DNA from: Alkalispirochaeta sp.
GTDB taxonomy: Bacteria > Spirochaetota > Spirochaetia > DSM-27196 > Alkalispirochaetaceae
NCBI GenBank assembly: GCA_965242725.1
Contig: CBDESZ010000005.1
Coordinates: 32,001-96,000 of the forward strand
Direction: 5' to 3'
Length of the DNA: 64,000 nucleotides
Shown here: one piece after another, positions 1 to 64,000 of the stretch
How positions within the stretch are numbered: position 1 is the stretch's first letter
Layout: each line of letters begins with the position of its first letter
Notes under the pieces: generated by a model
Seen by the model: the letters and a program-made list of their open reading frames with translations, nothing else
Database searches by the model: none
Told to the model about the DNA's origin: nothing
Program-made: the position numbers and the translations under genes

Positions 1-303
1 GCCTTCTGGCGGGAGTCGATCGCCATCGACACCGACTTCGATCCAACGGCGGATCCCGTCCCCTATCCACGGGAGCCGATACCCACGATACCTGCCGACC
101 GGCGACGACACACCTTTGCGGAAGTGGAACAGCCGTGGTGTGAAGCGGTGGCACTGCGACAGGCAAAGCGGTGCCTCCGATGTGACTACGGTCGCCGTAC
201 CGAAGTGAAAGCCGAAGTGAAAGCCGAAGTGAAAACCCGCATGGGAAGAGACGAAAACGATCGGACCGAAATGCGTCGGAAAGAGGAGGAAGTCAATGCC
301 TGA
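1..303 (+). CDS. C-terminal fragment of a GltD-like/NuoF-fused flavo-Fe-S subunit of the hydrogenase operon (partial, begins before the window)
   Basis: Frame 1 is open from base 1 to TGA at 301-303: ...RRHTFAEVEQPWCEAVALRQAKRCLRCDYG...; this 'F.EVE...A.RCLRCD' tail is typical of GltD-like oxidoreductases. Overlaps the hydA start at 296. Confidence 0.7.
   Translation, partial: AFWRESIAIDTDFDPTADPVPYPREPIPTIPADRRRHTFAEVEQPWCEAVALRQAKRCLRCDYGRRTEVKAEVKAEVKTRMGRDENDRTEMRRKEEEVNA
200..234 (+). repeat. 12-bp tandem repeat (CCGAAGTGAAAG x~2.9) encoding EVKA-EVKA-EVKT
   Basis: Read directly: units at 200-211, 212-223 and 224-234. Confidence 0.9.
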
Positions 304-2107
304 GATATACATCAACGGGAAAGCGATGGTTGTCGCCGAAGGCTCAACGATCCTCACCGCCGCCATGGAAGGGGGCATACATATTCCATCCCTCTGCTAC
401 CTCCCGGGACACGAGGCGCTTGGCGCGTGCCGGGTATGCACCGTGGAGGTGGAGGGAGCGCGGAAACTTGTCGCGGCGTGTGCGACGCCGGTTCACGATG
501 GAATGCGCATACGTACAAACAGCCGTCGCGTTCGGGAAGCACGCAAGACGGTGGTGCAGCTCCTGCTGAGCGAACATGACGGCAATTGTACGCAATGCGA
601 TCGCGGCGAAGACTGTGAGCTCAAGGAACTGGCGTACCTCACGGGGGTGCGGGAGGTGCTGTACCACGGCGAAAAGCCGCCGGCCCATCCCGATTGGACC
701 ACACCCGCCCTCTCCCGGGACCCGACCAAATGTATAAAATGCCGACGCTGCGTCACCATGTGTAATGAGGTGCAGCACGTGGGCGCGCTCTTTCCCCAGT
801 TCCGGGGATACGCAACGCAGATCGCGCCGGCCTTCGCCCAGGATCTTGCGACGGTCGCCTGCGTCCAGTGCGGTCAGTGTGCCGCCGTATGTCCCACCAG
901 CGCCATTACGGAAGTACACCACACCGACGCGGTTCTTCGCGCCCTTGAAGACCCGGAACGGACGGTCGTCGTCCAGACCGCCCCGGCGATTCGCGCCGCC
1001 CTGGGTGAGGAGTTCGGCTGTCCTCCGGGAACGCTTGTGACCGGGCAAATGGTCACCGCTCTGAGAGAGCTTGGATTCGATTACGTATTCGATACAAATT
1101 TCACCGCGGATCTCACCATTCTGGAAGAGGGAAGTGAGCTGCTGACGCGGCTGAAACGCACCCTTGTGGACGGCGAGGCGGATCTGCTGCCCCAGTTTAC
1201 GAGCTGTTCTCCCGGCTGGATCAAGTTTGCGGAACACTTCTACCCGGAAATTCTTGAAAAAATATCCACATGCAAATCACCGCAGCAGATGTTCGGTGCC
1301 CTGGCAAAGACGTACCTGGCGGAACAACTGGGAGTTCCGGCGCGGAACATCACCGTCGTTTCGGTGATGCCCTGCACGGCCAAGAAGTTTGAGGCACAGC
1401 GCCCGGAAATGGCGCATCAGGGTATTTCCGATGTGGACTACGTCCTCACCACCCGGGAACTTGCACATCTCATCAAGGGCAACGGTATTGACCTCATGGG
1501 ACTCGCCGACGGAACGATGGATGCACCCCTGGGGCTCTCCTCCGGTGCGGCCGACATATTTGCCAATACCGGCGGCGTCATGGAAGCGGCGCTCCGCACG
1601 GTGCACGAGCTCGTTACGGGAAGGCCTCTGCCGGGCGAGAATATGCACGTACGGGAAATTGCCGGTCTCGAGGGCGTCAAGGAAGCGTCGGTGAGAATCA
1701 GCGACGCCGTGGAGGAGTGGTCGTTTCTGGAGGGGGTGGACGTCAGGGTTGCCGTCGCCCACGGTCTGGGAAACGCGGCAAAACTGCTGGATCGCATGAA
1801 GGGTGAAGGAGCGACAAAGGGACCGCAGTACCACTTTGTGGAGGTCATGACGTGTCCCGGCGGATGCATCGGCGGCGGCGGCCAACCGCGGTTTACCGAC
1901 GATTCCGTCCGGAAGGCGCGTATCGCGGCGATCTACCGCGAAGATGAAGGAAAGGAGATCCGCGCGTCTCACCTGAATCCCGCGGTCATGGAGCTCTATG
2001 AAAAGTACCTCGGGACTCCTCTGGGCGAGCGGTCGCATCACCTTCTGCATACCGCCTATACCGCCCGGCCGATGCCGGAAGGAGCGTCGTTACAGCTCCT
2101 CTCCTAG
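296..2107 (+). CDS. hydA: [FeFe]-hydrogenase catalytic subunit, group A (HydA/HndD-like)
   Basis: H-cluster motifs TSCSPGW, MPCTAKKFE and EVMTCPGGCIGGGGQP; N-terminal [2Fe-2S] Cys set, His-ligated HxxxCxxCxxxxxC cluster and two CxxCxxCxxxC [4Fe-4S] motifs. Confidence 0.96.
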   Translation: MPEIYINGKAMVVAEGSTILTAAMEGGIHIPSLCYLPGHEALGACRVCTVEVEGARKLVAACATPVHDGMRIRTNSRRVREARKTVVQLLLSEHDGNCTQCDRGEDCELKELAYLTGVREVLYHGEKPPAHPDWTTPALSRDPTKCIKCRRCVTMCNEVQHVGALFPQFRGYATQIAPAFAQDLATVACVQCGQCAAVCPTSAITEVHHTDAVLRALEDPERTVVVQTAPAIRAALGEEFGCPPGTLVTGQMVTALRELGFDYVFDTNFTADLTILEEGSELLTRLKRTLVDGEADLLPQFTSCSPGWIKFAEHFYPEILEKISTCKSPQQMFGALAKTYLAEQLGVPARNITVVSVMPCTAKKFEAQRPEMAHQGISDVDYVLTTRELAHLIKGNGIDLMGLADGTMDAPLGLSSGAADIFANTGGVMEAALRTVHELVTGRPLPGENMHVREIAGLEGVKEASVRISDAVEEWSFLEGVDVRVAVAHGLGNAAKLLDRMKGEGATKGPQYHFVEVMTCPGGCIGGGGQPRFTDDSVRKARIAAIYREDEGKEIRASHLNPAVMELYEKYLGTPLGERSHHLLHTAYTARPMPEGASLQLLS

Positions 2108-3689
2108 TACGGCCAGGTCACCCGACGGGAGGACGACCAGAGCCCTCCCCGATACATCGGCGATGTGCGACGCCGATATACCCTCAACAAAGGGGGTGAT
2201 TTCGTCACCGGAGAGCACATCCCTGACGACGCGGTCTCCAGTGAGACGGATGGTCCCGTCCGATTCGTCAATGACCGACGACGGAACAATCCCGACCCTC
2301 CCGGCCACCGTTCTGACCCGGACGCCGGTGCTCGTCACGCCCAGGATGCGCAGCGGAGTGCCCCCGGCCAGCTCGTCCTCCAACGGGCGTCTTGGGGTGA
2401 TGTCGGGGTCCGCCTCCGCCTCGGCGCCGACAAAGGTATCCCCGGCGCCCCGGAGAAAGGGGTTGCGGTTTCTCCGCGCCCGGGGAAGCTCGTCCCGTGA
2501 CGGAGCGACGCCGGGATAGGTATCGGTGATCGTCACCGCTCCGTCCGGGGCGGTCCAGGGACCCATTCCCTGTACCGGCGCGCCTGATGAGGTTCCCGCC
2601 GCCGCGAGGAGCGTCTCTGCGTCCATTCCTTCATTGCCGTCAACCTCCGGCGGTCCCACCATGTACGGCCACGGATCGACGGGTCTGCGCCACCCGCCCT
2701 GATAGATACCGATGTGCAAATGGGGCGGCGTGGTGACGGCGTTCCCCGTATTGCCCACCGTGCCGAGGACATCACCTGCGCGGACGGAGACACCGTTTTC
2801 CACCAGATGGCTCTCCAGATGGGCGTAGTACACCTGGAGCCCCCGTATCGTATCCCGCAGGACCACCACATTGCCGCCGCGGTCCCGCCGGCCGACACGG
2901 ACGATCTCACCGTCGCTCACGGCCAGGACCGGCGTGCCCCGGGGGGCGAAGATATCGATTCCGTGGTGAATGCGGGCACCGCCGTCCCGGGGGTCACCAA
3001 AAAAACTCCACACATCGCCGGGCCCCGTATCCTCAACGGGAAAGGCGAGGGGAGCGCTTTCCCTGATGGACACCTCAAACCGGCCTCCCCTGAGCAGTTC
3101 CGGCTGAATCCGCAGGAGATAGAAATTGTTTGCCCGGGACTCAAAGACGACGCGATCATCGCCTTCGGGACGGCTTGCCACGAGTTCATCGGGGCGCCAC
3201 GCGACGAGTCCTCCGTCTTCGGTACGGGACGCGCCCGCCCCGTCAGACGTCTCCTCCCCGTGGGCCGCACCCGGCACATTTGCCACACCCTCTTCCACCT
3301 CTTCAAGGCGGAAGACGTCGGCAAAATAGCGGTCGTGCCCGGCGGAAATCGAAATCTCAATACGCCGTCCCCGGGTGACGGGAAAGCGGTAACCCACCGC
3401 CCCTGGATCGCGAGGGTCAAAAAAGACAATCTCCTCCACCGGCGGTGTTACGGCGACGGCCTCGGCGGTCACCCTCTCGGCGGCGGTGATCCAGCGCGTG
3501 CCCATCTCGGAGTCGGCGATATCAAGGCGTTCCAGGGCGTCACGGTAATCCTCATGGGAGCGGCGCGGAAAAAACGGTTCTTCAACAACCTCCTCGGGGC
3601 GGAGGAAAAAAAAAGAGAACGACGGCGCCTGCTGCGACAACGACGGCCGCCGTTACCACAAGAACGATGTGGGAACGGGGAAGTCTCAT
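2090..3689 (-). CDS. M23-family metallopeptidase with N-terminal membrane anchor; frameshifted at the T9 run (plus-strand A9, 3606-3614)
   Basis: HHGID and HLH Zn motifs lie in ORF 2090-3640. A hydrophobic leader starting at ATG 3689 (MRLPRSHIVLVVTAAVVVAAGAVVLFFF) is in another frame and joins the ORF if one T is removed. Confidence 0.85.
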
Positions 3690-3698
3690 GATTTCAAT

Positions 3699-4613
3699 CT
3701 ACACAATACCAACCAGAAGCGACCACAACGGAAACGAGATGATCGCAAGCAGCGTGGAGACGGCAACGGTGGAAGCGGCGAGGCGGGAGTCGGAGTTGAA
3801 GGCGAGAGCAAAGGTCTGGGCGAGGATCGCCGTCGGTGATGCCGCAAGAATCACGACCACCGCAACCGTCCGGGGCGAAGCGTGAAAGAGCTGCGTCGCC
3901 AGAAGGTAGGCGACGGCAGGCATGAAGACGAGCTTCAGGAACGCCGCGAGGAGGGAGAGGCCGAAACGCTCCCTTATGGTCCCCACCGAAAGCTGTGACC
4001 CGATAACGAGAAGCGCCAGCGGAAGGGCGGCGCGACCGAGAAGGTCCAGCGGCTCCGAGAGGATGTGGGGCAGCTCGAGGTGCACTGCAGCGACGAGAAG
4101 TCCCGCTGAGGCGGCGAGAATGAGGGGGTTGGTAACGATGGAGACGATATTCCCCCTCACATCGAGGTGTGTCCGGCGGGGGTCAAAAATCTGCAGCAGG
4201 GGAATGCTCACGACTATGTGAAGTATCAGCCCGATGGCGAGGATCGCCGCCGCAACGGGAACCGCCTCGGATCCCACGACGGCACTGATAACCGGGAGAC
4301 CCAGATACGCCAGATTACCCCTGAAACTGCTCTGGACAAAAGCGCCCCGGGGACCGCCCTTCAGGGAAAATGACATGAGCAGCGCGATGACAGTGACGAC
4401 GACCAGCGCGCCGGCATAGGTCACGGCGGCGACACCGAGCTCCTCCAGCTGCGTGCGTCGCGTGCTGTTGAACAGCAGCACCGGCAGGAGAACCCGGGTG
4501 AGGACAACGTTCATCCCCGCCACATGCCGGTCCTCGAAAACGCCGTACCGGTGCAGGAGGTGGCCCGCCGTCATTACGACAAACAACGGGACGATAAGTA
4601 AAAATGCATCCAT
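3699..4613 (-). CDS. AEC-family (auxin efflux carrier/malate permease-like) transporter
   Basis: About 10 TM helices; FRGNLAYLGLP, NPLI and KL..MP motifs; likely start is ATG 4613. Confidence 0.9.
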   Translation of the reverse strand: MDAFLLIVPLFVVMTAGHLLHRYGVFEDRHVAGMNVVLTRVLLPVLLFNSTRRTQLEELGVAAVTYAGALVVVTVIALLMSFSLKGGPRGAFVQSSFRGNLAYLGLPVISAVVGSEAVPVAAAILAIGLILHIVVSIPLLQIFDPRRTHLDVRGNIVSIVTNPLILAASAGLLVAAVHLELPHILSEPLDLLGRAALPLALLVIGSQLSVGTIRERFGLSLLAAFLKLVFMPAVAYLLATQLFHASPRTVAVVVILAASPTAILAQTFALAFNSDSRLAASTVAVSTLLAIISFPLWSLLVGIV

Positions 4614-4819
4614 AATTATGAGCGCCCGCCTTGGAGCGGACGCATCAGGGTACACGAAAGGCGCCGCCGACGCAAAGGCGCCTTCACATCATCTTTTTAA
4701 TATAACGAACCTGACGGTTCCGTCCCGTCCCGCCGCACCCCGCAGTCCAAACCGCCTCACGGGGTAGAGGCGCCGTGCGCTGCACGACGCCCGCCGACCC
4801 GGCACGCTGCCGCCGACGC

Positions 4820-5998
4820 CTACCAGACGAGACCGACGTTCACCCCCGCCATCGCGGTGGGACCGTCGTCGTCAAGGTAGTACATCACCGGAACGTCAAG
4901 CTTGATGGGTCCCAGGTTGAGTCCCACACCGGCGGTCAGCCGGGGTCGCACAAACTGGGGCTCACCCTCGGTGACGACACCGAAGTTGGCTGAACCGGTG
5001 GAAATCAGGTCCACATACGGATCGGCTGCGGCATCGGGATCAAATCCGATCACCGACTCCGATCCGAACACCACCTCCGAGCTTCCCATTGTGAAATCGA
5101 CGCCGGCGCCGACGTTGAAGTCAAAAAGGTAGAGAACGCGCAGTCCCGTGGAGACCTCCAGCGGTATGGACCACGACTCGGACTGCACCGAGGCGATAAT
5201 TGAAGGGGCGATTGTGAGATCCCCGACGGGATCAGTATCAGGCCCGGAAGGATTTGAAATACCCAGATCGTTATAGGTGACGGTCTGGCTGAAATCGCTG
5301 TCCTGTACTTCAACGCTCAGCTTTGCCTCGTTGGTCTGGTAATTGACGCCGGTGCCAATGGTGAGTCCCCGCCATTTAAAAATCCCAAGGGCGATGCTCC
5401 TTGAACGAAGGAGCTGGTAATCAACCCCGCCTCCGACGGTCATGGACGAGAAGGAGATGTCCTCAACGATCTCCCCCGCCTCGGCGGAGAAATAGCCGAA
5501 CTTACCGTTGATACGCACCCTGTTGATAAGGGGGCTCAGGTTGATTCCCAGGGAGGCGGTAATCGGCTGTATCGCCGCACCAAAATAGACATCTCCCTCG
5601 TCTTCAAAGGTGGTACCCGCCTCTTCAAGTGACTGGGGGCTCGGTGCCGGCGCGGCAACGGCGAGTCCGCCGCCGAGGACGAGGGCAAAGACGCGGTAAT
5701 CGGAAAACGAGCGCTGCGTCGCCAGATGCGTCGCCGCGGCGCCCGCATTTGCAAAGGCGAGGGCAAGTTGCTGCTGATTCTGAAAGTTCTGTAAATCCGG
5801 ATCGTTTTCAAGGTCGTTCTTGAATGTATTCAGTACGGTCTGCATGTCGTCGGATCCGAACTCCTGGGTTGTACCCATTCCATCATCAAACAGGATCGTC
5901 GGCGCAATGAGGGTCACATCGAGCCCCTCCGCCGCCACGACGCCTCCCACCAGCATTAATGCAATTACGAGCCACCACGTTGATTTTTTAATACCCAT
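4820..5998 (-). CDS. Spirochaetal outer-membrane beta-barrel/surface protein (Lsa36-like)
   Basis: Signal peptide, amphipathic beta strands, C-terminal Trp (..GVNVGLVW); AGGAGG SD upstream. Confidence 0.6.
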   Translation of the reverse strand: MGIKKSTWWLVIALMLVGGVVAAEGLDVTLIAPTILFDDGMGTTQEFGSDDMQTVLNTFKNDLENDPDLQNFQNQQQLALAFANAGAAATHLATQRSFSDYRVFALVLGGGLAVAAPAPSPQSLEEAGTTFEDEGDVYFGAAIQPITASLGINLSPLINRVRINGKFGYFSAEAGEIVEDISFSSMTVGGGVDYQLLRSRSIALGIFKWRGLTIGTGVNYQTNEAKLSVEVQDSDFSQTVTYNDLGISNPSGPDTDPVGDLTIAPSIIASVQSESWSIPLEVSTGLRVLYLFDFNVGAGVDFTMGSSEVVFGSESVIGFDPDAAADPYVDLISTGSANFGVVTEGEPQFVRPRLTAGVGLNLGPIKLDVPVMYYLDDDGPTAMAGVNVGLVW

Positions 5999-6295
5999 CT
6001 CATCCTCCTAAGCGTTGTGGACGGACACTCCCGAAGCCCGTCGCCCTTTGGAAGGTATCACAGAGTTGCCGGGAGCACAAAAATTTCCCTCCTTCGGTGC
6101 GATTTTTTGTGTCGTATCCACAATCGTGTTGCAAAACCGGCCATGATTCCTGTTCCCGAAAGGCGTTTCACGTATTGAGAAGAATGTTGATTCCCTGCGG
6201 TAATTTCCGCCGCCCAAACGAGTTCTGCAGGAAAGGTTCGTCTTTCGGTGCGAAGTTCTTGTCCCGCAGGGACTTGCAACGTGATATCAACAATC

Positions 6296-6312
6296 TTGTG
6301 AATACTTCACAA
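6296..6312. promoter_or_regulatory. Perfect palindrome TTGTGAA-TAC-TTCACAA, probable transcription-factor site
   Basis: 7-bp inverted repeat in the divergent intergenic region; Rex-like half-sites but a 3-nt rather than 4-nt spacer. Confidence 0.5.
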
Positions 6313-6355
6313 TGTGACGAAGTTCAAAATAGAAAATGATTCGTCGGAGGCATCC

Positions 6356-6384
6356 TTGCCGTACAAAACGCAGCGGACTATGCT
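6356..6384 (+). promoter_or_regulatory. Sigma70-type promoter TTGCCG-N17-TATGCT, 6 nt before ATG 6391 (leaderless)
   Basis: Canonical 17-bp spacing; no SD before the ATG. Confidence 0.6.
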
Positions 6385-6390
6385 CTTCCG

Positions 6391-6759
6391 ATGGAAATGA
6401 AATTCGCATGGGTGACAGTGCAGGTGTCGGACATGGAGAGGTCCGTCTCGTTTTACCGGAATCTTCTGGGGTTGGAGGTTGACCGCAGGATGAAACCGGG
6501 ACCGGACATGGAGATCGTCTTCCTCGGCACGGGCGAGACGAAGGTGGAGCTCGTCCGGCGCGCCGACAATGGGGAAATTTCGTTCGGGAACGGAGTTTCG
6601 ATCGGCTTTGTGGTGCCTTCCCTCGAGGAGGCAACGGCCGCCCTTTCAGAGCTCGGTATCGCCGTTTACTCCGGTCCCTTTCAGCCCAATCCCCATATCA
6701 GATTTCTCTACGTTCTGGACCCCGACGGGCTGCGGGTGCAACTGGTAGAGCAGCGATAG
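6391..6759 (+). CDS. VOC-family protein (glyoxalase/lactoylglutathione lyase-like)
   Basis: V.DMERSV.FY..LLG start and DPDG..VQLVE end; 122 aa. Confidence 0.9.
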   Translation: MEMKFAWVTVQVSDMERSVSFYRNLLGLEVDRRMKPGPDMEIVFLGTGETKVELVRRADNGEISFGNGVSIGFVVPSLEEATAALSELGIAVYSGPFQPNPHIRFLYVLDPDGLRVQLVEQR

Positions 6760-6816
6760 GCGAAGCCGTGGCGACAATACCGGGCGGCCCCGCACGATAG
6801 GGTCCCGACGAACCAC

Positions 6817-7998
6817 ATGAGAAATACCGCATCGGCTATGAAAATCGTACGCGCTGTGCTGCCTCTCGGTGTTTTACTGTGCGGCCTTTCAATCGCCGCC
6901 GCGGATATCGGAGCGGAAGAACATTTCATCGAAATCCCGCTCACCTATTTCGGCGAAATCGGGTGTGCCCACTGCGATACCTTCGTGGAGAAGGATCTGC
7001 CCGAACTGACGGCCGACTACGGCGTCACCTTTAAGGTGGAGCTCCGGGATATTCTCACCGCAGAGGGATATGAGGCGTGTCGGGAGCGTCTTGCGGAAAT
7101 GGGCAGGGAGTTTCGCGTCTTTCCGGTCCTCTTTGTGGGGAATAACGCCTATCAGGGAAATTCGGCAATCGAATCGGGGTTGGACGCGGAAATCCGCCAT
7201 GTCCGGGAGACGGGCGAGTTTCGCCCTCAGGTTCCCTCCGGTCTCGACGGTTCCCGGAGTTCCGACCGATTCAGGACACTCCTGAGTGATTCCCTGCCTT
7301 TGATCCCTATCTTTCTCGCCGGCATGGCAGACGGTATCAATCCGTGCGCCTTTACCACGATGCTTTTTCTCATTTCTCTGTTGACGATGTTTGGAAGGGG
7401 GAAGGCGGAGATCCTTTCCATCGGCCTCATATACGCCGCCACCATATTCGCGACCTATTTCACCCTCGGTCTCGGCCTGTTGACGGTACTTCGTAACGCG
7501 ATGGATGTTTCAATCCTCCGCATCGTTCTGCGTATTGCCGTATCGTCGAGCGCGCTTGTCTTTGCCGTCTTCTCTGCCCGGGACGCCGTGCTCATGAAAA
7601 AGGGAAGAAGCGGTGAGGCCGTCCTCCAGTTGGGAGCGCGGACGAAACGGAAAATACACGGTGTCATGAGGTCAGGCGCGGGGCGGGGCGGTATCGTTTT
7701 GGGAACTATGGGCGCCGCGTTTCTTGTTTCCCTCCTGGAACTTGCCTGTACGGGACAATTGTATTTCCCCACCATTGCGTACCTGGTCCAGACCGGCTCT
7801 ACCGAAGGGAAGGAGCTTCTCGCCCTCGGGTTGTACAACGTTGCCTTTATCCTTCCCCTCCTGATGCTGTTTGGGGCGGTCTTCGTCGGCGTCCGATCAC
7901 CCGTCGCCAATCGATGGTTTCGCGAACACGCCGGTGCGGCAAAGATGTTGACGGCGGCGGCGCTGCTGCTTCTTGCAGGCGCCGTGTGGGTCGTATAA
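6817..7998 (+). CDS. Thioredoxin-like domain fused to a CcdA/DsbD-type transmembrane electron-transfer domain
   Basis: Signal peptide, CAHC motif, then membrane Cys motifs DGINPCAF and LELACTGQ. Confidence 0.85.
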   Translation: MRNTASAMKIVRAVLPLGVLLCGLSIAAADIGAEEHFIEIPLTYFGEIGCAHCDTFVEKDLPELTADYGVTFKVELRDILTAEGYEACRERLAEMGREFRVFPVLFVGNNAYQGNSAIESGLDAEIRHVRETGEFRPQVPSGLDGSRSSDRFRTLLSDSLPLIPIFLAGMADGINPCAFTTMLFLISLLTMFGRGKAEILSIGLIYAATIFATYFTLGLGLLTVLRNAMDVSILRIVLRIAVSSSALVFAVFSARDAVLMKKGRSGEAVLQLGARTKRKIHGVMRSGAGRGGIVLGTMGAAFLVSLLELACTGQLYFPTIAYLVQTGSTEGKELLALGLYNVAFILPLLMLFGAVFVGVRSPVANRWFREHAGAAKMLTAAALLLLAGAVWVV

Positions 7999-8004
7999 AT
8001 TCAA

Positions 8005-10071
8005 ATGATGGAATGCCATATACGTCCGGCGACGCCGGAAGATCTGCCCTTTCTTGAAGCGCTGGAGGCGGCGTCATTTCCTCCCGGGAGGCGGGTTACC
8101 CGACGTTCCCTTCGACAGAGTCTGGTGAGTCCCATGCAGACCGTGCTGATTGCCCACGTTCACGGCGGTACCGATGGGGGAGGCGTGGCCGGCCCCGACA
8201 GGGTATCGGCACCGGCTGATTCACACGGCAGGCAATCAAATGAGGAGCACGTCGTCCCGGCGGAGCAGGAGGCGGGGGCCGTCATTTTTTTCACCTTCCG
8301 AAAATCGGTTCGCATTTACTCCCTGGCCGTGCTGCCGGAGTTCCGTGGTGAAGGAGTGGGGGAACAGCTCATTCGTGCCGTCTTTGAAGAAGCGCGTATC
8401 GCCGGGATTGCCGCGGTCACTCTGGAGGCGGATGCCGCAAATGACCGGCTTCTCGAATGGTATCGGGGGCTCGGCTTTACGCCTCGGACGGTGCTTCCCG
8501 ACTACTATGCAGACGGTGAGGATGCCGTACGCATGGGGCTCTCCCTTATCACCCAGGAAGACGGCAGTGACTGGCAGTCCGCCAACCCGTCCATTATCGT
8601 CGTCCTCGATAAGCCGTCACAATGGCCCCTCTCTATTCCCAATGTGGAGGTCGTTTCTCCGCGTATGTATCTGGAGGATTTGCGCTTCCAGGTGAGTGAA
8701 GCCTATCGGGTATTCAATTTGTGCGAGAGTTATCGGAAGCAGAAGATGGGTTACTATGTTTCCCTTCTCGCATCCGCCCGGGGGCACAAGGTTGTACCGT
8801 CGGTGATCGGAATCAACGACTTTTCGAACGTCACGCTGGCAAAAAGTGTTGTGGAAGAGGTCTCTCCCCTGATACAGAAACGCCTTGAAAAGGTACGCCC
8901 GGCGGAGTTTGAACTGGATGTCTACTTTGGTGACACCCCTTCCCGGGGGTATTCCGATCTGGCGGCGAAGTTGCAGGCACTTCTTGAGCTCCCTCTGTTC
9001 AGAATCGTCTTTGCCCGCGCCAACGGTCAGTGGCAGGTAAAGCGGGTACAGGTCCTCTCGTTCACCTCGATACCGGACGAGCGGATCGAGAAGGTGGGCC
9101 GCTTTGCCGCACGGTTCTTCCAGCGAAAGCGTTTCAACCGTCCCCGTCTGAAGCATTACCGCTACGATCTGGCGATTCTCGTTAATCCAAATGAAAAGAC
9201 GCCGCCCTCCTCGGCGGAGGCACTTGCGCGCTTCAAGGAGGCGGGCCAGCAGGTAGGTCTCTTTGTCGAGATGATCACCAAACAGGACTACAGCCGCATC
9301 AACGAGTATGACGCACTTTTTATCCGGGAGACGACGGCCGTCGAGAACCACACCTACACCTTTGCCCGCAGGGCGTATACTGAAGGGTTGGTGGTCATCG
9401 ACGATCCGTGGTCAATCCTTCGCTGCTCCAACAAGATGTTCCTCTATGAACGGCTGGCACGGAATCGAATCCCCCAGCCGCGGTCGTGGATTCTGGTGAA
9501 GGGAAAGATTCAGGAGAGCCGGCTGAAGAAGCTTTCCTTTCCTCTGGTGCTGAAACTTCCGGAGAGCAGCTTTTCCCAGGGAGTCTATCGTGTCGATTCC
9601 ATGGATGAACTGCATTTGCAGCTGAAGAAGATGTTCAAGACCGTGGAGGTCGTCATCGCCCAGGAGTTTGTGCAGACCGCCTATGACTGGCGGATCGGAA
9701 TCCTGGACAACGCCCCGCTCTTTGCGTGCAAGTACCACATGGCCTCGGGCCACTGGCAGATCTATAACTGGAAGAGTGACGAGGAGAGTGACGATTTTGT
9801 GGGGGACGTGGAGACATTCCCGATCCCGCAGGTTCCGCCGCAGATTGTACAGACCGCACTTCGCGCCGCGGCATGTGTCGGTGACGGCCTGTACGGTGTC
9901 GACGTGAAGGACATCAATGGCAAGGCCCACGTTATCGAGGTCAATGACAATCCGAATATTGACGCGGGAATCGAAGACGCCGTTCTGGGAGGCGAAATGT
10001 ACCACCGCGTAATGATGTCCTTTTACAACCGCATAGAGCGGGACCGCCTCGTTCCACGCTTTGTGAGTTAG
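8005..10071 (+). CDS. GNAT acetyltransferase fused to an RLAN + RimK-like ATP-grasp ligase
   Basis: N-terminal RimI-like GNAT (YSLAV.PEFRGEGVG; A.N....WY..LGF); VFNLC.SY....GYYVSLLA.ARGH region; ATP-grasp LKLP.SSFS.GV, QEF, DWRIG, YGVD, EVNDNPN. Confidence 0.88.
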   Translation: MMECHIRPATPEDLPFLEALEAASFPPGRRVTRRSLRQSLVSPMQTVLIAHVHGGTDGGGVAGPDRVSAPADSHGRQSNEEHVVPAEQEAGAVIFFTFRKSVRIYSLAVLPEFRGEGVGEQLIRAVFEEARIAGIAAVTLEADAANDRLLEWYRGLGFTPRTVLPDYYADGEDAVRMGLSLITQEDGSDWQSANPSIIVVLDKPSQWPLSIPNVEVVSPRMYLEDLRFQVSEAYRVFNLCESYRKQKMGYYVSLLASARGHKVVPSVIGINDFSNVTLAKSVVEEVSPLIQKRLEKVRPAEFELDVYFGDTPSRGYSDLAAKLQALLELPLFRIVFARANGQWQVKRVQVLSFTSIPDERIEKVGRFAARFFQRKRFNRPRLKHYRYDLAILVNPNEKTPPSSAEALARFKEAGQQVGLFVEMITKQDYSRINEYDALFIRETTAVENHTYTFARRAYTEGLVVIDDPWSILRCSNKMFLYERLARNRIPQPRSWILVKGKIQESRLKKLSFPLVLKLPESSFSQGVYRVDSMDELHLQLKKMFKTVEVVIAQEFVQTAYDWRIGILDNAPLFACKYHMASGHWQIYNWKSDEESDDFVGDVETFPIPQVPPQIVQTALRAAACVGDGLYGVDVKDINGKAHVIEVNDNPNIDAGIEDAVLGGEMYHRVMMSFYNRIERDRLVPRFVS

Positions 10072-10106
10072 CCGGGCGGGCCGGCGGTGAGGCGAGGCGG
10101 CGCCCG

Positions 10107-11585
10107 TTACCGATACCAGTGGTACGGTGTGGAATCGGTGTTTATGTATATCGTCTTGTACTGGCTGTAGCTTTCCAGGCTCGCTTTGTGGACCTCCCGT
10201 CCATATCCCGATTTGCCGAATCCGCCGAAGGGTGATCCGCTCGGGACGGGGTGGTAGTCGTTGATCCAGATTGTTCCGGTTCGAACCTGTCGGCTTACAT
10301 TGAGCGCCGTGTTGATATCGGCGCTCCAGACCGCTCCGGCCAGTCCGTAGGCGGAATCGTTTGCCGTCGCCACCGCCTCGTCGGCGTCTGAAAACATCTG
10401 GACTGCCAGTACGGGGCCGAATATCTCTTCCCGGGCGACCCGCATCTTCCCGGTAACGCCGGTAAGTATTGTCGGCGCCATGTAGGGACCCGAGTCGTAG
10501 ATGCCCCCGGGACCGCCGGAAAGGGGAACACCCCCCGTTGCAAGGGTCGCACCTTCGGACACGCCGATCTTTACGTATTCAAGCACCGATTTCCGTTGCG
10601 CCGCGGAGACGAGGGGACCCATTCGCGTCTCCTCCCGGAGGGGATCACCGACCGATATGGACTCGCACAATCCGACGAGATCCCTGATAAACCGGTCATG
10701 TACCTCCCGGTGGAGAAGGAGTCTGCTTCCGGCTGAACAGACCTGACCCTGGCTCATCATGATCGCCATTGCCGCCGCTTCAACGGCGCGATGGTAATCG
10801 GCGTCGGGAAAGACGATATTTGCCGATTTCCCGCCGAGTTCAAGCGTTACCGGTATGACCCGCTCCGCCGCTTTCGCGGCAACGTGACGTCCGACCTCCG
10901 TGGAACCGGTGAAACTCAATTTGGTGATTCCGGGATGAGAGAGGATCGCCTCACCGCAGGTGCTTCCGCTGCCGGGCAGAACGTTGATCAGCCCCGGCGG
11001 GACGATGTCTGCGGTGATGTCCGCCAGGGTGAGGAGACTCAGGGGAGTCAGGCTCGCCGGCTTTATCACCACTGCGTTGCCCGCGGCGAGAGCGGGGGCG
11101 AGTTTCCATCCGCTGATGAGAAAGGGGAAGTTCCACGGTACGATTGCACCGACAACCCCGAAAGGCTCCCGGACGATCATGCTCATGCGGTGCGGATCGT
11201 GGCGCTTTATCGCATCCTCGTCGCTATGGACGACTCCCGCAAAGTACCGGAACAGGTCTGCCACCGCGTCGATATCAAAGAGCGTTTCCGAGATTACCCT
11301 GCCGGTGTCCATCGTCTCCACTCGGGCAAGGTGCTCCCGATGCGAGGTAATGCGATCGGCGATTTCAAGGAGCGTGTCGGACCGTTCCGTAACGGGGCGC
11401 TCCCACCACGTTCGCCACGCCGCATCTCCCGCCGCAACGGCGTCGTCTACGTCAGCTGCCGTCGCGGCGGCGACGCGGGAGAGCACTGCGCCACCCGCAG
11501 GGTTGTGGACAGGAAAGGAGTCCCCGGAGCGTGCGCTCCGGAAACTCCCGTTGATAAAGAGACCGTACTCTTTCTTCACATCCAT
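10107..11585 (-). CDS. NAD(P)-dependent aldehyde dehydrogenase
   Basis: PWNFP, FTGSTEVG, LELGGKS, GQVCSAGSR and EEIFGP motifs; start ATG 11585 just after the SBP stop. Confidence 0.95.
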   Translation of the reverse strand: MDVKKEYGLFINGSFRSARSGDSFPVHNPAGGAVLSRVAAATAADVDDAVAAGDAAWRTWWERPVTERSDTLLEIADRITSHREHLARVETMDTGRVISETLFDIDAVADLFRYFAGVVHSDEDAIKRHDPHRMSMIVREPFGVVGAIVPWNFPFLISGWKLAPALAAGNAVVIKPASLTPLSLLTLADITADIVPPGLINVLPGSGSTCGEAILSHPGITKLSFTGSTEVGRHVAAKAAERVIPVTLELGGKSANIVFPDADYHRAVEAAAMAIMMSQGQVCSAGSRLLLHREVHDRFIRDLVGLCESISVGDPLREETRMGPLVSAAQRKSVLEYVKIGVSEGATLATGGVPLSGGPGGIYDSGPYMAPTILTGVTGKMRVAREEIFGPVLAVQMFSDADEAVATANDSAYGLAGAVWSADINTALNVSRQVRTGTIWINDYHPVPSGSPFGGFGKSGYGREVHKASLESYSQYKTIYINTDSTPYHWYR

Positions 11586-11590
11586 TGGCG

Positions 11591-12484
11591 TCAGAGGTAT
11601 CCGTTCTCGGTAAGCCATTCCCTGGCGATGTCGGCCGGCTCAACGCCGTCGTCATAGAGCACATTCAGTGCACTCATCGTCTCGGTGTCTATCGCTCCGC
11701 CGAGAGAGTTCAGCGTTTCAATGACTTCGGAGTAGTTCTCTATGACCTCGTCGGCGATCACGTATGCTCCGTTGTAGGCGGGGAAGAACTCCTTGTCGTC
11801 GGGGAGCATCACCAGGTTGAGACGGGCGATGCGGCTGTCCGTGGAGTACGCCGCAGCCACGTCGACTTCACCGGCGTCAATGGCGCGATAGATGAGGCCG
11901 TACTGCATGGGCAGGACGTCGTCAAACTCGATTCCGTAGTGCTCACTCCAGCCGGGATAGGCGTCGGGACGGATGTCGAAGTTGTCGTCCCCAGCGAGGA
12001 CCCACTCCTCGGCGAGACCTGCAAGATCGCTCGCCTTTTCGAGGCCGTACTCCTCTGCCGTCTCCTCCCGGACCACCATGATGTAGGTGTTGTTGAATCC
12101 GAGCGGTTCCGACCAGGTGTATCCGAAGTTCTCTTCAAATCCGTCCTTGACGTAATTCCACGTCTCTTCAGCCGTCAGCTGTTCCCCTTCGTAGCGCAGA
12201 ACACCGGTGAGCTGCGTGCCCGTCCACGTCGGATAGACATCGATTTCATCACCCTCCATTGCCTGATGGAGGACGGAGGAACCGGTGAAACTCGTGTTGA
12301 TCGTCGCGGAATAGGGCGTCTTCTCCTCGATAAGAATCTGTGCCATATGACCGAGAATGACCATCTCGTTGACATCCTGGGCGGCCACACGGATCGTCGG
12401 GGCTTCACCCTCGGCGCTTCCACTGCCAAAAACCATTCCGCCGGCAATTGCCGCCATCAAGAAAACCAGAAAAATTCGTCGCAT
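11591..12484 (-). CDS. Betaine/choline-type (OpuCC/OsmX-family) ABC substrate-binding protein
   Basis: Signal peptide; GEIDVYPTWTGT, PLGFNNTY, AYSTDSRI and L.DDK.FFPAY motifs. Confidence 0.9.
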   Translation of the reverse strand: MRRIFLVFLMAAIAGGMVFGSGSAEGEAPTIRVAAQDVNEMVILGHMAQILIEEKTPYSATINTSFTGSSVLHQAMEGDEIDVYPTWTGTQLTGVLRYEGEQLTAEETWNYVKDGFEENFGYTWSEPLGFNNTYIMVVREETAEEYGLEKASDLAGLAEEWVLAGDDNFDIRPDAYPGWSEHYGIEFDDVLPMQYGLIYRAIDAGEVDVAAAYSTDSRIARLNLVMLPDDKEFFPAYNGAYVIADEVIENYSEVIETLNSLGGAIDTETMSALNVLYDDGVEPADIAREWLTENGYL

Positions 12485-12522
12485 GTGTTTCTCCTTTCGC
12501 GTCAAATTTTGAAACTTCAATA

Positions 12523-13221
12523 TTAATCGTGAGCCGGTATTCCCAGCTTCGCTTCCTTTTTAATGATCCGCCGGGCGCGCCGGTCGGGGCTTACGTAGGT
12601 CTGAAACCACCGCAGACCGTAATCGGCTATGAGGGCCAGCACCGTCGCCGGCAGCGCTCCCGCGAGGATGACCTCGTTTCTGATCGCCGAGAGGCCCGAG
12701 AAGATGAGTCTTCCCAGCCCGCCGCCGCCTATCGCCGCCGCGAGGGCGGCGGTTCCGATGATCCACACCGATGCAACGCGAATACCCGAAATGATCACCG
12801 GCATTGCCAGGGGTATCTGTACCCGCGTCATGATCTGCAGCTCCGTCATGCCCATTCCGCGGGCGGCGTTGGTGAGCTGGACGGGCACGTTCTTTATACC
12901 CGTATAGGTGTTCTGCAGCACCGGCAGCATGGCGTAGAGAAAGAGCGCCGCAATGGCGTTGTCATTGCCGATGCCGAAGACGAAGATGAGAAAGCCGAGC
13001 AGCGCGAGGCTTGGCACGGTCTGAAAAACGTTTGCCACGGCGATGACATAGGGAGCGATTTTTTCGTTTCTCGTTAGATATATGCCCAGGGGTACGCACA
13101 CGACGACGGTGAGGGCGAGGGCGATGCCGGAAATTGCCACGTGTTCCCAGGCGAGGCCGAGCACGCGGTCCCAGTTTCGGCTGAGATATGTCGTCAGGAG
13201 CTGGAAAAAGTTCTGGTTCAC
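12523..13221 (-). CDS. Betaine-type ABC transporter permease (OpuCB/OsmW-like)
   Basis: QTVPSLALLG, EAA-like AARGMGM and IGGGGLG motifs. Confidence 0.92.
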   Translation of the reverse strand: MNQNFFQLLTTYLSRNWDRVLGLAWEHVAISGIALALTVVVCVPLGIYLTRNEKIAPYVIAVANVFQTVPSLALLGFLIFVFGIGNDNAIAALFLYAMLPVLQNTYTGIKNVPVQLTNAARGMGMTELQIMTRVQIPLAMPVIISGIRVASVWIIGTAALAAAIGGGGLGRLIFSGLSAIRNEVILAGALPATVLALIADYGLRWFQTYVSPDRRARRIIKKEAKLGIPAHD

Positions 13222-14348
13222 GAGTGTCCTCCTCCCCGGGTGAGGCGGGTAATGGTGAGTCTGGCGATCCCGCCGTTGGTGATGACCCCGGCGAGCCCTC
13301 CCTGGGGGGTGAGTACCGGAACCGGCGCGTCCAGATCGACGAGGAGTTCCGCCGCGTCCCGGACGGTTGCCTCGGGGAGCGTCAGCTTGCGGTCTTTGCG
13401 TCCAAGGGGCCCCACGGTGGAGTCACCCCGGCGCTCCGCCTCCAGCAGATCCGAGAGGTATACCATGCCCTTCCAGACTCCCTTCGCGTCGACGATCTGT
13501 GCCGTTTCCCGGCTCAGTTCTTCAAGCCCTTCAAGGACGACCGTCGGATCGGTGGCGGGACGAATGGTAAGGGGTGCCTTCTCGATCAGGGTGTCTACGG
13601 GGCTTTCAGGGGATATCTGGGAGAGCCGGTCTTCTCCGATGAAGCTCCGGACAAAATCACTCACCGGTTGATTCTGGAGGTCCTCCGCCGTACCGAGTTG
13701 TTCGATCTTTCCCCGGCGCATGAGGACGATGCGATCGCCCAGCTTCAGCGCTTCGTCGATGTCGTGGGTCACAAAGATGATCGTCTTCTGCACCCGCTTC
13801 TGCAGTTCCAGCAGTTCCTGCTGCAGTTTTCCCTTGGTGATCGGATCGAGCGCACCAAAGGGTTCATCCATGAGGATTACATCGGGATCCGCCGCAAGGG
13901 CGCGGAGGACGCCGATGCGTTGCTGCTGTCCTCCGGATAACTGGGCGGGCAGGCGGTTGCGGTACACCTTGGGGTCCAGTCCGGACATCTCCAATAGCTC
14001 GTCGATCCGCTTTCGCGTCCTTTTCCCTTTCCATCCAAGGAGGTTGGGAACGGTACCGATGTTTTCCCCTACCGTCAGGTGGGGCATGAGGCCGATTTCC
14101 TGAATGACGTAGCCGATGTTCCGACGCAATTCCACGGGGTTTGTGGTTGCGACATCCCTTCCGTCCACGAGCGTCGTGCCGTCGGTCGGCATTTCCAGGC
14201 GGTTGACCATTTTCAGGCTCGTCGTCTTGCCGCAGCCTGAAGGACCGATGAAAACGACAAACTCTCCTTTGGCAATGGACAGGCTGAGATTGTCCAGAGC
14301 GGTCGTGCCGTCGTCATAGACTTTCGTCACATTTCTGAATTCAACCAC
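13218..14348 (-). CDS. Betaine-type ABC transporter ATPase with C-terminal CBS-like region (OpuCA/OsmV-like)
   Basis: GPSGCGKT, LSGGQQQR and MDEPFGALD motifs; start GTG 14348 behind an AGGAGG SD. The longer 14726 start overlaps the hisC-like gene. Confidence 0.92.
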   Translation of the reverse strand: MVEFRNVTKVYDDGTTALDNLSLSIAKGEFVVFIGPSGCGKTTSLKMVNRLEMPTDGTTLVDGRDVATTNPVELRRNIGYVIQEIGLMPHLTVGENIGTVPNLLGWKGKRTRKRIDELLEMSGLDPKVYRNRLPAQLSGGQQQRIGVLRALAADPDVILMDEPFGALDPITKGKLQQELLELQKRVQKTIIFVTHDIDEALKLGDRIVLMRRGKIEQLGTAEDLQNQPVSDFVRSFIGEDRLSQISPESPVDTLIEKAPLTIRPATDPTVVLEGLEELSRETAQIVDAKGVWKGMVYLSDLLEAERRGDSTVGPLGRKDRKLTLPEATVRDAAELLVDLDAPVPVLTPQGGLAGVITNGGIARLTITRLTRGGGHS

Positions 14349-15480
14349 CCAATACCTCCTCAAGTCGGGAAAGAAAGATCGAATTGTCGCCGGTGGTGCC
14401 GACGGAAACGCGGAGATGGCGGTGAAATCCCCACCCGGAGCAGCTGCGCACGATAACGCCCTTTTGCAGCAGCTCCTCGGTGACACGGTCGGCGGCGTGC
14501 GTTCCTTCATCGCATTGATACGATTCAGGGAGTTCAAAAAAGACGAAGTTGGCCTGGGACGGGACGACAGCTGCTCCCAGATCCGCCAGTTCCCGTTCAA
14601 GGCGGCGTCGCTCCGAAATGATCGCCGCCACGGCCATCGATACGGAATCCATCCCGTCGGTGATCGTCGCCAGGGCTCCGGCGATGCCGATTCGGTTGGC
14701 ATTAAAGGGTTCCGCCACTGTGTCAATGGCGTGAATCGTTTCCGGCGCGGCCACGGCGTAGCCCATTCGGGCGCCCGCCAGGCCGTACGCCTTGGAAAAG
14801 GTCCGAACGACGATTACGTGTCGACCCTCGCCGATGAGGGTTTTCCAGTCCGGCAGGAGCTCGGGCGCCGCAAACTCCGCGTACGCCTCGTCGAGTATGA
14901 GCCACCCGTCCGAGGGCAGGGCGTCAAGCAGGCGGTGCAGATCGGTGTGGGCCGTCACCGTTCCCGTCGGATTGTTTGGATTACAGAGCCAGACGAGCTT
15001 TGTCCGGTCGGTGACCTTTTCCGTGAGAGCGTCCAGGTCGACACGGAAATGGCGGTCCAACGGGACGTTGTGTATCGTCCCGTCCATGAAACGGCTTATT
15101 TCCCGATACAGACCATAGGTCGCACCAGGTATGAGCACGTCGTCACCGGGTTGCACAAACATGCGTGCCAGCGTCTCAAGCATCCCCCCCGCACCGTGGG
15201 CCACGGCGATATGGTCTTCCGACAGTCCGTACAACGCACCGATGCGTCGCCGGAGTTCAATAAAGCTGTTTTCCGGATAGGTATGGATGAGCGGCAGTGC
15301 CTGCTGCATCGCATCAAGCGCCGCCGGGAAGGGGGCGTGAGGGTTTTCATTGGAGCCGAGTTTGACAACCTTGCTGAGCCCCAGCTCCCGGCGCACTTCC
15401 TCGGTTGTTTTGCCGGCGATATAGGGATGAACGTCTGAAATGGTTCTGCGTACGCCGGGCAATCTTTTTCTGTCTGTCAT
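14341..15480 (-). CDS. hisC: HisC-family PLP aminotransferase (histidinol-phosphate or aromatic/other amino acid)
   Basis: KLGSNENP, CNPNNPTG, DEAYAEF and RTFSKAYGLAGARMGY motifs. The context is catabolic, so a histidine-biosynthesis role is uncertain. Confidence 0.8.
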   Translation of the reverse strand: MTDRKRLPGVRRTISDVHPYIAGKTTEEVRRELGLSKVVKLGSNENPHAPFPAALDAMQQALPLIHTYPENSFIELRRRIGALYGLSEDHIAVAHGAGGMLETLARMFVQPGDDVLIPGATYGLYREISRFMDGTIHNVPLDRHFRVDLDALTEKVTDRTKLVWLCNPNNPTGTVTAHTDLHRLLDALPSDGWLILDEAYAEFAAPELLPDWKTLIGEGRHVIVVRTFSKAYGLAGARMGYAVAAPETIHAIDTVAEPFNANRIGIAGALATITDGMDSVSMAVAAIISERRRLERELADLGAAVVPSQANFVFFELPESYQCDEGTHAADRVTEELLQKGVIVRSCSGWGFHRHLRVSVGTTGDNSIFLSRLEEVLGG

Positions 15481-17078
15481 GCTTCAATCTCCAGTACCGT
15501 CGGGCCTTCACGATGCATCGCCTCTTCAAGCTTCCGATGGAGGAGGTCAATGTCCGATACCCGTTCACCTGCGGCGCCGTAGGAGCGGGCGAGAGCGATA
15601 AAGTCCGGTCCGAGGTTATCCACGGCGATGCGTCTGCCGGGGTGCCGAATTTCCTCCTCCCGGCGGATTTCTCCGTACCCCCGGTCGTTCCAGATGACAA
15701 TCGGTATTGAAAGCTTCTCCTGTACCGCAACGGCGAGTTCCTGGAGGGTAAACTGGACGCCTCCGTCTCCCGCGAGAGCGACCACCCGCGGCCGATCCGC
15801 CCGTGCGGCAACGCCGATCGCGGCGGGCAGGGCGTAGCCGAGGGTTCCGAATCCCGCGGGATGGAGGAATCCACCGGTACGCCGGGTGGCATACTCGCTG
15901 ATTGCGCAATAGGCGATCGTGGTCATGTCGGCGGTGAGAATACCCGGTTCGCCTCCGCCGTCGTCGGAGAGAGCGGCGGATATCTGTTCCAGAACTGTCC
16001 TCATGCGGTCAACCTGCGTATCCGGCTGCCCGAGGACCGCGGGGAGGGCGGCCGTCGCCGCGCGGCGCAGCGACGCCACGTGTTCCACCGTTTCGTCGTA
16101 TCTTCTTTCGTCAATTCCGTCGGACGGCGATGCCTTCAGAAGTGCTTTCAGAACGGCCGCGGCGTCCATCCGCAGGGCTGCTGCGGGGGTGGACACTGCA
16201 AAGAGGTGCGCCGCCTCGACGTTTATGGCGATCACCTTTCCCCGGGGGGTGAAATTCTCCGTCCACAGGTCGGTACTTGAGAGTTGCGAGCCCACGACCA
16301 TCACCGCGTCGGCGGACTCGATTTCCCTTCGAATTTCTCCGATGTGAAGCCTGCCGCCCAGACTCAAGGGGTCGGTCTCCGGAATGACTCCCTTTCCGGC
16401 GGCGGTGGTAACGACGGGGGTGCCCCACCGTCGGGCAAAGGCGAGAAGTTCCCGATGAGCCCCCGCGGCGCCTCCTCCTGCGATGATGTATCGGCGAGGG
16501 GCGTTCCGGAATATGGAGAGAACTTCCTCAAGGGCAATTGCCTCTTCGGTCGTCTCCTGCAGCACATCGATTGGTATTTCCACGTGGACGGGGCCGGGCC
16601 GGCCGCTCGTCGTCAGCCGATAGGCGTATGCGAGGGTCTCTTCTATTCCGACAGCCTCTTCCACGCGAATCCGCTCCTTCGTAACGGACGAGGTCATCGT
16701 GGTGGGTGATTCAAGCTGATGAAGGTAGCCCCGACTGCCGTTGCGGTAGTGCCGGGGTATGTCGGAGGAGATCAGCAGCAGGGGGACCGAGTCATGACGG
16801 GCCTCACCAAGGGCGGTCAATGAGTTCGTGAGACCCGGGCCGCTGATTACGAGGGCGACACCGGGAACGCCGGTCTCCCGGGCGTATCCGTCCGCCATGA
16901 AGGCGACGCCGCTCTCGTTTCTGCCGGTAATATGTCGGATGGGACTGTCCAATAATGCGTCGTAGACATCCAGATTATGTATGCCCGGAATACCGAAAAG
17001 AGTGGTAACTCCAAGTTTTTCGAGGGTGGAGACGAGGATTTGCGCCCCCGTTTGTGGCTGTGTCGATCTGTTCCTCAA
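15477..17078 (-). CDS. ThDP-dependent enzyme, probable 2-oxo-acid decarboxylase (AruI/5-guanidino-2-oxopentanoate decarboxylase-like)
   Basis: FGIPGIHNL, E.G.AFMADGYAR, GFGTLGYALP and GDGG...N motifs. Confidence 0.85.
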   Translation of the reverse strand: MRNRSTQPQTGAQILVSTLEKLGVTTLFGIPGIHNLDVYDALLDSPIRHITGRNESGVAFMADGYARETGVPGVALVISGPGLTNSLTALGEARHDSVPLLLISSDIPRHYRNGSRGYLHQLESPTTMTSSVTKERIRVEEAVGIEETLAYAYRLTTSGRPGPVHVEIPIDVLQETTEEAIALEEVLSIFRNAPRRYIIAGGGAAGAHRELLAFARRWGTPVVTTAAGKGVIPETDPLSLGGRLHIGEIRREIESADAVMVVGSQLSSTDLWTENFTPRGKVIAINVEAAHLFAVSTPAAALRMDAAAVLKALLKASPSDGIDERRYDETVEHVASLRRAATAALPAVLGQPDTQVDRMRTVLEQISAALSDDGGGEPGILTADMTTIAYCAISEYATRRTGGFLHPAGFGTLGYALPAAIGVAARADRPRVVALAGDGGVQFTLQELAVAVQEKLSIPIVIWNDRGYGEIRREEEIRHPGRRIAVDNLGPDFIALARSYGAAGERVSDIDLLHRKLEEAMHREGPTVLEIEA

Positions 17079-17368
17079 TACGAGTCCTTTACTGTATAAA
17101 TTACTATTCGGTACACTGCGCGATATTTCGAATGAACTATCGTGGTAATCGTTAGAAAACTATATAATTACTGGTATCAGAAGTCAACAGTGACGCTGCC
17201 TGACCGCATATTCCGGCGGTAAAATCGGTGAATTCCCTTATAAAATACAATATCTCCACATAATATAATAATTATTGATTCGGCGCCTAATGTTTCGTGA
17301 TTCTAACGGCCGTATATATAGCGGCAGTTGATTGACCTAAGTATCACGGACGGTTACCGTTGTCGGTC

Positions 17369-18202
17369 ATGGATTCGGTAGGTGTATCTGCTTCTACAAT
17401 TGTCCTTGCATTTGGATTGACCCTCCTGGCGGGCCTTTCCACGGGTATAGGAAGCATTGTCGCGTTCTTTTCGTCCGACGATGATCACCGTTTTCTATCC
17501 GGTGCGCTCGGTTTTTCCGCCGGGGTCATGTTGTACGTTTCCATGGTCGAGATTTTCGGTAAGGCCCAGGATTCACTCGCCCTGTCCGTGGGGGAACCTG
17601 CTGCGCTGCGTCTTGCGACGCTGGCATTCTTCACGGGAATCGCCGTTATTGCCTTCATCGACCGCCTGATTCCGACGCTGCAGAATCCTCATGAAGTTCG
17701 GGATGCCTCGGAAATGGAGCATGATGTTGACCAGGAGTTGCGGAAACGCCAGAGCCTCCTCCGCATGGGTCTTTTTTCGGCCCTGGCGATCGGCATCCAC
17801 AATTTTCCTGAAGGGTTCGCGACCTTTATCGCAACCCTTGAGGACCCGGCGCTCGGCGTGAGTATCGCCGTCGCAATCGCGATTCACAACATCCCCGAGG
17901 GGATCGCCGTCTCTGTCCCGATTTTTCACGCGACGGGAAGCAGAAAACGGGCGCTGGGCCTCTCGTTTCTCTCCGGCCTGGCTGAACCGATCGGGGCGGT
18001 GATCGGCTTTCTCATCCTCCGTTCCTTTATGAACGACCTTGTCTTCGGGCTGATTTTTGCCGCCGTGGCGGGCATCATGGTTTTTATCTCTCTCGATGAA
18101 CTTCTGCCGACGGCGGAGCATTATGGGGAGCACCACATAACCATTTATGGACTTATCGCGGGTATGGTGGTGATGGCCCTCAGTATCGTCCTCCTGGCAT
18201 GA
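17369..18202 (+). CDS. zupT: ZIP-family zinc transporter ZupT
   Basis: HNFPEG and HNIPEG metal motifs, SLDELLP. ATG 17369 is preferred over TTG 17360 because TTGACC-N17-TACCGT (17332-17360) looks like the promoter. Confidence 0.93.
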   Translation: MDSVGVSASTIVLAFGLTLLAGLSTGIGSIVAFFSSDDDHRFLSGALGFSAGVMLYVSMVEIFGKAQDSLALSVGEPAALRLATLAFFTGIAVIAFIDRLIPTLQNPHEVRDASEMEHDVDQELRKRQSLLRMGLFSALAIGIHNFPEGFATFIATLEDPALGVSIAVAIAIHNIPEGIAVSVPIFHATGSRKRALGLSFLSGLAEPIGAVIGFLILRSFMNDLVFGLIFAAVAGIMVFISLDELLPTAEHYGEHHITIYGLIAGMVVMALSIVLLA

Positions 18203-19278
18203 AGTACGACGTAATCCTCATAGGCGCCGGCCCCATCGGTATCGAAATGGCTGCGGTGCTGCGGCGCGCAGGTATTTCCTGTCTCCATGTGGAAAAGGGG
18301 GCGATCGCCTCCACCATTGCGAGGTGGCCTAGAAATACCCGCTTCTTTTCCAGTCCCGAATGGATCGCCGTCGCGGGGATCCCTATTCAGACGGCGGGCC
18401 AGGAAATCATCACGGGTGAGGACTATCTCGCCTATCTTCGACACGTTGTTGAAACTCTTGGTCTGGAGATTCACACCTACCAGGAGGTATTGTCCATCAC
18501 AGGCGGGAAGGATGATTTTACCGTATCGACGGAAGACAATACGGGCACGCGCCGGGAATACTTCGCGAGACGGATCATTCTTGCAACGGGAGATATGAAC
18601 TCTCCCCGGAAAATCGACATTCCCGGAGAAGATCTGTCTCATGTCACTCATTTGTGGACCGATCCCCACTACTATTTCCAGCGGGATCTCCTCATCGTGG
18701 GCGGCCGCAACTCAGCCGTTGAAGCGGCGATCCGCTGCTGGCGAGCGGGAGCGCGGGTCACGATAAGCTATCGCGGTGACAGCCTGGACGAGCGGCGGCT
18801 CATCTCGCGGCTGTGGCTCGAGGTGGACCTGCTCGTCCGCAATGGCCGGATCACCTTCCATCCCCGTACCGAACCGGTGGAAATCAAAAGAGGCGTAACC
18901 GTTCTTCGGCGTCTGGACGGTTACGCCGGCTCCGACCAAATGACCGTTCCCGCGGACTTTGTCTATCTCGCAACCGGTTTCACCATGGACCGGAGCCTCT
19001 ACGAACAGTGCGGAATCTCCATGGAGGGCGATGAACGTCGCCCCGTGGTCCAACCGGAGACGATGGAGAGCGACGTTCCCGGCGTCTATGTTGTCGGAAC
19101 GGCGCAGGGCGGCGATCAACGGGGATACAAGGTCTTTATTACGACGAGCCACGACCATTGTCTCAAGGCGGCGCGTGCAATCGCGTCTTCGTTGGGGATC
19201 GGTGCCGCCATTTCTGATAAGTGGGTCGGTAATCTCCCTTCCCGGGACTATCCCTTGACGAGCGGAGACGTTGAGTGA
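18199..19278 (+). CDS. YpdA-like FAD/NAD(P)H oxidoreductase (putative bacillithiol-disulfide reductase family)
   Basis: IGAGPIG FAD motif, ILATG, VGGRNSAVEAA; no CxxC; ATGA overlap with zupT. Confidence 0.75.
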   Translation: MKYDVILIGAGPIGIEMAAVLRRAGISCLHVEKGAIASTIARWPRNTRFFSSPEWIAVAGIPIQTAGQEIITGEDYLAYLRHVVETLGLEIHTYQEVLSITGGKDDFTVSTEDNTGTRREYFARRIILATGDMNSPRKIDIPGEDLSHVTHLWTDPHYYFQRDLLIVGGRNSAVEAAIRCWRAGARVTISYRGDSLDERRLISRLWLEVDLLVRNGRITFHPRTEPVEIKRGVTVLRRLDGYAGSDQMTVPADFVYLATGFTMDRSLYEQCGISMEGDERRPVVQPETMESDVPGVYVVGTAQGGDQRGYKVFITTSHDHCLKAARAIASSLGIGAAISDKWVGNLPSRDYPLTSGDVE

Positions 19279-19426
19279 TTTTTCCTGTATACACGATCGC
19301 GTTGCACATGGTGGGGTAATTACCTATTCCCGAGGGAATTGGCGTCATTCCGTGGGTCTTTTGTCTGTAAATGGTCACAGGGAATGGCTTTGGATAGCCC
19401 TCTGCAACAACGTTCTATATACCCAT

Positions 19427-19456
19427 AAAAAAAGCCGCCCATTTGGACGGCTTTTT
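19427..19456 (-). terminator. Intrinsic terminator, possibly bidirectional, between convergent ypdA-like and rubredoxin genes
   Basis: On the minus strand GCCGTCC-AAAT-GGGCGGC is followed by T7; a T5 run follows on the plus strand. Confidence 0.8.
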
Positions 19457-19472
19457 GAATAAACAACGGAAG

Positions 19473-19637
19473 CTACTCTTCCTCTACCTCGAACTCGTCT
19501 TTTTCCGCGCCACAGACGGGGCATACCCAGTCTTCCGGCAGATCTTCAAAGGCAGTTCCGGGGGGAACGTCGCTGTCCGGATCGCCCTCCGCCGGATCGT
19601 AGATGTACCCGCACATGTTGCATACGTATTTCTTCAT
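19473..19637 (-). CDS. Rubredoxin (54 aa; absent from the ORF track)
   Basis: Translated by hand: [54 protein letters not shown], with two CxxC motifs; GGGAG SD upstream. Confidence 0.97.
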
Positions 19638-19647
19638 TGTACTCTCC

Positions 19648-20325
19648 CTATGGCCACTGAACGTCGGTCAGCAGCGTCAATTTAGTTTTGCTTCTCTCGT
19701 CCGCAGGATTGATTTCCAACGCACGCTGAAAACATTTTATCGCTTCCGTGTTTTTGTGCAACCCATATTGGACGGTGCCAAGCATATAATGAACCTCGGC
19801 AAAGTCAGGCGTCTGTTTAACCAATTCCTGAAGAAGTTCCAGGGCTTCTTCGTATTCCTTCCGTTTGATTTTCAGCTGGGCGAGGTAAAAATTGGCGATC
19901 ATCGACTCGGGAGAAGCGGTGCGGAACTCCGCAAACGCCCGGGATGCGGCTTCGTCTTCACCGAGGAAAAATCGGATTAGACCGACGAAGTACCGCGCCA
20001 TGGCATGGGACTGGCTTCCCATGGAGACGACTTCCTCAAATGCGTGGAGGGCGCCCTTGAGGTCACCCATGCGATAGAGGCAGACGCCGAGTTTATAATA
20101 GACATTTCCCGTTGGTTTGATATCGATGGCTTCACGATAGCGCTCAACCGCGGTATCCAGGTTTCCCCGGGAGTAATCGATATTTCCCCGGAGGAGTTTT
20201 ATGAATACTTCGTTCGGATATTTCCCGTCGAGGTCCTGAAACGCCTTTTCCGCCTGATCCCATTCACCGGAAAGGTAGTACCCCATTGCGTCGATGTAGC
20301 CTGAATCCTGTTGATAACCCTGCAT
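19648..20325 (-). CDS. Tetratricopeptide-repeat protein
   Basis: Several TPR units (YYKLG..LY.MG..K.A; HYMLG......[11 protein letters not shown]). Confidence 0.9.
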
Positions 20326-20444
20326 GATTTCCCCTTTCTGGATGCCCTTTCAGTGTACTAGCGGAATAGTACCGGATCAAGTGAGATTCTTCCAAAAGGC
20401 GCGGCGAAAGAATCTGGTAATTGTGCGCCGTCGAAAGCGGAAGG

Positions 20445-20774
20445 CTACTCCCGTTCAATCAGCAGTTTCGGGTACGGTTCTCCCTGGACGAGGTGGAGCC
20501 GGACGTGCTTGGGATTACCCATCCGTTCCAGCGCCTTGAGACTGAGTTCAACCGAGCCGACCTTGCATTCGTTTTTTTGATAGATATTGCCGTAGATCGG
20601 TTTCGCGTCACCCTGTTCTACCGTAGCGGGGCTGTGGTCGTAATAAAACTGCACCGTCGCATCGCTCATCATCAGGCCGAGATCAAATCCGTCGTTCGGA
20701 TTGATGACGATCTTCTTTTCCGGAAACGAAATGTCGGCAAGGACCTTCAGAAATGCGGTCTCTTTCACGTCCAT
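20445..20774 (-). CDS. Hypothetical protein, probable double-psi beta-barrel fold
   Basis: AGGAG SD; two pseudo-repeats, KIVINPND..DLGL..D.TV and GSVELS...LERMG.P..VRL. Confidence 0.7.
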   Translation of the reverse strand: MDVKETAFLKVLADISFPEKKIVINPNDGFDLGLMMSDATVQFYYDHSPATVEQGDAKPIYGNIYQKNECKVGSVELSLKALERMGNPKHVRLHLVQGEPYPKLLIERE

Positions 20775-20796
20775 TTATACACTCCTTTTTTACCTG

Positions 20797-21621
20797 TCAC
20801 AGCATATTCATACTGCCCCGATACGAGGCGATGTCCAAAACCATCACCATTGCGCCCTCGGTCTTGTCCAGGTCGCCGGTGATATCTTCTATTCCGTTGA
20901 TCATGTCGTCGATATGTTCTTCAGGAACCATCGCGAGAATGGTCTTGCTGTGATGTTTGCTTTCGTTGAGAAACCCGATGAAATCCGCGAAGAGGGGCAC
21001 ATTGGAAATATACTGTCCCATCCCTGCCGACTCGATAATCGTTGCCCCTTCGATTCCCTCTTCGATGAAGAGCTCAAGAACACGGTACAGAAACTCCTCT
21101 ACATACAAATTGACGATCATGAGTTTCATGACCCGCTTCTGTCCGTTTTCCGGACGTTCCATGCGGGTATTTCTGAGAAAGGTCTCATAGAGCGCCGTCT
21201 CGGAACGGGCCGCGAGGAGCTCCTGTTTGAGGTTGGTGTGGCTCAGCGCGCGTGAAACGGCGGCGAGTATTTTCAGGTGGTCCGTCACCGCATCGGGAGG
21301 GCTGAGTATGACAAAAAAGAGTTTTACCTTCTTTTTGTCCAGCCCATCGAAATCGACTCCCCTTGGGCTGGAAACGATAAAGAGGAGAAAATCCTTCAGG
21401 CCGGCGATGCGGGCGTGGGGAATGGCCAGTTCGTTTCCAAAAGCGGTGGAGCCCTGTGCTTCCCGTTCCTGTATCGCCGTTCTGACCGATTCCGCGGAAA
21501 TACCCCGGGCGACGTCGGACGCGACGGCGAGCTCGGATATCCGGGCGATCATGTCGTCTTTGTTCTTTGCGGAAACGTTGACGCGACAACTCTGCTTGTC
21601 GAGGATTTCGTACAGTTCCAT
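20797..21621 (-). CDS. PTS EIIA (type-2/Ntr-like) domain fused to a C-terminal PII-like domain
   Basis: ERE...STAFGNELAIPHAR (phospho-His) and HLKILA motifs; C-terminal ~105 aa with GATIIES.GMG and a PII-like pattern. Confidence 0.85.
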   Translation of the reverse strand: MELYEILDKQSCRVNVSAKNKDDMIARISELAVASDVARGISAESVRTAIQEREAQGSTAFGNELAIPHARIAGLKDFLLFIVSSPRGVDFDGLDKKKVKLFFVILSPPDAVTDHLKILAAVSRALSHTNLKQELLAARSETALYETFLRNTRMERPENGQKRVMKLMIVNLYVEEFLYRVLELFIEEGIEGATIIESAGMGQYISNVPLFADFIGFLNESKHHSKTILAMVPEEHIDDMINGIEDITGDLDKTEGAMVMVLDIASYRGSMNML

Positions 21622-21623
21622 CG

Positions 21624-22907
21624 TTACGCCTCCCTCATGTCGTTTCCCTTGATGATGGCGTATCGGGACAGCGGTGGTCCGATCAGTTCATTCACAAAGA
21701 CGGACAGGAGAATGATATTTACCATCGTTCCGATTATCGGCTGATATCTCATGGGAAGCATCGCCATGGCGGGGGACGCTTCAATAAGGAGGACCAGACC
21801 TATTGCGACACCCGCCTGGGGTAACATGCAAATACCGAGATAGTCCCGGATCTCCCGTCTTGCGCCGGCCATCTTGCTGCCGGCCCACACCCCGCCGTAC
21901 TTGCCCGCCGCCCGGGCGAGGATATATACACCGCCGAGGAGGAGGATCTGGGGGTCCGTAAAGACTTCAGGTCTGAGCTCGGTACCGGCAATGACAAAAA
22001 AGAGCGCATATATCGGAGGGGAGAGGGGGCGAAGAATTCGGAATATCCTGTGATTGTCAGGTGAAAGATTGATGATGAACGCCCCCGCCGTCATGTTGGT
22101 GAGCAGCGGAGAAAGCTTGAAGACGATAGCCGTGGCGGTTGAAAGAAAGAGGATCCCCAGGGTGGTGATCAATATCTCATTCTGGTTTGGGCGTCGCCGC
22201 GCAATGAGGTGTATGGCAAATCCCACGATCGCGCCGAGGAGGAGGGAGAATCCCACTTCCGAAAAGGCGTGGAGGACGATGGACAGGGTGCCGTGGGAAG
22301 CCGTTGCCGCAGCACCCGCCGCCGCGGATGCCTCGGCGCCGAGAATACTCCCTGCAACGGCAAAAACGACACCAAAAAGGATCACCGCACCTGCATCGTC
22401 AAGCGCCACCACACCATAGAGATAGTCGATGAAGGTACCTTTTGCGCGGAGACTCTGGACGATCGCCACGGTGGCCGCCGGCGCGGTTGCGGAGGATATC
22501 GCCCCAAGGAGAAGGGCAAAGGGTGGAGGCATACGCAACAGTATAAGGGCGACGGAGACCACCCCGAAAGCGGCAAGAAGCTGAACGACGGTTATGATGA
22601 CTACCGCCTTCCCCATGCGTTTGAGCTTGACCCAGTAGAACTCACCGCCGATGGTGATGGCGATCAGGCCGAGGGCGACCTCGGTGACAAGGCTGAGTCC
22701 CTGATCCATGTGGTGAGGGATGAAACCGAGAAATGAATCTCCGACGAGCAGACCCGCTACGATATACCCCGTTATTTCCGGAAGTCGAATGACATTGGCA
22801 ATCTTTCCGATGAAGTATCCAAGCAGGAGAAGGATGCCGAGAGAGAAGAGCGCGTGCTGCCCGAGTATTTCCCGTAGTGCGTCCACGACGAGACCACTAT
22901 AATACAA
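21624..22907 (-). CDS. Cation:proton antiporter (CPA2/Kef-like; start TTG 22907 or GTG 22886)
   Basis: LPEITGYIVAG, ATAPAAT, ALDD, FFVIAG and PQAGVAIGL motifs; about 12 TM helices. Confidence 0.92.
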   Translation of the reverse strand: MYYSGLVVDALREILGQHALFSLGILLLLGYFIGKIANVIRLPEITGYIVAGLLVGDSFLGFIPHHMDQGLSLVTEVALGLIAITIGGEFYWVKLKRMGKAVVIITVVQLLAAFGVVSVALILLRMPPPFALLLGAISSATAPAATVAIVQSLRAKGTFIDYLYGVVALDDAGAVILFGVVFAVAGSILGAEASAAAGAAATASHGTLSIVLHAFSEVGFSLLLGAIVGFAIHLIARRRPNQNEILITTLGILFLSTATAIVFKLSPLLTNMTAGAFIINLSPDNHRIFRILRPLSPPIYALFFVIAGTELRPEVFTDPQILLLGGVYILARAAGKYGGVWAGSKMAGARREIRDYLGICMLPQAGVAIGLVLLIEASPAMAMLPMRYQPIIGTMVNIILLSVFVNELIGPPLSRYAIIKGNDMREA

Positions 22908-22909
22908 AG

Positions 22910-22935
22910 CCGATATGGTGTCTCCACCATATCGG
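22910..22935 (-). terminator. Hairpin terminator after the aminotransferase
   Basis: 11-bp perfect stem CCGATATGGTG/CACCATATCGG, followed on the minus strand by CTTTGT. Confidence 0.65.
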
Positions 22936-22962
22936 CCTGAAGTGTCACGGCGGATCGCGGCG

Positions 22963-24162
22963 CTAACGCAACGCGTCCAGGGCGTCTTTCAGGCGCGTAA
23001 TTCCGCGTTCACACTCCTCGGTGGAACAGGAGTAGGCGATGCGGACGTGTCCTTCCCCGGCACTTCCGAAGACGCTACCGGCAACGGTGGCGATGCCGTG
23101 GTCAAAGAGCAGATAGTCGGCGATCTCCTTGGAACTCTTTCCGAACGAAGAAAGGTTGGGAAATGCGTAGAATGCGCCGTCCGGTACCGCCAGGGTAACG
23201 CCGGGTATCGAATTCAGTCCGTTGACGATGATTTCACGTCGTTTGCCGAACTCGGCGATGCGCTCGCTGATGAGAGACTGGTCCCCCGACAGTCCCGCCG
23301 CCGCGCCGTGCTGAATGAAGGTGTTGACGCAGACGGTGGTGTACTGGCGGATCTTGAGAATGTGCATCGTCAATTCCGGACTCGCAACGGTCCAGCCCAA
23401 TCGCCAGCCGTCCATGCTGTAGGTCTTGGAGAATCCGTTAATGACGACCGTTCGTTCCGCCATTCCTGGAACCGAATAAATGGACGGTGAAGTTTCACCC
23501 TGATCGCCAAAATAGATTCGATTGTAGATCTCGTCACTGATGACGATAAGGTTGTGCTTGATTGCGAGGTCGGCGATCGCCTTGAGGTTCTCCATCGACT
23601 CGGTGCACCCCGTGGGGTTTCCCGGTGAGGTCACACAGATCATCTTGGTTTTCGGCGTGATCTTCTTCGCGACGAGATCCGCTCTGAGGGAGAAATTGTC
23701 GGCTTCGCTGGTTTCCACCTCTACCGGCACGCCTCCTGCGAGGGAGACTGTGGATTTATAGTGGTGCCAGTTGGGGTTGGGAATGATGACCTCGTCACCG
23801 GGATTGATGAAGGCCATCATGGTAACCATGATTCCTTCATTGGCGCCGGCCATGACGATGACCTGTGATTCCGGATCAACATCCAGGCCGCTGTCCAGTT
23901 TTGCCCGCGCGGCGATGGCGTTGCGCAACGCCGGAACTCCCCGGTTGGGTGAGTAGTGCACGTCTCCCCGCTGCATCGATGCGGCGGCCGCATCCTTTAC
24001 GTGCTGGGGTGTGTCAAAATCGGTACGGCCGATTTGCCAGTGAATGACGTCCCGTCCTTCATCTTCAAGCTTTTTGACCGCATCAAAGACGCGGCGAATA
24101 CCTGAAAAAGGTACCTTGTCCAGGCGATCGGCGCCGCGATCGGCGGGTGTTTGGGTGCTCAT
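22963..24162 (-). CDS. Class I/II PLP-dependent aminotransferase (aspartate aminotransferase-like)
   Basis: SPGNPTG, SDEIY, NGFSKTYSMDGWRLG and GAFY motifs. Confidence 0.93.
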   Translation of the reverse strand: MSTQTPADRGADRLDKVPFSGIRRVFDAVKKLEDEGRDVIHWQIGRTDFDTPQHVKDAAAASMQRGDVHYSPNRGVPALRNAIAARAKLDSGLDVDPESQVIVMAGANEGIMVTMMAFINPGDEVIIPNPNWHHYKSTVSLAGGVPVEVETSEADNFSLRADLVAKKITPKTKMICVTSPGNPTGCTESMENLKAIADLAIKHNLIVISDEIYNRIYFGDQGETSPSIYSVPGMAERTVVINGFSKTYSMDGWRLGWTVASPELTMHILKIRQYTTVCVNTFIQHGAAAGLSGDQSLISERIAEFGKRREIIVNGLNSIPGVTLAVPDGAFYAFPNLSSFGKSSKEIADYLLFDHGIATVAGSVFGSAGEGHVRIAYSCSTEECERGITRLKDALDALR

Positions 24163-24179
24163 GGGAACTCCTTTCTCCG

Positions 24180-25835
24180 TTATTTATGCTGTTTCAGAAT
24201 CAACCGGCCATAGTCCGACGGGTCAATGACCGCCTGAACAATCGTCGGTCCATCTGCCGCAAAGGCGGTGTCCAGTGCCTTTTCAAACTCCGCTGCATCG
24301 GTAGCCCGTATGACGGGCACGTCAAACATGGAGTCGGCGTACACCGGCGTATCTTCCTTATTATAAAGGGCTGTGCCGTAGGCGTCGAAACTCTTTTTCT
24401 GCTGTTTGAGGTTAATGAGTTCAAGACTGCGGTCGGAGAGCAGGACAAAGACTATACGCTTGCCGATCCGTTTTGCCGTCGCCATTTCACCGGCCATCAT
24501 GAGAAAACCACCGTCTCCGGTCACACACGCAACTTCCCGGTCCGGCTGGGCAACCTTGGCACCCAGTGCGGAGGGAACGCCAAAGCCCATTGAAGACCAG
24601 CCGTTGTCCATGATCTGGGTATATGTGGCGGGTGTGCGCCACATTTGACCGATCAGGTGAGTGTGGGCTCCGACGTCACATGTCATGATACCGTCTTCCG
24701 GCAACTTCTCCCGCAGTGCTTTGAGAACGGCGATCGGTCCGAAGACGGAGGGGTCCGGCTCAAAATGGGCGAATATTTCCTTCCTGTTCCGCTCGACCTC
24801 CGCCATGTCCCACGCGGACGCGATCGGCTTGAGATCCGCCAGACGTTGCAGGGCCGGTTTGATCGAACCGATGACGTTCAGAACGTCGGGATACACAGTT
24901 TCGTCGATGTCCGCGGGAACGACGTCGATGTTGACCAGTTTGACCGCAGGCATCCACGATTCAAAATTGAACTCGACGGGGTCGTAGCCCGCGGCGACGA
25001 CGAGATCCGCCTGCTTGTGGGTCTTTGCAACGTAGTTGCTCAATGCGTGAAAGAGGACGCCGCCATAGGAGGGGTGGTCCTCAGAGAGGATTCCCTTGGC
25101 CATGGGTGTCAGGACTACCGGAACGGAATGGCGTTCCGCGATCTCTTTGATGAGATCACCTGCGCCGGCGCGGACCGCACCGATTCCGACGGCAAGGACC
25201 GGTTTTTTTGCCGTCGCAAATGCCGCTTCCAGTTCTTTCAGTGCCGCCGCGCTTGGCTCCGGCGTCGGAACCGGTTTTGCCGCCGCCGTGTTTGAACCGG
25301 TCCCGGTGACGAGGGCGTCTTTCGTTCCCAGGTCTTCGGGTAACCCGATATGGACGGGACCGGGGCGTTCCGTCGTGGCTATTGCGTAGGCTCGGTCCAT
25401 CGTGGCATCCACGGAACCCGGCTCAAGGCGCATTGTCGCCTTGGTGATCGGTGTATATAACGTCTGCTGATCGATCGCCATTTGGACTGTCCGGCCCATC
25501 ATGTGTTTCGGCGGCTCAGAGGTAAATGCAAAAACCGGATTCCGGTTGAGAAATGCCGCGCCGACACCGGTGGACAGATTGGTGGAACCCGGGCCGATTG
25601 TCGCGTAACATGCTCCGGGAGCGCCGGTAAAATAGGAATATACCGACGCCATGAAACCGGCAGTTGCCTCATTGGATACGAGAACGAACTCCACGCCTCC
25701 GGTGCGCATCGCCTCCATATATGGCAGCCAGGAACCGCTGGGTGTGCCGAATACATGCCGTACTCCGTGTTCCCGCAGCCAGCGTACTAGTTCCGCCGCA
25801 ACTGTTCCCTTCAATGTATCTTCTCCAGAACTCAC
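24180..25835 (-). CDS. ThDP-dependent enzyme (acetolactate synthase/decarboxylase superfamily)
   Basis: E..AGFMA, GPG.TN, RPGPVH, SMGFGVP and GDGGF motifs. Confidence 0.88.
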   Translation of the reverse strand: MSSGEDTLKGTVAAELVRWLREHGVRHVFGTPSGSWLPYMEAMRTGGVEFVLVSNEATAGFMASVYSYFTGAPGACYATIGPGSTNLSTGVGAAFLNRNPVFAFTSEPPKHMMGRTVQMAIDQQTLYTPITKATMRLEPGSVDATMDRAYAIATTERPGPVHIGLPEDLGTKDALVTGTGSNTAAAKPVPTPEPSAAALKELEAAFATAKKPVLAVGIGAVRAGAGDLIKEIAERHSVPVVLTPMAKGILSEDHPSYGGVLFHALSNYVAKTHKQADLVVAAGYDPVEFNFESWMPAVKLVNIDVVPADIDETVYPDVLNVIGSIKPALQRLADLKPIASAWDMAEVERNRKEIFAHFEPDPSVFGPIAVLKALREKLPEDGIMTCDVGAHTHLIGQMWRTPATYTQIMDNGWSSMGFGVPSALGAKVAQPDREVACVTGDGGFLMMAGEMATAKRIGKRIVFVLLSDRSLELINLKQQKKSFDAYGTALYNKEDTPVYADSMFDVPVIRATDAAEFEKALDTAFAADGPTIVQAVIDPSDYGRLILKQHK

Positions 25836-26032
25836 TCTTATCCCCCTTTGTTTTCGGTGTTCCCGTACATTTGCGTATCGACACCAAAGGCTATTTCAAA
25901 TATTATACCTTATACACGATATATGATATGGATAAATGTATCATGCATGAACGGTATGGGCAACGGAAAAGTCGAATGACTTTTTCCTTGCGCGCTCCAA
26001 TTTTGCGTGATACGATCCGAAATATATCAAAC

Positions 26033-26053
26033 ACAATATCAAATGTATATTGT
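26033..26053. promoter_or_regulatory. Inverted repeat ACAATAT-N7-ATATTGT in the divergent promoter; candidate GntR operator
   Basis: Read directly in the AT-rich 25836-26095 region, which also has repeated GATAT/TATCA motifs. Confidence 0.4.
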
Positions 26054-26095
26054 AGAACGATTACATTTTCCGCAGGAAAGTAGGAGAGGTGTGTT

Positions 26096-28141
26096 TTGAG
26101 TAAACATGATGATGTAGATCAAACCGTTACGACTGAAGCGGGCGGGGATTCTACACCTGAGCGCGTAGTACCGGAGGCGACGGCCGTCGCATCCGAGTCT
26201 CGGACAACCGAGAAGACTCCCGACGGGGAGGCAATTCTCCGGGAGAAAGACCGGGTGTCCAAGTATCGGAACAAGCTATCACCCTTCTGGAAATACGTGG
26301 TGATGGTGATTTCGATTATCTTTGTTTCGTATCATATGTATACGTCGCGATTCGGAATGCCCGATATTATCAAGCACCGGGCCATTCACGTTGCCTTTGT
26401 GCTGGGTCTCGTGTGGATTTACTATCCCGCGACAAAGCGATCACCCCGTTCACGCCCGAGCGTGGTCGATCTCGGTCTGATTGCGGCAACCCTGGTAATG
26501 ATCCTGTATACGTGGTTTACCCGGGACCTCTTCCTCCTTCGAGGCGGGGTGGCGGTGGCATCCGATTACTGGATCGGGGGTATGACAATTCTGCTCGCCA
26601 TTGAGGCGTGTAGACGAGCCGTCGGACCCGGTCTTCTCGCTCTTGTCATTATCTTTATCTTCTATGCCTGGCTTGGCCCATACGCACCCGGCGTATTCGC
26701 CCACCGCGGTCATTCGGTAGAGCGGATCATCTATCAAATGTATCTCACCAGCCAGGGTATTTTCGGTATACCCATCGGCGTTTCTTCGACGTATCTCATC
26801 ATCTTCATCATCCTCGGTGCGATGCTTGAGAAAAGCGGGCTGGGTAAACTCTTTAACGATATCGCCATGTGGGCGGGTGGACGTCTTACCGGCGGTCCCG
26901 CCAAGGTTGCCGTTGTGGCAAGCGCCCTCGTTGGAATGATTCAGGGCAGCGCCGCGACCAACGTCGCCACCTCCGGTGCCTTTACGATCCCCCTCATGAA
27001 GAAGGTCGGGTACAAGCCCTTCTTTGCCGGGGCGATTGAAGCGGCCGCCTCGACGGGTGGTCAGTTCATGCCCCCGATCATGGGTTCCGTTGCGTTTATC
27101 ATGGCGGAATTTCTCGGGGTTCGCTATCTCGGTATCGCCGCGGCGGCGATCATTCCCGCAATCCTCTATTTCGGCGGCGTCTTTTTTCAAATCGACCTGC
27201 GTGCCCGCCGGATGAAGCTTCGGGGACTCTCAAAGGATGAGATGCCCGACGTGAAGAGCACCGTGCTCCGGTACGGACAGATGATTATCCCCGTATTCGT
27301 GCTGATCTTCCTTCTCATCGAGGGACGAACACCGCTCTACGCCGCGTTCTTTACCGTTGTGACGACGTGGCTGCTCTCGTGGATCAGAAAAGAGACGCGA
27401 ATCGGGCCGGCAGCGCTCAAGGATGTCGCGATCAACTCATCCCGGAACATCCTTGGTATCGGTGTTGCCATGGCAAACGCCGGGTTTGTGGTAGCGGTCC
27501 TTTCCATGACGGGAATCGGCGTTATCCTCGCGGACAACATCGTACGTCTCTCCGGAGGATACCTCTTTATTGCGCTGCTCCTGAGTATGGTCGTCGCAAT
27601 CATTCTGGGGATGGGACTTCCCACCAGTGCGTGTTACGTCATCGCCGCCTCGATTACCGTACCGATTCTCCGGGCGATGGACGTTCCCGCATTTCAGGCG
27701 CACTTTTTCGTACTCTATTACTCCGTAATCTCGACGGTAACACCACCGGTCGCATTGTCGGCGTATGTCGGTGCCGGTATGGCGGGAGCTGAACCAAACA
27801 AGGTCGGCTGGACCGCGTTCCGTCTCGCCATTGCCGGATTTATCATTCCCTTCTTTTTCATCTACAGCCCGGAAATGCTGCTCATTGCCGAGAACGGCTG
27901 GCAGATAGCCTGGGCAACGGTGACTGCATTGGCAGGTATCGCTCTGCTCGCCGTCGCTGCTGAAGGGTACTTCACCGTCGTATTGCCGCTGTGGAGTCGT
28001 GCGATCTTCCTTGCCGGTTCATTGATGCTCATTGCTCCCGGTGTATTCGGGGACTTTATCGGTCTTGGACTCGCGGCTCTGGCATGGTTGAGCACCTTCC
28101 TGGTGAAACGCATGGCCGCCAATAAGATGGTCCAGGCGTAG
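26096..28141 (+). CDS. TAXI-type TRAP transporter, fused 4TM/12TM permease
   Basis: GGPAKVAV, ASTGGQ.MPP.MG, LGMGLP and TPPVAL motifs. Confidence 0.95.
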   Translation: MSKHDDVDQTVTTEAGGDSTPERVVPEATAVASESRTTEKTPDGEAILREKDRVSKYRNKLSPFWKYVVMVISIIFVSYHMYTSRFGMPDIIKHRAIHVAFVLGLVWIYYPATKRSPRSRPSVVDLGLIAATLVMILYTWFTRDLFLLRGGVAVASDYWIGGMTILLAIEACRRAVGPGLLALVIIFIFYAWLGPYAPGVFAHRGHSVERIIYQMYLTSQGIFGIPIGVSSTYLIIFIILGAMLEKSGLGKLFNDIAMWAGGRLTGGPAKVAVVASALVGMIQGSAATNVATSGAFTIPLMKKVGYKPFFAGAIEAAASTGGQFMPPIMGSVAFIMAEFLGVRYLGIAAAAIIPAILYFGGVFFQIDLRARRMKLRGLSKDEMPDVKSTVLRYGQMIIPVFVLIFLLIEGRTPLYAAFFTVVTTWLLSWIRKETRIGPAALKDVAINSSRNILGIGVAMANAGFVVAVLSMTGIGVILADNIVRLSGGYLFIALLLSMVVAIILGMGLPTSACYVIAASITVPILRAMDVPAFQAHFFVLYYSVISTVTPPVALSAYVGAGMAGAEPNKVGWTAFRLAIAGFIIPFFFIYSPEMLLIAENGWQIAWATVTALAGIALLAVAAEGYFTVVLPLWSRAIFLAGSLMLIAPGVFGDFIGLGLAALAWLSTFLVKRMAANKMVQA

Positions 28142-28268
28142 CGATATACAAGTTGTCGAAGGGTCCGGCGCGCGGAAAGCGCCGGACCTCCCATAATGGA
28201 TGGAACCGTCGGTAGCGGCGGTTGATTATAGGAATCAATGCCTACGGGCAGAAAGAGGAGGAGTAACG

Positions 28269-29279
28269 ATGTTACAGCTCATGAAGAAAGCCATAGTTAT
28301 GGCTCTGGTACTTGGCGTGGTCCTCGCCGGTGTGACCTTTGCCGGCGGCCAGCAGGAAGGTGGTCAGGCGGCAGGCAGTGCACCGTCGGGACCGATCTTT
28401 ATCACCATGGGAACCGCCGGTGTCGGTGGTATGAACTATCCCACGGGTATCGCCATGGCATCCCTCTGGAACGCCAACATTCCCGGAATGAAGGCCGTTG
28501 CCATCGCCACCGGTGGAAGTCCCCACAACATTGACCTGTTGCGGACCAACGACGCCGACGTTGCGGTTTGTCGCTCCCTTGAAGCGTACCGCGCGTATAT
28601 CGGTGAAGAGCCCTATCCGGAAGAGATGCCCTGGATGCGTGCCCTTACGGGTGGTCTCTTTATCGACGTCTTCCAGGTTGTGGCGTCCAAGGACAGCGGT
28701 ATCAATTCCGTCGCAGACTTTGCGGGCAAGCGAATCGTCGTCGGTCCCGTTGGTAGCGGTGGTGAGGTTGATGCACGGGAAACCCTTGCAGCATACGGTC
28801 TGACCTATGACGACATGGACGTCAGCTTTGTTGAGTTCTCCCAGGGTATGGACATGCTCAAGGACGGACTTGCTGACGCCGGTATCCTCGGTGTTGCCCT
28901 TGGTGCCTCCACGATGCAGGAGCTCATGCTCGACGGACATTTCAAACTGATTCCCATCGACGATGAAGGCCTTGCAAATCTGAAGCAGCGCAACGAGTTC
29001 TACATTCGTGCACGGATCCCCGCGGAAACCTATCCCAACCAGCCGGAAGCAGTACCGACCGTCGGAACGCCTCCGGACACGATTATCGTTCGTGCGGACA
29101 CGGACGCGGACCTCGTCTACCAGATGACCAAGACGCTGTACGAGAACCGGCCCGCAATCCATGCAGTTTCCCCGCTGCTCACGCAGTTCACCGAGGAACT
29201 GGTACTTGAAGAAATGCTGATCCCCTATCATGACGGTGCCAAACGGTACTTTGTTGAACAGGGTTGGCTGGAAGAATAG
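28269..29279 (+). CDS. TAXI-family TRAP solute-binding protein
   Basis: GTAG.GG..YP, TGGS..N, GP.GSG and IPYHDGA.RYF motifs; GAGGAGG SD. Confidence 0.93.
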   Translation: MLQLMKKAIVMALVLGVVLAGVTFAGGQQEGGQAAGSAPSGPIFITMGTAGVGGMNYPTGIAMASLWNANIPGMKAVAIATGGSPHNIDLLRTNDADVAVCRSLEAYRAYIGEEPYPEEMPWMRALTGGLFIDVFQVVASKDSGINSVADFAGKRIVVGPVGSGGEVDARETLAAYGLTYDDMDVSFVEFSQGMDMLKDGLADAGILGVALGASTMQELMLDGHFKLIPIDDEGLANLKQRNEFYIRARIPAETYPNQPEAVPTVGTPPDTIIVRADTDADLVYQMTKTLYENRPAIHAVSPLLTQFTEELVLEEMLIPYHDGAKRYFVEQGWLEE

Positions 29280-29293
29280 TTCCTTTGTTACCG

Positions 29294-29323
29294 GGCCGTC
29301 TTCGTCATTTGACGAAGGCGGCC
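29294..29323 (+). terminator. Stem-loop after the TAXI SBP gene
   Basis: GGCCGTCTTCGTCA/TGACGAAGGCGGCC stem; weak U tract. Confidence 0.55.
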
Positions 29324-29372
29324 TTCATCGGTCACCATGGTTGGACGTATGTTATAATTGTCGAGAGGTTGT

Positions 29373-30086
29373 ATGGTCACCAAGAAGAAACCGAAAAAAC
29401 CAACGCTGATATCCGTTCGTGATCAAATATACGAGGGAATAAAAGAGATGATTCTGACCAACTCATACGAGCCTGGGCAGATTCTGCAAATAGATCGTCT
29501 GGCCGATGAGTTTGGTGTGAGCAGCACTCCCATTCGGGAAGCGCTTATCCGCCTTGAGAGTTTCGGTCTTGTCACGCTTATTCCCAACAAGGGCGCCCGC
29601 GTCGCCGAAATCAGTATTGATGACGTTGAACATACCTGGGAAATGCGAATGCTTCTTGAGCCCCACGCCGCCCGGGTGACTGCAGGACTCTCAATCGATG
29701 CCGAGCTGGGACCTATATACCGGACCGTGGAGTGGATTCTCCAGGGGAATTACGATTTCGAAACCTACATTGACAGCGATCTCAAACTGCACGAACAGCT
29801 GTACACCCATCTTCCCAATCCCATCCTCAAGGAGACGGTGCAGCGGGTTCACCAGCTTTCCATGCGGATGCGATACTTTCCGGAAGGGTTCTCCCAGATG
29901 AAAGACGCCGTCATTCACCGCGTGTCCGAAGAACACATGGCGATTCTTGACGCGCTGATGTCTCATAATCCCGATCAGGCGGCGGAGGCGGTGCTGGTCC
30001 ACATAAGTCACGGGAAAGACCGCGCCGTGGAATGCCTGCGGGAAGTTGAAATCGCCGGAGCCGGCGCGGAGACGGGACGTCAGTAA
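29373..30086 (+). CDS. GntR-family regulator (FCD domain)
   Basis: wHTH LADEFGVSSTPIREAL; FCD motifs D..LH and EH..ILDA; TG-TATAAT and GAGAGG upstream. Confidence 0.93.
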   Translation: MVTKKKPKKPTLISVRDQIYEGIKEMILTNSYEPGQILQIDRLADEFGVSSTPIREALIRLESFGLVTLIPNKGARVAEISIDDVEHTWEMRMLLEPHAARVTAGLSIDAELGPIYRTVEWILQGNYDFETYIDSDLKLHEQLYTHLPNPILKETVQRVHQLSMRMRYFPEGFSQMKDAVIHRVSEEHMAILDALMSHNPDQAAEAVLVHISHGKDRAVECLREVEIAGAGAETGRQ

Positions 30087-30191
30087 TACGTCAATACGCC
30101 GGCGCTCCTTTTCCCGCATTATTGAATAACTCCACCCTATCGCCTCTTTGTAAAACATTAGAAAAACAGTAATATATACTCCGAATCTTCG

Positions 30192-30710
30192 ATGAAGGAG
30201 TATATTATGGCCGGCGGACAAGGTAACAGAAAATTCCACAGCTCGCCTCAACGTGACCGGGAACGTCGCCGCGAAAAGGAATCGCGACGGTACCGGAAGA
30301 AAATGATGCGGACTGTCGTCGTAATCGGTATCGCCGTCATTCTTCTGGGCGGTGCGACACTCGGTCTTACGGCATACAACCGGAGTCAGGAAGACCTGTA
30401 CGATCTTTCCGTCGTCGGCGCGGGTGTGCCGGTAGTCGTGCAGGTGCACGATCCCACCTGTCCCTTCTGTGTTGAACTGCGGGGGAACGTCGAATCAATT
30501 ATGGATGAATACGAAGATACCGAATTGAGAATACGCTTTGCTGAACTGCAAAGTGACGAAGGGGCACTTTTTGCCCGCCGGTACGGAGCGGGGCGCGTCA
30601 CGCTTCTCTTTTTCAACGACCAGGGAGAGCTGCGGGCGCAGCAGGCGGGCGTTCAATCGGTAAATCAGTTGCGCCGTACCTTTGACCGTCACCTTGCGGG
30701 AGACATATAG
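30192..30710 (+). CDS. Membrane-anchored thioredoxin-like protein
   Basis: Basic N-terminus, one TM helix, CPFC motif. Confidence 0.75.
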   Translation: MKEYIMAGGQGNRKFHSSPQRDRERRREKESRRYRKKMMRTVVVIGIAVILLGGATLGLTAYNRSQEDLYDLSVVGAGVPVVVQVHDPTCPFCVELRGNVESIMDEYEDTELRIRFAELQSDEGALFARRYGAGRVTLLFFNDQGELRAQQAGVQSVNQLRRTFDRHLAGDI

Positions 30711-30733
30711 GTCGGTACCGACCAAAGAAAGGC

Positions 30734-30765
30734 AAAAAAAGACCCGGCCTGAGCCGGGTCTTTTT
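30734..30765. terminator. Bidirectional intrinsic terminator
   Basis: A7-GACCCGGC-CTGA-GCCGGGTC-T5 between convergent genes. Confidence 0.92.
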
Positions 30766-30794
30766 GTTTCAACAGAATCTTATTGTCAAAGGAC

Positions 30795-31568
30795 TTACTG
30801 CATTTTCAGTCGCGTGGAGGCGAGCTGAATCATGTTGAAATAATCCTTGAAGTCGGAGAGGGTCGCGCCCGTCGTTGCATCGGCAACGGTCCAGGTGTCA
30901 CCGTCTTTGGCGATCTCGTCGAGGGCGTAGCGGACACCGTTTGCCTCAGCGGCGGCTTCCACCTCTTCGATGTTACCGAGCCACGTCTTGCCGAAGTCCC
31001 AGTATGAAGAACCGCGCTTGTACAGGCTGCCGTAGGAGGTGGTGGTAACGGGCATGGCGTCGCCGCCGAACTCGGTCATAATCTGGAATGCGCCGTCTGC
31101 GATGCCGTCATAGTACGCGGCCATCGTCGCCTGGTTGCGCACGATCAGCAGCTCCAGGTCCTGGTTGCCGACAGGTTCACCGTTCTCGCCGGCTTCCACG
31201 TAGGTGATTGCCGTTCCGACGGTCGTACCGACATAGGTGGTTCCGTCATAGCTGACGTATTTCGCAACATACGTGGTATCCCCGTGGGATACGTAGCTTG
31301 CGGTATTGTCTTCATTCCATTCGGCGGCTTCGATATCTACGGCGGCCAGTGTGTGGGGGAGGAACGCCTCGTTCAGCGTGACGCTGATGGTGCCTTCCGC
31401 GTCGGTCTCGACAACTGCCTTACCGACGTAACCGCCGTGTACGTACTGATACGCCTCTGCAGTCTGATCAGGAGCGTAACCCGTAGGGGCCGCAACTTCT
31501 TCACTTCCACAACCAACGAGCACTACAAGCACCAGCGCAGCGGCAAGTACAGAAATAAATGAACGCAT
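30795..31568 (-). CDS. Lipoprotein with a putative FMN-flavinylation motif
   Basis: Lipobox LVGC; C-terminal DATTGAT matches the D-x2-[ST]-G-A-[ST] ApbE target motif; AGGAG SD before ATG 31568. Confidence 0.75.
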   Translation of the reverse strand: MRSFISVLAAALVLVVLVGCGSEEVAAPTGYAPDQTAEAYQYVHGGYVGKAVVETDAEGTISVTLNEAFLPHTLAAVDIEAAEWNEDNTASYVSHGDTTYVAKYVSYDGTTYVGTTVGTAITYVEAGENGEPVGNQDLELLIVRNQATMAAYYDGIADGAFQIMTEFGGDAMPVTTTSYGSLYKRGSSYWDFGKTWLGNIEEVEAAAEANGVRYALDEIAKDGDTWTVADATTGATLSDFKDYFNMIQLASTRLKMQ

Positions 31569-31798
31569 TGTGAATAACTCCTTTAGGTAGAATAATGAAC
31601 AGCACATTGCTGTTACAAAGATATATAACGCACTTTATGTGAAATGTAAAGGGTAATAAAATAGATTTGTCGCAAAATAATGTGATAAAAATCATGATAA
31701 AACGGCTTAGGTATGGAAGATGTTGTGCTGATTTAATATAAAGGTCCTTCCCTTTCCGGCGGAACTTCCCGTGAGTACATTTAGTACGTCGGAACGCC

Positions 31799-33925
31799 AT
31801 GGAATACAGCAGGAATGGACATACCTACACGAACCGTGCAGCCCGCGCCGACGCCATAGGGTTCTTTACCGACAGCGCCGCATACTTTGCCGCCCTGGCG
31901 GATGTCATTCCCAAAGCTCGACGCAGACTCATACTTGTAGGGTGGAGTTTCGACGATCGAGTTGTGTTGCGTCGTGACGGCAGGAACGGCGACCGGAATT
32001 TGGGAGAGATTATTCTCGAGGCGGCCCGACAAAACCGGGCCCTTGAGATCGTTATCGCGATCTGGAACCCCCCGTCTTTTTTTGCGGCGGATCAGCATAT
32101 TTCGGCCGATTTTCTGAGTGCAATAGAACAGGTGGAGAACATCACCCTTCATCGGGTGGCCCAGGACTCGGCCTTTCGGTCGCTCCATAAAAAGTTCATC
32201 ATCCTCGATGACGAGCTCCTTTTTGTCGGCGGTATCGATATATCCCGAAACCGGTGGGACACCCCTGACCATCGATCGGACAACTCCCTGCGGAGGAATC
32301 CCGGAGGCGAGCGATATGTGCCGTACCACGACGTCCAGGCGGTGATGTCCGGCGAGGTGGCTGAGGCGTTTTACCGGCAGGCGATCGCCGACGGTACACT
32401 CCCGGGAGACGGGACGGCTCCGTCGGTGGAGTCAACCGTCCCGTCCCTGTGGCCCCGGGATGTCGACATTGCCGGCCGAAACGTACCGGTCGGTATTGCC
32501 GAAACGACGGTCCGATCGGAAGACGGCGATGACGAAATGGGCGAGATCGGTGATCTCTATCTCCGCATGATCGACGAGGCGAAGGAATTCATCTACATCG
32601 AAAACCAATACTTCAGCAGCGACGACGTTACCGGTGCACTGATCCGGCGGCTTGAGGAAGGTGATGGTCCGGAGGTGGTCATCGTCGTACCGCGGGAACT
32701 CCCCGACGTCGTGGGAAAGTGGACGATGGGAATCAACTCGATGCATCACATTGCGGTTCTGCGGCGCCATGACCGCCACAACCGCCTCTTTGTCTGTAAC
32801 CCCGTCGCTCCCGACGATCCTTCGGTGGCGGTGAAGGTGCATTCCAAGCTGATGATCATCGATGGACGCCTGATCACGCTGGGCTCCGCAAATATCAGTC
32901 GGCGCTCGTTTTTTCTCGATCTGGAAACGAATGTTGTCATTGACGCCGCCGCAACCGCCGACGGCGAATGGGTTCAGCAGCTGGAGGATCGCCTCATGGC
33001 ACAGCATTGCGCGCTCTCTCCGGAAGAGTGGCGGGATCGGCGGGAGCGATATGGAGGGTCCCGTCTCGAGGCGTTTCGGTCCCGTGCCGAAGAGTGGAGC
33101 GGAATCCGTGAGCACACGACCGGCGAGGTTATCGGCGCCCTCCCGGCGGATTTCCTTAAAAAATTCGACATGAACCGTCCGCCCCCTCAGGAGCAGGTCC
33201 TTCAGCAGATTGCCCGTATTGATTCCGCGGGAATCGTACGGCGAATACGACAAAACTGGCTTCTTCTCACCGCACTCGCCGCGGTCATTGGAGCGGCCTT
33301 TCTTCTCTCCCGCTATGAGGTCGACATTGACCAGATTCTGGACCGGCTGAGTTCCCTGAACTCGTCCCGTCCCGTCCTCGCCGCGGCGGGAACGATCCTT
33401 GCGTACTGGCTCTCCATGGCGGTGTTTGTCTCCATCGTCGTGCCGATCGTCTTTTTTGCCGCCCTCCACGGTCCGTGGTGGGGAATGGTCTACTCAGTAA
33501 TCGGACTCTTTTCCGGGGCGGCCATATACTACGGACTGGGGATTCTGCTCCACCGGAATCGGTGGCTTGAGCGCTTTTCCGTCGTCCGGGTCGGAAAGAA
33601 ACAGCTGGAAAAGATCCGCCCCTACGGATTGTGGGCCGTCGCCATTTCACGAATGGTCCCCTCCGGGCCGTTTATGGTGGTCAATATCGTCACGGGGATG
33701 ATCGGTTTTACACCCCGGCAGTTTCTGGCCGGTTCCGCCATCGGGCTTATGCCGGGCATCGTGGCGCTTTCGTTCTTCGGCGATATCATCCGCGACGTCT
33801 TTACCGACCCGACGCCGTTGAGGGTTCTTCTGTTTCTGCTCTTTATCGCCCTCTATTCAGGGGCGGTGCGGTTGATTATCGGCGGAATCAGGCGCATCGC
33901 CGGCCGCAACGGGGCGAGTCGATAG
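31799..33925 (+). CDS. Phospholipase D-family enzyme fused to a VTT/DedA (SNARE-associated) membrane domain
   Basis: Two HKD motifs (HKKFIILD, HSKLMIID), YIENQYF, GSAN; C-terminal RMVP..PF..VN...G. Confidence 0.9.
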   Translation: MEYSRNGHTYTNRAARADAIGFFTDSAAYFAALADVIPKARRRLILVGWSFDDRVVLRRDGRNGDRNLGEIILEAARQNRALEIVIAIWNPPSFFAADQHISADFLSAIEQVENITLHRVAQDSAFRSLHKKFIILDDELLFVGGIDISRNRWDTPDHRSDNSLRRNPGGERYVPYHDVQAVMSGEVAEAFYRQAIADGTLPGDGTAPSVESTVPSLWPRDVDIAGRNVPVGIAETTVRSEDGDDEMGEIGDLYLRMIDEAKEFIYIENQYFSSDDVTGALIRRLEEGDGPEVVIVVPRELPDVVGKWTMGINSMHHIAVLRRHDRHNRLFVCNPVAPDDPSVAVKVHSKLMIIDGRLITLGSANISRRSFFLDLETNVVIDAAATADGEWVQQLEDRLMAQHCALSPEEWRDRRERYGGSRLEAFRSRAEEWSGIREHTTGEVIGALPADFLKKFDMNRPPPQEQVLQQIARIDSAGIVRRIRQNWLLLTALAAVIGAAFLLSRYEVDIDQILDRLSSLNSSRPVLAAAGTILAYWLSMAVFVSIVVPIVFFAALHGPWWGMVYSVIGLFSGAAIYYGLGILLHRNRWLERFSVVRVGKKQLEKIRPYGLWAVAISRMVPSGPFMVVNIVTGMIGFTPRQFLAGSAIGLMPGIVALSFFGDIIRDVFTDPTPLRVLLFLLFIALYSGAVRLIIGGIRRIAGRNGASR

Positions 33926-33928
33926 TCT

Positions 33929-34726
33929 ATGGGCAACCGTGATTCCCTGACAGTCATGACCTACAATCTCCACGGTTGCGTCGGTACCGACAGGCGCTAC
34001 GATCCCCGTCGGAATCTGTCGGTGATAGAACGGGTGCGCCCGGACATCCTGGCTCTCCAGGAAGTGCGGCGGGACCGCGGCGCCGATTTGGATATTGTCG
34101 AAGAACTGGGCCGTGTCTATCCCGGGTACACCGTCCTCTTCCTGAAGACCCTTGTGGACGACCGCGGGGAGTACGGAAACGCCCTGATGTCCCGCTTTCC
34201 CCTCATGGGACACATCGACGTTGATCTGGATGAGGACGATCACGTCGCGGCGGCAACCGGCCCGTCTCGCGATGGCGGATCCGATTGTGACGAAGTTCAG
34301 AATACAAAAAAAATCGCCGAAGCGCGGCGGGCGATCTTTGTCAAAGTGGATGTTTCCGGTCTGTCCGTATGGGTGGTGGCGACTCACCTCGGCGTCGAGC
34401 GGTGGGCGCGCCGGGTGCAGGCGCGTCGTCTCGTTGCGGCGGTCCATCGACACATCGATGTGCGACGTGAAGCGGCACTGCTCATGGGGGATATCAATGA
34501 ATGGCGCCGACCAGATACCTTCATCCGCCACCTGGACCGACTCTTTTCCCGTCACGTGACGCGACGTACCTTTCCCTCCCGATTTCCTCTGCTCTCTCTC
34601 GATCGCCTCTGGATGACCGATGGTTTTGAGCGAAGACGTGTGTGGGCGCCGCGCTCACACCCCGCGAGAACCGCCTCCGATCACCTTCCCCTGTGCGCAA
34701 CACTGGCCATGCCCCTTGTCGGGTGA
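33929..34726 (+). CDS. Endonuclease/exonuclease/phosphatase-family protein (YbhP-like)
   Basis: TYNLH, LQEV, THLG, GDINEW and ASDHLP motifs. Confidence 0.92.
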   Translation: MGNRDSLTVMTYNLHGCVGTDRRYDPRRNLSVIERVRPDILALQEVRRDRGADLDIVEELGRVYPGYTVLFLKTLVDDRGEYGNALMSRFPLMGHIDVDLDEDDHVAAATGPSRDGGSDCDEVQNTKKIAEARRAIFVKVDVSGLSVWVVATHLGVERWARRVQARRLVAAVHRHIDVRREAALLMGDINEWRRPDTFIRHLDRLFSRHVTRRTFPSRFPLLSLDRLWMTDGFERRRVWAPRSHPARTASDHLPLCATLAMPLVG

Positions 34727-34792
34727 GGCGCGCTGCGTCAGGACGGGTGGAATGGGGCGCACGCCGGTGCCGTATGGTATGATTGGTGCAAC

Positions 34793-35701
34793 ATGAATGT
34801 TGATACCAAAGAGACGCGCACGGGAATTCTGTATGTGAATGTCGCCACCCTTGCATGGGCGACCAATATCATTCTCGGACGGTATGTGCGTGACCAGATC
34901 GGGCCCCTCACCCTGACCGCGTTGCGCTACATTGTGGCGGGGGTGGTCTTCTTCCTGCTCCTGCGGCGACTGCCCAGAGAAGAGCGCCGCCTGGGAGAAG
35001 ACGTTCGTCCGCTTGCGGCCATGGCCGCAACGGGAATCGTCCTCTTTGCGCCGCTCATCTACTTTGGTCTGCGCTACACCACCGCCGTCAACGGTACGCT
35101 CATTAACGGCATGGGACCGCTCCTGACCGCTTTTTTTGCGGCATGGTTCATCGGAGAGCCCTATTCACGGCGGCAGCTGTGGGGAGCCCTGGCGGCAATG
35201 GTCGGAGTGGTCATTCTCATTACCGGCGGATCCATTCGCCGGCTCGCCGAGGTCGGGATCAATCCGGGAGACGCCCTCGTTCTTGCGGCGGCTGCGGTGT
35301 GGGGGCTCTACTCCGTCGCGGGGAGGCGGGCAACCCGACATCGGACCTCCCTTTCCGCGACGGCGCTCTCCATTTATCTGGGTCTGCCCGTTCTTTTAGC
35401 GGCGGCGCTGTGGGAGCAGCGGTCAATACCCGTCGTTTTTTCCGGCCGTCTCGTGGTGATTATCCTCTACCTTGGGCTGGTACCTGCCGCAACCGGTTAT
35501 TTTCTGTGGAATGTGGGGGTGAAAAAACTCGGCACCGGGGGTGCTATGGTCTTTTACAATACGTTGCCCCTCTACGGGGCGATTCTGGGCTTTTTTCTCC
35601 TTGGTGAGACGATCGCGCTCCCCCATGTGGTTGGGGGAGCCTTCATAATCGGTGGCGGCATCTTCTCAGCAATGACGCGGCGGGCCGCCGGCAGGGCGTA
35701 G
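34793..35701 (+). CDS. DMT/EamA-family transporter
   Basis: 10 TM helices in two EamA repeats (GD.LVL.A...WGLYSV; LGE). Confidence 0.92.
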   Translation: MNVDTKETRTGILYVNVATLAWATNIILGRYVRDQIGPLTLTALRYIVAGVVFFLLLRRLPREERRLGEDVRPLAAMAATGIVLFAPLIYFGLRYTTAVNGTLINGMGPLLTAFFAAWFIGEPYSRRQLWGALAAMVGVVILITGGSIRRLAEVGINPGDALVLAAAAVWGLYSVAGRRATRHRTSLSATALSIYLGLPVLLAAALWEQRSIPVVFSGRLVVIILYLGLVPAATGYFLWNVGVKKLGTGGAMVFYNTLPLYGAILGFFLLGETIALPHVVGGAFIIGGGIFSAMTRRAAGRA

Positions 35702-35766
35702 CCGGTCCGACCCGGAACGGGCCGGGCGGCGCGGCCGGGCGGCCTCAACCCGGGCGGCCAGGAGTG

Positions 35767-36495
35767 TTACTTCGGCGGCTCCCACGTCCCGCTTCGCTCC
35801 TCGCCTTCGAGACTCGGAATTTCAAAACGCATTCCCGGGTGGATGAGGTGAGGGTTGTCGGGGTCCCTGAGAATGTGACGGTTGGCCTCATAGAGGGGGC
35901 GCCACTTGGTGCGGTCGCCATAGACAAAGTCGTACCCGGCGATCTTGTTGAAGGTATCCCGGTTTTCCGGTATGAGACGAACAACATAGTAGCGGGGTAA
36001 GGGGCGACCCGCAGATTGCCGAACAGGTGTCAGCGACGAAAGTGTGTCCCTGACGAGGCGGAACCGGGGAAAACTTTCTTCATACCGTTTGGCGGTAAAA
36101 TCTGCTTCTCCTTCTTCCATCGCCGCCATTGCCGTCCGGTATTCTTCGGGGTAGTGTGTCGCCGCGTCGATTCGCTCGGCGTAGGCTATCTGCTCCAGGG
36201 CGCGGTTACGCATATTGTGCGCCCGATACGCCCATACCTGCTCTTCCGCCCATGTAACCGCCTGCCGGCGTTCCCGTTCCGCCTCTTCCGCGTATTCGAT
36301 GGCCTCTTCATATCTGCCGTCTTCGATGGCTTGTGCCGCCATCCCGCGAAGTTCCCTGGCTCGACGGGCGTGGGGGTTGTCCTCCAGAAGATTCTGGGCG
36401 CCGACGGACAGGACTGTGGAAAAAACAAGCAGAAAGAGGAAGAGCAACCTCCGGGTTCTGCGTATGGCGTTGCGACGGTTCTGTTTACGTTTCAT
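35767..36495 (-). CDS. Exported helical protein with a C-terminal LysM-like domain (spirochaetal type)
   Basis: Signal peptide after ATG 36495; YYVV......DTF.KIA...YGD...W..LYEAN....NPHLIHPGM. Confidence 0.85.
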   Translation of the reverse strand: MKRKQNRRNAIRRTRRLLFLFLLVFSTVLSVGAQNLLEDNPHARRARELRGMAAQAIEDGRYEEAIEYAEEAERERRQAVTWAEEQVWAYRAHNMRNRALEQIAYAERIDAATHYPEEYRTAMAAMEEGEADFTAKRYEESFPRFRLVRDTLSSLTPVRQSAGRPLPRYYVVRLIPENRDTFNKIAGYDFVYGDRTKWRPLYEANRHILRDPDNPHLIHPGMRFEIPSLEGEERSGTWEPPK

Positions 36496-37006
36496 CGTCC
36501 TCTCCCTCCACGTCCTGCTGCATGCGTTCCAACTCCCGAGCCGTCTCAATGAGATCGGAATCGAGAGTTTCCAGGGCGCGAAGCGCCCGTTCCCGCTGAT
36601 CCCGGGCCGCGACGTAGGCGTCGCGAAATCCGCTCCGGGCGGCGGTGAAGGCCGATAGGGCATCCCCATATTCTTCGGACGAGAAAAGCTCCTCTCCCCG
36701 GGACAGATGCTCCTGGGCGTCGTTGAAGAGTGAGCGCTGCGCCACATCCGCCTTTACGGAGAGGGCACGACCCCGCTCTGCCACCGCCTCTTCTTTCAGC
36801 TGTTCCGCCTCAGTCCGTTGTTGAGTGGACGGAGCGGGCGCCGGTTCTTCCGCAGGCTCTTCCGCCGGTTGCGGCTGCTGCGCCTCCGTTTGCGAGGGAG
36901 CCGGTGACGGTTGTTCCTCCTGGGGTTGCGGGTCCGGTGCGCCGGCACACCCAAGGACGACTACGCTTATTAAAATCGCCAGAATGAGCAAATGAGTTAT
37001 TTTCAC
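36485..37006 (-). CDS. Helical lipoprotein (DUF4398-like)
   Basis: Lipobox VLGC, Pro/Glu linker, helical domain; overlaps the LysM gene start. Confidence 0.75.
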   Translation of the reverse strand: MKITHLLILAILISVVVLGCAGAPDPQPQEEQPSPAPSQTEAQQPQPAEEPAEEPAPAPSTQQRTEAEQLKEEAVAERGRALSVKADVAQRSLFNDAQEHLSRGEELFSSEEYGDALSAFTAARSGFRDAYVAARDQRERALRALETLDSDLIETARELERMQQDVEGEDDET

Positions 37007-37131
37007 GAAAGTCCGCTCCTTGTCGTCATGGTTTCACAATCCTGTACGTATATATCTAAGGTATCGCGGGAATGTTGAGTCGTCCATGTATCTCGTTCCA
37101 CTACCGGTCCGACAGGGAAGTATGATATATC

Positions 37132-38895
37132 TTGTTGCCATTGGAGACTTGCGTGCCCGCAAAGAAACAGAAACCGCCGTTTACCGTACGAAACGTACTG
37201 CTCCTGACGACCATCGCTTCCATGATTCCCGCACTGATCGTCATTATCGTTACCGGAACGGAATACGGGCATACCCTCGAGAGATCGATACGCCTTGAGG
37301 TACAGCGTCAGGCCGAATCAATCGCTGAAATACAGGGGAGATCCACCGATGCGCTCCTCAACATGATGGATACGGTGGTGCATCTGCCGGCGTTCCGGGA
37401 GGGAAACGCCGAAGAGCAGCTGGAGATTCTGGAAGTCGTCCTCTGGCAGAACCCCCGCCTCCTCAACCTCACCGTCACCGATACCGACGGAATAGTCGTT
37501 GTCTCTCCCGGACTTGAACGGGGAACGGATCTCTCCGATCGGCGGCATGTGCAGGATGCCCTCAGGACGGGATCCTTTGCGGCAGGGGAATACATCCTTG
37601 CCCGTATCGATGAAACTCCTTCTTTTCCGTATGCCATACCGGTACGCAATCGCCAGAATGCAATAACCGGTATTCTCAGTGCCGTGTATCCTCTCGATTC
37701 CTTCGGAGAACATTTCGATCGCCTCGATCTACCGGAGGGGACGATACTGGGCATTACCGACCGGCACGGAGTACGGGTGTACTTTCATCCCGCGTTGGAG
37801 ACCAATCCGATCGGCTCTCCGATAAAGGAAGATGTGTGGAATGCAATTGTCGCGTCCCCAACGGGGGAAGGAATGGTCCGGTCGAGGGGATCCGACGGAA
37901 AAAGCCGTTTTTATGCCTTCCGGCGCCTTGCCCTGGGAAGCCAGACGCCGTACCTCTCGGTGGTTGTCGGGTTTCCCGAAGAGCTTGCAATGGGTCCGGC
38001 CAGACGGATTCTCGTCCGCAACATCCTTCTCATAATCGGTGCCGTTCTTGCCGCGATGATTACCGCCGTCACCCTCGGAAACATCGTCTTCACCCGACGA
38101 ATAGATCGCCTTGTTGATACCGCCCGGGCGATCGAGGGGGGCGATTTACACGCCCGGACGGGTCTGCGGGACGGTCCCGCAGAGATACACGTCATTGCCG
38201 CCGCAATTGACGACATGGCGGCGCGATTGGAGATCCGCGTGCGGGAGCGGGAAAAGGAAGAGGCGCGACTTGCCCGTTCGCTTCAGGAAAAAGAGACGCT
38301 CCTCAAGGAAATACACCATCGCGTCAAGAACAACATGCAGCTCATCCTGAGCATCATCCATCTCCAGCGGGACAACGTGGAGAGTATGGCGGAGGACTTC
38401 TACCGGAATCTGGAAACGCGGATTGCGGCGATGGCAAGTGTCCACGAAATGCTCTACCAGTCCCCTGACCTTTCAACAATCCAGATGCAGCCCTTTCTTG
38501 AGAATCTGGTGCAACTGGTCACGTACAGCGCAGTTCCACCCCAGGTCCTGGTCCAGGCGGGCGATATTACCCTCCGTATTGAAGCGGCCGTACCCCTCGC
38601 CCTTATCACCGGTGAACTCATGGTCAACGCCGGAAAGTACGGGGCGATCAACGGCGGGGGGTGTACGGTCTCCATTGCGTTGTTCCGCGAGGATGAACGG
38701 CTGATCCTTTCTGTAGCGGATAACGGTCCGGGATTTCCCGAAGGCTTCAGTCCCGAGGGGGGATCGGGGTTGGGTTACAGCCTCATATCGGCGTTGACTT
38801 CACAGCTTGGCGGAACGATGCACTACTGGACAGACGGAGGAGCTCATGTGCGCATAGAACTCCACGTGCCCGGCGGCATACCCACATATTTGTGA
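37132..38895 (+). CDS. Sensor histidine kinase (Cache + HAMP + HisKA_2 type)
   Basis: Two TM helices, extracytoplasmic Cache-like domain, EIHHRVKNNMQ, EL..NA.KY, DNGPG and GLG motifs. Confidence 0.92.
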   Translation: MLPLETCVPAKKQKPPFTVRNVLLLTTIASMIPALIVIIVTGTEYGHTLERSIRLEVQRQAESIAEIQGRSTDALLNMMDTVVHLPAFREGNAEEQLEILEVVLWQNPRLLNLTVTDTDGIVVVSPGLERGTDLSDRRHVQDALRTGSFAAGEYILARIDETPSFPYAIPVRNRQNAITGILSAVYPLDSFGEHFDRLDLPEGTILGITDRHGVRVYFHPALETNPIGSPIKEDVWNAIVASPTGEGMVRSRGSDGKSRFYAFRRLALGSQTPYLSVVVGFPEELAMGPARRILVRNILLIIGAVLAAMITAVTLGNIVFTRRIDRLVDTARAIEGGDLHARTGLRDGPAEIHVIAAAIDDMAARLEIRVREREKEEARLARSLQEKETLLKEIHHRVKNNMQLILSIIHLQRDNVESMAEDFYRNLETRIAAMASVHEMLYQSPDLSTIQMQPFLENLVQLVTYSAVPPQVLVQAGDITLRIEAAVPLALITGELMVNAGKYGAINGGGCTVSIALFREDERLILSVADNGPGFPEGFSPEGGSGLGYSLISALTSQLGGTMHYWTDGGAHVRIELHVPGGIPTYL

Positions 38896-39788
38896 AAAAC
38901 GCGATAAAAGTGAGTGACATCGTCAAACCCCGCGGCAAATGCCGCACCGGCGATGGAAAGACGGTCGTCCGTCATGAGGCGCTGCGCCGTCGAGACGCGA
39001 AGACGCTGAAGGGTTGTAATAAAGGTCTCACCCGTGACACTTCGCCAGAGATCCGAAAACCGGCGGCGCGACAGATATACCGCTCCAGCCGCGCGGTCGA
39101 GGGTCCATTGTTCATGGGCAAACTCATGCAATGTCGCCGCCAGCGCCTGAACGCGCTCCCGGGCATCGGGCAGTCGGGGACGGCGGGAGAGGCGGGAAAG
39201 TTCAAGGAGAAACCGGGAAAAGGCGTTTTCAAGCTCAAGGCGTCGTGTGGTGGAGGCGGGATTGTACGGGTCCGACGTCCCCATGCGGGAGGGAGCACCT
39301 TCTTTCCGAGACTCCTGACCAGGTGGCCGGGCGACATCGGGTGACCCGACGTGGGGGCTTAATGCGATGAGCTCGCGCCATGATGTATCTCTCAGGTGCA
39401 GCGGCGCCGACCTGATCGCTCCACATTCGAGAGAGGCGGAAATGAGATCGCCCCAGACCTCCCGTCGACCGGGGACGCTGCGGACGGCGTCGTCGGTGCA
39501 CGCAACGAGAACCAGGGTGGAACCCCGGGCATCATGAATGATATGTCCCGTCCCGGCGGGTACGATGAGATAGTCTCCCGTGTGGAGGCGGTGCTCCTCG
39601 GCTTCGGCGTCGGTCGTACCGGGATTACGGTACAGACGAAAAATCACCGCACCGCGGAGAAGGAGAAAGACTTCGTGGAAATCGTGAAATTGCGGTTCCA
39701 TCGTGAAGGTCCGGTCATGCCGGCTTTCAACGGCGAGGATTCCCGACGGGGGTAGAATGAGCTCCCGCGGTCCGGGGGACGTGTCCAT
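38844..39788 (-). CDS. AraC-family regulator with a cupin N-domain
   Basis: FHDFHE cupin motif; C-terminal A...GF.D..HFYRVF.K..G.PP. Confidence 0.9.
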   Translation of the reverse strand: MDTSPGPRELILPPSGILAVESRHDRTFTMEPQFHDFHEVFLLLRGAVIFRLYRNPGTTDAEAEEHRLHTGDYLIVPAGTGHIIHDARGSTLVLVACTDDAVRSVPGRREVWGDLISASLECGAIRSAPLHLRDTSWRELIALSPHVGSPDVARPPGQESRKEGAPSRMGTSDPYNPASTTRRLELENAFSRFLLELSRLSRRPRLPDARERVQALAATLHEFAHEQWTLDRAAGAVYLSRRRFSDLWRSVTGETFITTLQRLRVSTAQRLMTDDRLSIAGAAFAAGFDDVTHFYRVFHKYVGMPPGTWSSMRT

Positions 39789-39878
39789 AGGTGATTATTT
39801 CACATATTGCCCGATATGCAAATTTCTTCTCACTTGATCTACAAAGCGCGTCACGTCCGGTGAGTGTACAATAGCTTC

Positions 39879-40727
39879 ATGAGCAGCGACCATATAAAGG
39901 ATCAGTCTGTAGCCACCGCCGGAGGTGCGGTCATCGTCACCGGCGCCAGCCGCGGACTGGGACGGGGAATCGCCGTTTCACTTGCAGAAGCGGGATACAG
40001 TGTGGTTATCAATTATCAGAACAATGCACGCGCGGCGGAAGAGACGCGTCAACTCTGCGAGCAGACTGCCCGCGCGGCCGGGAAACGAGGGGATTCCGCG
40101 GCGTCACCGCAACGATTTCTCCCGGTACAGGCGGATATCTCCCGGACTGAGGATCGACGACGCCTCGTCGAAGAAACGATCGCGGAATTCGGTGCCATAC
40201 ACTCCCTGGTCAGCAACGCCGGCATCGCTCCGCGGGTTCGCGCGGATATCCTGGAGGCGACTGAAGAATCCTTTGAGGAACTGATGAAGGTGAATCTCCA
40301 GGGGCCCTACTTCCTCGCCCAGAGCGTTGCCCGCCATTGGATAGAGAGCGGCTCCACGGGAGAGGATGCGGGGCACCACATCGTCTTTGTCACCTCAATC
40401 AGCGCCGACACAGTCAGCATCAGCCGCGGTGAATACTGCATCTCCAAAGCGGGGCTCGCCATGGCGGCGCAACTGTGGGCGACGCGGCTGGCGCCCCTGG
40501 GTATTCCCGTCTATGAACTTCGACCGGGAATCATGGAAACGGACATGACTTCGGGGGTGAAGGAAAAGTATGATTCCCTCATCGCGGAAGGCCTCGTACC
40601 GCAAAGGCGGTGGGGCAAACCGGACGATATCGGACGGGCCGTACGCAGTCTCGTCGCGGGAGACTTTCGATTTTCCACCGGATCGGTCATCTATTCCGAC
40701 GGCGGATTTCACATATCCCGGCTGTAG
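39879..40727 (+). CDS. Short-chain dehydrogenase/reductase (probable sugar-acid reductase)
   Basis: TGASRGLG, SNAG, YCISK and PG...TDMT motifs; ATG 39879 lies 6 nt after TACAAT. Confidence 0.9.
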   Translation: MSSDHIKDQSVATAGGAVIVTGASRGLGRGIAVSLAEAGYSVVINYQNNARAAEETRQLCEQTARAAGKRGDSAASPQRFLPVQADISRTEDRRRLVEETIAEFGAIHSLVSNAGIAPRVRADILEATEESFEELMKVNLQGPYFLAQSVARHWIESGSTGEDAGHHIVFVTSISADTVSISRGEYCISKAGLAMAAQLWATRLAPLGIPVYELRPGIMETDMTSGVKEKYDSLIAEGLVPQRRWGKPDDIGRAVRSLVAGDFRFSTGSVIYSDGGFHISRL

Positions 40728-40820
40728 GGCGGGGAGGCGAGGGCGCCAAGCGGAGTAACGGACCTGCGAGAGCTGCGTTGCGGTGCACCGTATGGCCGGC
40801 ACGAGCCGTACGCCGGTGCC

Positions 40821-40855
40821 GGCCGTCGCACCCCGGGCCGTCGCACCCCGGGCCG
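40821..40855 (+). repeat. 15-bp tandem repeat GGCCGTCGCACCCCG x2.3
   Basis: Read directly in the SDR-GH88 intergenic region. Confidence 0.85.
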
Positions 40856-40885
40856 ACAGGACAAAAAGAAAACAAGGAGCAAATC

Positions 40886-42439
40886 ATGATAGACATATCC
40901 AAAACCCCGACCATTGAGGACGTCGCTGCCCGCCTTCCCGACGTGTGGAAGGCCGCATTGCGGGCGACGCGCCTCTTGAAGGACGCGTGGGCGCCGGAAC
41001 GGGGCACCCCCGTCTACACGGAAGAGGGCCGCTACACCACCCGCGGGTGGACCGAGTGGACCCAGGGATTCCAGTTCGGCAACGCCCTCTACCTCTATGA
41101 AGCGACCGGAGAAGAGGACATGCTCGTCCACGGCCGGGCGGCGACGACAAACCACATGGCGGGCCACCTCACCCACATCGGCGTCCACGACCACGGCTTC
41201 AACAACGTCAGCACCTATGGCAACCTCCTGCGCATGATGGCGGAAGGGCGCATCCCCTATGACAAGTGGGAGGCGGAGTTCTATCGCCTTGCCCTCAAAG
41301 TCACCGGCGCCGTACAGGCGGCGCGCTGGACGGACACCCGCGACGGCCTCGGGTACGTCCACACCTTCAACGGACCCCACTCCCTCTTCTCCGACACGAT
41401 CCGCTCCATGCGGGCGCTCTCGGTATCCCATCAGCTCGGGCACGTCCTCATGGGCGAGCAGGACCAGCGGATCAACCTCCTCAGCCGCCTCCTGGCACAC
41501 GCTGAATCCACCGCCCGGTACAACGTCTACTACGGCGCCGGTCGCGACCGCTGGGACGTCCGGGGCCGCACCGTCCACGAATCGATCTTTAACATCACCA
41601 ACGGCGTCTACCGCTGCCCAAGCACCCAGCAGGGCTACACCCCCTTCTCCACGTGGACCCGCGGCCTCGCCTGGATCGCCGCAGGGTACCCGGAACAGCT
41701 GGAATGGCTTGCCACATTGGACGACTCTGAATTTGAAAATATATCGAACGCCGGCGTTGCGGCGGAGCAGGTAGCCCCTCATGCGGGGTCGGCCAAAACG
41801 GTCCGCCAGGCGGTAGAAGGGCGCTGGCTCCGGACGGCGTGCGCCGTTTCCGACTTCTACATCGAAAACACCCCCACCGACGGCATCCCCTACTGGGACA
41901 CGGGCGCGCCGGGCCTCGAGAAACTGGGGGACTACCTCAACCGGCCGGCGGATCCCTACAACGACCACGAGCCGGTGGACAGCTCCGCCGCGGCGATCAC
42001 CGCCCAGGGGCTGTGGCGACTCTCAGGCTATCTCGAAGAGCACGCCGGCCGACTCGCAAAGTCCGAGCTTGACCTCGACGGCGGTGGGGCGCGGCGGCAC
42101 AGCGCTGAAGAGATCGCCGGGCGGGCCGGACGCTACCGTGCCGCCGCGCTGAAGGCGGCGCACACCCTCTTCGGCGAACCCTACCTCAGCACGGCGGGCC
42201 ACCACGAGGGCATCCTCCTCCACTCCATTTACCATCAGCCCAACGGCTGGGACTACGTCCACACGGGACAGAAAATCGCCAACGGCGAGAGCTGCATGTG
42301 GGGGGACTACCACCTCCTCGAGCTGGCAGTCATGCTCCAGCGCGAGGCCGACGGCCGCGGTGCCCAGCGCTTCTTTGACATCGACACCGCCGGCGTGGCA
42401 GGAGAAGCAGGCGGGAAGGGCGGTCACAGTGGGCGGTAA
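40886..42439 (+). CDS. GH88-like (unsaturated glucuronyl hydrolase-type) (alpha/alpha)6 enzyme
   Basis: WT.GF..G, HDHGF, WTRGLAW, YWD, DSSAAAI and WGDY motifs; AAGGAG SD before ATG 40886; no signal peptide. Confidence 0.8.
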   Translation: MIDISKTPTIEDVAARLPDVWKAALRATRLLKDAWAPERGTPVYTEEGRYTTRGWTEWTQGFQFGNALYLYEATGEEDMLVHGRAATTNHMAGHLTHIGVHDHGFNNVSTYGNLLRMMAEGRIPYDKWEAEFYRLALKVTGAVQAARWTDTRDGLGYVHTFNGPHSLFSDTIRSMRALSVSHQLGHVLMGEQDQRINLLSRLLAHAESTARYNVYYGAGRDRWDVRGRTVHESIFNITNGVYRCPSTQQGYTPFSTWTRGLAWIAAGYPEQLEWLATLDDSEFENISNAGVAAEQVAPHAGSAKTVRQAVEGRWLRTACAVSDFYIENTPTDGIPYWDTGAPGLEKLGDYLNRPADPYNDHEPVDSSAAAITAQGLWRLSGYLEEHAGRLAKSELDLDGGGARRHSAEEIAGRAGRYRAAALKAAHTLFGEPYLSTAGHHEGILLHSIYHQPNGWDYVHTGQKIANGESCMWGDYHLLELAVMLQREADGRGAQRFFDIDTAGVAGEAGGKGGHSGR

Positions 42440-43343
42440 CGGCACGAAGGGACCATCTCCCGACACGGCCGCCTCCCGGCCGCAACGGATAGAAGACCTT
42501 CGCCGCTTTGCCCCCCACACGGTCACCACCAAGCCGTGGCCCATAGAGCGGGCGATAGACGAGTACGCCCGTGCGGGATTCGGCGGCCTCTCCATATGGC
42601 GGGACGCCATGGACGGAAGGGACCCTGCGGCAATCCGTCGCCAAATGGACGAGGCGGGGCTTGCGGGAGTGAGCCTCGTCAGGGGCGGCTTCTTCGCCAC
42701 AGGCGACAAGGCGGCGTACCGGGAGGCGCTGGATGAAAACAGGCGCTGTATCGGCGAAGCTCACGCGCTGGGTCTTCCTTTGATCGTCCTTGTCTGCGGG
42801 GCGGACCCGTCGCTGACCTTGGCGGAAAACCGGAAAATCATCACCGAAGCGCTCTCGGAACTCGCACCGGAAGCGGCGGCGGCGGGGGTGCAGCTCGGCA
42901 TAGAGCCTCTCCACCCCATGTACGCCGACACCCGGAGCGCCGTAAACACACTAGGCCAGGCGGTACAGATCGCCGGGGCCGCCAACACGGCGGCGGGCTT
43001 CACCGCCGCCGCCCCGCCCGCCCGCCGCCCCGTCTCCACGGTGGTGGACGTCTACCACCTCTGGTGGGACGAGCGCCTCCCCGACCAGATCGCCGCCGCC
43101 GGCACGGACGAACTCCTGTCCGCCTTTCACGTCTGCGACTGGCGCGTACCCACGGAGCACATGCTGCTGGACCGGGGACTCATGGGTGAGGGGTGCATCG
43201 ACATTCCGGGAATCCGCCGGGACGTCGAGGCGGCGGGCTTCACCGGCCTCATAGAAGTTGAAATATTCTCCGAACGGTACTGGGCGATGGACCAGTCGGA
43301 GTGGCTGCAAATGATCGCCACGGCGTGCCGCAGCGCGGTATAG
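42429..43343 (+). CDS. Xylose-isomerase-like TIM-barrel sugar isomerase/epimerase
   Basis: IEPLHP, DVYH, H.CDW, DRG.MGEG and EVEIFS metal motifs. Confidence 0.88.
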   Translation: MGGNGTKGPSPDTAASRPQRIEDLRRFAPHTVTTKPWPIERAIDEYARAGFGGLSIWRDAMDGRDPAAIRRQMDEAGLAGVSLVRGGFFATGDKAAYREALDENRRCIGEAHALGLPLIVLVCGADPSLTLAENRKIITEALSELAPEAAAAGVQLGIEPLHPMYADTRSAVNTLGQAVQIAGAANTAAGFTAAAPPARRPVSTVVDVYHLWWDERLPDQIAAAGTDELLSAFHVCDWRVPTEHMLLDRGLMGEGCIDIPGIRRDVEAAGFTGLIEVEIFSERYWAMDQSEWLQMIATACRSAV

Positions 43344-43370
43344 CACACAACACAAACCATGGAGGACAGA

Positions 43371-44525
43371 ATGCGGGAAATACGAATACTCATGAACGGC
43401 GTCACCGGACGCATGGGCACCAATCAGCACCTCATACGGAGCATCCTGGCGATACGCGCCCAGGGCGGCGTCCCCTCAAAGTCGGGTGAAACGATCATGC
43501 CCGTGCCGGTCCTGGTTGGACGGAACGAGGCGAAGCTGAAGTCCCTCGTCGACCGCCTCGCCCCTGAACACGGACAGATAGAATACACAACAGACCTCGA
43601 CGGTGCCCTGGCCGACAAAAAGAACGAAATCTACTTTGACGCCACCCTCACCCAGATCAGGGAAGCGGGACTCAGAAAGGCGATCGCCGCGGGCAAGGCG
43701 ATCTACTGCGAAAAACCCACCGCCACCGACACCGCCACCGCGGTCGCCCTCGCCAGAGAGGCACAGGCGGCGGGCATCAAGAACGGCGTCGTCCAGGACA
43801 AACTGTGGCTGCCGGGGTTGCGGAAGCTTCAGTACCTCATCGACACCGGCTTCTTCGGCCGGATCCTCTCCGTCCGCGGCGAGTTCGGCTACTGGGTCTT
43901 CGACGGCTTTCACCAGCCCACGCAGCGGCCGAGCTGGAACTACCGCAAGGAGGACGGCGGCGGCATGATGATCGACATGTTCTGCCACTGGCGCTACGTC
44001 ATCGACAACCTCTTCGGCGAAATCAAGTCCCTGAGCTCCATCGGCGCCACCCACATTCCCGAGCGGCTGGACGAGCAGGGCAAGCGCTACACCTGTACCG
44101 CCGACGACGCCGCATACGGAACGTTTGAGCTCGAAAACGGCATCATCTGCCACTTCAACTCCAGCTGGGCCACCCGGGTGCGCCGGGACGACCTCCTCAC
44201 CCTCCACGTGGACGGCACCAACGGCAGCGCCGTGGCGGGCCTGCGCAACTGCGTCGTCCAGCACGACGCGGAGACGCCCAAACCGGTGTGGAATCCCGAC
44301 ATTCCGAGCCCCATCGACTTCCTCGACGGCTGGACCACCATGCCCGACCGGGACATCATGGACAACGCCTTCAAGGTGCAGTGGGAGCTCTTCCTCAAAC
44401 ACATCGTCGACGACGAACCCTTCCCCTGGGACCTCATGGAAGGTGCCAAGGGCGTACAGCTCGCCGAGCTCGGCCTCACCAGCTGGCAGGAACGGCGCTG
44501 GCTGGACGTGCCCGCGCTCTCCTGA
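43371..44525 (+). CDS. Gfo/Idh/MocA-family oxidoreductase
   Basis: NGVTGRMG Rossmann motif, CEKP, GGG.M.DM..HW. Confidence 0.92.
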
Positions 44526-44618
44526 GTCGGCGGCGGCCGGGTCAGGTAGCCGTGGCGGAGCGGCGCGGCGCAACCGACCGTGTGACCAATCGGCAACCGG
44601 AGGTGTACACTTGCCTCG

Positions 44619-45905
44619 ATGAGCAACCGCATCTCCGCCGCCGGCCCCGCGCTCCTCATCATTGCGTGGCTCCTCCTTGTCGCGATGGGCACGCTCCATC
44701 GCTGGTGGATCGCGCCGGTGCATCCCGGCGACGATCCCGCACACTTTATCGGGGAGGTGCACACGATTCTCGATACCCGAATGAAGGGCAACGTCGCGTT
44801 TCTTCTGATTGAAGAGGGCCGAGTCGCCTACGAGCACTACGACTCCCGGGAAGAATCGATCGACGGGAACACGCTCTTCCAGCTCGCCTCCATATCCAAG
44901 TGGGTAACCGCCTGGGGCGTACTTGCCCTCGTTGAAGAGGGCCTTCTCGATCCGGATGCGCCGGTCGAGGCGTATCTCACCCGCTGGGAATTTCCTCCCG
45001 GTCGGTACGACTCCCGGGAGGTTACGGTACGGCGCCTTCTCAGCCACACCGCAGGGCTGACCGACCGTCTCGGCTATCTTGGCTTCACCGCCCCCGGAGA
45101 CCTCCAGTCCCTTGAAGATGCGCTGACGCGCCCCGCGGACGCCGCCGCAGGTTCGCTCACACCCGTCCGGGTGGGTCGCGTCCCCGGCGGGCGCTGGCAA
45201 TACTCCGGCGGCGGCTACGCCCTCCTTCAACTTCTCACGGAGGAAATCACCGATCGGCCATTCAACAGGTACATGGAGGAGACGGTCTTGGGGCCGCTGG
45301 GTATGACAAAATCAACATTTTCCGTTGACGATGCAGTGGTGTCGCAACTCGCCCGCCACTACGATACGGACGGGGAGGTCACGCCGCACCGATATTTCTC
45401 CGCCCCGGCGACGTCGTCCCTCCACGCGACGCCCTATGAATTGGTACGCTTCCTGCAGGCCCATATTCCCGGTACCCGTGGCGAGCCTCCGGGGCGAGGC
45501 GTGCTCTCTCCCGCGGCGATAGGGGAAATGGTCACCCCGGAGGGTGAACTCTTCGGCATCGGAATGTGGGCCCTCGGCCCCGCCCTCTTCGGTATCGACG
45601 CGACGGAAGGAGAGATCATCGGCCACGACGGCCGGAATCTTCCCGGTATCAGCAATACCGCCCGCATCAACCTTCAGACGGGGGACGGTCTCGTCGTGCT
45701 CAGCTCGGGCGATCCGGACCTGGCGCCGCTGATCGGAACCGAGTGGGTCTACTGGAAAACCGGTGCCGTCGACCTGCCGGCGCTCGCCCGTCGTGCATCA
45801 TCAGCCGGGGTGCTCGCCGTCGCAGGTGTCGCGCTGATCGGGGCCGTGACGTTCCTCTTCCACCGCCGGAGACGGCGCAACAGGAACGCCGGTCATATGC
45901 GGTGA
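44619..45905 (+). CDS. Serine hydrolase (beta-lactamase/PBP-like) with N- and C-terminal membrane segments
   Basis: SISK, LLSHTAG, YSGGG and GHDG motifs. Confidence 0.88.
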   Translation: MSNRISAAGPALLIIAWLLLVAMGTLHRWWIAPVHPGDDPAHFIGEVHTILDTRMKGNVAFLLIEEGRVAYEHYDSREESIDGNTLFQLASISKWVTAWGVLALVEEGLLDPDAPVEAYLTRWEFPPGRYDSREVTVRRLLSHTAGLTDRLGYLGFTAPGDLQSLEDALTRPADAAAGSLTPVRVGRVPGGRWQYSGGGYALLQLLTEEITDRPFNRYMEETVLGPLGMTKSTFSVDDAVVSQLARHYDTDGEVTPHRYFSAPATSSLHATPYELVRFLQAHIPGTRGEPPGRGVLSPAAIGEMVTPEGELFGIGMWALGPALFGIDATEGEIIGHDGRNLPGISNTARINLQTGDGLVVLSSGDPDLAPLIGTEWVYWKTGAVDLPALARRASSAGVLAVAGVALIGAVTFLFHRRRRRNRNAGHMR

Positions 45906-46010
45906 GCCTCCACAGGGACGGATATTGCCGGTACAATGTGCAGCGGTGATCGGTCGTACGAGGACGGGCGTTCCCGCTGTCCGGACCGTACCCATAGAAG
46001 GAGAACACGA

Positions 46011-46409
46011 ATGGAATTTGGTTTTGCCACCCCGGCGCTGCTCTTCCCGGCAATTTCCCTCCTCTTCATTTCATACACCAACCGCTTTCTCTCCTACGCG
46101 GACCTCGTCCGTCGTCTTCACGACCGGTGGAAAGCCGACGGCAACTGCGCCGTCCAGCAGCAGATCAGAAACCTTCGTCTCAGGATCGGTCTCATCCGGA
46201 ACATGCAGGCGGCGGGTGCACTGGGCCTCCTCCTGTCCGTCGTATCAATGGTGCTCCTGTTTTTCGAAAGCGTCCTGGCGGCGGAGATCGTCTTCTTTGT
46301 CGCCCTCCTTCTGACACTTCTCTCCATGGGTTTTCTCGTCGTAGAAGTGAGCGTGTCCGTGCGGGCCCTCAATCTGCAGCTTCAGGATCTGGAGGGACGG
46401 GAGAGCTGA
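46011..46409 (+). CDS. DUF2721-like small membrane protein
   Basis: TPALLFPAISLL...YTNRF start; AGGAG SD before ATG 46011. Confidence 0.8.
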   Translation: MEFGFATPALLFPAISLLFISYTNRFLSYADLVRRLHDRWKADGNCAVQQQIRNLRLRIGLIRNMQAAGALGLLLSVVSMVLLFFESVLAAEIVFFVALLLTLLSMGFLVVEVSVSVRALNLQLQDLEGRES

Positions 46410-46452
46410 AATCCCGTCGGCCGACCGGTTCTCGACGGTGCGCTGTACGCGT

Positions 46453-46536
46453 TTAAACGGAAAAAACCGCGATACGTTGAACGATTGCGTCCACCGCTCC
46501 CTGCAGCTCCTGGCTGCGCATGTTGAGATCGGTCAT
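46453..46536 (-). pseudogene. Possible 3' remnant of a methyl-accepting chemotaxis protein gene
   Basis: MTDLNMRSQELQGAVDAIVQRIAVFSV* is a heptad coiled coil ending 'F-x-V-stop', like MCP C-termini. Confidence 0.4.
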
Positions 46537-46570
46537 GGGGCTTTTGTCCGCATCCGCGCCGGAATCGACT

Positions 46571-47323
46571 TCACCGAGCAAAGAGCTGATAGTACGCCTC
46601 CGGAATGAGCCCGGAAAACGCAACGAGGTCGGTTGCCCAATGGGCGATGAGCGCCGGCCAGATAGATCCTGTACGGACGAGGGCGACCATGGGCATGACG
46701 CCCCAGAGTGCAGCACTGATCACGGCGTGCACGCCGTTGCCCCAGTGAATCATTCCGAAAATGATACTGCCGGTAAAAACGACAAAGAGCGCCTTCTCCG
46801 CCGCCGGCCAACGGTTCGGTGTCACACGGCGGAGGACCCGGAACGCGAGGGATCGAAAGATCACTTCTTCCGATACGGCGACCAGGACGACTCCCACCGT
46901 CAGGTCGACGATATACAGCGGACCGCTTATTTGGGGAAAACTGAACAGTGCCGTAGCGGGCAGCCGGTAATAGAGAAACGGCCATACCGTCTGGTCGATG
47001 GCAATACCCACCATGGATGTCCCCACCGTCCACCACACGATTGATGGCGCCGGCGCTCTCCCGGATGGTTGTTCGGGGCGCGTTATAAAGAGAAATCTGA
47101 GTGTTGATCCCGGGGACGGCGCCGACACGCGTAGCCGGTTGTAAATGAAGAATATGATGATTATTCGGAGAACGATGTCGGCCAGGTAGAGCCACATTCC
47201 CGACTGCAGGGAGATCCACAGAAAATCGTTGAGGACGAAGACGCCGGTACCGATCCAGAAGAGACGAGTCGCGGCGGGAAAAAGATGGGCACTGTCGCCG
47301 TCGGGGTCCGGGATTGTCTCCAT
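46571..47323 (-). CDS. CPBP/CAAX (Abi) intramembrane glutamic metalloprotease
   Basis: EEVIFR, FG..H and AH...D motifs. Confidence 0.88.
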   Translation of the reverse strand: METIPDPDGDSAHLFPAATRLFWIGTGVFVLNDFLWISLQSGMWLYLADIVLRIIIIFFIYNRLRVSAPSPGSTLRFLFITRPEQPSGRAPAPSIVWWTVGTSMVGIAIDQTVWPFLYYRLPATALFSFPQISGPLYIVDLTVGVVLVAVSEEVIFRSLAFRVLRRVTPNRWPAAEKALFVVFTGSIIFGMIHWGNGVHAVISAALWGVMPMVALVRTGSIWPALIAHWATDLVAFSGLIPEAYYQLFAR

Positions 47324-47367
47324 TTCCTTGAAGTCTCGTACATGGGGTCCCGGCCTTCAACGCCCTT

Positions 47368-48108
47368 TCAGTTCGTTTTTAACTCCGGTGCGCCGTCCGG
47401 CTGCCAATCAACCAGTCCCCGGGCAAGCTCCTCCAGGGACTCGACGGAAAGGTCGGCGCCTGCTCTGCGTTCTTCAACCTTTTCAGGGGAGGTATCGCGG
47501 AGGAATTCAACGGTACATACCGACGGAATACCGGCTTCCGCGGCCCCGGCAAATTCATTGCTTCCGCCGTCACCGACGAAGAGCGCATCCCCCGGGGACG
47601 CGTCGAGCCGGTCGAGGCAGTGGTGAAAGATCGCCGGATCGGGTTTTGCCATGCCGACGTGACAGGAGAAAACCGTCACTGAAAAACGCTCCGCCAGGGG
47701 AGAAGCGTCCCATCCTGACGCTTCCAGAATATCGGCGTTGCTGATGAGGGCCAGCGTCTTTCCCCGGGAACGGAGCAGATCAAGCGCCGAAAGGACGGAC
47801 GGCCGTATCCGCCGGAGGGACGCGGCAAATCGCTCCTGACGGAGCCGGGCGATGCGCGGGTATTCCGACGCCGGTACCGGCGCCCGGCACCCTTCCGCAA
47901 TATTGCGAATGATTTCGACGGGGTCGCTGATCCGTCCCGTGAGCCGCAGTTCCGTATCGTCAAAGAGGGCGCGGAGATACGCCTCCCGGCTCACACCAAG
48001 AAGCTCGCTCGTGTCGGGGCCGGGGATTCCGGCGTGATGGATCGTCGAGAGGGTGTGAAAGAGGTCGAAAATCACACACCGGCGGGTGCGCAGTTCGGCA
48101 AGGTCCAT
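47368..48108 (-). CDS. HAD-family hydrolase
   Basis: FDLFHTL, ISN, KPDP.IF and VGDG motifs. Confidence 0.9.
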   Translation of the reverse strand: MDLAELRTRRCVIFDLFHTLSTIHHAGIPGPDTSELLGVSREAYLRALFDDTELRLTGRISDPVEIIRNIAEGCRAPVPASEYPRIARLRQERFAASLRRIRPSVLSALDLLRSRGKTLALISNADILEASGWDASPLAERFSVTVFSCHVGMAKPDPAIFHHCLDRLDASPGDALFVGDGGSNEFAGAAEAGIPSVCTVEFLRDTSPEKVEERRAGADLSVESLEELARGLVDWQPDGAPELKTN

Positions 48109-48211
48109 GGATGTACTATACCCGGTACGGTCCTGCTGTTCAGTATGTTCAAGGGGTGCTCCCGGTGATATACTGCCAACGGTACCCTTTTGGACGAAGG
48201 CGGGGTGTGCG

Positions 48212-49351
48212 TTGTCAATACTCGGACCAGAGCTGGCGCAAAAATTTATTGAGAAGACAGTAAAGAATCTGCCCTACAACATTAACATCATGAACGACAA
48301 GGGAATCATCATTGCCAGCAAGGATGAAACCCGGGTCGGCGATTTTCACGAAGTAGCCCACGGTCTCCTTTCCGGAAAGATGGAAAGCGGTGTTGTGACT
48401 GAAAAAGATCACTACATCGGCACCAAACCGGGCATCAACATGTTCATCGACTACAAAGACAAGCATGTCGGGGTCATCTGTGTAACCGGCGATCCCGAGT
48501 CGGTCAGGTCCTTTGCGGGTCTCGTGAAAACGTCGATGGAGGCGATGCTTGAATACGAGCTGCAGATGATCAATGAGCGTCGGCAGCGCGGGAAGACGGA
48601 GAAGTTCCTCCACTATGTCCTCTTTGATGACGAGTTTGATCTCTCCGAGGCGGGGACACTGGCCGATGAGCTGCGTATCAACCGAAATGAGTTGAAAGCA
48701 TTCATCATCGCCCGCTTTCCCGCCAAACTGGACAACCGTTCAATCCTCAAGGCGTTGTCGACGGCGGATGACACGGTCCATCAGGACGTCGCCATCCCCG
48801 GCGTCAACGATGATTTCATCATCATGAAATCATTTTCGACCGACGACGAGGAAGGAGTCCGGGAATACAAGGAACGGGTTTTGCAGTATGTTGCAAATGT
48901 CGAGGCGTTACTTCCCGCGACGGTAAAGAAGCAGGAGATCACCTACTACGTGGGCAGCCTGCAGCGCCATATGACGAAGTACCGGGCGTCCTATGAACAT
49001 GCGCTACAGCTGAGCCTCCAGGTCAGGGACCGCGGGGGCGTACACTTTTTCAACGATCACATACAGCAGTATTTTCGACACTATGTGACAATGAAGATCT
49101 ATGATGAGATCTTCGGGGTCTTCAGTTCTCTTTTCAACGGTGAAGACCGGGAAGTTGTGGCCGATACAATCCGCAAGCTTGCCCGGAACAACTACAATGT
49201 CGTCAAAGCTAGCAAAGACCTGTTTGTTCATCGAAACACGGTCATGTTCAGGTTGAATAAAATAAAGGACGCCCTCAATATTGATCCGATTTCAAACGCG
49301 GCTGACCGTGAGTTCCTCAATGAGCTGGCACACTACCTCAGCAAGTTCTGA
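48212..49351 (+). CDS. cdaR: CdaR/SdaR sugar-diacid regulator
   Basis: NINIM...G.IIAS....RVG.FHE sugar-diacid recognition domain; C-terminal LFVHRNT..FRL HTH. Confidence 0.88.
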   Translation: MSILGPELAQKFIEKTVKNLPYNINIMNDKGIIIASKDETRVGDFHEVAHGLLSGKMESGVVTEKDHYIGTKPGINMFIDYKDKHVGVICVTGDPESVRSFAGLVKTSMEAMLEYELQMINERRQRGKTEKFLHYVLFDDEFDLSEAGTLADELRINRNELKAFIIARFPAKLDNRSILKALSTADDTVHQDVAIPGVNDDFIIMKSFSTDDEEGVREYKERVLQYVANVEALLPATVKKQEITYYVGSLQRHMTKYRASYEHALQLSLQVRDRGGVHFFNDHIQQYFRHYVTMKIYDEIFGVFSSLFNGEDREVVADTIRKLARNNYNVVKASKDLFVHRNTVMFRLNKIKDALNIDPISNAADREFLNELAHYLSKF

Positions 49352-49359
49352 TGCCGTCC

Positions 49360-49376
49360 TTGTGCACTCTGCACAA
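49360..49376. promoter_or_regulatory. Probable CdaR operator TTGTGCA-CTC-TGCACAA
   Basis: Perfect 7-bp inverted repeat upstream of the glucarate operon, resembling SdaR/CdaR sites as I recall them. Confidence 0.75.
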
Positions 49377-49448
49377 TAATGAATCGATAAATTGATACTC
49401 TATTAACATGGCTCGAAGCTGAAAACGATCCCTACAATGATCCATCGC

Positions 49449-50759
49449 ATGAAAACGAAACTTGATGTGACGGATCAACTCCGTACCGACGCGACCACAA
49501 TTTATGAACGGGCGATCAAGTCGGTCCTGCCTCATGACGCGGTGAAATCGGTGCTGGAAGAGCTGTCCATTACAGAACCTGTGACACTTGTCTCTATCGG
49601 CAAGGCGGCGTGGACGATGGCCGCCGCCGCCGCCGAGATCCTCGGCGATTCCCTGGTACGGGGAGCGGTGCTTACAAAATACGGTCACTCCCGGGGGCCG
49701 ATCGACGGATTCGAAATATTTGAAGCGGGACATCCCATCCCCGACGAAAATTCCCTGAAGGGTACGGAGTGTATTCTCCGGATGGTGACGCCGCTCACCC
49801 CGAATGACCGCGTCCTGTTGCTCCTTTCCGGGGGCGGTTCCTCCCTCTTTGAGAAGCCCGCACCGGGGGTCGGTCTGGATGACATCGCCGATGTGACGGA
49901 TCAACTGCTCGCGAGCGGAGCCGACATCGTCGAGATCAACACGATCAGAAAGCGCCTTTCCACGGTCAAAGGCGGAAAGTTTGCGCATCTTTGCGGTGGT
50001 GGGCAGACCCCGATTACGGCAATCGTCCTCTCCGACGTTCTCGGCAACAGAATTGACGCAATCGCTTCGGGGCCGGTCTCGCCGGACACGTCAACCGTTG
50101 CCGATGCCGCGGCGATCGTTGAAAAGTACGGCCTCCATGTGAGTGATGCCGTTTCACGGGCACTTGAATCGGAGACGCCCAAGGAGATTCACAACTGCAC
50201 GGCCGTGGTCGCCGGGAGTGTTGAAGCGCTTTGTGAAGCCGCAGCAAATGAGGCTGCGTCATGCGGGTATGAGCCTGCGGTGCTTACCTCATCGCTCCAA
50301 TGTGAGGCGAGAGAGGCGGGAAGTTTCATCGCATCCATTGCACATGAGGTGTGCAGGGACGGCACCGGCAGGTACGGGCGGCGTACACCCTGCGCGCTGA
50401 TTTTTGGCGGGGAAACGATCGTTCGGGTGACGGGAAAGGGAAAAGGCGGAAGAAATCAGGAAATTGCCCTTTCCGCCGCGTTGGGGATCAACGGGCTGGA
50501 AAATGCAGTGATCGTTTCCGTCGGTTCCGACGGCACCGACGGTCCCACCGATGCCGCCGGCGGTATTGTAGACGGTTGCACAGTGGAACGCATCGCGGCG
50601 ACGGGCATCGAACCCGAGGTATATCTGGACAACAACGATTCGTATCACGCCCTGGTGGCCGCGGGAGATCTTATTGTGACCGGACCGACGGGAACCAATG
50701 TGAACGATCTGACATTTCTTCTGTGCCGATCGACGGCAGAGGAGAAGAAGGAAGGATGA
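49449..50759 (+). CDS. Glycerate 2-kinase, MOFRL/GckA/TtuD type
   Basis: IGKAA, AGHP.PD, LSGGGSSL, GGET, GGRNQE, DGTDG and TGTNVND motifs. Confidence 0.92.
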   Translation: MKTKLDVTDQLRTDATTIYERAIKSVLPHDAVKSVLEELSITEPVTLVSIGKAAWTMAAAAAEILGDSLVRGAVLTKYGHSRGPIDGFEIFEAGHPIPDENSLKGTECILRMVTPLTPNDRVLLLLSGGGSSLFEKPAPGVGLDDIADVTDQLLASGADIVEINTIRKRLSTVKGGKFAHLCGGGQTPITAIVLSDVLGNRIDAIASGPVSPDTSTVADAAAIVEKYGLHVSDAVSRALESETPKEIHNCTAVVAGSVEALCEAAANEAASCGYEPAVLTSSLQCEAREAGSFIASIAHEVCRDGTGRYGRRTPCALIFGGETIVRVTGKGKGGRNQEIALSAALGINGLENAVIVSVGSDGTDGPTDAAGGIVDGCTVERIAATGIEPEVYLDNNDSYHALVAAGDLIVTGPTGTNVNDLTFLLCRSTAEEKKEG

Positions 50760-51658
50760 ATATGTCGCATCAACTGGTAGGCGTTGTGCCGCCGATCATT
50801 ACACCGGTGGACAGCCACGAGGATGTGGATGAGGCGGGGCTGCGCCGGGTGATCGATTACGTCGTCAAGGGCGGCGTGCACGGTATCTTTGTAAACGGCA
50901 GCAACGGAGAGTTCTACGGCCTCGATTACGAGAATCAGAGACGGGCTACGGAAATTGCAGTCGAACACGTGAACGGATCGATCCCCGTCTACGCGGGCGC
51001 CAGCGCCATCACGACGAGGGAGTCTATTCGTCTGGCAAAGATGGCCGAGGCAGTGGGGGCGTCGGCACTGACGGTACTGACACCCATGTTTGTGCAGCCA
51101 AGCGACGACGAGCTCTTTGATCACTTTGTCGCGATCGCCGATGCGACGAGTCTCCCTGTGTTGCTCTATAACAACCCCGCGCGTACCACCAATTCGATCT
51201 CCGTCTCCCTCCTGGAACGACTGTTGAAGGTCGACCGGATTGCGGGCGTGAAGAACACGTCAATGGACTTCAGTTTGACCATGAAATATATACGGGCTGC
51301 GGAGCGTCGTACCGACTTCGGCGTCTTTGGCGGGATCGATTACTACATCTACGCCACCATGGTTCATGGGGGAGTCGGTTGTGTTGCCGGAACGGCCAAT
51401 GTCGCCCCCGCCCTGGTGGTCAGCATCTACGACAATTTCAAGGCGGGAAATCACGCCGCCGCGCTGGCGGACCAGCAAAAACTGATGGCCCTTCGGGACG
51501 CCTACGCCTGGGGCAGCTTTCCGGTAATGATGAAGGTGTGTCTGAACCTTCTTGGGGTCGATGTGGGAGACCCGATCCGTCCGATTCAGCGTGTGAGTCC
51601 GGAAGTGGAAGAGAAAGCGAAGGAAATGCTCAGGAAGATAGGGCTTCTCCAGGACTGA
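50756..51658 (+). CDS. DapA/DHDPS-family aldolase, probable 5-keto-4-deoxyglucarate aldolase
   Basis: GSNGE, LYNNP and GVKNTS (Schiff-base Lys) motifs; lies between the kinase and garR. Confidence 0.8.
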   Translation: MNMSHQLVGVVPPIITPVDSHEDVDEAGLRRVIDYVVKGGVHGIFVNGSNGEFYGLDYENQRRATEIAVEHVNGSIPVYAGASAITTRESIRLAKMAEAVGASALTVLTPMFVQPSDDELFDHFVAIADATSLPVLLYNNPARTTNSISVSLLERLLKVDRIAGVKNTSMDFSLTMKYIRAAERRTDFGVFGGIDYYIYATMVHGGVGCVAGTANVAPALVVSIYDNFKAGNHAAALADQQKLMALRDAYAWGSFPVMMKVCLNLLGVDVGDPIRPIQRVSPEVEEKAKEMLRKIGLLQD

Positions 51659-51711
51659 AATATGAATGCGACCGTTGAAATTCAAATAGAACCGACAGGA
51701 AGGAGATAACA

Positions 51712-52599
51712 GTGAAGATTGGATTTATCGGGCTTGGAATTATGGGCAAGCCCATGTCGAAGAACCTCATCAAGGCCGGGCATGAGCTGGTCGTTCTCGA
51801 TCTCAACAGGGACGCCGTCAGGGAGCTGACGGACATGGGCGCGGAGACGGCGGAGACACCGAAAGAGGTCACCTCCCGGGTCGATGTGGTGATCACCATG
51901 CTGCCGAACTCGCCGCAGGTAAAAACGGTCGCCCTCGGAGATAACGGCATTATTGAAGCCGCCTCGAAGGGGAAAGTCCTTATCGATATGAGCTCCATCG
52001 CGCCCCTGGCAAGTCAGGAAGTTTCAAAGGCGCTGGCGGAGAAGGGAATGGAGATGCTCGACGCTCCGGTCAGCGGCGGAGAGCCCAAGGCGATCGACGG
52101 CACCCTGGCGGTGATGGTCGGCGGCAGGAAGGACGTCTTTGACGCCAACTACGCAATCATGGATGCCATGGCGGGATCGGTGGTGTATGTCGGTGAGATT
52201 GGTGCCGGAAATACCGCAAAACTGTGTAATCAGGTCGTGGTGGCGCTGAATATCGCCGCCGTTTCGGAAGCGATGATACTCGCCAAAAAAGCGGGCTTCA
52301 GCCCCGATCTCGTCTATCAGGCGATTCGCGGCGGCCTTGCCGGGAGCACCGTCATGGATGCCAAGGCTCCAATGATGATGGATCGCAACTTCAAACCCGG
52401 TTTCCGGATCGACCTTCACATCAAGGATATGGCCAACGTTCTGGACACGTCACGAAACGTCGGCGCGCCCCTGCCGTTGTCGGCACAGGTCATGGAGATC
52501 ATGCAGGCAATCAAACAGGACGGATGCGGCGTGGAAGACCACGCAAGCATCGTCAAATTCTACGAGAAGATCGCCAACGCCGAGGTTACCAGGCAATAG
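51712..52599 (+). CDS. garR: 2-hydroxy-3-oxopropionate (tartronate semialdehyde) reductase
   Basis: GFIGLGIMGKPMSKNL, DAPVSGGEPKAIDGTL and FKPGFRIDLHIKD motifs. Confidence 0.95.
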   Translation: MKIGFIGLGIMGKPMSKNLIKAGHELVVLDLNRDAVRELTDMGAETAETPKEVTSRVDVVITMLPNSPQVKTVALGDNGIIEAASKGKVLIDMSSIAPLASQEVSKALAEKGMEMLDAPVSGGEPKAIDGTLAVMVGGRKDVFDANYAIMDAMAGSVVYVGEIGAGNTAKLCNQVVVALNIAAVSEAMILAKKAGFSPDLVYQAIRGGLAGSTVMDAKAPMMMDRNFKPGFRIDLHIKDMANVLDTSRNVGAPLPLSAQVMEIMQAIKQDGCGVEDHASIVKFYEKIANAEVTRQ

Positions 52600-52614
52600 C
52601 CCTGGCGGGAGTAC

Positions 52615-53952
52615 ATGGTAATGGGAACGACACCCACGATTCGGGACATGCAGGTAATACCTGTTGCGGGTCACGACAGCATGCTGCTCAACCTGAGCGG
52701 CGCCCACGGGCCCTATTTCACGCGGAATATCGTCATCCTCACCGATGACCGGGGAAGAACCGGCATCGGCGAGGTGCCGGGAGGCGAAAAAATTCGCGCT
52801 ACCCTCGTGGACGCTGTTCCGCTGGTGGTGGGGGCGTCGCTTGGTGCGTATAAAAACGTACTTCGGACGGTACAGACCACTTTTGCGGAACGGGACGCCG
52901 GTGGACGGGGTCTGCAGACCTTCGATCTGCGTACAACCATCCATGCCGTGACCGCGATCGAGTCATGCTTCCTTGACCTTCTTGGACAGCACCTCGAGGT
53001 GCCGGTGGCGGCTCTGCTTGGTGAAGGGATGCAGCGGAGCGAGGTTGATGTACTGGGTTACCTCTTTTTTGTTGCCGATCCGGACAAGACCGATCTCCCC
53101 TATGTGAGGGAGAAGGAGTCCAAAACATCCTGGTACCGGGTCAGGCGGGAAGAGGCGCTCACGCCGGACGGTGTGGTTCGTCTCGCCGAGGCGGCTCAGG
53201 AACTGTACGGCTTTCAGGACTTCAAACTGAAAGGGGGCGTCCTTGCCGGCAAGGACGAGATCACGGCGATCCGGGCGTTGAAGGAGCGCTTCCCTGAGGC
53301 ACGCATTACCGTTGACCCCAACGGGGGGTGGTCGCTCGCTGAGGCCATAGAGCTGTGCTCGGACCTCCACGGTGTTCTCGCCTATTGCGAAGATCCCTGC
53401 GGCGCGGAACAGGGCTTCTCGGGACGGGAGATTCTGTCGGAGTTCCGCAAAGCGACGGGCCTGCCGACGGCGACCAATATGGTGGCCACGGACTGGCGTC
53501 AAATGCAGCACTCCATCGCGTTGCAAAGCGTGGATATTCCCCTGGCGGATCCCCATTTCTGGACGATGGCGGGCTCGGTCAGGGTGGGGCAGATGTGCGA
53601 CACCTTCGGTCTCACCTGGGGGTCCCACTCGAATAACCATTTTGACGTCTCTCTGGCAATGTTCACTCACGTAGCGGCGGCGGTTCCCGGCAAGGTGACG
53701 GCAATCGATACGCACTGGATATGGCAGGAGGGGTATGACCGCCTTACACGTCAACCATTGAAAATTGAGAACGGGCGAATACGCGTACCGGAACGACCAG
53801 GCCTCGGCGTAGAGCTTGATATGGACCAGGTGCGGAAGGCCAACGAGTTGTATACCTCGGGGAAGCTTGGAGCCCGGGATGACGCAGTGGGGATGCAGTA
53901 TCTGATACCTGGATGGACCTTTGATAACAAGCGTCCCTGTTTGGTGAGATGA
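52615..53952 (+). CDS. gudD: Glucarate dehydratase
   Basis: [43 protein letters not shown] and DTHWIWQ motifs. Confidence 0.95.
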
Positions 53953-54001
53953 AGCAAAAAACCGCTACGTAGTGGCGGAAAAAAAACTTAGGAGGATTGA
54001 G

Positions 54002-54988
54002 ATGAAGAAATTGGTATTATTTCTTTCGATTCTTGTTATTGCCCTGTCGTTTGTAAGTGCAGGAGGACAGCAGGAAGCGGCGACAGCCGGGGATGACGGC
54101 GAACTGAACTGGCCCAACCAGCCGATTAATTTGATCGTACCCTATGCCGCCGGCGGAAACTCCGACTTCAACGCGCGTGCCGTTGCAAAGTATCTTCCCG
54201 AGATTCTCGGTCGTCCCGTTGTCGTTACCAACGTACCCGGCAGTGGTGGAACCATCGGTGCCGCCCAGGTCAAGGATGCGGACCCGGATGGCTATACCAT
54301 TCTCGTCCATCAGCTTTCCCTGAGCATTGCGGAAGCGGCCGGAATGGCGGACTATGGTATCGAGGATTTTGCGATCGGATCGGTATTTTCCAAGGCATCT
54401 CCGGAAGTCCTCGTCGCGAGTGCGGACGCACCCTTTGACAACACTGAAGAGCTCATTGCGTATTCACAGCAGCATCCGGATGAAATCAAACTCACCGCGA
54501 ATACCGGAGCCTCCACGATGTGGCTTGCCATCGGACTTGAAAATGCCGGCGCGGAGCTGAATATCGTTTCTTCCGGCGGATCGGGCGAACGCCTTCAACT
54601 CGTGCTGGGCGGACATGCGGATATCGTCCCCCTCAACTACAGCCAGATCAAGGGATATGTTGAAGAAGGCACACTGAAAATTATCGCAAGTGCCAGTGAT
54701 GAGCGATCGGACCTCATTCCCGATGTGAAGACGCTCCGGGAATCGGGTGTTGAGGCCGGATATGACTACATGAACACGATGATTTTCCCCAAGGACACTG
54801 ATCCGCGAATCGTGGAAAAGTTTTCCAATGCCGTTGGCGAAGTTGTAAACAATAATGAAGAATACCGGGCGGAGATGGCAAAGGCATTCCAACCCCCGAC
54901 GTGGATGAGTGTAGAAGACTCCCGGGAACACTGGTACGCCCAGCGTGAGGAGTTGATGGCTATCAGCGACGTGCTGCAGGGTAATTAA
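54002..54988 (+). CDS. tctC: Tripartite tricarboxylate transporter solute-binding protein
   Basis: WP.QPI.LIVPYAAGG..D, N.PG.GG.IG and ADPDGYT motifs. Confidence 0.92.
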   Translation: MKKLVLFLSILVIALSFVSAGGQQEAATAGDDGELNWPNQPINLIVPYAAGGNSDFNARAVAKYLPEILGRPVVVTNVPGSGGTIGAAQVKDADPDGYTILVHQLSLSIAEAAGMADYGIEDFAIGSVFSKASPEVLVASADAPFDNTEELIAYSQQHPDEIKLTANTGASTMWLAIGLENAGAELNIVSSGGSGERLQLVLGGHADIVPLNYSQIKGYVEEGTLKIIASASDERSDLIPDVKTLRESGVEAGYDYMNTMIFPKDTDPRIVEKFSNAVGEVVNNNEEYRAEMAKAFQPPTWMSVEDSREHWYAQREELMAISDVLQGN

Positions 54989-55013
54989 GCGATTATCCCA
55001 GGTGCGTATTACT

Positions 55014-55033
55014 GGCCTGAACGCGTTCAGGCC
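55014..55033 (+). terminator. Perfect 20-bp palindrome after tctC (partial terminator or mRNA-stabilising hairpin)
   Basis: GGCCTGAACGCGTTCAGGCC followed by a T-rich tract. Confidence 0.6.
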
Positions 55034-55067
55034 GGTATTTATTTTGTGTAATAGGAGAATTACCGGT

Positions 55068-55640
55068 ATGACGAGCGATGTTAAAAAAGAACTGGGGGTA
55101 GGGATTTTCTTCCTGGTTCTGTCAATCGCCTATATGATCGGGACAACCACCATATCGACGTTCACTCCATTCGGAAACAGAGGACTCGATTCGCGATCTG
55201 TTCCATTGCTTATAGGAATTCTCACATGCGCCCTGGCCACCCTGCATATCGTCCTGCTCCTGGTAAAGGAACGCAGACTCCATGCTCGCGCGGCCGGTGA
55301 AAACAAAGGCGCCGAGGATGAGGTATGTGATCCCGACCAGGTTGCGTGTGTTGACGCGCCGAAAGGATCCTTCATCGGTCGTATCGACAATGTTGTACCG
55401 GTGAAACTCGTTCTTTCAATGGTTTTTCTGGTCGTGTACGTCGCGGCGTTTCGGCGGGCCGGATTTATACTTTCAAGTACCTTCTTTTTAATGGCCGAGT
55501 CCTTCCTTCTTGTCCAGGATGAAGAAAGAAAGAAGTGGCGACTCTTCATTATCCTGTTTTCAATCGGTGCCTCGGTTATCGTTTATTTCATATTCACGAA
55601 TTATCTATCATTGTTCCTCCCCAGAGGGATTTTAGGTTAG
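55068..55640 (+). CDS. tctB: Tripartite tricarboxylate transporter small subunit
   Basis: 4-5 TM helices; C-terminal F...L...LP.G. Confidence 0.88.
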   Translation: MTSDVKKELGVGIFFLVLSIAYMIGTTTISTFTPFGNRGLDSRSVPLLIGILTCALATLHIVLLLVKERRLHARAAGENKGAEDEVCDPDQVACVDAPKGSFIGRIDNVVPVKLVLSMVFLVVYVAAFRRAGFILSSTFFLMAESFLLVQDEERKKWRLFIILFSIGASVIVYFIFTNYLSLFLPRGILG

Positions 55641-55653
55641 GCAGAGTAATCCT

Positions 55654-57156
55654 ATGATTGAGATGTTAATATCAGGTTTCGCGGCGGTGTATGCCGACCC
55701 GATGAGCATTGCCATGATCTTTCTCGGTGTCCTGGTGGGTATCGTCTTTGGTGCGTTGCCCGGGCTTACCGTGGTTGCCGGATTGTCGATGTTTCTCCCC
55801 ATTACATACGTGATGGCGAGCAATGTCGGACTGTCGATGCTGACCGCCGTCTATATTGGAGGTACGTCGGGAGGACTCATTTCGGCGATCCTTCTCAATA
55901 TTCCCGGAACACCCGCCTCCATCGCGACCACCTTTGACGGCTCACCGATGGCAAAGAACGGTCAGGCGGGAAAAGCTCTCGGCCTCGCGGTTTTTGCGTC
56001 GCTGATCGGCACCCTGGTCGGTGTCCTGGTGATGACCGTGTTATCGCCGACCCTCGCCATCCTTACCCTGAAGTTCGGGCCATGGGAGTACTTTTCGGTT
56101 ACGTTCTTTGCATTGACGCTCATTTCCGCCCTTACCGGGAAATCGGTGTTAAAGGGACTGCTGAGCGCCCTCTTTGGAATGATGTTTGCAACGATCGGTC
56201 TTTCTCCGATCGACAGCGCCCGGAGATATACCTTCGGGAGTTTGCAGCTGACCAGCGGTTTTCATCTCCTGGTGGTGCTGGTCGGACTCTATGCGATCAG
56301 CGAGGTGCTCTCCACCGCGTCCGCAAAACAGGCGCCGGTGAAAGTACTCAGCTATAAGATGAAAGGCCTCGGATTCTCGCTGAAGGATCTCAGCGGTAAC
56401 TGGATCAACCTCATACGGAGTTCGCTGCTCGGTCTCGGAATCGGGATACTTCCCGGCATCGGAGGTTCCACGAGCAATATTATTGCCTACTCGGTTGCAA
56501 AAAACTCGAGCAAGCATCCCGATAAATTCGGAACCGGAATTCCCGATGGAATCATCGCCTCGGAATCCAGCAATAACGCGTCCATAGGTGGAGCGATGAT
56601 TCCCCTCCTGACGCTCGGCATACCCGGCGACGGAGCGACGGCAATTCTTCTCGGAGGTTTCATGCTCCACGGCATGACTCCCGGTCCGCTTCTTTTCCAG
56701 CAGAACGGGGAGCTGGTTTACAACATCTTTGCATCCATGATCCTCGGAACGGCGATCATGGCGATTCTGATGTGGGGCGCGATGAGAATGATTGTGCAGG
56801 TGCTCAAGGTTCCGACCCACATCCTGGTGCCCCTCATCGTGGTGCTCTGTTCGATAGGTGCCTACGCGCTGGGCAACCGTGTATTTGACATGTGGGGGCT
56901 GTTGCTGTTTGGTGTCATCGGGCTCCTGATGTCCCGTTTCAAAATACCGGTACCACCCTTTATTCTCGGATTCATCCTTGAGGGCGCATTGGAGACCAAT
57001 CTGAGAAGAGGACTTGAATACTCCAATGGAAATTTCTGGGATGTCTTTACCCGTCCCATCAGCGCCATGTTCCTCGCCCTGACGGTTCTGTCCTTTGCCA
57101 CGACGATGATCAGGCAATACCGTGCGTCCCATGCAACCGGGGAAGCGCAGAAATGA
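55654..57156 (+). CDS. tctA: Tripartite tricarboxylate transporter large subunit
   Basis: GALPGL, IPGTP, ESSNNA, LGIPGD and PGP.LF motifs. Confidence 0.95.
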
Positions 57157-58493
57157 GCGCGAAAGAGAAGTTTCCCGTTGTAACTGAAATGCAGGTCATT
57201 CCCGTTGCCGGGAACGACAGCATGCTCCTATCCCTGAGCGGAGCGCACGCCCCGTTCTTTACCCGCAACATCGTGATCCTGAAAGACTCCTCGGGGAATA
57301 CGGGATTGGGCGAAGTCCACGGCGGAGAGGCGATAACCCGGGCCCTTGAAGAATCGGTCCCCTATGTTGTGGGCAGACAGATCAGCGAGTATCGGTCCAT
57401 TCTCAAGGTCCTTACCGATCGTCACAACGCACGATCACGGAACAGCGAAGGGCTGCAGAATCTGTCACTCTCCAACCTCAAGGATGTCGTCCACTCCGAG
57501 ACGGCTGTTGAAAGTGCACTCCTCGATCTGTGGGGCAGGTTTCTCCAAATGCCGGTATGTGACCTCCTTGGTGACGGGAGACAGCGCGAGGAAGCGGTAA
57601 TCCTGGGCTACCTGTTCTACCAGGCAGACCGGAAAAAAACCGATCTGCCCTATATCGATGAGAGCGACAGCGCCAACCCCTGGTTTCGCATACGACGCAA
57701 TGAAGCGATGGACAGTCGTGCCATTGTGGAACAGGCACAGGCTCTTCAGGAGTTCTACGGGTTCCGGGACTTCAAGCTGAAAGGCGGTGTCCTGGAGGGT
57801 GAAAAGGAGATGGAAGCGGTTGAGGCACTGGCTGCCCGATTTCCCGACGCGCGGATCAACATCGATCCAAACGGGGCGTGGAAGCTGGATGAGGCGGTGG
57901 ACCTTTGCTCAGGCAGCAGTCTCACCTACGCCGAAGATCCGTGCGGAACGGAGGCGGGGTATTCCGGAAGGGAAACGATGGCCGAGTTCAAGATGCGGAC
58001 GGGTATCCCCACGGCAACCAATATGATTGCCACCGACTGGCGGCAGTTCTACCATTCGGTCGGTCAGAAATCGGTGGACATCGTCCTCGCCGACCCCCAC
58101 TTCTGGACGATGAGCGGTTCGGTACGGATTGCCCAGGTTCTGAACGACTGGGGGCTCACCTGGGGATCCCATTCCAACAACCATTTCGATATTTCTCTCG
58201 CGATTTTTGCACATTGTGCCGCCGCCGCACCCGGCAATATCACCGCCATGGACACACACTGGATCTGGCAGGACGGTCAGCATTTGACAATGGAGCCCCA
58301 TCGTATTGAAAACGGGGTGATTCGTGTTTCCGACGCCCCCGGCCTTGGCATCGACATCAATATGGATGCCGTGATGAAGGCCCATGAGGTGTACAGGAAG
58401 CTTCCCTTCGGCGCCCGAAACGACGCGATCGGGATGCAATACCTCATTCCGGACTGGACTTTTGACAGCAAGCGACCATGTATGGTTCGATAG
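57153..58493 (+). CDS. Second glucarate dehydratase-family enolase (GudD/GudX-like paralog)
   Basis: Same catalytic motifs as gudD, with a divergent N-terminal capping domain. Confidence 0.88.
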
Positions 58494-58515
58494 TATTCAT
58501 TCAGGAGCAGAATCA

Positions 58516-58890
58516 ATGTCGACAAAGATTGCCATGACGATCGACGGGAAGCGGTTCAACGGTGAACTGAATGACTCCCCCACGGGGCGGCACGTTCTCG
58601 GGATGCTTCCATTACGCTTCACAATGAGTCGCTGGGGTGACGAGTATTACGGCTCAATCGGCCGTGGATTTGACCTCGAAGAGGACGCCCGGGATGTGCT
58701 GGACATCGGTGAACTCGCCTATTGGCCGCCGGGGTCCGCTCTTTGTCTCTTTTTCGGACCAACGCCGGCCAGTGTGGCCGAAGAGCCGCGCGCCGCATCG
58801 GAGGTGAATCCGATCGGCACCATAGACGGGGAGCTGTCGGTGCTCAAGGGAATGGGGTCTGCCGTCGAGGTGACACTGGAAAAGGCGTAG
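58516..58890 (+). CDS. Cyclophilin-like fold protein (DUF369-like)
   Basis: WGDEYY and GELAYWPPG.ALCLFFGPTP motifs. Confidence 0.85.
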   Translation: MSTKIAMTIDGKRFNGELNDSPTGRHVLGMLPLRFTMSRWGDEYYGSIGRGFDLEEDARDVLDIGELAYWPPGSALCLFFGPTPASVAEEPRAASEVNPIGTIDGELSVLKGMGSAVEVTLEKA

Positions 58891-58922
58891 GGGGATCGCC
58901 CCTGCCGCTATTGCCTTGACCG

Positions 58923-59789
58923 TTACTGCCCCGCCAGTGATCCCGCCGTCAGCCCCCGCAGGAAATACCTTCCCGAAATGACATACACCACCAATGTGGG
59001 CAGGCCGGCGATTATCGCCCCGGCCATGTCCACGTTGTATTCCTTCACGCCGGTACTGGTATTCACAAGATTGTTGAGGGCCACCGTAATTGGCTGACTG
59101 CCGCTTCCGGAAAAGGAGACACCAAAGAGAAAGTCGTTCCATATTTGCGTCGTCTGCCAGATGACGGAAACCATGAATATGGGGCCCGATATTGGAAGGA
59201 GAATGCGCAGAAAGATCGTAAAGAATCCGGCGCCGTCGATTTTTGCCATTTCTACCATAGCGGTGGGGACGGAGACGTAATAATTCCGGAAGAAGAGGGT
59301 CGTAAAGGGAATCCCGTACACAACGTGGACAAATACAAGCCCGCTGACGCGCTGGGCCATTCCCATCCAGCCGAGGGTCTGGGACATCGGCAGAAGGATG
59401 ACCTGAAAGGGAATGAAGCAACCAAGGAGAAGGGCGGTAAAGAACGCCTCGCTCCCGGAAAAGCGCCATTTGGAAAAGACGTATCCGTTAACCGCGCCGA
59501 TGAGGGTGGAGATCACGACGGCGGGTACCACCATGCGGACGGAGTTCCAGAAGTGGCCGTTCAGGGTGGACCACGCCTTGACCCATGCGTCGAAAACCAC
59601 CGCCCTTGGGAGTGTCACGAGGGTGCCGGTGCGGATATCGGCGAGGGTCTTCAGTGAGGTGTTGATCATGATCAGGAAAGGGACCAGGAACACCATCGCC
59701 GCCGCCGCAAGAAAAATGTAGACGAGAAACATATGGGCGACGTTGGCGGAACCGGGGCCGGCGGTCATGCGTGCCTTTTCAGTTGCCAT
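58923..59789 (-). CDS. Carbohydrate ABC transporter permease (GtsC-like)
   Basis: EAA-type E.AKIDGAG, WNDFLFG and KEYNVDMA motifs. Confidence 0.93.
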   Translation of the reverse strand: MATEKARMTAGPGSANVAHMFLVYIFLAAAAMVFLVPFLIMINTSLKTLADIRTGTLVTLPRAVVFDAWVKAWSTLNGHFWNSVRMVVPAVVISTLIGAVNGYVFSKWRFSGSEAFFTALLLGCFIPFQVILLPMSQTLGWMGMAQRVSGLVFVHVVYGIPFTTLFFRNYYVSVPTAMVEMAKIDGAGFFTIFLRILLPISGPIFMVSVIWQTTQIWNDFLFGVSFSGSGSQPITVALNNLVNTSTGVKEYNVDMAGAIIAGLPTLVVYVISGRYFLRGLTAGSLAGQ

Positions 59790-60702
59790 CGCGGGTTCCT
59801 CGCAATTCGTAAAAGAGATAGGGAACGACGATCACCATCACCATGATGAACATGACGACGGAACTCGCGGCGCCCAGGGCGAGGCGATCGTATTTGAAGG
59901 AGAAATCGTACATGAACGTCGCCGGCATGTCGGTGGCGATACCGGGCCCCCCCTGGGTGAGGACGACGACGAGGTCAAAGCTCTTTATCGAGAGGTGGGC
60001 GAGGACGATCACAGCGCTGAGAAAGACGGGACGCAGCATGGGGATGAGAATGTACCAGTAAATGGAGGTCAGCCTGGCGCCGTCCACCTGGGCCGCTTCG
60101 GGAATGGAGGAGTCGATGCTCCGCAGCCCCGCCAGAAAGAGGCTCATCACATACCCGGCGGATTGCCAAACCGCAGCGATGACGAGGGTGTATATCGCCA
60201 TTTTTGTATCCACCAGCCATCGGAAGGTAAAGGTCTCAAATCCAAGATCCCGGACGAGCCGCTCAATGCCGAGGGAGGGATTCAGAATCCACTTCCAGAT
60301 CGTTCCGGTCACGATGAAAGAGAGTGCCATCGGATAGAGGTATACGGTCTGGAGAAACCGTTCGCCCCGTATTCGCTGGTCCAGGAGAATTGCCAGCAGA
60401 AGGCCGACGATGATGGATATGCCGATATAGAGGGAACTGAATACTCCAAGATTGCGCATGGCGATGGTCCATCGTTCCTGTCGTACAAAGAGGGTGACGT
60501 ACTGCACAAACCCTTCCAGCTCATACCGGGGAAGCATGCGGGAGTCGGTGAAGGAAATCCACAGCGTCCACAGGATGAACCCGTAAAAGAAGACGATCGT
60601 CACGACAAGGGTCGGAACCAGCACGAGCCGCGGAACGATCGGTCTGCGTCGCCCTGTCAGGCGGCGTCCTTTTCTCCGAGCCTGGGATTCGCCTGCCGCC
60701 AT
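59779..60702 (-). CDS. Carbohydrate ABC transporter permease (GtsB-like)
   Basis: LYPMALSFIVTG..WKW and EAAQVDGA motifs. Confidence 0.93.
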   Translation of the reverse strand: MAAGESQARRKGRRLTGRRRPIVPRLVLVPTLVVTIVFFYGFILWTLWISFTDSRMLPRYELEGFVQYVTLFVRQERWTIAMRNLGVFSSLYIGISIIVGLLLAILLDQRIRGERFLQTVYLYPMALSFIVTGTIWKWILNPSLGIERLVRDLGFETFTFRWLVDTKMAIYTLVIAAVWQSAGYVMSLFLAGLRSIDSSIPEAAQVDGARLTSIYWYILIPMLRPVFLSAVIVLAHLSIKSFDLVVVLTQGGPGIATDMPATFMYDFSFKYDRLALGAASSVVMFIMVMVIVVPYLFYELRGTRDGN

Positions 60703-60729
60703 ACATCCTCCTTCCCGTTGACGGAAACG

Positions 60730-60755
60730 CGGCGGGTATCGGGTGATACCCGCCG
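60730..60755 (-). other. Intercistronic hairpin after the SBP gene
   Basis: 11-bp stem CGGCGGGTATC/GATACCCGCCG. Confidence 0.55.
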
Positions 60756-60788
60756 GATTTTCGGATTGTCATGTCGACCGAAGACGCG

Positions 60789-62081
60789 TCAGTTTGCCCC
60801 TCGAACGGCACTCGCCAAGTTGGCCGCGGCGTCCCGGGCGGACATATTGGAGTTCACAAAGGTCGTAACCGTGTCGAGCATCGCACCCCGGATAGCCCGG
60901 GATACGGCCATTTCATGAGCCATACTGGGAATCAGGTTTCCCGTCTCGGCGGCGGCGGCAAAATCCTGCATCGAAAGTCGCGCCGGAATGTCGAAGGGAT
61001 CCGGTGACATGCCCATGCGTACCGGTATCGACCCCTTGTAAATGTTGAAGGTTTCCTGGAAGGAGGGCGCCAGTATCAGGCGCGCCATCGCCCGCTGGGC
61101 CGCTTTGTCCGCCGGATCATCGACATCGAACATGATGAAGCTGTCGATGTTGAATATGAACTGATCGCTCGTACCCGGTGCGGGGGCGGCGATGTAGTCC
61201 CGGTCCGGAACCTTGTCGGCGGCGGTAAACTCACCCTTTGCCCAGTCACCCATGAATTGCATCGCCGCATCACCCTCGATGACCATTGCAGTTGCAAGGT
61301 TCCAGTCCCTCCCCGGCGCACCGGGATCGGTAAAGCTGTGAATCATCCGTAGTGTCTCAAAAACCCGCACCATGGTGGGGCTGTTGATCGCGGCGGGATC
61401 GGCCTCAACCATCGTTTGATTGTAGAAATCGGTTCCCCCGACACCTGCGACAACGGTCTCAAAGACGGTAGCTTCCTGCCAGTCCTGACCGCCCCATGCG
61501 ACGGGAATGTAGCCGGCCGCTCTGATAGCCCGTGCCGCCGTTGCAAACTCTTCCCACGTCGTCGGAATATCCACGCCGGCAGCGGCAAAGACTTCGGGAT
61601 TGCACCACATCCAGTTTATGCGGTGTACGTTGACCGGTACGGCAACCCAGTTTCCCTCATACTTCATGATGTCCGCAACGACCCCCGGAATGAGGCGGTT
61701 CCAGTTTTCGTCCTGAGCGACACCGTTCAGGTTGGTCAGGAATCCTTCCTCCGCCCACGCCTGAATTTGCGGTCCCTTTACCTGCGCCGCCGTCGGCGGA
61801 TTTCCCGCAACGGCACGTGAGCGCAGCGCGGTCATTGCGGCATCACCGCCGCCCCCGGCTACGGCAAAGTCGGTCCATGTGTGTCCTTCCCCTTCCAGCT
61901 GCTCCTTCAGGACTTCCACCGCCGCGGCCTCACCTCCCGAGGTCCACCAGTGGAGCACCTCCACCTCGCCTTTCAAATCCCCGGCCGGCGCCATCCCGCC
62001 CGTCTCGCGTTCACCCCGCGCAAAGACAAGGGCGACACAGGCGACAGCCAGAACCAGCAGCACCAAAACCCGTTTTGTCAT
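60789..62081 (-). CDS. Glucose-type ABC solute-binding protein (GtsA-like)
   Basis: VEVLHWWTSGGE, PVNVHR.NW and MQFMGDWAKGEF motifs; GAGGAGG SD before ATG 62081. Confidence 0.9.
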   Translation of the reverse strand: MTKRVLVLLVLAVACVALVFARGERETGGMAPAGDLKGEVEVLHWWTSGGEAAAVEVLKEQLEGEGHTWTDFAVAGGGGDAAMTALRSRAVAGNPPTAAQVKGPQIQAWAEEGFLTNLNGVAQDENWNRLIPGVVADIMKYEGNWVAVPVNVHRINWMWCNPEVFAAAGVDIPTTWEEFATAARAIRAAGYIPVAWGGQDWQEATVFETVVAGVGGTDFYNQTMVEADPAAINSPTMVRVFETLRMIHSFTDPGAPGRDWNLATAMVIEGDAAMQFMGDWAKGEFTAADKVPDRDYIAAPAPGTSDQFIFNIDSFIMFDVDDPADKAAQRAMARLILAPSFQETFNIYKGSIPVRMGMSPDPFDIPARLSMQDFAAAAETGNLIPSMAHEMAVSRAIRGAMLDTVTTFVNSNMSARDAAANLASAVRGAN

Positions 62082-62114
62082 GTCTGCCTCCTCATATTGA
62101 GTTTCCATTGGGGA

Positions 62115-62130
62115 AGCAATCTCCGTGCCG
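62115..62130 (-). promoter_or_regulatory. Sigma54 (-24/-12) promoter of the sugar ABC operon
   Basis: Minus strand reads CGGCACGGAGATTGCT = GG-N10-GC, matching TGGCAC-N5-TTGC. Confidence 0.8.
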
Positions 62131-62246
62131 GCCAGGAGCAGACTGTGTAATTCATTTACCGGGATATATTTATGATCGTCGAATGGCGGACTTTCGGCAC
62201 AAAGAGCGGTTCAGATCAACCGGTGCCGCCGGCGTGGCGGTCCATT

Positions 62247-63584
62247 TCAACCAGCCGAAATGCCGTGTTTCCTCAGGCGGTAGCGGAGGCGGCTGCGGGA
62301 AATCCGGAGCATCCGTGCGGCGGCCGATACGTTTCCCCCGCACGCCGCGAGCGTTTCCTTCAGGGTCGTCTTTTCCCGGGCGTCGAGTTCGCTTTCGCCC
62401 TCGGCTCGCCAGCCCTCCTGGCCTAGAGGCTGCATGTCCGCGGGCAGATCGGCGACGTCGATCTGCCGATGACCGGCAAAGACGACGGCTCGCTCGATAA
62501 CGTTGCGAAGTTCCCTGACGTTTCCGGGCCACCGGTAGCGGATGAGCGTCGCTTCCGCTTCCCGGGACAGTCCCGTAATCCCTTTCTTCAGTTCCCGGGC
62601 GGAGCGGGCAAGAAAGATATGTGCCAGCGGAATGATGTCGTCTTGCCGGTTCCGAAGGGACGGAATATCAATGGTGATCGTGTTGATCCGGTAGAACAGG
62701 TCTTTTCGGAACGTCCCCCGTTCCACCAGTCCGGCGAGGTCCCTGTTGGTTGCGCAAATGATGCGGGTGTTTATGGTGATGGTGGTCGTGCTCCCCAGAG
62801 GTTCAAACTGCTTTTCCTCCAGGAGGCGCAGGAGTTTGGCCTGAAGTGCCGGGGTCAGATCGGCAATTTCGTCCAGAAAGAGGGTCCCCCCGTCGGCCAG
62901 ACGTACCTTCCCCTTGAAGTCGCCGTCTGCACCGGTGAAGGCTCCCCGGCGGTAGCCGAAGAGTTCGCTTTCAAGGAGTGTCTCCGGAATGGTGGGACAA
63001 TTGATTGCAACAAACGGCCGCCCCTCTTCGCCGGATAGCCGGTGAATCACCCGGGCGACAACGCCCTTGCCGCTGCCGCTCTCACCGGTTATGAGTACCG
63101 GTGCCGGAGTCGGGGCGACCCTGGCGGCGGTTCTCGCAACCTGTCGCATCGGTTCACTTTCGCAGACAAGCTCATCCCGATGGAGAATTTCATTCAGTCG
63201 GCGATTTTCATCTGAGAGGTACTCCACCTCAAAAACACGATCGATGACCCTGCAAAAGACGTCTTTGTTGAAGGGCTTGGTGATGAAATCAATGGCACCT
63301 CGTTTCATAGCTTCCACCGCAACTTCAATGGTGCCGTAGGCGGTAATGAGAATGAGGGGGATGTCGTATCCGTTCTCCTTCAGGTGTTCGAGGAGACCGA
63401 TCCCGTCAAGGTGCGGCATCTTGAGATCGGTCACGATCAGATCGACGATCTCACCATCACGTATCCGGTCAACCGCTTCCCTGCCGTCGGCAGCGGTCGC
63501 AACCGCGTAGCCCCGGCTTTCCAGCAGAATCGTGAGGGCTTCGCACATATTGGGTTCATCATCGACGATCAGTATTCGTTTCAT
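62247..63584 (-). CDS. Sigma54-dependent response regulator (NtrC/AtoC family)
   Basis: Receiver domain (VDDE, TDLKMP), GESGSGK, GAFTGA, LDEI, WPGNVREL and Fis-type HTH. Confidence 0.96.
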   Translation of the reverse strand: MKRILIVDDEPNMCEALTILLESRGYAVATAADGREAVDRIRDGEIVDLIVTDLKMPHLDGIGLLEHLKENGYDIPLILITAYGTIEVAVEAMKRGAIDFITKPFNKDVFCRVIDRVFEVEYLSDENRRLNEILHRDELVCESEPMRQVARTAARVAPTPAPVLITGESGSGKGVVARVIHRLSGEEGRPFVAINCPTIPETLLESELFGYRRGAFTGADGDFKGKVRLADGGTLFLDEIADLTPALQAKLLRLLEEKQFEPLGSTTTITINTRIICATNRDLAGLVERGTFRKDLFYRINTITIDIPSLRNRQDDIIPLAHIFLARSARELKKGITGLSREAEATLIRYRWPGNVRELRNVIERAVVFAGHRQIDVADLPADMQPLGQEGWRAEGESELDAREKTTLKETLAACGGNVSAAARMLRISRSRLRYRLRKHGISAG

Positions 63585-63608
63585 ATTCTCCGCCTGAAAC
63601 TCCTTCAC

Positions 63609-64000
63609 CTACAGGGTAACGAGAAATGTGGACCCCTCTCCCGGCCTGGATCGGCAGTCGATCGTACCATGGTGCTGTTCAATGATGCGGTGGACGATTG
63701 AAAGTCCGAGGCCCGTACCGTTTGATTTGGTCGTAAAAAAGGGATTGAAAATATTGCCGCCCACGGACTGGTCAAAACCGGATCCCCAGTCACGAACTTC
63801 GATCTTCAGGCGGCCGTCCCGTGTGGCCGCCGATATGCGTACTCGTCCGTCCGGGCGGGACGCCTGGATCGCATTCAGGACGAGGTTGGCCACCACCTGC
63901 TCTATAAGGCTTCTGTCCATTTCATGGTCCGCCGCCGTCTCGAGACCGGTCGTTTCGACGGTCAGTTCGGGAAATCTGTCCAGGGGCAGACTGTCGAGGG
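63609..64000 (-). CDS. Sensor histidine kinase, C-terminal HATPase domain (partial)
   Basis: NLVLNAIQA, D.G.G, FNPFFTTK and GTGLGL motifs. Confidence 0.92.
   Translation of the reverse strand, partial: LDSLPLDRFPELTVETTGLETAADHEMDRSLIEQVVANLVLNAIQASRPDGRVRISAATRDGRLKIEVRDWGSGFDQSVGGNIFNPFFTTKSNGTGLGLSIVHRIIEQHHGTIDCRSRPGEGSTFLVTL

Follow-up and report, generated by a model that had tools for sequence, protein, structure and literature searches.

We found that a six-gene cassette of Alkalispirochaeta sp. holds the enzyme set of an Ehrlich-type pathway: a transaminase, a ThDP-dependent 2-oxo-acid decarboxylase and an aldehyde-oxidising enzyme, linked to one another and with intact catalytic residues. 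Very probably, an imported cationic amino acid is transaminated and decarboxylated, and the resulting aldehyde is oxidised. Such a three-step shortening is likely because the cassette is conserved, its ThDP enzyme is AruI-like by clade, its transaminase forms a separate HisC-paralog clade, the aromatic cage of its binding protein is kept, and an aldehyde dehydrogenase (ALDH) alternates with an aldehyde:ferredoxin oxidoreductase (AOR). As substrate we tentatively propose a methyl-onium alpha-amino acid, trimethyllysine or S-methylmethionine, a proposal that falls somewhat short of probable. We infer the reactions, the substrate and the physiological role from gene families, coupling, conservation and active-site residues.

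A conserved six-gene cassette

The window, meaning the whole stretch of DNA analysed, spans 64,000 nt (GCA_965242725.1, contig CBDESZ010000005.1, forward-strand 32,001-96,000). Six minus-strand ORFs without internal stops were read at window positions 10107..17078. The features, in order of transcription, are as follows.

17159..17187, minus strand: sigma-70-type promoter-like site (TTGACT-17-TATAGT), ~80 nt upstream of the first gene
15477..17078, minus strand: ThDP-dependent enzyme, 533 aa, of an anaerobe clade sister to AruI-like enzymes; predicted cationic 2-oxo-acid decarboxylase
14341..15480, minus strand: HisC-paralog (subfamily I-beta) PLP transaminase, 379 aa; TIGR01141, cassette-specific clade
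13218..14348, minus strand: ProV/OpuCA-type ABC ATPase, 376 aa; TIGR01186 at 346 bits, above the cut-off of 326.6
12523..13221, minus strand: single ABC permease (BPD_transp_1), 232 aa; family match
11591..12484, minus strand: OpuAC-family binding protein, subcluster F-III, 297 aa; OpuC/ProX(Archaeoglobus)/EgtUC-type
10107..11585, minus strand: NAD(P)-dependent ALDH, 492 aa; catalytic Cys and Glu present

The initial annotation had described six tightly coupled genes, and the sequence bears this out. The ThDP enzyme and transaminase genes share an ATGA overlap, the transaminase and ATPase genes overlap by 8 nt, and the ATPase and permease genes share a GTGA overlap; 38 nt separate permease from binding protein, and 5 nt separate the latter from the ALDH, for which an upstream ATG at 11618 is a possible alternative start. 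Profile searches returned the same families for all six genes as had been assigned before, together with a weak CBS match at the ATPase C-terminus (E=3e-5). One promoter-like site was found against 2.9 expected in shuffles, a count that alone is not significant; consensus-like sites (at least 9/12) precede the genes in 19 of 27 loci, their distance being nearly the same in the closest relatives. Apart from this site, the 27 upstream regions have no shared operator. Across 13 loci no riboswitch reached the Rfam gathering score, and the flanking genes scanned include no conserved regulator or downstream enzyme. Within these flanks and loci there is neither a regulator nor an Rfam RNA that would point to osmotic control. 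The substrate is not narrowed by any regulator, riboswitch or downstream enzyme, and the present evidence picks no single candidate.

Gene order is the same in 11 of 13 spirochaete loci, while the flanks vary. Within the host's order, the marker pair of decarboxylase and binding protein is present in 19 of 99 genomes and both markers are missing from 77; one genome has the binding protein without the rest of the cassette. For four of the cassette genes, distances are mutually correlated across 21 loci (Spearman 0.62-0.79; kin among the loci are not independent). Conserved order together with co-occurrence across the 99 genomes indicates more than chance association, and the six genes form a self-contained cassette; neighbourhood conservation had been named as a check in the initial annotation, and the genes are indeed kept together. 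It is very improbable that the operon has no common substrate and merely combines a conventional transporter for glycine betaine, choline or carnitine with a housekeeping HisC and a ThDP enzyme of unrelated function. The genome with the binding protein alone would agree with such a makeup, but the genes co-occur and their order is kept across phyla.

The ThDP enzyme is AruI-like

The best family of the ThDP enzyme was PRK07524 (AruI-type), at 433.7 bits against a cut-off of 500, and its tree position is in an anaerobe clade sister to AruI-like decarboxylases. The AruI homologue of Sinorhizobium meliloti, IlvB1, has been assayed with cationic 2-oxo acids derived from arginine and from ornithine (PMC7268258). 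E55, H34, H120 and the GDG motif are invariant in the homologue alignment. Scores for acetohydroxyacid synthase (AHAS) reached at most 287 bits against cut-offs of at least 509. The E. coli AHAS RFDDR stretch is absent, and a separate ThDP paralog nearer AHAS lies on contig C18, which further argues against an unrelated ThDP enzyme in a merely shared operon. Four plasmid AruI-like homologues have varied gene contexts, so the AruI-like annotation is not a substrate marker. A transaminase-decarboxylase fusion was sought and rejected: none occurred among the best 150 representatives, and nine long proteins scanned had other domains or none.

The arginine transaminase pathway of Pseudomonas aeruginosa comprises AruH-AruI-KauB(-GbuA). 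Methylated guanidines can bind aromatic cages, and arginine uptake usually relies on family-3 binding proteins. By its composition, the cassette is a variant of the AruH-AruI-KauB type of pathway: like that pathway and AspC-IlvB1 of Sinorhizobium meliloti, it combines a transaminase, an AruI-like ThDP decarboxylase and an ALDH (as far as PMC7268258 describes them). It differs in that its transaminase is a HisC paralog rather than of the AspC/AruH type, its decarboxylase scores below the PRK07524 cut-off as a sister clade, and no ureohydrolase is linked in the flanks scanned. The cassette also includes an OpuC-type importer, its hosts belong to anaerobe lineages, and AOR can replace the ALDH.

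A variant acting on arginine, methylarginines or homoarginine, with the HisC paralog in place of AruH and a guanidino acid as product, is improbable. The decarboxylase's closest family and sister clade are AruI-like, and the transaminase has gained an acidic residue and lost basic ones (below). Cage binding of methylated guanidines would also suit it, but the usual importer class for arginine and the missing ureohydrolase would not, and the AspC/AruH type is the one found beside many distant AruI-like genes. Arginase-family genes, moreover, occur in nearly every genome of the family (20 of 22), yet none turned up in cassette genomes G313 and G317; the host's own two lie on other contigs.

The transaminase is a distinct HisC paralog

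The transaminase scored 306 bits against TIGR01141 (cut-off 276.55) and in the tree forms its own, cassette-specific HisC-paralog clade. Whether the genome has a separate hisC had been raised earlier, and it does: two further HisC-type genes are present, hisB and hisD are on other contigs, and the cassette gene is neither the sole HisC nor a his-operon member. A score above the HisC cut-off would agree with a housekeeping enzyme in an operon without a common substrate, as would two of ten family cassette genomes (80% and 90% complete) in which the cassette transaminase is the only HisC-type match; against this, another HisC-type gene occurs in the other eight and in 11 of 12 family genomes without the cassette.

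K230, R238, N169, R345 and R357 are kept in 120/120 homologues. Asn and two Arg at the corresponding positions of Mtb ArAT bind the carboxylate group of the amino acid (PMC4703992). The HspAT tetrad Asn103/Tyr127/Met129/Tyr261 is not matched, the residues here being Gly or Glu/Tyr/Leu/Phe, a weak test since many other HisC-family proteins depart from it too. At the position of Mtb HspAT Tyr127, which contacts the imidazole/amino group of histidinol-phosphate (PMC4703992), Y122 is present in 120/120 cassette proteins and 6/144 nearest outsiders. E127 was gained (119/120 versus 4/144 outsiders), and Arg/Lys at 254 and 256 were lost. E257 was considered as a clade-specific acidic residue and rejected: 31 spirochaete HisC have no Glu and four Asp there, but it occurs in 44/144 nearest outsiders.

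The importer retains a methyl-onium cage

The binding-protein model shows the fold of subcluster F-III, with query TM-scores reaching 0.84. We placed its cage by alignment with OpuCC and by motif spacing to EgtUC numbering, with residue roles from PMC9732360. W87, Y134, Y237 and N132 are present in 120/120 homologues and Y/F213 likewise (Y213 here); beside the cage, the carboxylate-site residues T90 and R172 are kept in 120/120 and 119/120. Fold, four-aromatic cage with Asn base, and Thr/Arg carboxylate site are those of the F-III quaternary-ammonium class. By its residues, the methyl-onium aromatic cage is kept in the predicted ligand pocket; as this class of proteins possesses the cage ancestrally, retaining it need not mean a methylated ligand. 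The kept T90/R172 suits a carboxylate near the caged group better than it suits a long trimethyllysine chain. Fold, cage and carboxylate site are shared with the ergothioneine importer EgtU, AfProX and OpuCC (30-37% identity), from which the cassette protein differs by W87 for F293/Tyr, Q36 for K242, V38 for G244 and N168 for E375 (PMC9732360; motif-spacing map), so placed that none of the EgtU determinants is retained.

S69 and N168 occupy the positions of EgtUC T275 and E375, which touch the imidazole ring of the ligand (PMC9732360), and would fit histidine derivatives. The same three reactions on histidine or N-methylhistidine, giving (methyl)imidazole-acetate, are thus worth weighing as a rather unlikely reading in which the cage and carboxylate site would hold the alpha-amino end, with the ring placed as ergothioneine's is in EgtUC. 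The HisC ancestry and Y122 of the transaminase and the kept T90 and R172 agree with it. Urocanase was found in 2/22 family genomes but in none of the ten with the cassette, leaving no competing Hut route, and a Rhizobium binding protein, 37% identical, adjoins a HutH-like lyase. That protein, however, departs from the cassette signature, with Y in place of W87, E in place of N168 and K in place of Q36. At the position of EgtUC G244, a residue required to make space for the ring (PMC9732360), cassette proteins have Val/Ile/Phe, and at that of E375 they have Asn; the HspAT Asn103 position is Gly in 61/120 cassette transaminases; and the AruI-type homologue assayed in PMC7268258 works on aliphatic chains.

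Elsewhere in the genome lie genes for four additional strong OpuAC-type proteins, for two BCCT carriers and, near a choline-type binding protein, for a betaine-aldehyde dehydrogenase (BADH); to judge from these genes, choline and glycine betaine are served by other loci. As a rough osmolyte marker, BCCT carriers are present in 14 of 20 genomes with the cassette versus 36 of 79 others, and in 0/4 of one genus.

Aldehyde oxidation

Against the BADH model TIGR01804 the cassette ALDH scored 513.5 bits (cut-off 668.6), and a separate BADH gene on contig C34 scored 706.5; by these scores the cassette ALDH is not the genome's BADH. The cassette core also occurs in Synergistota-like loci, often with an adjoining ferredoxin-linked aldehyde oxidoreductase and without ALDH. 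One AOR group (52-76% identical) adjoins the genes in L036, L039, L042 and L043, from two separate lineages; the available flanks of L034, L035 and L041 hold neither AOR nor ALDH. From this alternation, AOR can apparently stand in for ALDH at some loci, and such loci are as compatible with energy-yielding catabolism as with the synthesis of an osmolyte.

The same chemistry might also act on other or several cationic amino acids (mono-/dimethyl-lysine, trimethylornithine or some algal amino acid outside this list), chiefly as a source of nitrogen and reducing power, and the acid would then be released. Electrons of low potential would be captured through AOR coupling, and hosts of the ThDP clade include known amino-acid fermenters. 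A sister subclade has other entry enzymes (2-hydroxyacid dehydrogenase, LarA, IlvD-type dehydratase), and IlvB1 and AspC are promiscuous (PMC7268258). We nevertheless think this improbable: pockets invariant across several phyla suggest one defined ligand.

Proposed pathway and its closest relatives

In the pathway that we favour, the OpuC-type ABC system would bind a methylated cation in its aromatic cage and import it, the HisC-paralog transaminase would take off the alpha-amino group, the AruI-like ThDP enzyme would decarboxylate the 2-oxo acid to an aldehyde, and the ALDH (AOR in Synergistota-like hosts) would oxidise this to the acid. Overall, a methyl-onium alpha-amino acid would be shortened by one carbon without oxygen, turning a net-cationic amino acid into a net-neutral betaine (delta-valerobetaine or DMSP) with a gain of amino-nitrogen and reducing power. 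As the cassette lacks a downstream enzyme, the product would either accumulate as an osmolyte or leave the cell. There is a serious possibility, still below an even chance, that the cassette is an oxygen-independent route from imported trimethyllysine to delta-valerobetaine or from S-methylmethionine to DMSP. We rank an N-epsilon-trimethyllysine-type substrate first, itself a doubtful choice; its 2-oxo acid cannot cyclise and, on chemical grounds, would carry its charge as far from C2 as arginine's. S-methylmethionine, placed next, is unlikely. The pathway logic of the earlier Ehrlich-type reading has stood (AruI-like decarboxylase, own-clade transaminase, linked genes, AOR beside several ALDH-less loci), and its substrate and osmolyte role stay conjectural. 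Two further candidates were rejected: product demethylation (the MttB family is in 1 of 22 family genomes, one without the cassette) and a stand-alone SMM:homocysteine methyltransferase (the sole PF02574 match is in a 1237-aa frame, likely MetH).

Ehrlich-type catabolism, including its AOR-coupled anaerobe versions, performs the same three-step one-carbon shortening. To our knowledge, those versions act on aromatic and branched-chain amino acids and methionine, whereas a cationic side chain is what the importer and the pockets of the cassette suggest. Reportedly, Rhodes et al. (1997) proposed a transamination route from S-methylmethionine to DMSP for plants; we found no identification of its enzymes in the literature. 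In the identified DMSP routes (Spartina SDC-DOX-ALDH, PMC11464771; MmtN bacteria, PMC9135737) the amino acid is decarboxylated first. The cassette would likewise end in oxidation of DMSP-aldehyde by ALDH, but would transaminate first and proceed via a ThDP enzyme; it would import the precursor and holds no methyltransferase. In PMC11773067, delta-valerobetaine formation from trimethyllysine is explained only by DavB/DavA, with which substrate and product would be shared if our first-ranked guess holds; DavB is a monooxygenase, for which the cassette holds no gene, and the cassette's own route would run without oxygen. Bacillus subtilis OpuB-GbsAB likewise pairs an OpuB/OpuC-type importer, with the same binding-protein class, with conversion of a cationic precursor to a betaine, but there two dehydrogenases oxidise choline without transaminase or decarboxylase and GbsR regulates (PMC7396694), whereas the cassette has no regulator.

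Distribution and significance

The cassette or its core occurs in anaerobe lineages of at least four phyla, and would represent a small pathway under sharp conservation; current annotation assigns its genes to histidine biosynthesis, arginine catabolism or glycine betaine uptake. We found no description of such a cassette in the literature that we searched. With trimethyllysine or S-methylmethionine as substrate, it would be an anaerobic route to delta-valerobetaine or DMSP, relevant to host metabolism and the sulfur cycle, and saline-habitat spirochaetes, Synergistota and clostridia would be producers; with either substrate the product would be a betaine-type salt protectant. A histidine- or arginine-type substrate would make it a modest but real new catabolic variant. 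Viral contigs gave two distant matches only, plasmids gave decarboxylase homologues at 34-38% identity only and binding-protein homologues at no more than 37%, and ESM Atlas matches carried generic family names. Cultured carriers of the decarboxylase include Thermovirga lienii and Fusibacter paucivorans.

Organization and conservation of the cassette

The initial annotation described six tightly coupled minus-strand genes, and the sequence bears this out, as all six are intact open reading frames joined by three overlaps and two gaps of 38 and 5 nt.

15477-17078, minus strand, predicted ThDP decarboxylase, intact ORF
14341-15480, minus strand, HisC-like transaminase, intact ORF
13218-14348, minus strand, ABC ATPase, intact ORF
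12523-13221, minus strand, ABC permease, intact ORF
11591-12484, minus strand, binding protein, intact ORF
10107-11585, minus strand, aldehyde dehydrogenase (ALDH), intact ORF

The GC content of these genes (0.58-0.62) is the same as that of their surroundings. A promoter-like site (TTGACT-17-TATAGT) lies ~80 nt upstream of the cassette; by itself this site is within chance (1 found vs 2.9 expected), but consensus-like promoter sites were present in 19 of 27 upstream regions compared. The neighbors are unrelated, with zupT divergent and a GNAT-RimK fusion convergent. The latter, a 688-aa GNAT-RLAN-RimK-type ATP-grasp fusion (window 8005-10071), was not found beside the cassette in related loci. 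Elsewhere in the window lies a gene for an [FeFe]-hydrogenase large subunit (296-2107), in line with the host spirochaete being a fermenting anaerobe. At three related loci (L017-L019), the cassette adjoins homologues of genes just upstream of the [FeFe]-hydrogenase gene on host contig C5.

Conservation of the neighborhood, a check proposed in the initial annotation, was found. A binding-protein scan yielded 13 loci, 11 of which contained all six genes in identical order, some of them truncated at a contig end. The remaining two, separate contigs of a single assembly, together cover five genes. The closest named cassettes are from Alkalispirochaeta and Spirochaeta. Because the flanks vary between lineages, we regard the cassette as self-contained. 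Among 99 genomes of the host's order, the binding-protein orthologue occurred in 21, the decarboxylase in 20, both in 19 and neither in 77, counts that are descriptive, given the kinship and frequent incompleteness of the genomes. The three discordant genomes comprise two contig breaks and one lone binding protein. At L156:9669-10568, a binding-protein orthologue (55%) stands alone between CHASE2-cyclase and alpha/beta hydrolase genes. The decarboxylase had no match at E 1e-80 in a sample of 300 further genomes from across the phylum.

A metagenome scan gave 583 confirmed matches, the best 80 of which correspond to 73 loci. Within that set, the decarboxylase, transaminase, ATPase, permease and binding-protein genes occurred in order at eight loci, one of which also carried the ALDH. 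The other seven grouped with Synergistota proteins in the tree, and the decarboxylases of two of them are identical. An aldehyde:ferredoxin oxidoreductase (AOR) gene was located within ~2 kb in three of these seven (L036, L039 and L042) and upstream of an interrupted locus (L043); the four AORs are 52-76% identical to each other. No AOR was found in the flank available for L034, L035 and L041, and the upstream flank of L038 is too short to tell. Judged by accession numbers, the decarboxylase and transaminase are neighbors in Clostridiaceae 35-E11 and in a KSB3 bacterium, and in Fusibacter paucivorans the decarboxylase lies two entries away from the binding protein, which is indirect evidence that the genes are linked in these organisms. 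A search of titles and abstract openings, with most subscription journals outside it, returned no published description of this gene set. We conclude that the cassette is a real, conserved and undescribed variant of the AruH-AruI-KauB (arginine transaminase pathway)/Ehrlich type in several anaerobe phyla.

Decarboxylase and transaminase

The best family for the decarboxylase was PRK07524 (AruI type) at 433.7 bits, under the cut-off of 500, and acetohydroxyacid synthase (AHAS) models gave 287 bits or less. E55, H34, H120 and the GDG motif were invariant in 40/40 decarboxylases. In the tree, members from Spirochaetota, Synergistota, Bacillota and KSB3 formed an anaerobe clade sister to a large AruI-like group; support was 1.0 for the two jointly and only 0.62 for the anaerobe clade itself. 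The sister group includes four plasmid proteins carrying the annotation 5-guanidino-2-oxopentanoate decarboxylase. The Sinorhizobium meliloti homologue IlvB1 decarboxylates 5-amino-2-oxopentanoate seven times better than its guanidino counterpart (PMC7268258); therefore, the family accepts cationic 2-oxo acids and is not specific for arginine. The contexts of the four plasmid genes differ widely. Arginine-type compounds are candidate substrates of low probability.

One AruI-like gene, on a Shinella plasmid (L143:4952-15569), accompanies NADH:flavin oxidoreductase, transaminase, ETF and purU/folD genes, hinting at an N-methylated substrate. A sister subclade (L037, L040 and L045) has changed motifs and is accompanied by IclR regulators and by varied partners: an IlvD-type dehydratase, a LarA-type protein and an MttB-family methyltransferase in L037, a D-2-hydroxyacid dehydrogenase, a family-5 binding protein, a transaminase and a corrinoid protein in L040, and a distant AOR in L045. 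L040 has no betaine importer. The partners of this subclade suggest methylated hydroxy-acid substrates.

The cassette transaminase scored above the HisC cut-off. The initial annotation had asked whether a separate hisC exists; the host genome has two further HisC-type genes, with hisB and hisD on other contigs, and a further HisC-type gene occurred in 8/10 family genomes carrying the cassette transaminase. Both of the host's other HisC-type genes (L007:10128-11255 and L008:12469-13551) lie outside any his operon, in divergent orientation to a 242-aa ORF with feoB behind it. A sample of 40 cassette transaminases, every third of 120, formed one long-branch clade against 31 other spirochaete HisC proteins (support 0.81), and six cluster representatives joined the window's transaminase against the 144 nearest outsiders (support 0.96). 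A divergent clade member (P0385) is named from Acetohalobium arabaticum.

The PLP- and carboxylate-binding residues were invariant. H95, Y122 and E127 occurred in 120/120, 120/120 and 119/120 cassette transaminases vs 4/144, 6/144 and 4/144 outsiders, whereas Arg or Lys at 254 and 256 occurred in none of the 120 vs 114/144 and 125/144 outsiders. At the tetrad positions of Mtb HspAT (PMC4703992), the cassette protein carries Gly or Glu, Tyr, Leu and Phe. Judged from these residues, the predicted pocket is retuned and less basic. E257 was rejected as distinctive, being also present in 44/144 outsiders.

Importer and aldehyde dehydrogenase

The binding-protein model (pLDDT 90.7) matched AfProX, OpuCC, OpuBC and EgtUC. 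Sites were mapped by OpuCC alignment and by EgtUC numbering via motif spacing (PMC9732360). The predicted cage (W87, Y134, Y213 and Y237 with N132) was present in 120/120 proteins, with Phe at 213 in seven, and would suit a methylated onium; Q36, T90 and R172 form the predicted carboxylate site. D166, E/D167 and D170 place extra acid near the cleft. The EgtUC imidazole contacts correspond to S69 and N168, and EgtUC G244 is replaced by V38. The evidence on the ligand cuts both ways. The carboxylate site beside the cage would suit a ligand with little distance between cation and carboxylate, such as S-methylmethionine or one in a histidine-like pose, and would fit trimethyllysine less well. Histidine derivatives are candidate substrates of low probability.

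Choline and glycine betaine are catered for by separate systems elsewhere in the host genome, and the genome's betaine aldehyde dehydrogenase (BADH) is a different gene from the cassette ALDH. A Rhizobium plasmid cluster (L167:2404-13087) encodes an OpuC-type binding protein, HutC, a HutH-like lyase scoring under the hutH cut-off, a CoA-transferase, a MaoC protein and a cyclodeaminase, and is possibly a histidine-derivative pathway. The host genome also has an aromatic ammonia-lyase family match (G000:C6:115672-116313) that lies in a 237-aa frame and takes in no more than profile positions 1-214 of 466; the gene may be broken or split.

Proposed pathway and product

Taking the defined candidates and mixed cases together, the cassette very probably imports a cationic amino acid and shortens it in three steps. 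We tentatively favor a methyl-onium amino acid as substrate. From the chemistry, trimethyllysine would best reconcile the cage with a chain as long as that of AruI-type substrates, and its intermediates would be stable; a trimethyllysine-type substrate ranks slightly ahead of the other single candidates, though its probability is low. S-methylmethionine fits the pocket length; counting against it, DMSP-aldehyde is unstable (PMC11464771), and S-methylmethionine too is an unlikely substrate. With a methyl-onium substrate, the cassette would lead to delta-valerobetaine or DMSP anaerobically. Formation of delta-valerobetaine is assigned to DavB/DavA (PMC11773067); the sources consulted on DMSP synthesis name MmtN, BurB, DsyB, DsyGD and SDC-DOX but mention no ThDP step.

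The shortened acid looks like the end product because the cassette contains no downstream gene and the family's cassette genomes have neither urocanase nor MttB. By analogy with the OpuB-GbsAB logic (PMC7396694), the acid could be kept as an osmolyte, or it could be released after nitrogen and electron harvest. BCCT carriers occurred in 14/20 cassette genomes vs 36/79 others, a weak comparison. The named cassette hosts inhabit saline anoxic habitats.

The window possibly holds a second transaminase-decarboxylase unit (22963-30086), in which another ThDP enzyme (24180-25835) is coupled to an AspC-type transaminase (22963-24162), and genes for a TAXI-TRAP transporter and a GntR regulator are oriented divergently to the pair. 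Close homologues of this ThDP enzyme were present in 8/99 genomes of the order.

Follow-up and report, generated by a model that had tools for sequence, protein, structure and literature searches.

A tail-less CPA2-type antiporter linked to an EIIA–PII-like fusion protein in Alkalispirochaeta: a candidate transporter–regulator pair

PII proteins are trimers, and AmtB–GlnK and SbtA–SbtB are matched trimers; among the CPA2 antiporters, KhtTU and AmhMT are two-part systems with a separate cytosolic subunit. How Na+/H+ exchange follows the metabolic state is detailed in few systems (PtsN–YcgO, Kef, RCK and CBS domains). For the locus described here, PtsN–YcgO is a closer precedent than TrkA and KdpD, which had been named in a first-pass annotation of this DNA. 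In E. coli, PtsN in its unphosphorylated form binds to the K+/H+ antiporter YcgO/CvrA and inhibits it (PMC11808508; bioRxiv 10.64898/2026.08.14.744764); according to the preprint, PtsN contacts the cytosolic CorC domain of YcgO via H73, and H73E abolishes binding. As in that system, an EIIA of the same fold and with the same His/Arg site is tied to a CPA antiporter at our locus, and control by His phosphorylation is proposed here. However, YcgO is a K+-specific CPA1 protein that carries RCK and CorC domains of its own, the latter being bound in trans by PtsN from another operon. Here, in contrast, the antiporter is a tail-less CPA2 member, its operon also encodes the EIIA, joined to a PII-like domain, and this EIIA scores 80 bits against the PtsN/EIIA-Ntr equivalog TIGR01419 (cut-off 138.7), which led us to reject a reading as PtsN.

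With SbtB–SbtA and GlnK–AmtB the locus shares a PII-fold gene beside a transporter (Z 9.5 to SbtB) and a flexible T-loop that probably makes the contact (PMC10710835 and PMC8654305). It differs in its CPA2 or Mrp transporters, the added EIIA, the loss of the canonical ligand residues and a probably dimeric transporter: a CPA dimer, as in YcgO (bioRxiv 10.64898/2026.08.14.744764), would meet a PII trimer, unlike in those matched pairs. PstA/DarA also has a PII-like fold, and a c-di-AMP context is plausible from the diadenylate cyclase genes of this genome; here, however, PF06153 is not matched, the T-loop is long and hydrophobic, and the gene is transporter-linked. KefF/KefG is likewise a soluble partner that controls or supports a membrane-only CPA2 antiporter (PMC7349511), and LacS, with its fused IIA domain, is a secondary transporter under PTS phosphorylation (PMC10710835). 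The partners in KefF/KefG, KhtTU, AmhMT and LacS are of the RCK/flavodoxin or IIA-Glc type, unlike the PII-like domain and Fru/Ntr-type EIIA found here.

Neither an EIIA–PII-like fusion nor the linkage of this PII-like family to antiporters was found in the full-text literature searched. The term 'PII' has no occurrences in the YcgO preprint (bioRxiv 10.64898/2026.08.14.744764), a PTS-Ntr review (PMC13104625), a CPA review (PMC7349511) and the UmpAB paper (PMC5484666). We therefore provisionally regard the system as undescribed. It offers a two-gene, directly testable case in which the PTS and PII signalling families are joined on one polypeptide.

The gene pair and its domains

Both open reading frames lie where the first-pass annotation had placed them, on the minus strand of the window, the whole stretch of 64,000 nucleotides from Alkalispirochaeta sp. 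that was analysed (Table 1). The spacing is also as first described, with a TAA stop, two nucleotides and the ATG of the 274-codon gene. Together with the Shine–Dalgarno-like purine run at the junction, this suggests translational coupling of antiporter and fusion. Across 24 homologous loci the gap ranges from −10 to +1 nt. We found 428 homologues of the fusion at E ≤ 1e-3; among the 120 listed, the length is 259–276 aa.

Table 1. Positions of the antiporter–fusion pair and its parts in the window
Feature	Position	Strand	Basis
Tail-less CPA2-type monovalent cation/H+ antiporter (probable start)	21624..22886	-	PF00999; motif register via MjNhaP1 and family alignments; start via L001 comparison
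EIIA–PII-like fusion protein, 274 aa	20797..21621	-	ORF, domain profiles and structure model
EIIA domain (Fru/Mtl/Ntr fold), residues 1-150; H69 (codon 21415-21417), R53, H115	21172..21621	-	
PII-like domain, residues 164-274, without canonical ATP/2-oxoglutarate residues	20800..21132	-	
T-loop, residues 200-224, with hydrophobic P209-L-F211-A-x-F214 motif; candidate docking segment	20950..21024	-	
Junction: Shine–Dalgarno-like run in the antiporter's last codons, stop and 2-nt gap	21622..21635	-	
Hairpin 22907-22938 and TATAGT -10-like box 22896-22901	22896..22938	-	Consensus matches only

The longest antiporter frame has 427 codons from TTG 22907. However, GTG 22886 (420 aa) is probably the start, because TTG 22907 overlaps a 14-bp hairpin and the TATAGT box, and because L001, the syntenic locus used for start comparison, has a GTG at the same position. 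The terminator-like hairpin belongs to the upstream aminotransferase gene, and a TATAGT box also precedes the L001 antiporter; total counts of promoter and terminator consensus matches across the region are at the level of shuffled sequence.

PF00999 matches residues 30–408 of 427 (E 3.5e-28) and is the only domain. As had been proposed, the protein has no regulatory tail: about 15 residues follow the last helix, and it lacks the fused cytosolic RCK/CorC domains of the YcgO/Kef type. Numbered from TTG, the CPA motif reads A140-T-A-P143, V166, D170-D171 and R332/K336. CPA2 antiporters lack Glu at motif position 5 (PMC6181914), where this protein has V166, and its best NCBIfam match is the CPA2 family TIGR00932, under the cut-off of that family. 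Electrogenic CPA2 members (NhaA/NapA type) have Asp6-Asp7 and a Lys at position 8; D170-D171 is present here, and either R332, invariant in 131 alignment rows, or K336 could occupy position 8. Where NHA2-like members have a TM3 Glu, this protein has Gln and most relatives have Glu. Ser/Thr at motif position 4 marks K+-selective, Kef-like CPA2 proteins (PMC6181914). With A-T-A-P at positions 1–4, Na+ would be favoured by this rule, and the protein is probably a Na+/H+ antiporter.

The EIIA domain was readily identified (PF00359, E 1.1e-26, 93.9 bits against a cut-off of 27), and its fold superposes on EIIA-Ntr with Z 23.1 and an rmsd of 1.6–1.7 over 148–150 residues. The active site is intact, in agreement with the first-pass annotation: R53, H69 and H115 align with R57, H73 and H120 of E. 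coli EIIA-Ntr (1a6j), and H69 and R53 are kept in 49/49 fused and 30/30 split EIIAs. No EIIB or EIIC was found among 59 proteins of the window scanned (50 of them at E ≤ 1e-10), as had been noted before. In a genome-wide search with PF02302 as the only EIIB family, the single match lies on another contig. A reading as a sugar-PTS enzyme II was rejected, as no EIIB/EIIC was found among those 59 proteins. Genes for EI, three HPr proteins and HPrK are present in the genome.

That the C-terminal domain has a PII fold, as first proposed, was borne out by several comparisons. The structure model has the topology β-α-β-loop-β-α-β, and Foldseek matched PstA (4wk1, E 1.4e-4), GlnZ, GlnK and PotN (E about 1e-4 to 4e-4). 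VIA-align gave Z 10.5 for DUF3240, 9.5 for SbtB and 9.4 each for CPII and PII, while unrelated ferredoxin-like EF-G-type domains reach Z 9.8. In profile–profile comparison (hhalign), the PII-like family matches canonical PII with a probability of 96.6% (E 5e-10), and a narrow profile of the fusion clade with only 35%. PF00543 (P-II) scores the domain at 16.2 bits, under its cut-off of 25, and at E ≤ 0.1 it finds 78 of the 90 family members examined, with a best value of 3.8e-9. Against the PDB, the sequence alone found no match and the profile found just PII and PstA, at E ≥ 0.13; a search of the ESM Atlas with residues 160–274 gave no usable match.

The residues R38, Q39, K58, G87-D-G-K90, R101 and R103, which we take to be the ATP/2-oxoglutarate residues of canonical PII, are largely replaced. 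R38, Q39, K90, R101 and R103 align with Q203, Y204, M258, G269 and M271, the GDGK segment becomes E-G-A-M258 (G89 to A), and K58 falls on S225, next to K226, in a register certain to ±1. The modification site Tyr51 of the T-loop aligns with G216. Among 118 family members, GDGK occurs in one and the C-terminal RxR in none. G27, T29, E32, G35 and G37 are kept, and the R38 and G89 positions are often retained in members without a fusion (54% and 83%). A reading as canonical PII (GlnB/GlnK) was rejected on the lost ligand residues, the lost Y51 and the PF00543 score; the canonical PII of this genome is a separate gene, on C24. PF06153, the c-di-AMP receptor PstA/DarA family, did not match the fusion and matched one of 90 family members (E 0.011), and this reading was rejected as well.

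The T-loop is the best conserved part of the protein (mean conservation 0.85 in 104 homologues; PII core 0.73, EIIA 0.68), and its model confidence is low (pLDDT below 50 at residues 202–222). P209 and F211 are found in 81% and 85% of the 118 family members. The GxGAT..GMG segment decays on several branches, while the PxF motif of the T-loop stays. Helical amphipathicity of the loop is modest, with a moment of up to 0.41, and carries no weight in the model below.

Linkage of the PII-like domain and the antiporter across genomes

Antiporter and fusion are tightly co-conserved: the antiporter lies directly upstream of the fusion in 24 of 25 homologous loci, and the 25th is cut by the contig start. 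Record titles of fusion loci name Spirochaetota, Desulfuromonadaceae, Fibrobacterota, Planctomycetaceae, Cloacimonadales, Kiritimatiellae and Polyangia. Among 33 distinct metagenome loci, 31 have a PII-like gene, but no EIIA, beside the same CPA subfamily, which indicates that the PII-like domain needs no EIIA for its linkage to the transporter. From these comparisons, the PII-like domain is the constant partner of this antiporter subfamily.

A survey of Spirochaetota gave 91 matches to the antiporter subfamily in 74 of 301 genomes. Among 39 tail-less antiporters, 33 have a PII-like and EIIA neighbour and 6 have no PII-like neighbour. None of the 50 tailed antiporters (48 with CBS, 2 with EIIA) has a PII-like neighbour, and 11 of them retain a separate EIIA gene. 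An unrooted tree places the main CBS clade in the midst of clades that are PII-linked. The exclusivity of tail and partner corresponds to three changes on the tree, and three independent pairs (about two concordant, none opposite) give a sign test p of 0.5. The family alignment showed no clear PII-specific docking patch on the antiporter; 13 positions separate the PII-linked members, mostly by conservative changes, and the pattern follows a single large CBS clade.

An EIIA is fused or adjacent at all 33 Spirochaetota PII-like loci. The seven of these that lack a transporter in their vicinity suggest a direct link between EIIA and PII-like domain. Fusion occurred on at least two or three branches. 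In the phylum of genome G301, 6 of 14 strong matches lie in operons without an antiporter. Genes encoding HTH_17-EIIA proteins head many EIIA–PII–CPA operons, and in loci L182 and L184 PII-like genes lie upstream of ATP synthase a/c genes. At four loci, which fall on two separate PII branches, a split pair of EIIA and PII-like genes accompanies Mrp operons. This genome has one of the four loci, and all three of its CPA genes and its Mrp operon adjoin an EIIA. Diadenylate cyclase domains occur twice in the genome, in one case as a fusion with an EIIA.

The downstream DPBB-like ORF109, TPR and rubredoxin genes, once considered possible members of the same unit, follow the pair in only one of 26 distant loci and, outside the close kin of this genome, sit elsewhere. 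ORF109 is present in 34 of 41 relatives, 13 of which lack a fusion match at E ≤ 1e-40; it is adjacent to the pair in 11 genomes of the family to which this genome belongs, about 4 kb away in two and on a different contig in eight. Because of these scattered positions, membership was rejected.

Proposed regulation and alternative readings

Regulation of ion/H+ antiport appears the most likely function, as first suggested. Building on the observed domains, fold, conserved His/Arg pair, gene linkage, complementarity of tail and partner, and EI and HPr in the genome, we propose, with about an even chance of being right, that the fusion is a detachable cytoplasmic regulatory subunit of the tail-less CPA2 antiporter, docked by its T-loop and switched by EIIA phosphorylation. 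The PII-like domain, presumably a trimer, would dock via the conserved hydrophobic T-loop and fill the role of the fused CBS pair in sister antiporters or of RCK and CorC in YcgO. H69 would be phosphorylated from PEP via enzyme I and HPr, and the EIIA would act through the PII-like domain, so that transport follows the carbon and energy state. By analogy with PtsN–YcgO, the unphosphorylated fusion may hold the antiporter shut. The pair would probably act as an on/off control of salt and pH balance. The support for this model is all comparative, and several observations speak against it: the mismatch of a dimeric transporter and a PII trimer, the mere three changes behind the exclusivity of tail and partner, the six tail-less members with no PII-like neighbour, the operons that lack an antiporter, and an antiporter alignment in which no clear PII-specific patch emerged.

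The first-pass annotation had favoured a dual input. In this reading, the PII-like domain would bind either an adenine nucleotide or a second messenger (candidates being AMP/ADP/ATP, cAMP and c-di-AMP) in its inter-subunit cleft, which would gate the antiporter in parallel with EIIA phosphorylation. Of the 50 tailed relatives, 48 carry a CBS pair, a known nucleotide-binding module (PMC10710835), in place of the PII-like domain, and the structural matches include SbtB and PstA/DarA, PII-like proteins that bind c-di-AMP (PMC8654305). The kept glycines, T29 and E32, the R38 and G89 positions of non-fused members and the two cyclase domains, one EIIA-fused, fit as well. Against it stand the substitutions at six ligand positions of the fusion (Q, Y, A, M, G and M), the near absence of GDGK and of PF06153 matches and the complete absence of RxR from the family members compared, and a GxGAT..GMG segment that decays where PxF persists, and we consider this reading rather unlikely. 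A serial arrangement, from EIIA via the PII-like domain to the transporter, appears to fit the comparative data at least as well; a small-molecule ligand of the PII-like domain is possible, and the docking model does not require one.

The signal might also run outward: the module would monitor the antiporter's ion or transport state and pass it on through EIIA phosphorylation to HTH-EIIA regulators, the EIIA–diadenylate cyclase or other transporters, or it may have several targets with the neighbour just one of them. The seven transporter-free pairs, the HTH_17-EIIA genes, the EIIA–cyclase fusion and the genes beside ATP synthase agree with this; however, EIIA-free PII-like genes beside CPA genes would have no PTS output, and a swap for a fused CBS tail fits transporter input better, making the idea improbable. 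Even less probable is a constitutive subunit for folding, stability or full activity with little switching, similar to KefF/KefG. CPA ancillary subunits are known (PMC7349511), coupling suggests fixed stoichiometry, and a hydrophobic contact motif outlived the ligand residues, but a phospho-site invariant in 79/79 EIIAs, repeated origin of the fusion and tail-less relatives without a partner argue otherwise. Mere co-regulation in a salt or pH stress operon, with proteins that do not interact, is scarcely credible: although orphan loci show that linkage is not obligatory and the support for an interaction is comparative, the stop/start overlap is kept across phyla, four different gene orders occur, and the PII-like neighbour is lost where a CBS tail appears.

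Beyond the docked regulatory subunit proposed for this pair, we tentatively consider, as a somewhat doubtful extension, that the PII-like family serves monovalent-cation/H+ antiporters in general as a plug-in gate, across the unrelated folds of CPA2, Mrp and, via a sister clade, DUF1538/UmpAB. A fused CBS pair could take its place, and in many lineages a partner EIIA would act as its switch. Since CPA, Mrp and DUF1538 have unrelated folds, one docking surface for all is not self-evident. If true, PTS histidine phosphorylation would control a PII protein in the place of ATP/2-oxoglutarate or uridylylation, and the split pair would be a direct protein regulator of Mrp, a major antiporter class. 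The survey predicts a role for a large uncharacterised family, for which we counted 919 representatives at 50% identity, although some of the weakest matches may be other PII-type proteins. Members are also present in gut and bioreactor bacteria.

Layout of the locus and the two proteins

At the locus, a cation/proton antiporter gene precedes the gene of a 274-aa protein (the fusion) that joins an EIIA domain to a PII-like domain. As the first-pass annotation had proposed, the antiporter lacks a regulatory tail, its C-terminus lying ~15 residues past the last helix, and 2 nt separate its stop codon from the ATG of the fusion gene. A Shine-Dalgarno-like run is located inside the last antiporter codons. 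The antiporter probably starts at GTG 22886 and not at TTG 22907, since a 14-bp terminator-like hairpin and a TATAGT box overlap the latter, and since a GTG occupies the corresponding position, with the same TATAGT box before it, in L001, a syntenic locus of an Alkalispirochaeta MAG (fusion 71% identical). No EIIB or EIIC families were found among the 59 window proteins, in agreement with the annotation. The OpuA-type and [FeFe] hydrogenase genes of the window are consistent with an osmo-adapted anaerobe.

Genes of the window discussed in this part
Feature	Position	Strand	Basis
Aminotransferase gene	22963-24162	-	ORF call in window
Cation/proton antiporter, longest ORF	21624-22907	-	Sole Pfam match PF00999
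Fusion gene, 274 aa	20797-21621	-	ORF call
ORF109, then TPR gene, then rubredoxin	3′ of fusion gene (ORF109, 20445-20774)	-	ORF call
OpuA-type glycine betaine ABC transporter genes and [FeFe] hydrogenase gene	11591-14726 and 296-2104	- and +	

Classed by the motif rule of Masrati et al. (PMC6181914), the antiporter belongs to CPA2, having Val at motif position 5. Positions 1-4 read A-T-A-P, and by that rule the non-polar position 4 favours Na+ as the putative substrate. D170-D171 is present, and K336 and the invariant R332 both lie near position 8. Among related loci, L064 and L185-L191 are operons with two divergent CPA (cation/proton antiporter) paralogues, EIIA and PII-like genes; in L064 the latter two are separate and follow the CPA genes. 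In these paralogues the usual Asp-Asp pair is missing or reduced to one Asp, which suggests a heterodimer. In L203:5345-6541 and L322:3975-5632 the CPA gene is spread over three ORFs, owing to either frameshifts or misassembly.

Residues 5-149 of the fusion match PF00359 (EIIA). The nearest structure is EIIA-Ntr (VIA-align, Z 23.1), and the domain falls under the PtsN profile cut-off. R53, H69 and H115 align with R57, H73 and H120 of E. coli EIIA-Ntr, and R53 and H69 are kept in 49/49 fused and 30/30 split EIIA copies, which bears out the description of this domain as intact.

In an AlphaFold2 model of the fusion (104 sequences, mean pLDDT 79.3, pTM 0.61), residues 165-262 run in the order b-a-b-loop-b-a-b, the loop (202-222) being of low confidence. 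Foldseek matched the domain to PstA, GlnZ, GlnK and PotN, and VIA-align to DUF3240, SbtB, CPII and PII (Z 9.4-10.5), though it scored unrelated ferredoxin-like domains nearly as high. The broad family profile reached 96.6% against canonical PII in profile alignment, and 13 of its weak genome matches, when inspected, had the canonical GlnB/GlnK sequence pattern. Because of these results the C-domain, annotated earlier as PII-like, is a PII homologue, though a non-canonical one. R38, Q39, Y51, K90, R101 and R103, which we take to be the functional residues of canonical PII, align to Q203, Y204, G216, M258, G269 and M271, and the C-terminal RxR is kept in 0/118 family members. The T-loop, through which PII proteins mainly contact other proteins (PMC8654305), is the most conserved segment of the fusion (conservation 0.85, against 0.73 in the PII core and 0.68 in EIIA; 104 homologues). 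Across 118 diverse family members its motif is largely retained (P209 in 81%, F211 in 85%), also in branches whose glycine-rich ligand segment has eroded. In P0247/P0285 (422 aa, Bacillota MAG) the same PII-like domain (residues 302-411) is joined to a protein annotated as peptide chain release factor N5-glutamine methyltransferase.

Association of PII-like genes with transporters

The predicted co-conservation of the pair held: the antiporter lies directly upstream of the fusion in 24/25 genome loci (gaps -10 to +1 nt; 54 further loci of the scan, matching in the EIIA domain only, are left out), and in the 25th the contig begins within the fusion gene. The record titles name several phyla. 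Searching 301 Spirochaetota genomes with the PII-like profile gave 35 places in 26 genomes. After two fragments were dropped, EIIA was fused or adjacent in 33/33 loci, of which 22 have a CPA, 4 an Mrp operon (an unrelated antiporter type) and 7 no transporter.

The source genome has three PII-like copies, namely the window fusion, L111 and L112. L111:3860-8716 (contig C13) has stand-alone PII-like and EIIA genes ahead of an Mrp/Mnh operon (E, F, G, MbhD-like, MbhE-like, B, C, D); L125 and L126 are similar, and in L141 both genes lie within the Mrp operon. L112:5500-10274 (contig C22) holds HTH_17-EIIA and a divergent operon of an EIIA-PII-like fusion and a CPA, whose transcription runs away from the gene of a CASTOR/POLLUX-like channel that has RCK-type domains. 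The third CPA of this genome is likewise preceded by EIIA.

In the phylum of another genome (G301), 8/14 strong PII-like matches each share an operon with EIIA and a CPA pair. A metagenome scan seeded with stand-alone PII-like members (seed labelled Candidatus Fimivivens) gave 80 loci, 33 of them distinct, with a same-subfamily CPA adjacent in 31 and EIIA in 0. Among weaker sister-clade matches, 2/3 lie beside genes of DUF1538, a family in which a two-component Na+(Li+,K+)/H+ antiporter has been characterised (PMC5484666). At the least, two or three branches of the PII tree carry fusions; Mrp links occur on two. L136-L139, from four genomes, are transporter-free EIIA and PII-like pairs with genes for ribosomal protein S6, ssb or both downstream of them. 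L182:4477-6406 and L184:4054-6333 each have a stand-alone PII-like gene that precedes same-strand ATP synthase a/c subunit genes and faces a CPA pair on the opposite strand.

Antiporter tails and the proposed mode of regulation

Searching the same 301 genomes for the antiporter gave 91 places in 74 genomes. Long tails were found in 51, and the 50 examined comprise 48 CBS pairs (six confirmed by Pfam, the others with a profile derived from these) and 2 EIIA. No PII-like gene occurs within 1.5-2.5 kb of these 50, some loci ending at contig edges, and EIIA is encoded separately in 11. Of the 40 tail-less antiporters one is cut by a contig end, and 33/39 have PII-like and EIIA in the operon. In a tree of 157 antiporters (FastTree), the main CBS clade falls within a set of clades linked to PII. 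Tail and PII-partner traits change only 3 times each on this tree, and the 3 independent pairs (p 0.5; CPA-pair loci left out) are too few for significance, so that the exclusivity of CBS tail and PII-like gene is suggestive, not proven. Directly fused C-terminal EIIA is found in the CPAs L020:6596-8854, L134:2781-4484, L298:988-2706 and L345:2097-3788.

Three combinations were seen: PII-like with antiporter but no EIIA, EIIA with PII-like but no transporter, and EIIA with CBS-tailed antiporter but no PII. Together with the CBS/PII-like exclusion, these make a serial arrangement the simplest reading. The PII-like domain would be a detachable cytosolic regulatory domain of the antiporter, and EIIA would act on the PII-like domain. 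We give this best explanation an even chance; that the PII-like domain docks, that it is a trimer, that EIIA is phosphorylated and which way control runs are all inferred. It would parallel E. coli YcgO, where PtsN is described as acting on the cytosolic CorC domain: unphosphorylated PtsN binds CorC via H73, locking the transport helices (PMC11808508; bioRxiv 10.64898/2026.08.14.744764). EI, HPr and HPrK genes are present in the source genome. The dimer/trimer mismatch, the orphan pairs and the unrelated CPA and Mrp folds speak against direct docking.

The first-pass annotation had instead proposed that nucleotide sensing by the PII-like domain and EIIA phosphorylation are parallel inputs gating the antiporter. 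The PII-like ligand residues argue against ATP/2-oxoglutarate, and we consider this proposal rather unlikely; it keeps some weight because CBS takes the place of the PII-like domain in relatives and because the source genome has diadenylate cyclases. At L117:5071-6372 (contig C18 of this genome), one gene joins EIIA to a diadenylate cyclase (DAC) domain, a fusion that may couple c-di-AMP production to PTS phosphorylation.

There is precedent for EIIA controlling an antiporter and, separately, for PII controlling a transporter. Neither the EIIA-PII-like fusion nor this PII-like family was found in the open literature, subscription reviews and bioRxiv supplements being outside that scope. The antiporter-fusion system is real, conserved and uncharacterised.

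Genes downstream of the fusion

The downstream gap is 22 nt, and ORF109, the TPR gene and rubredoxin may be co-transcribed with the pair at the window locus. Their proposed membership of the same unit was rejected: they follow the pair in 1/26 loci, ORF109 occurs in 34/41 relatives whether the fusion is present or not, and the two lie on different contigs in 8 genomes with both. ORF109 has no Pfam match, and its nearest ESM Atlas clusters are unnamed Spirochaetota ones. The double-psi-barrel guess is a lead only, because feature similarity to CDC48_N and molybdopterin-binding domains is sub-0.9. ORF109 is accompanied by rubredoxin in 12/12 loci and by the TPR gene in 10/12.
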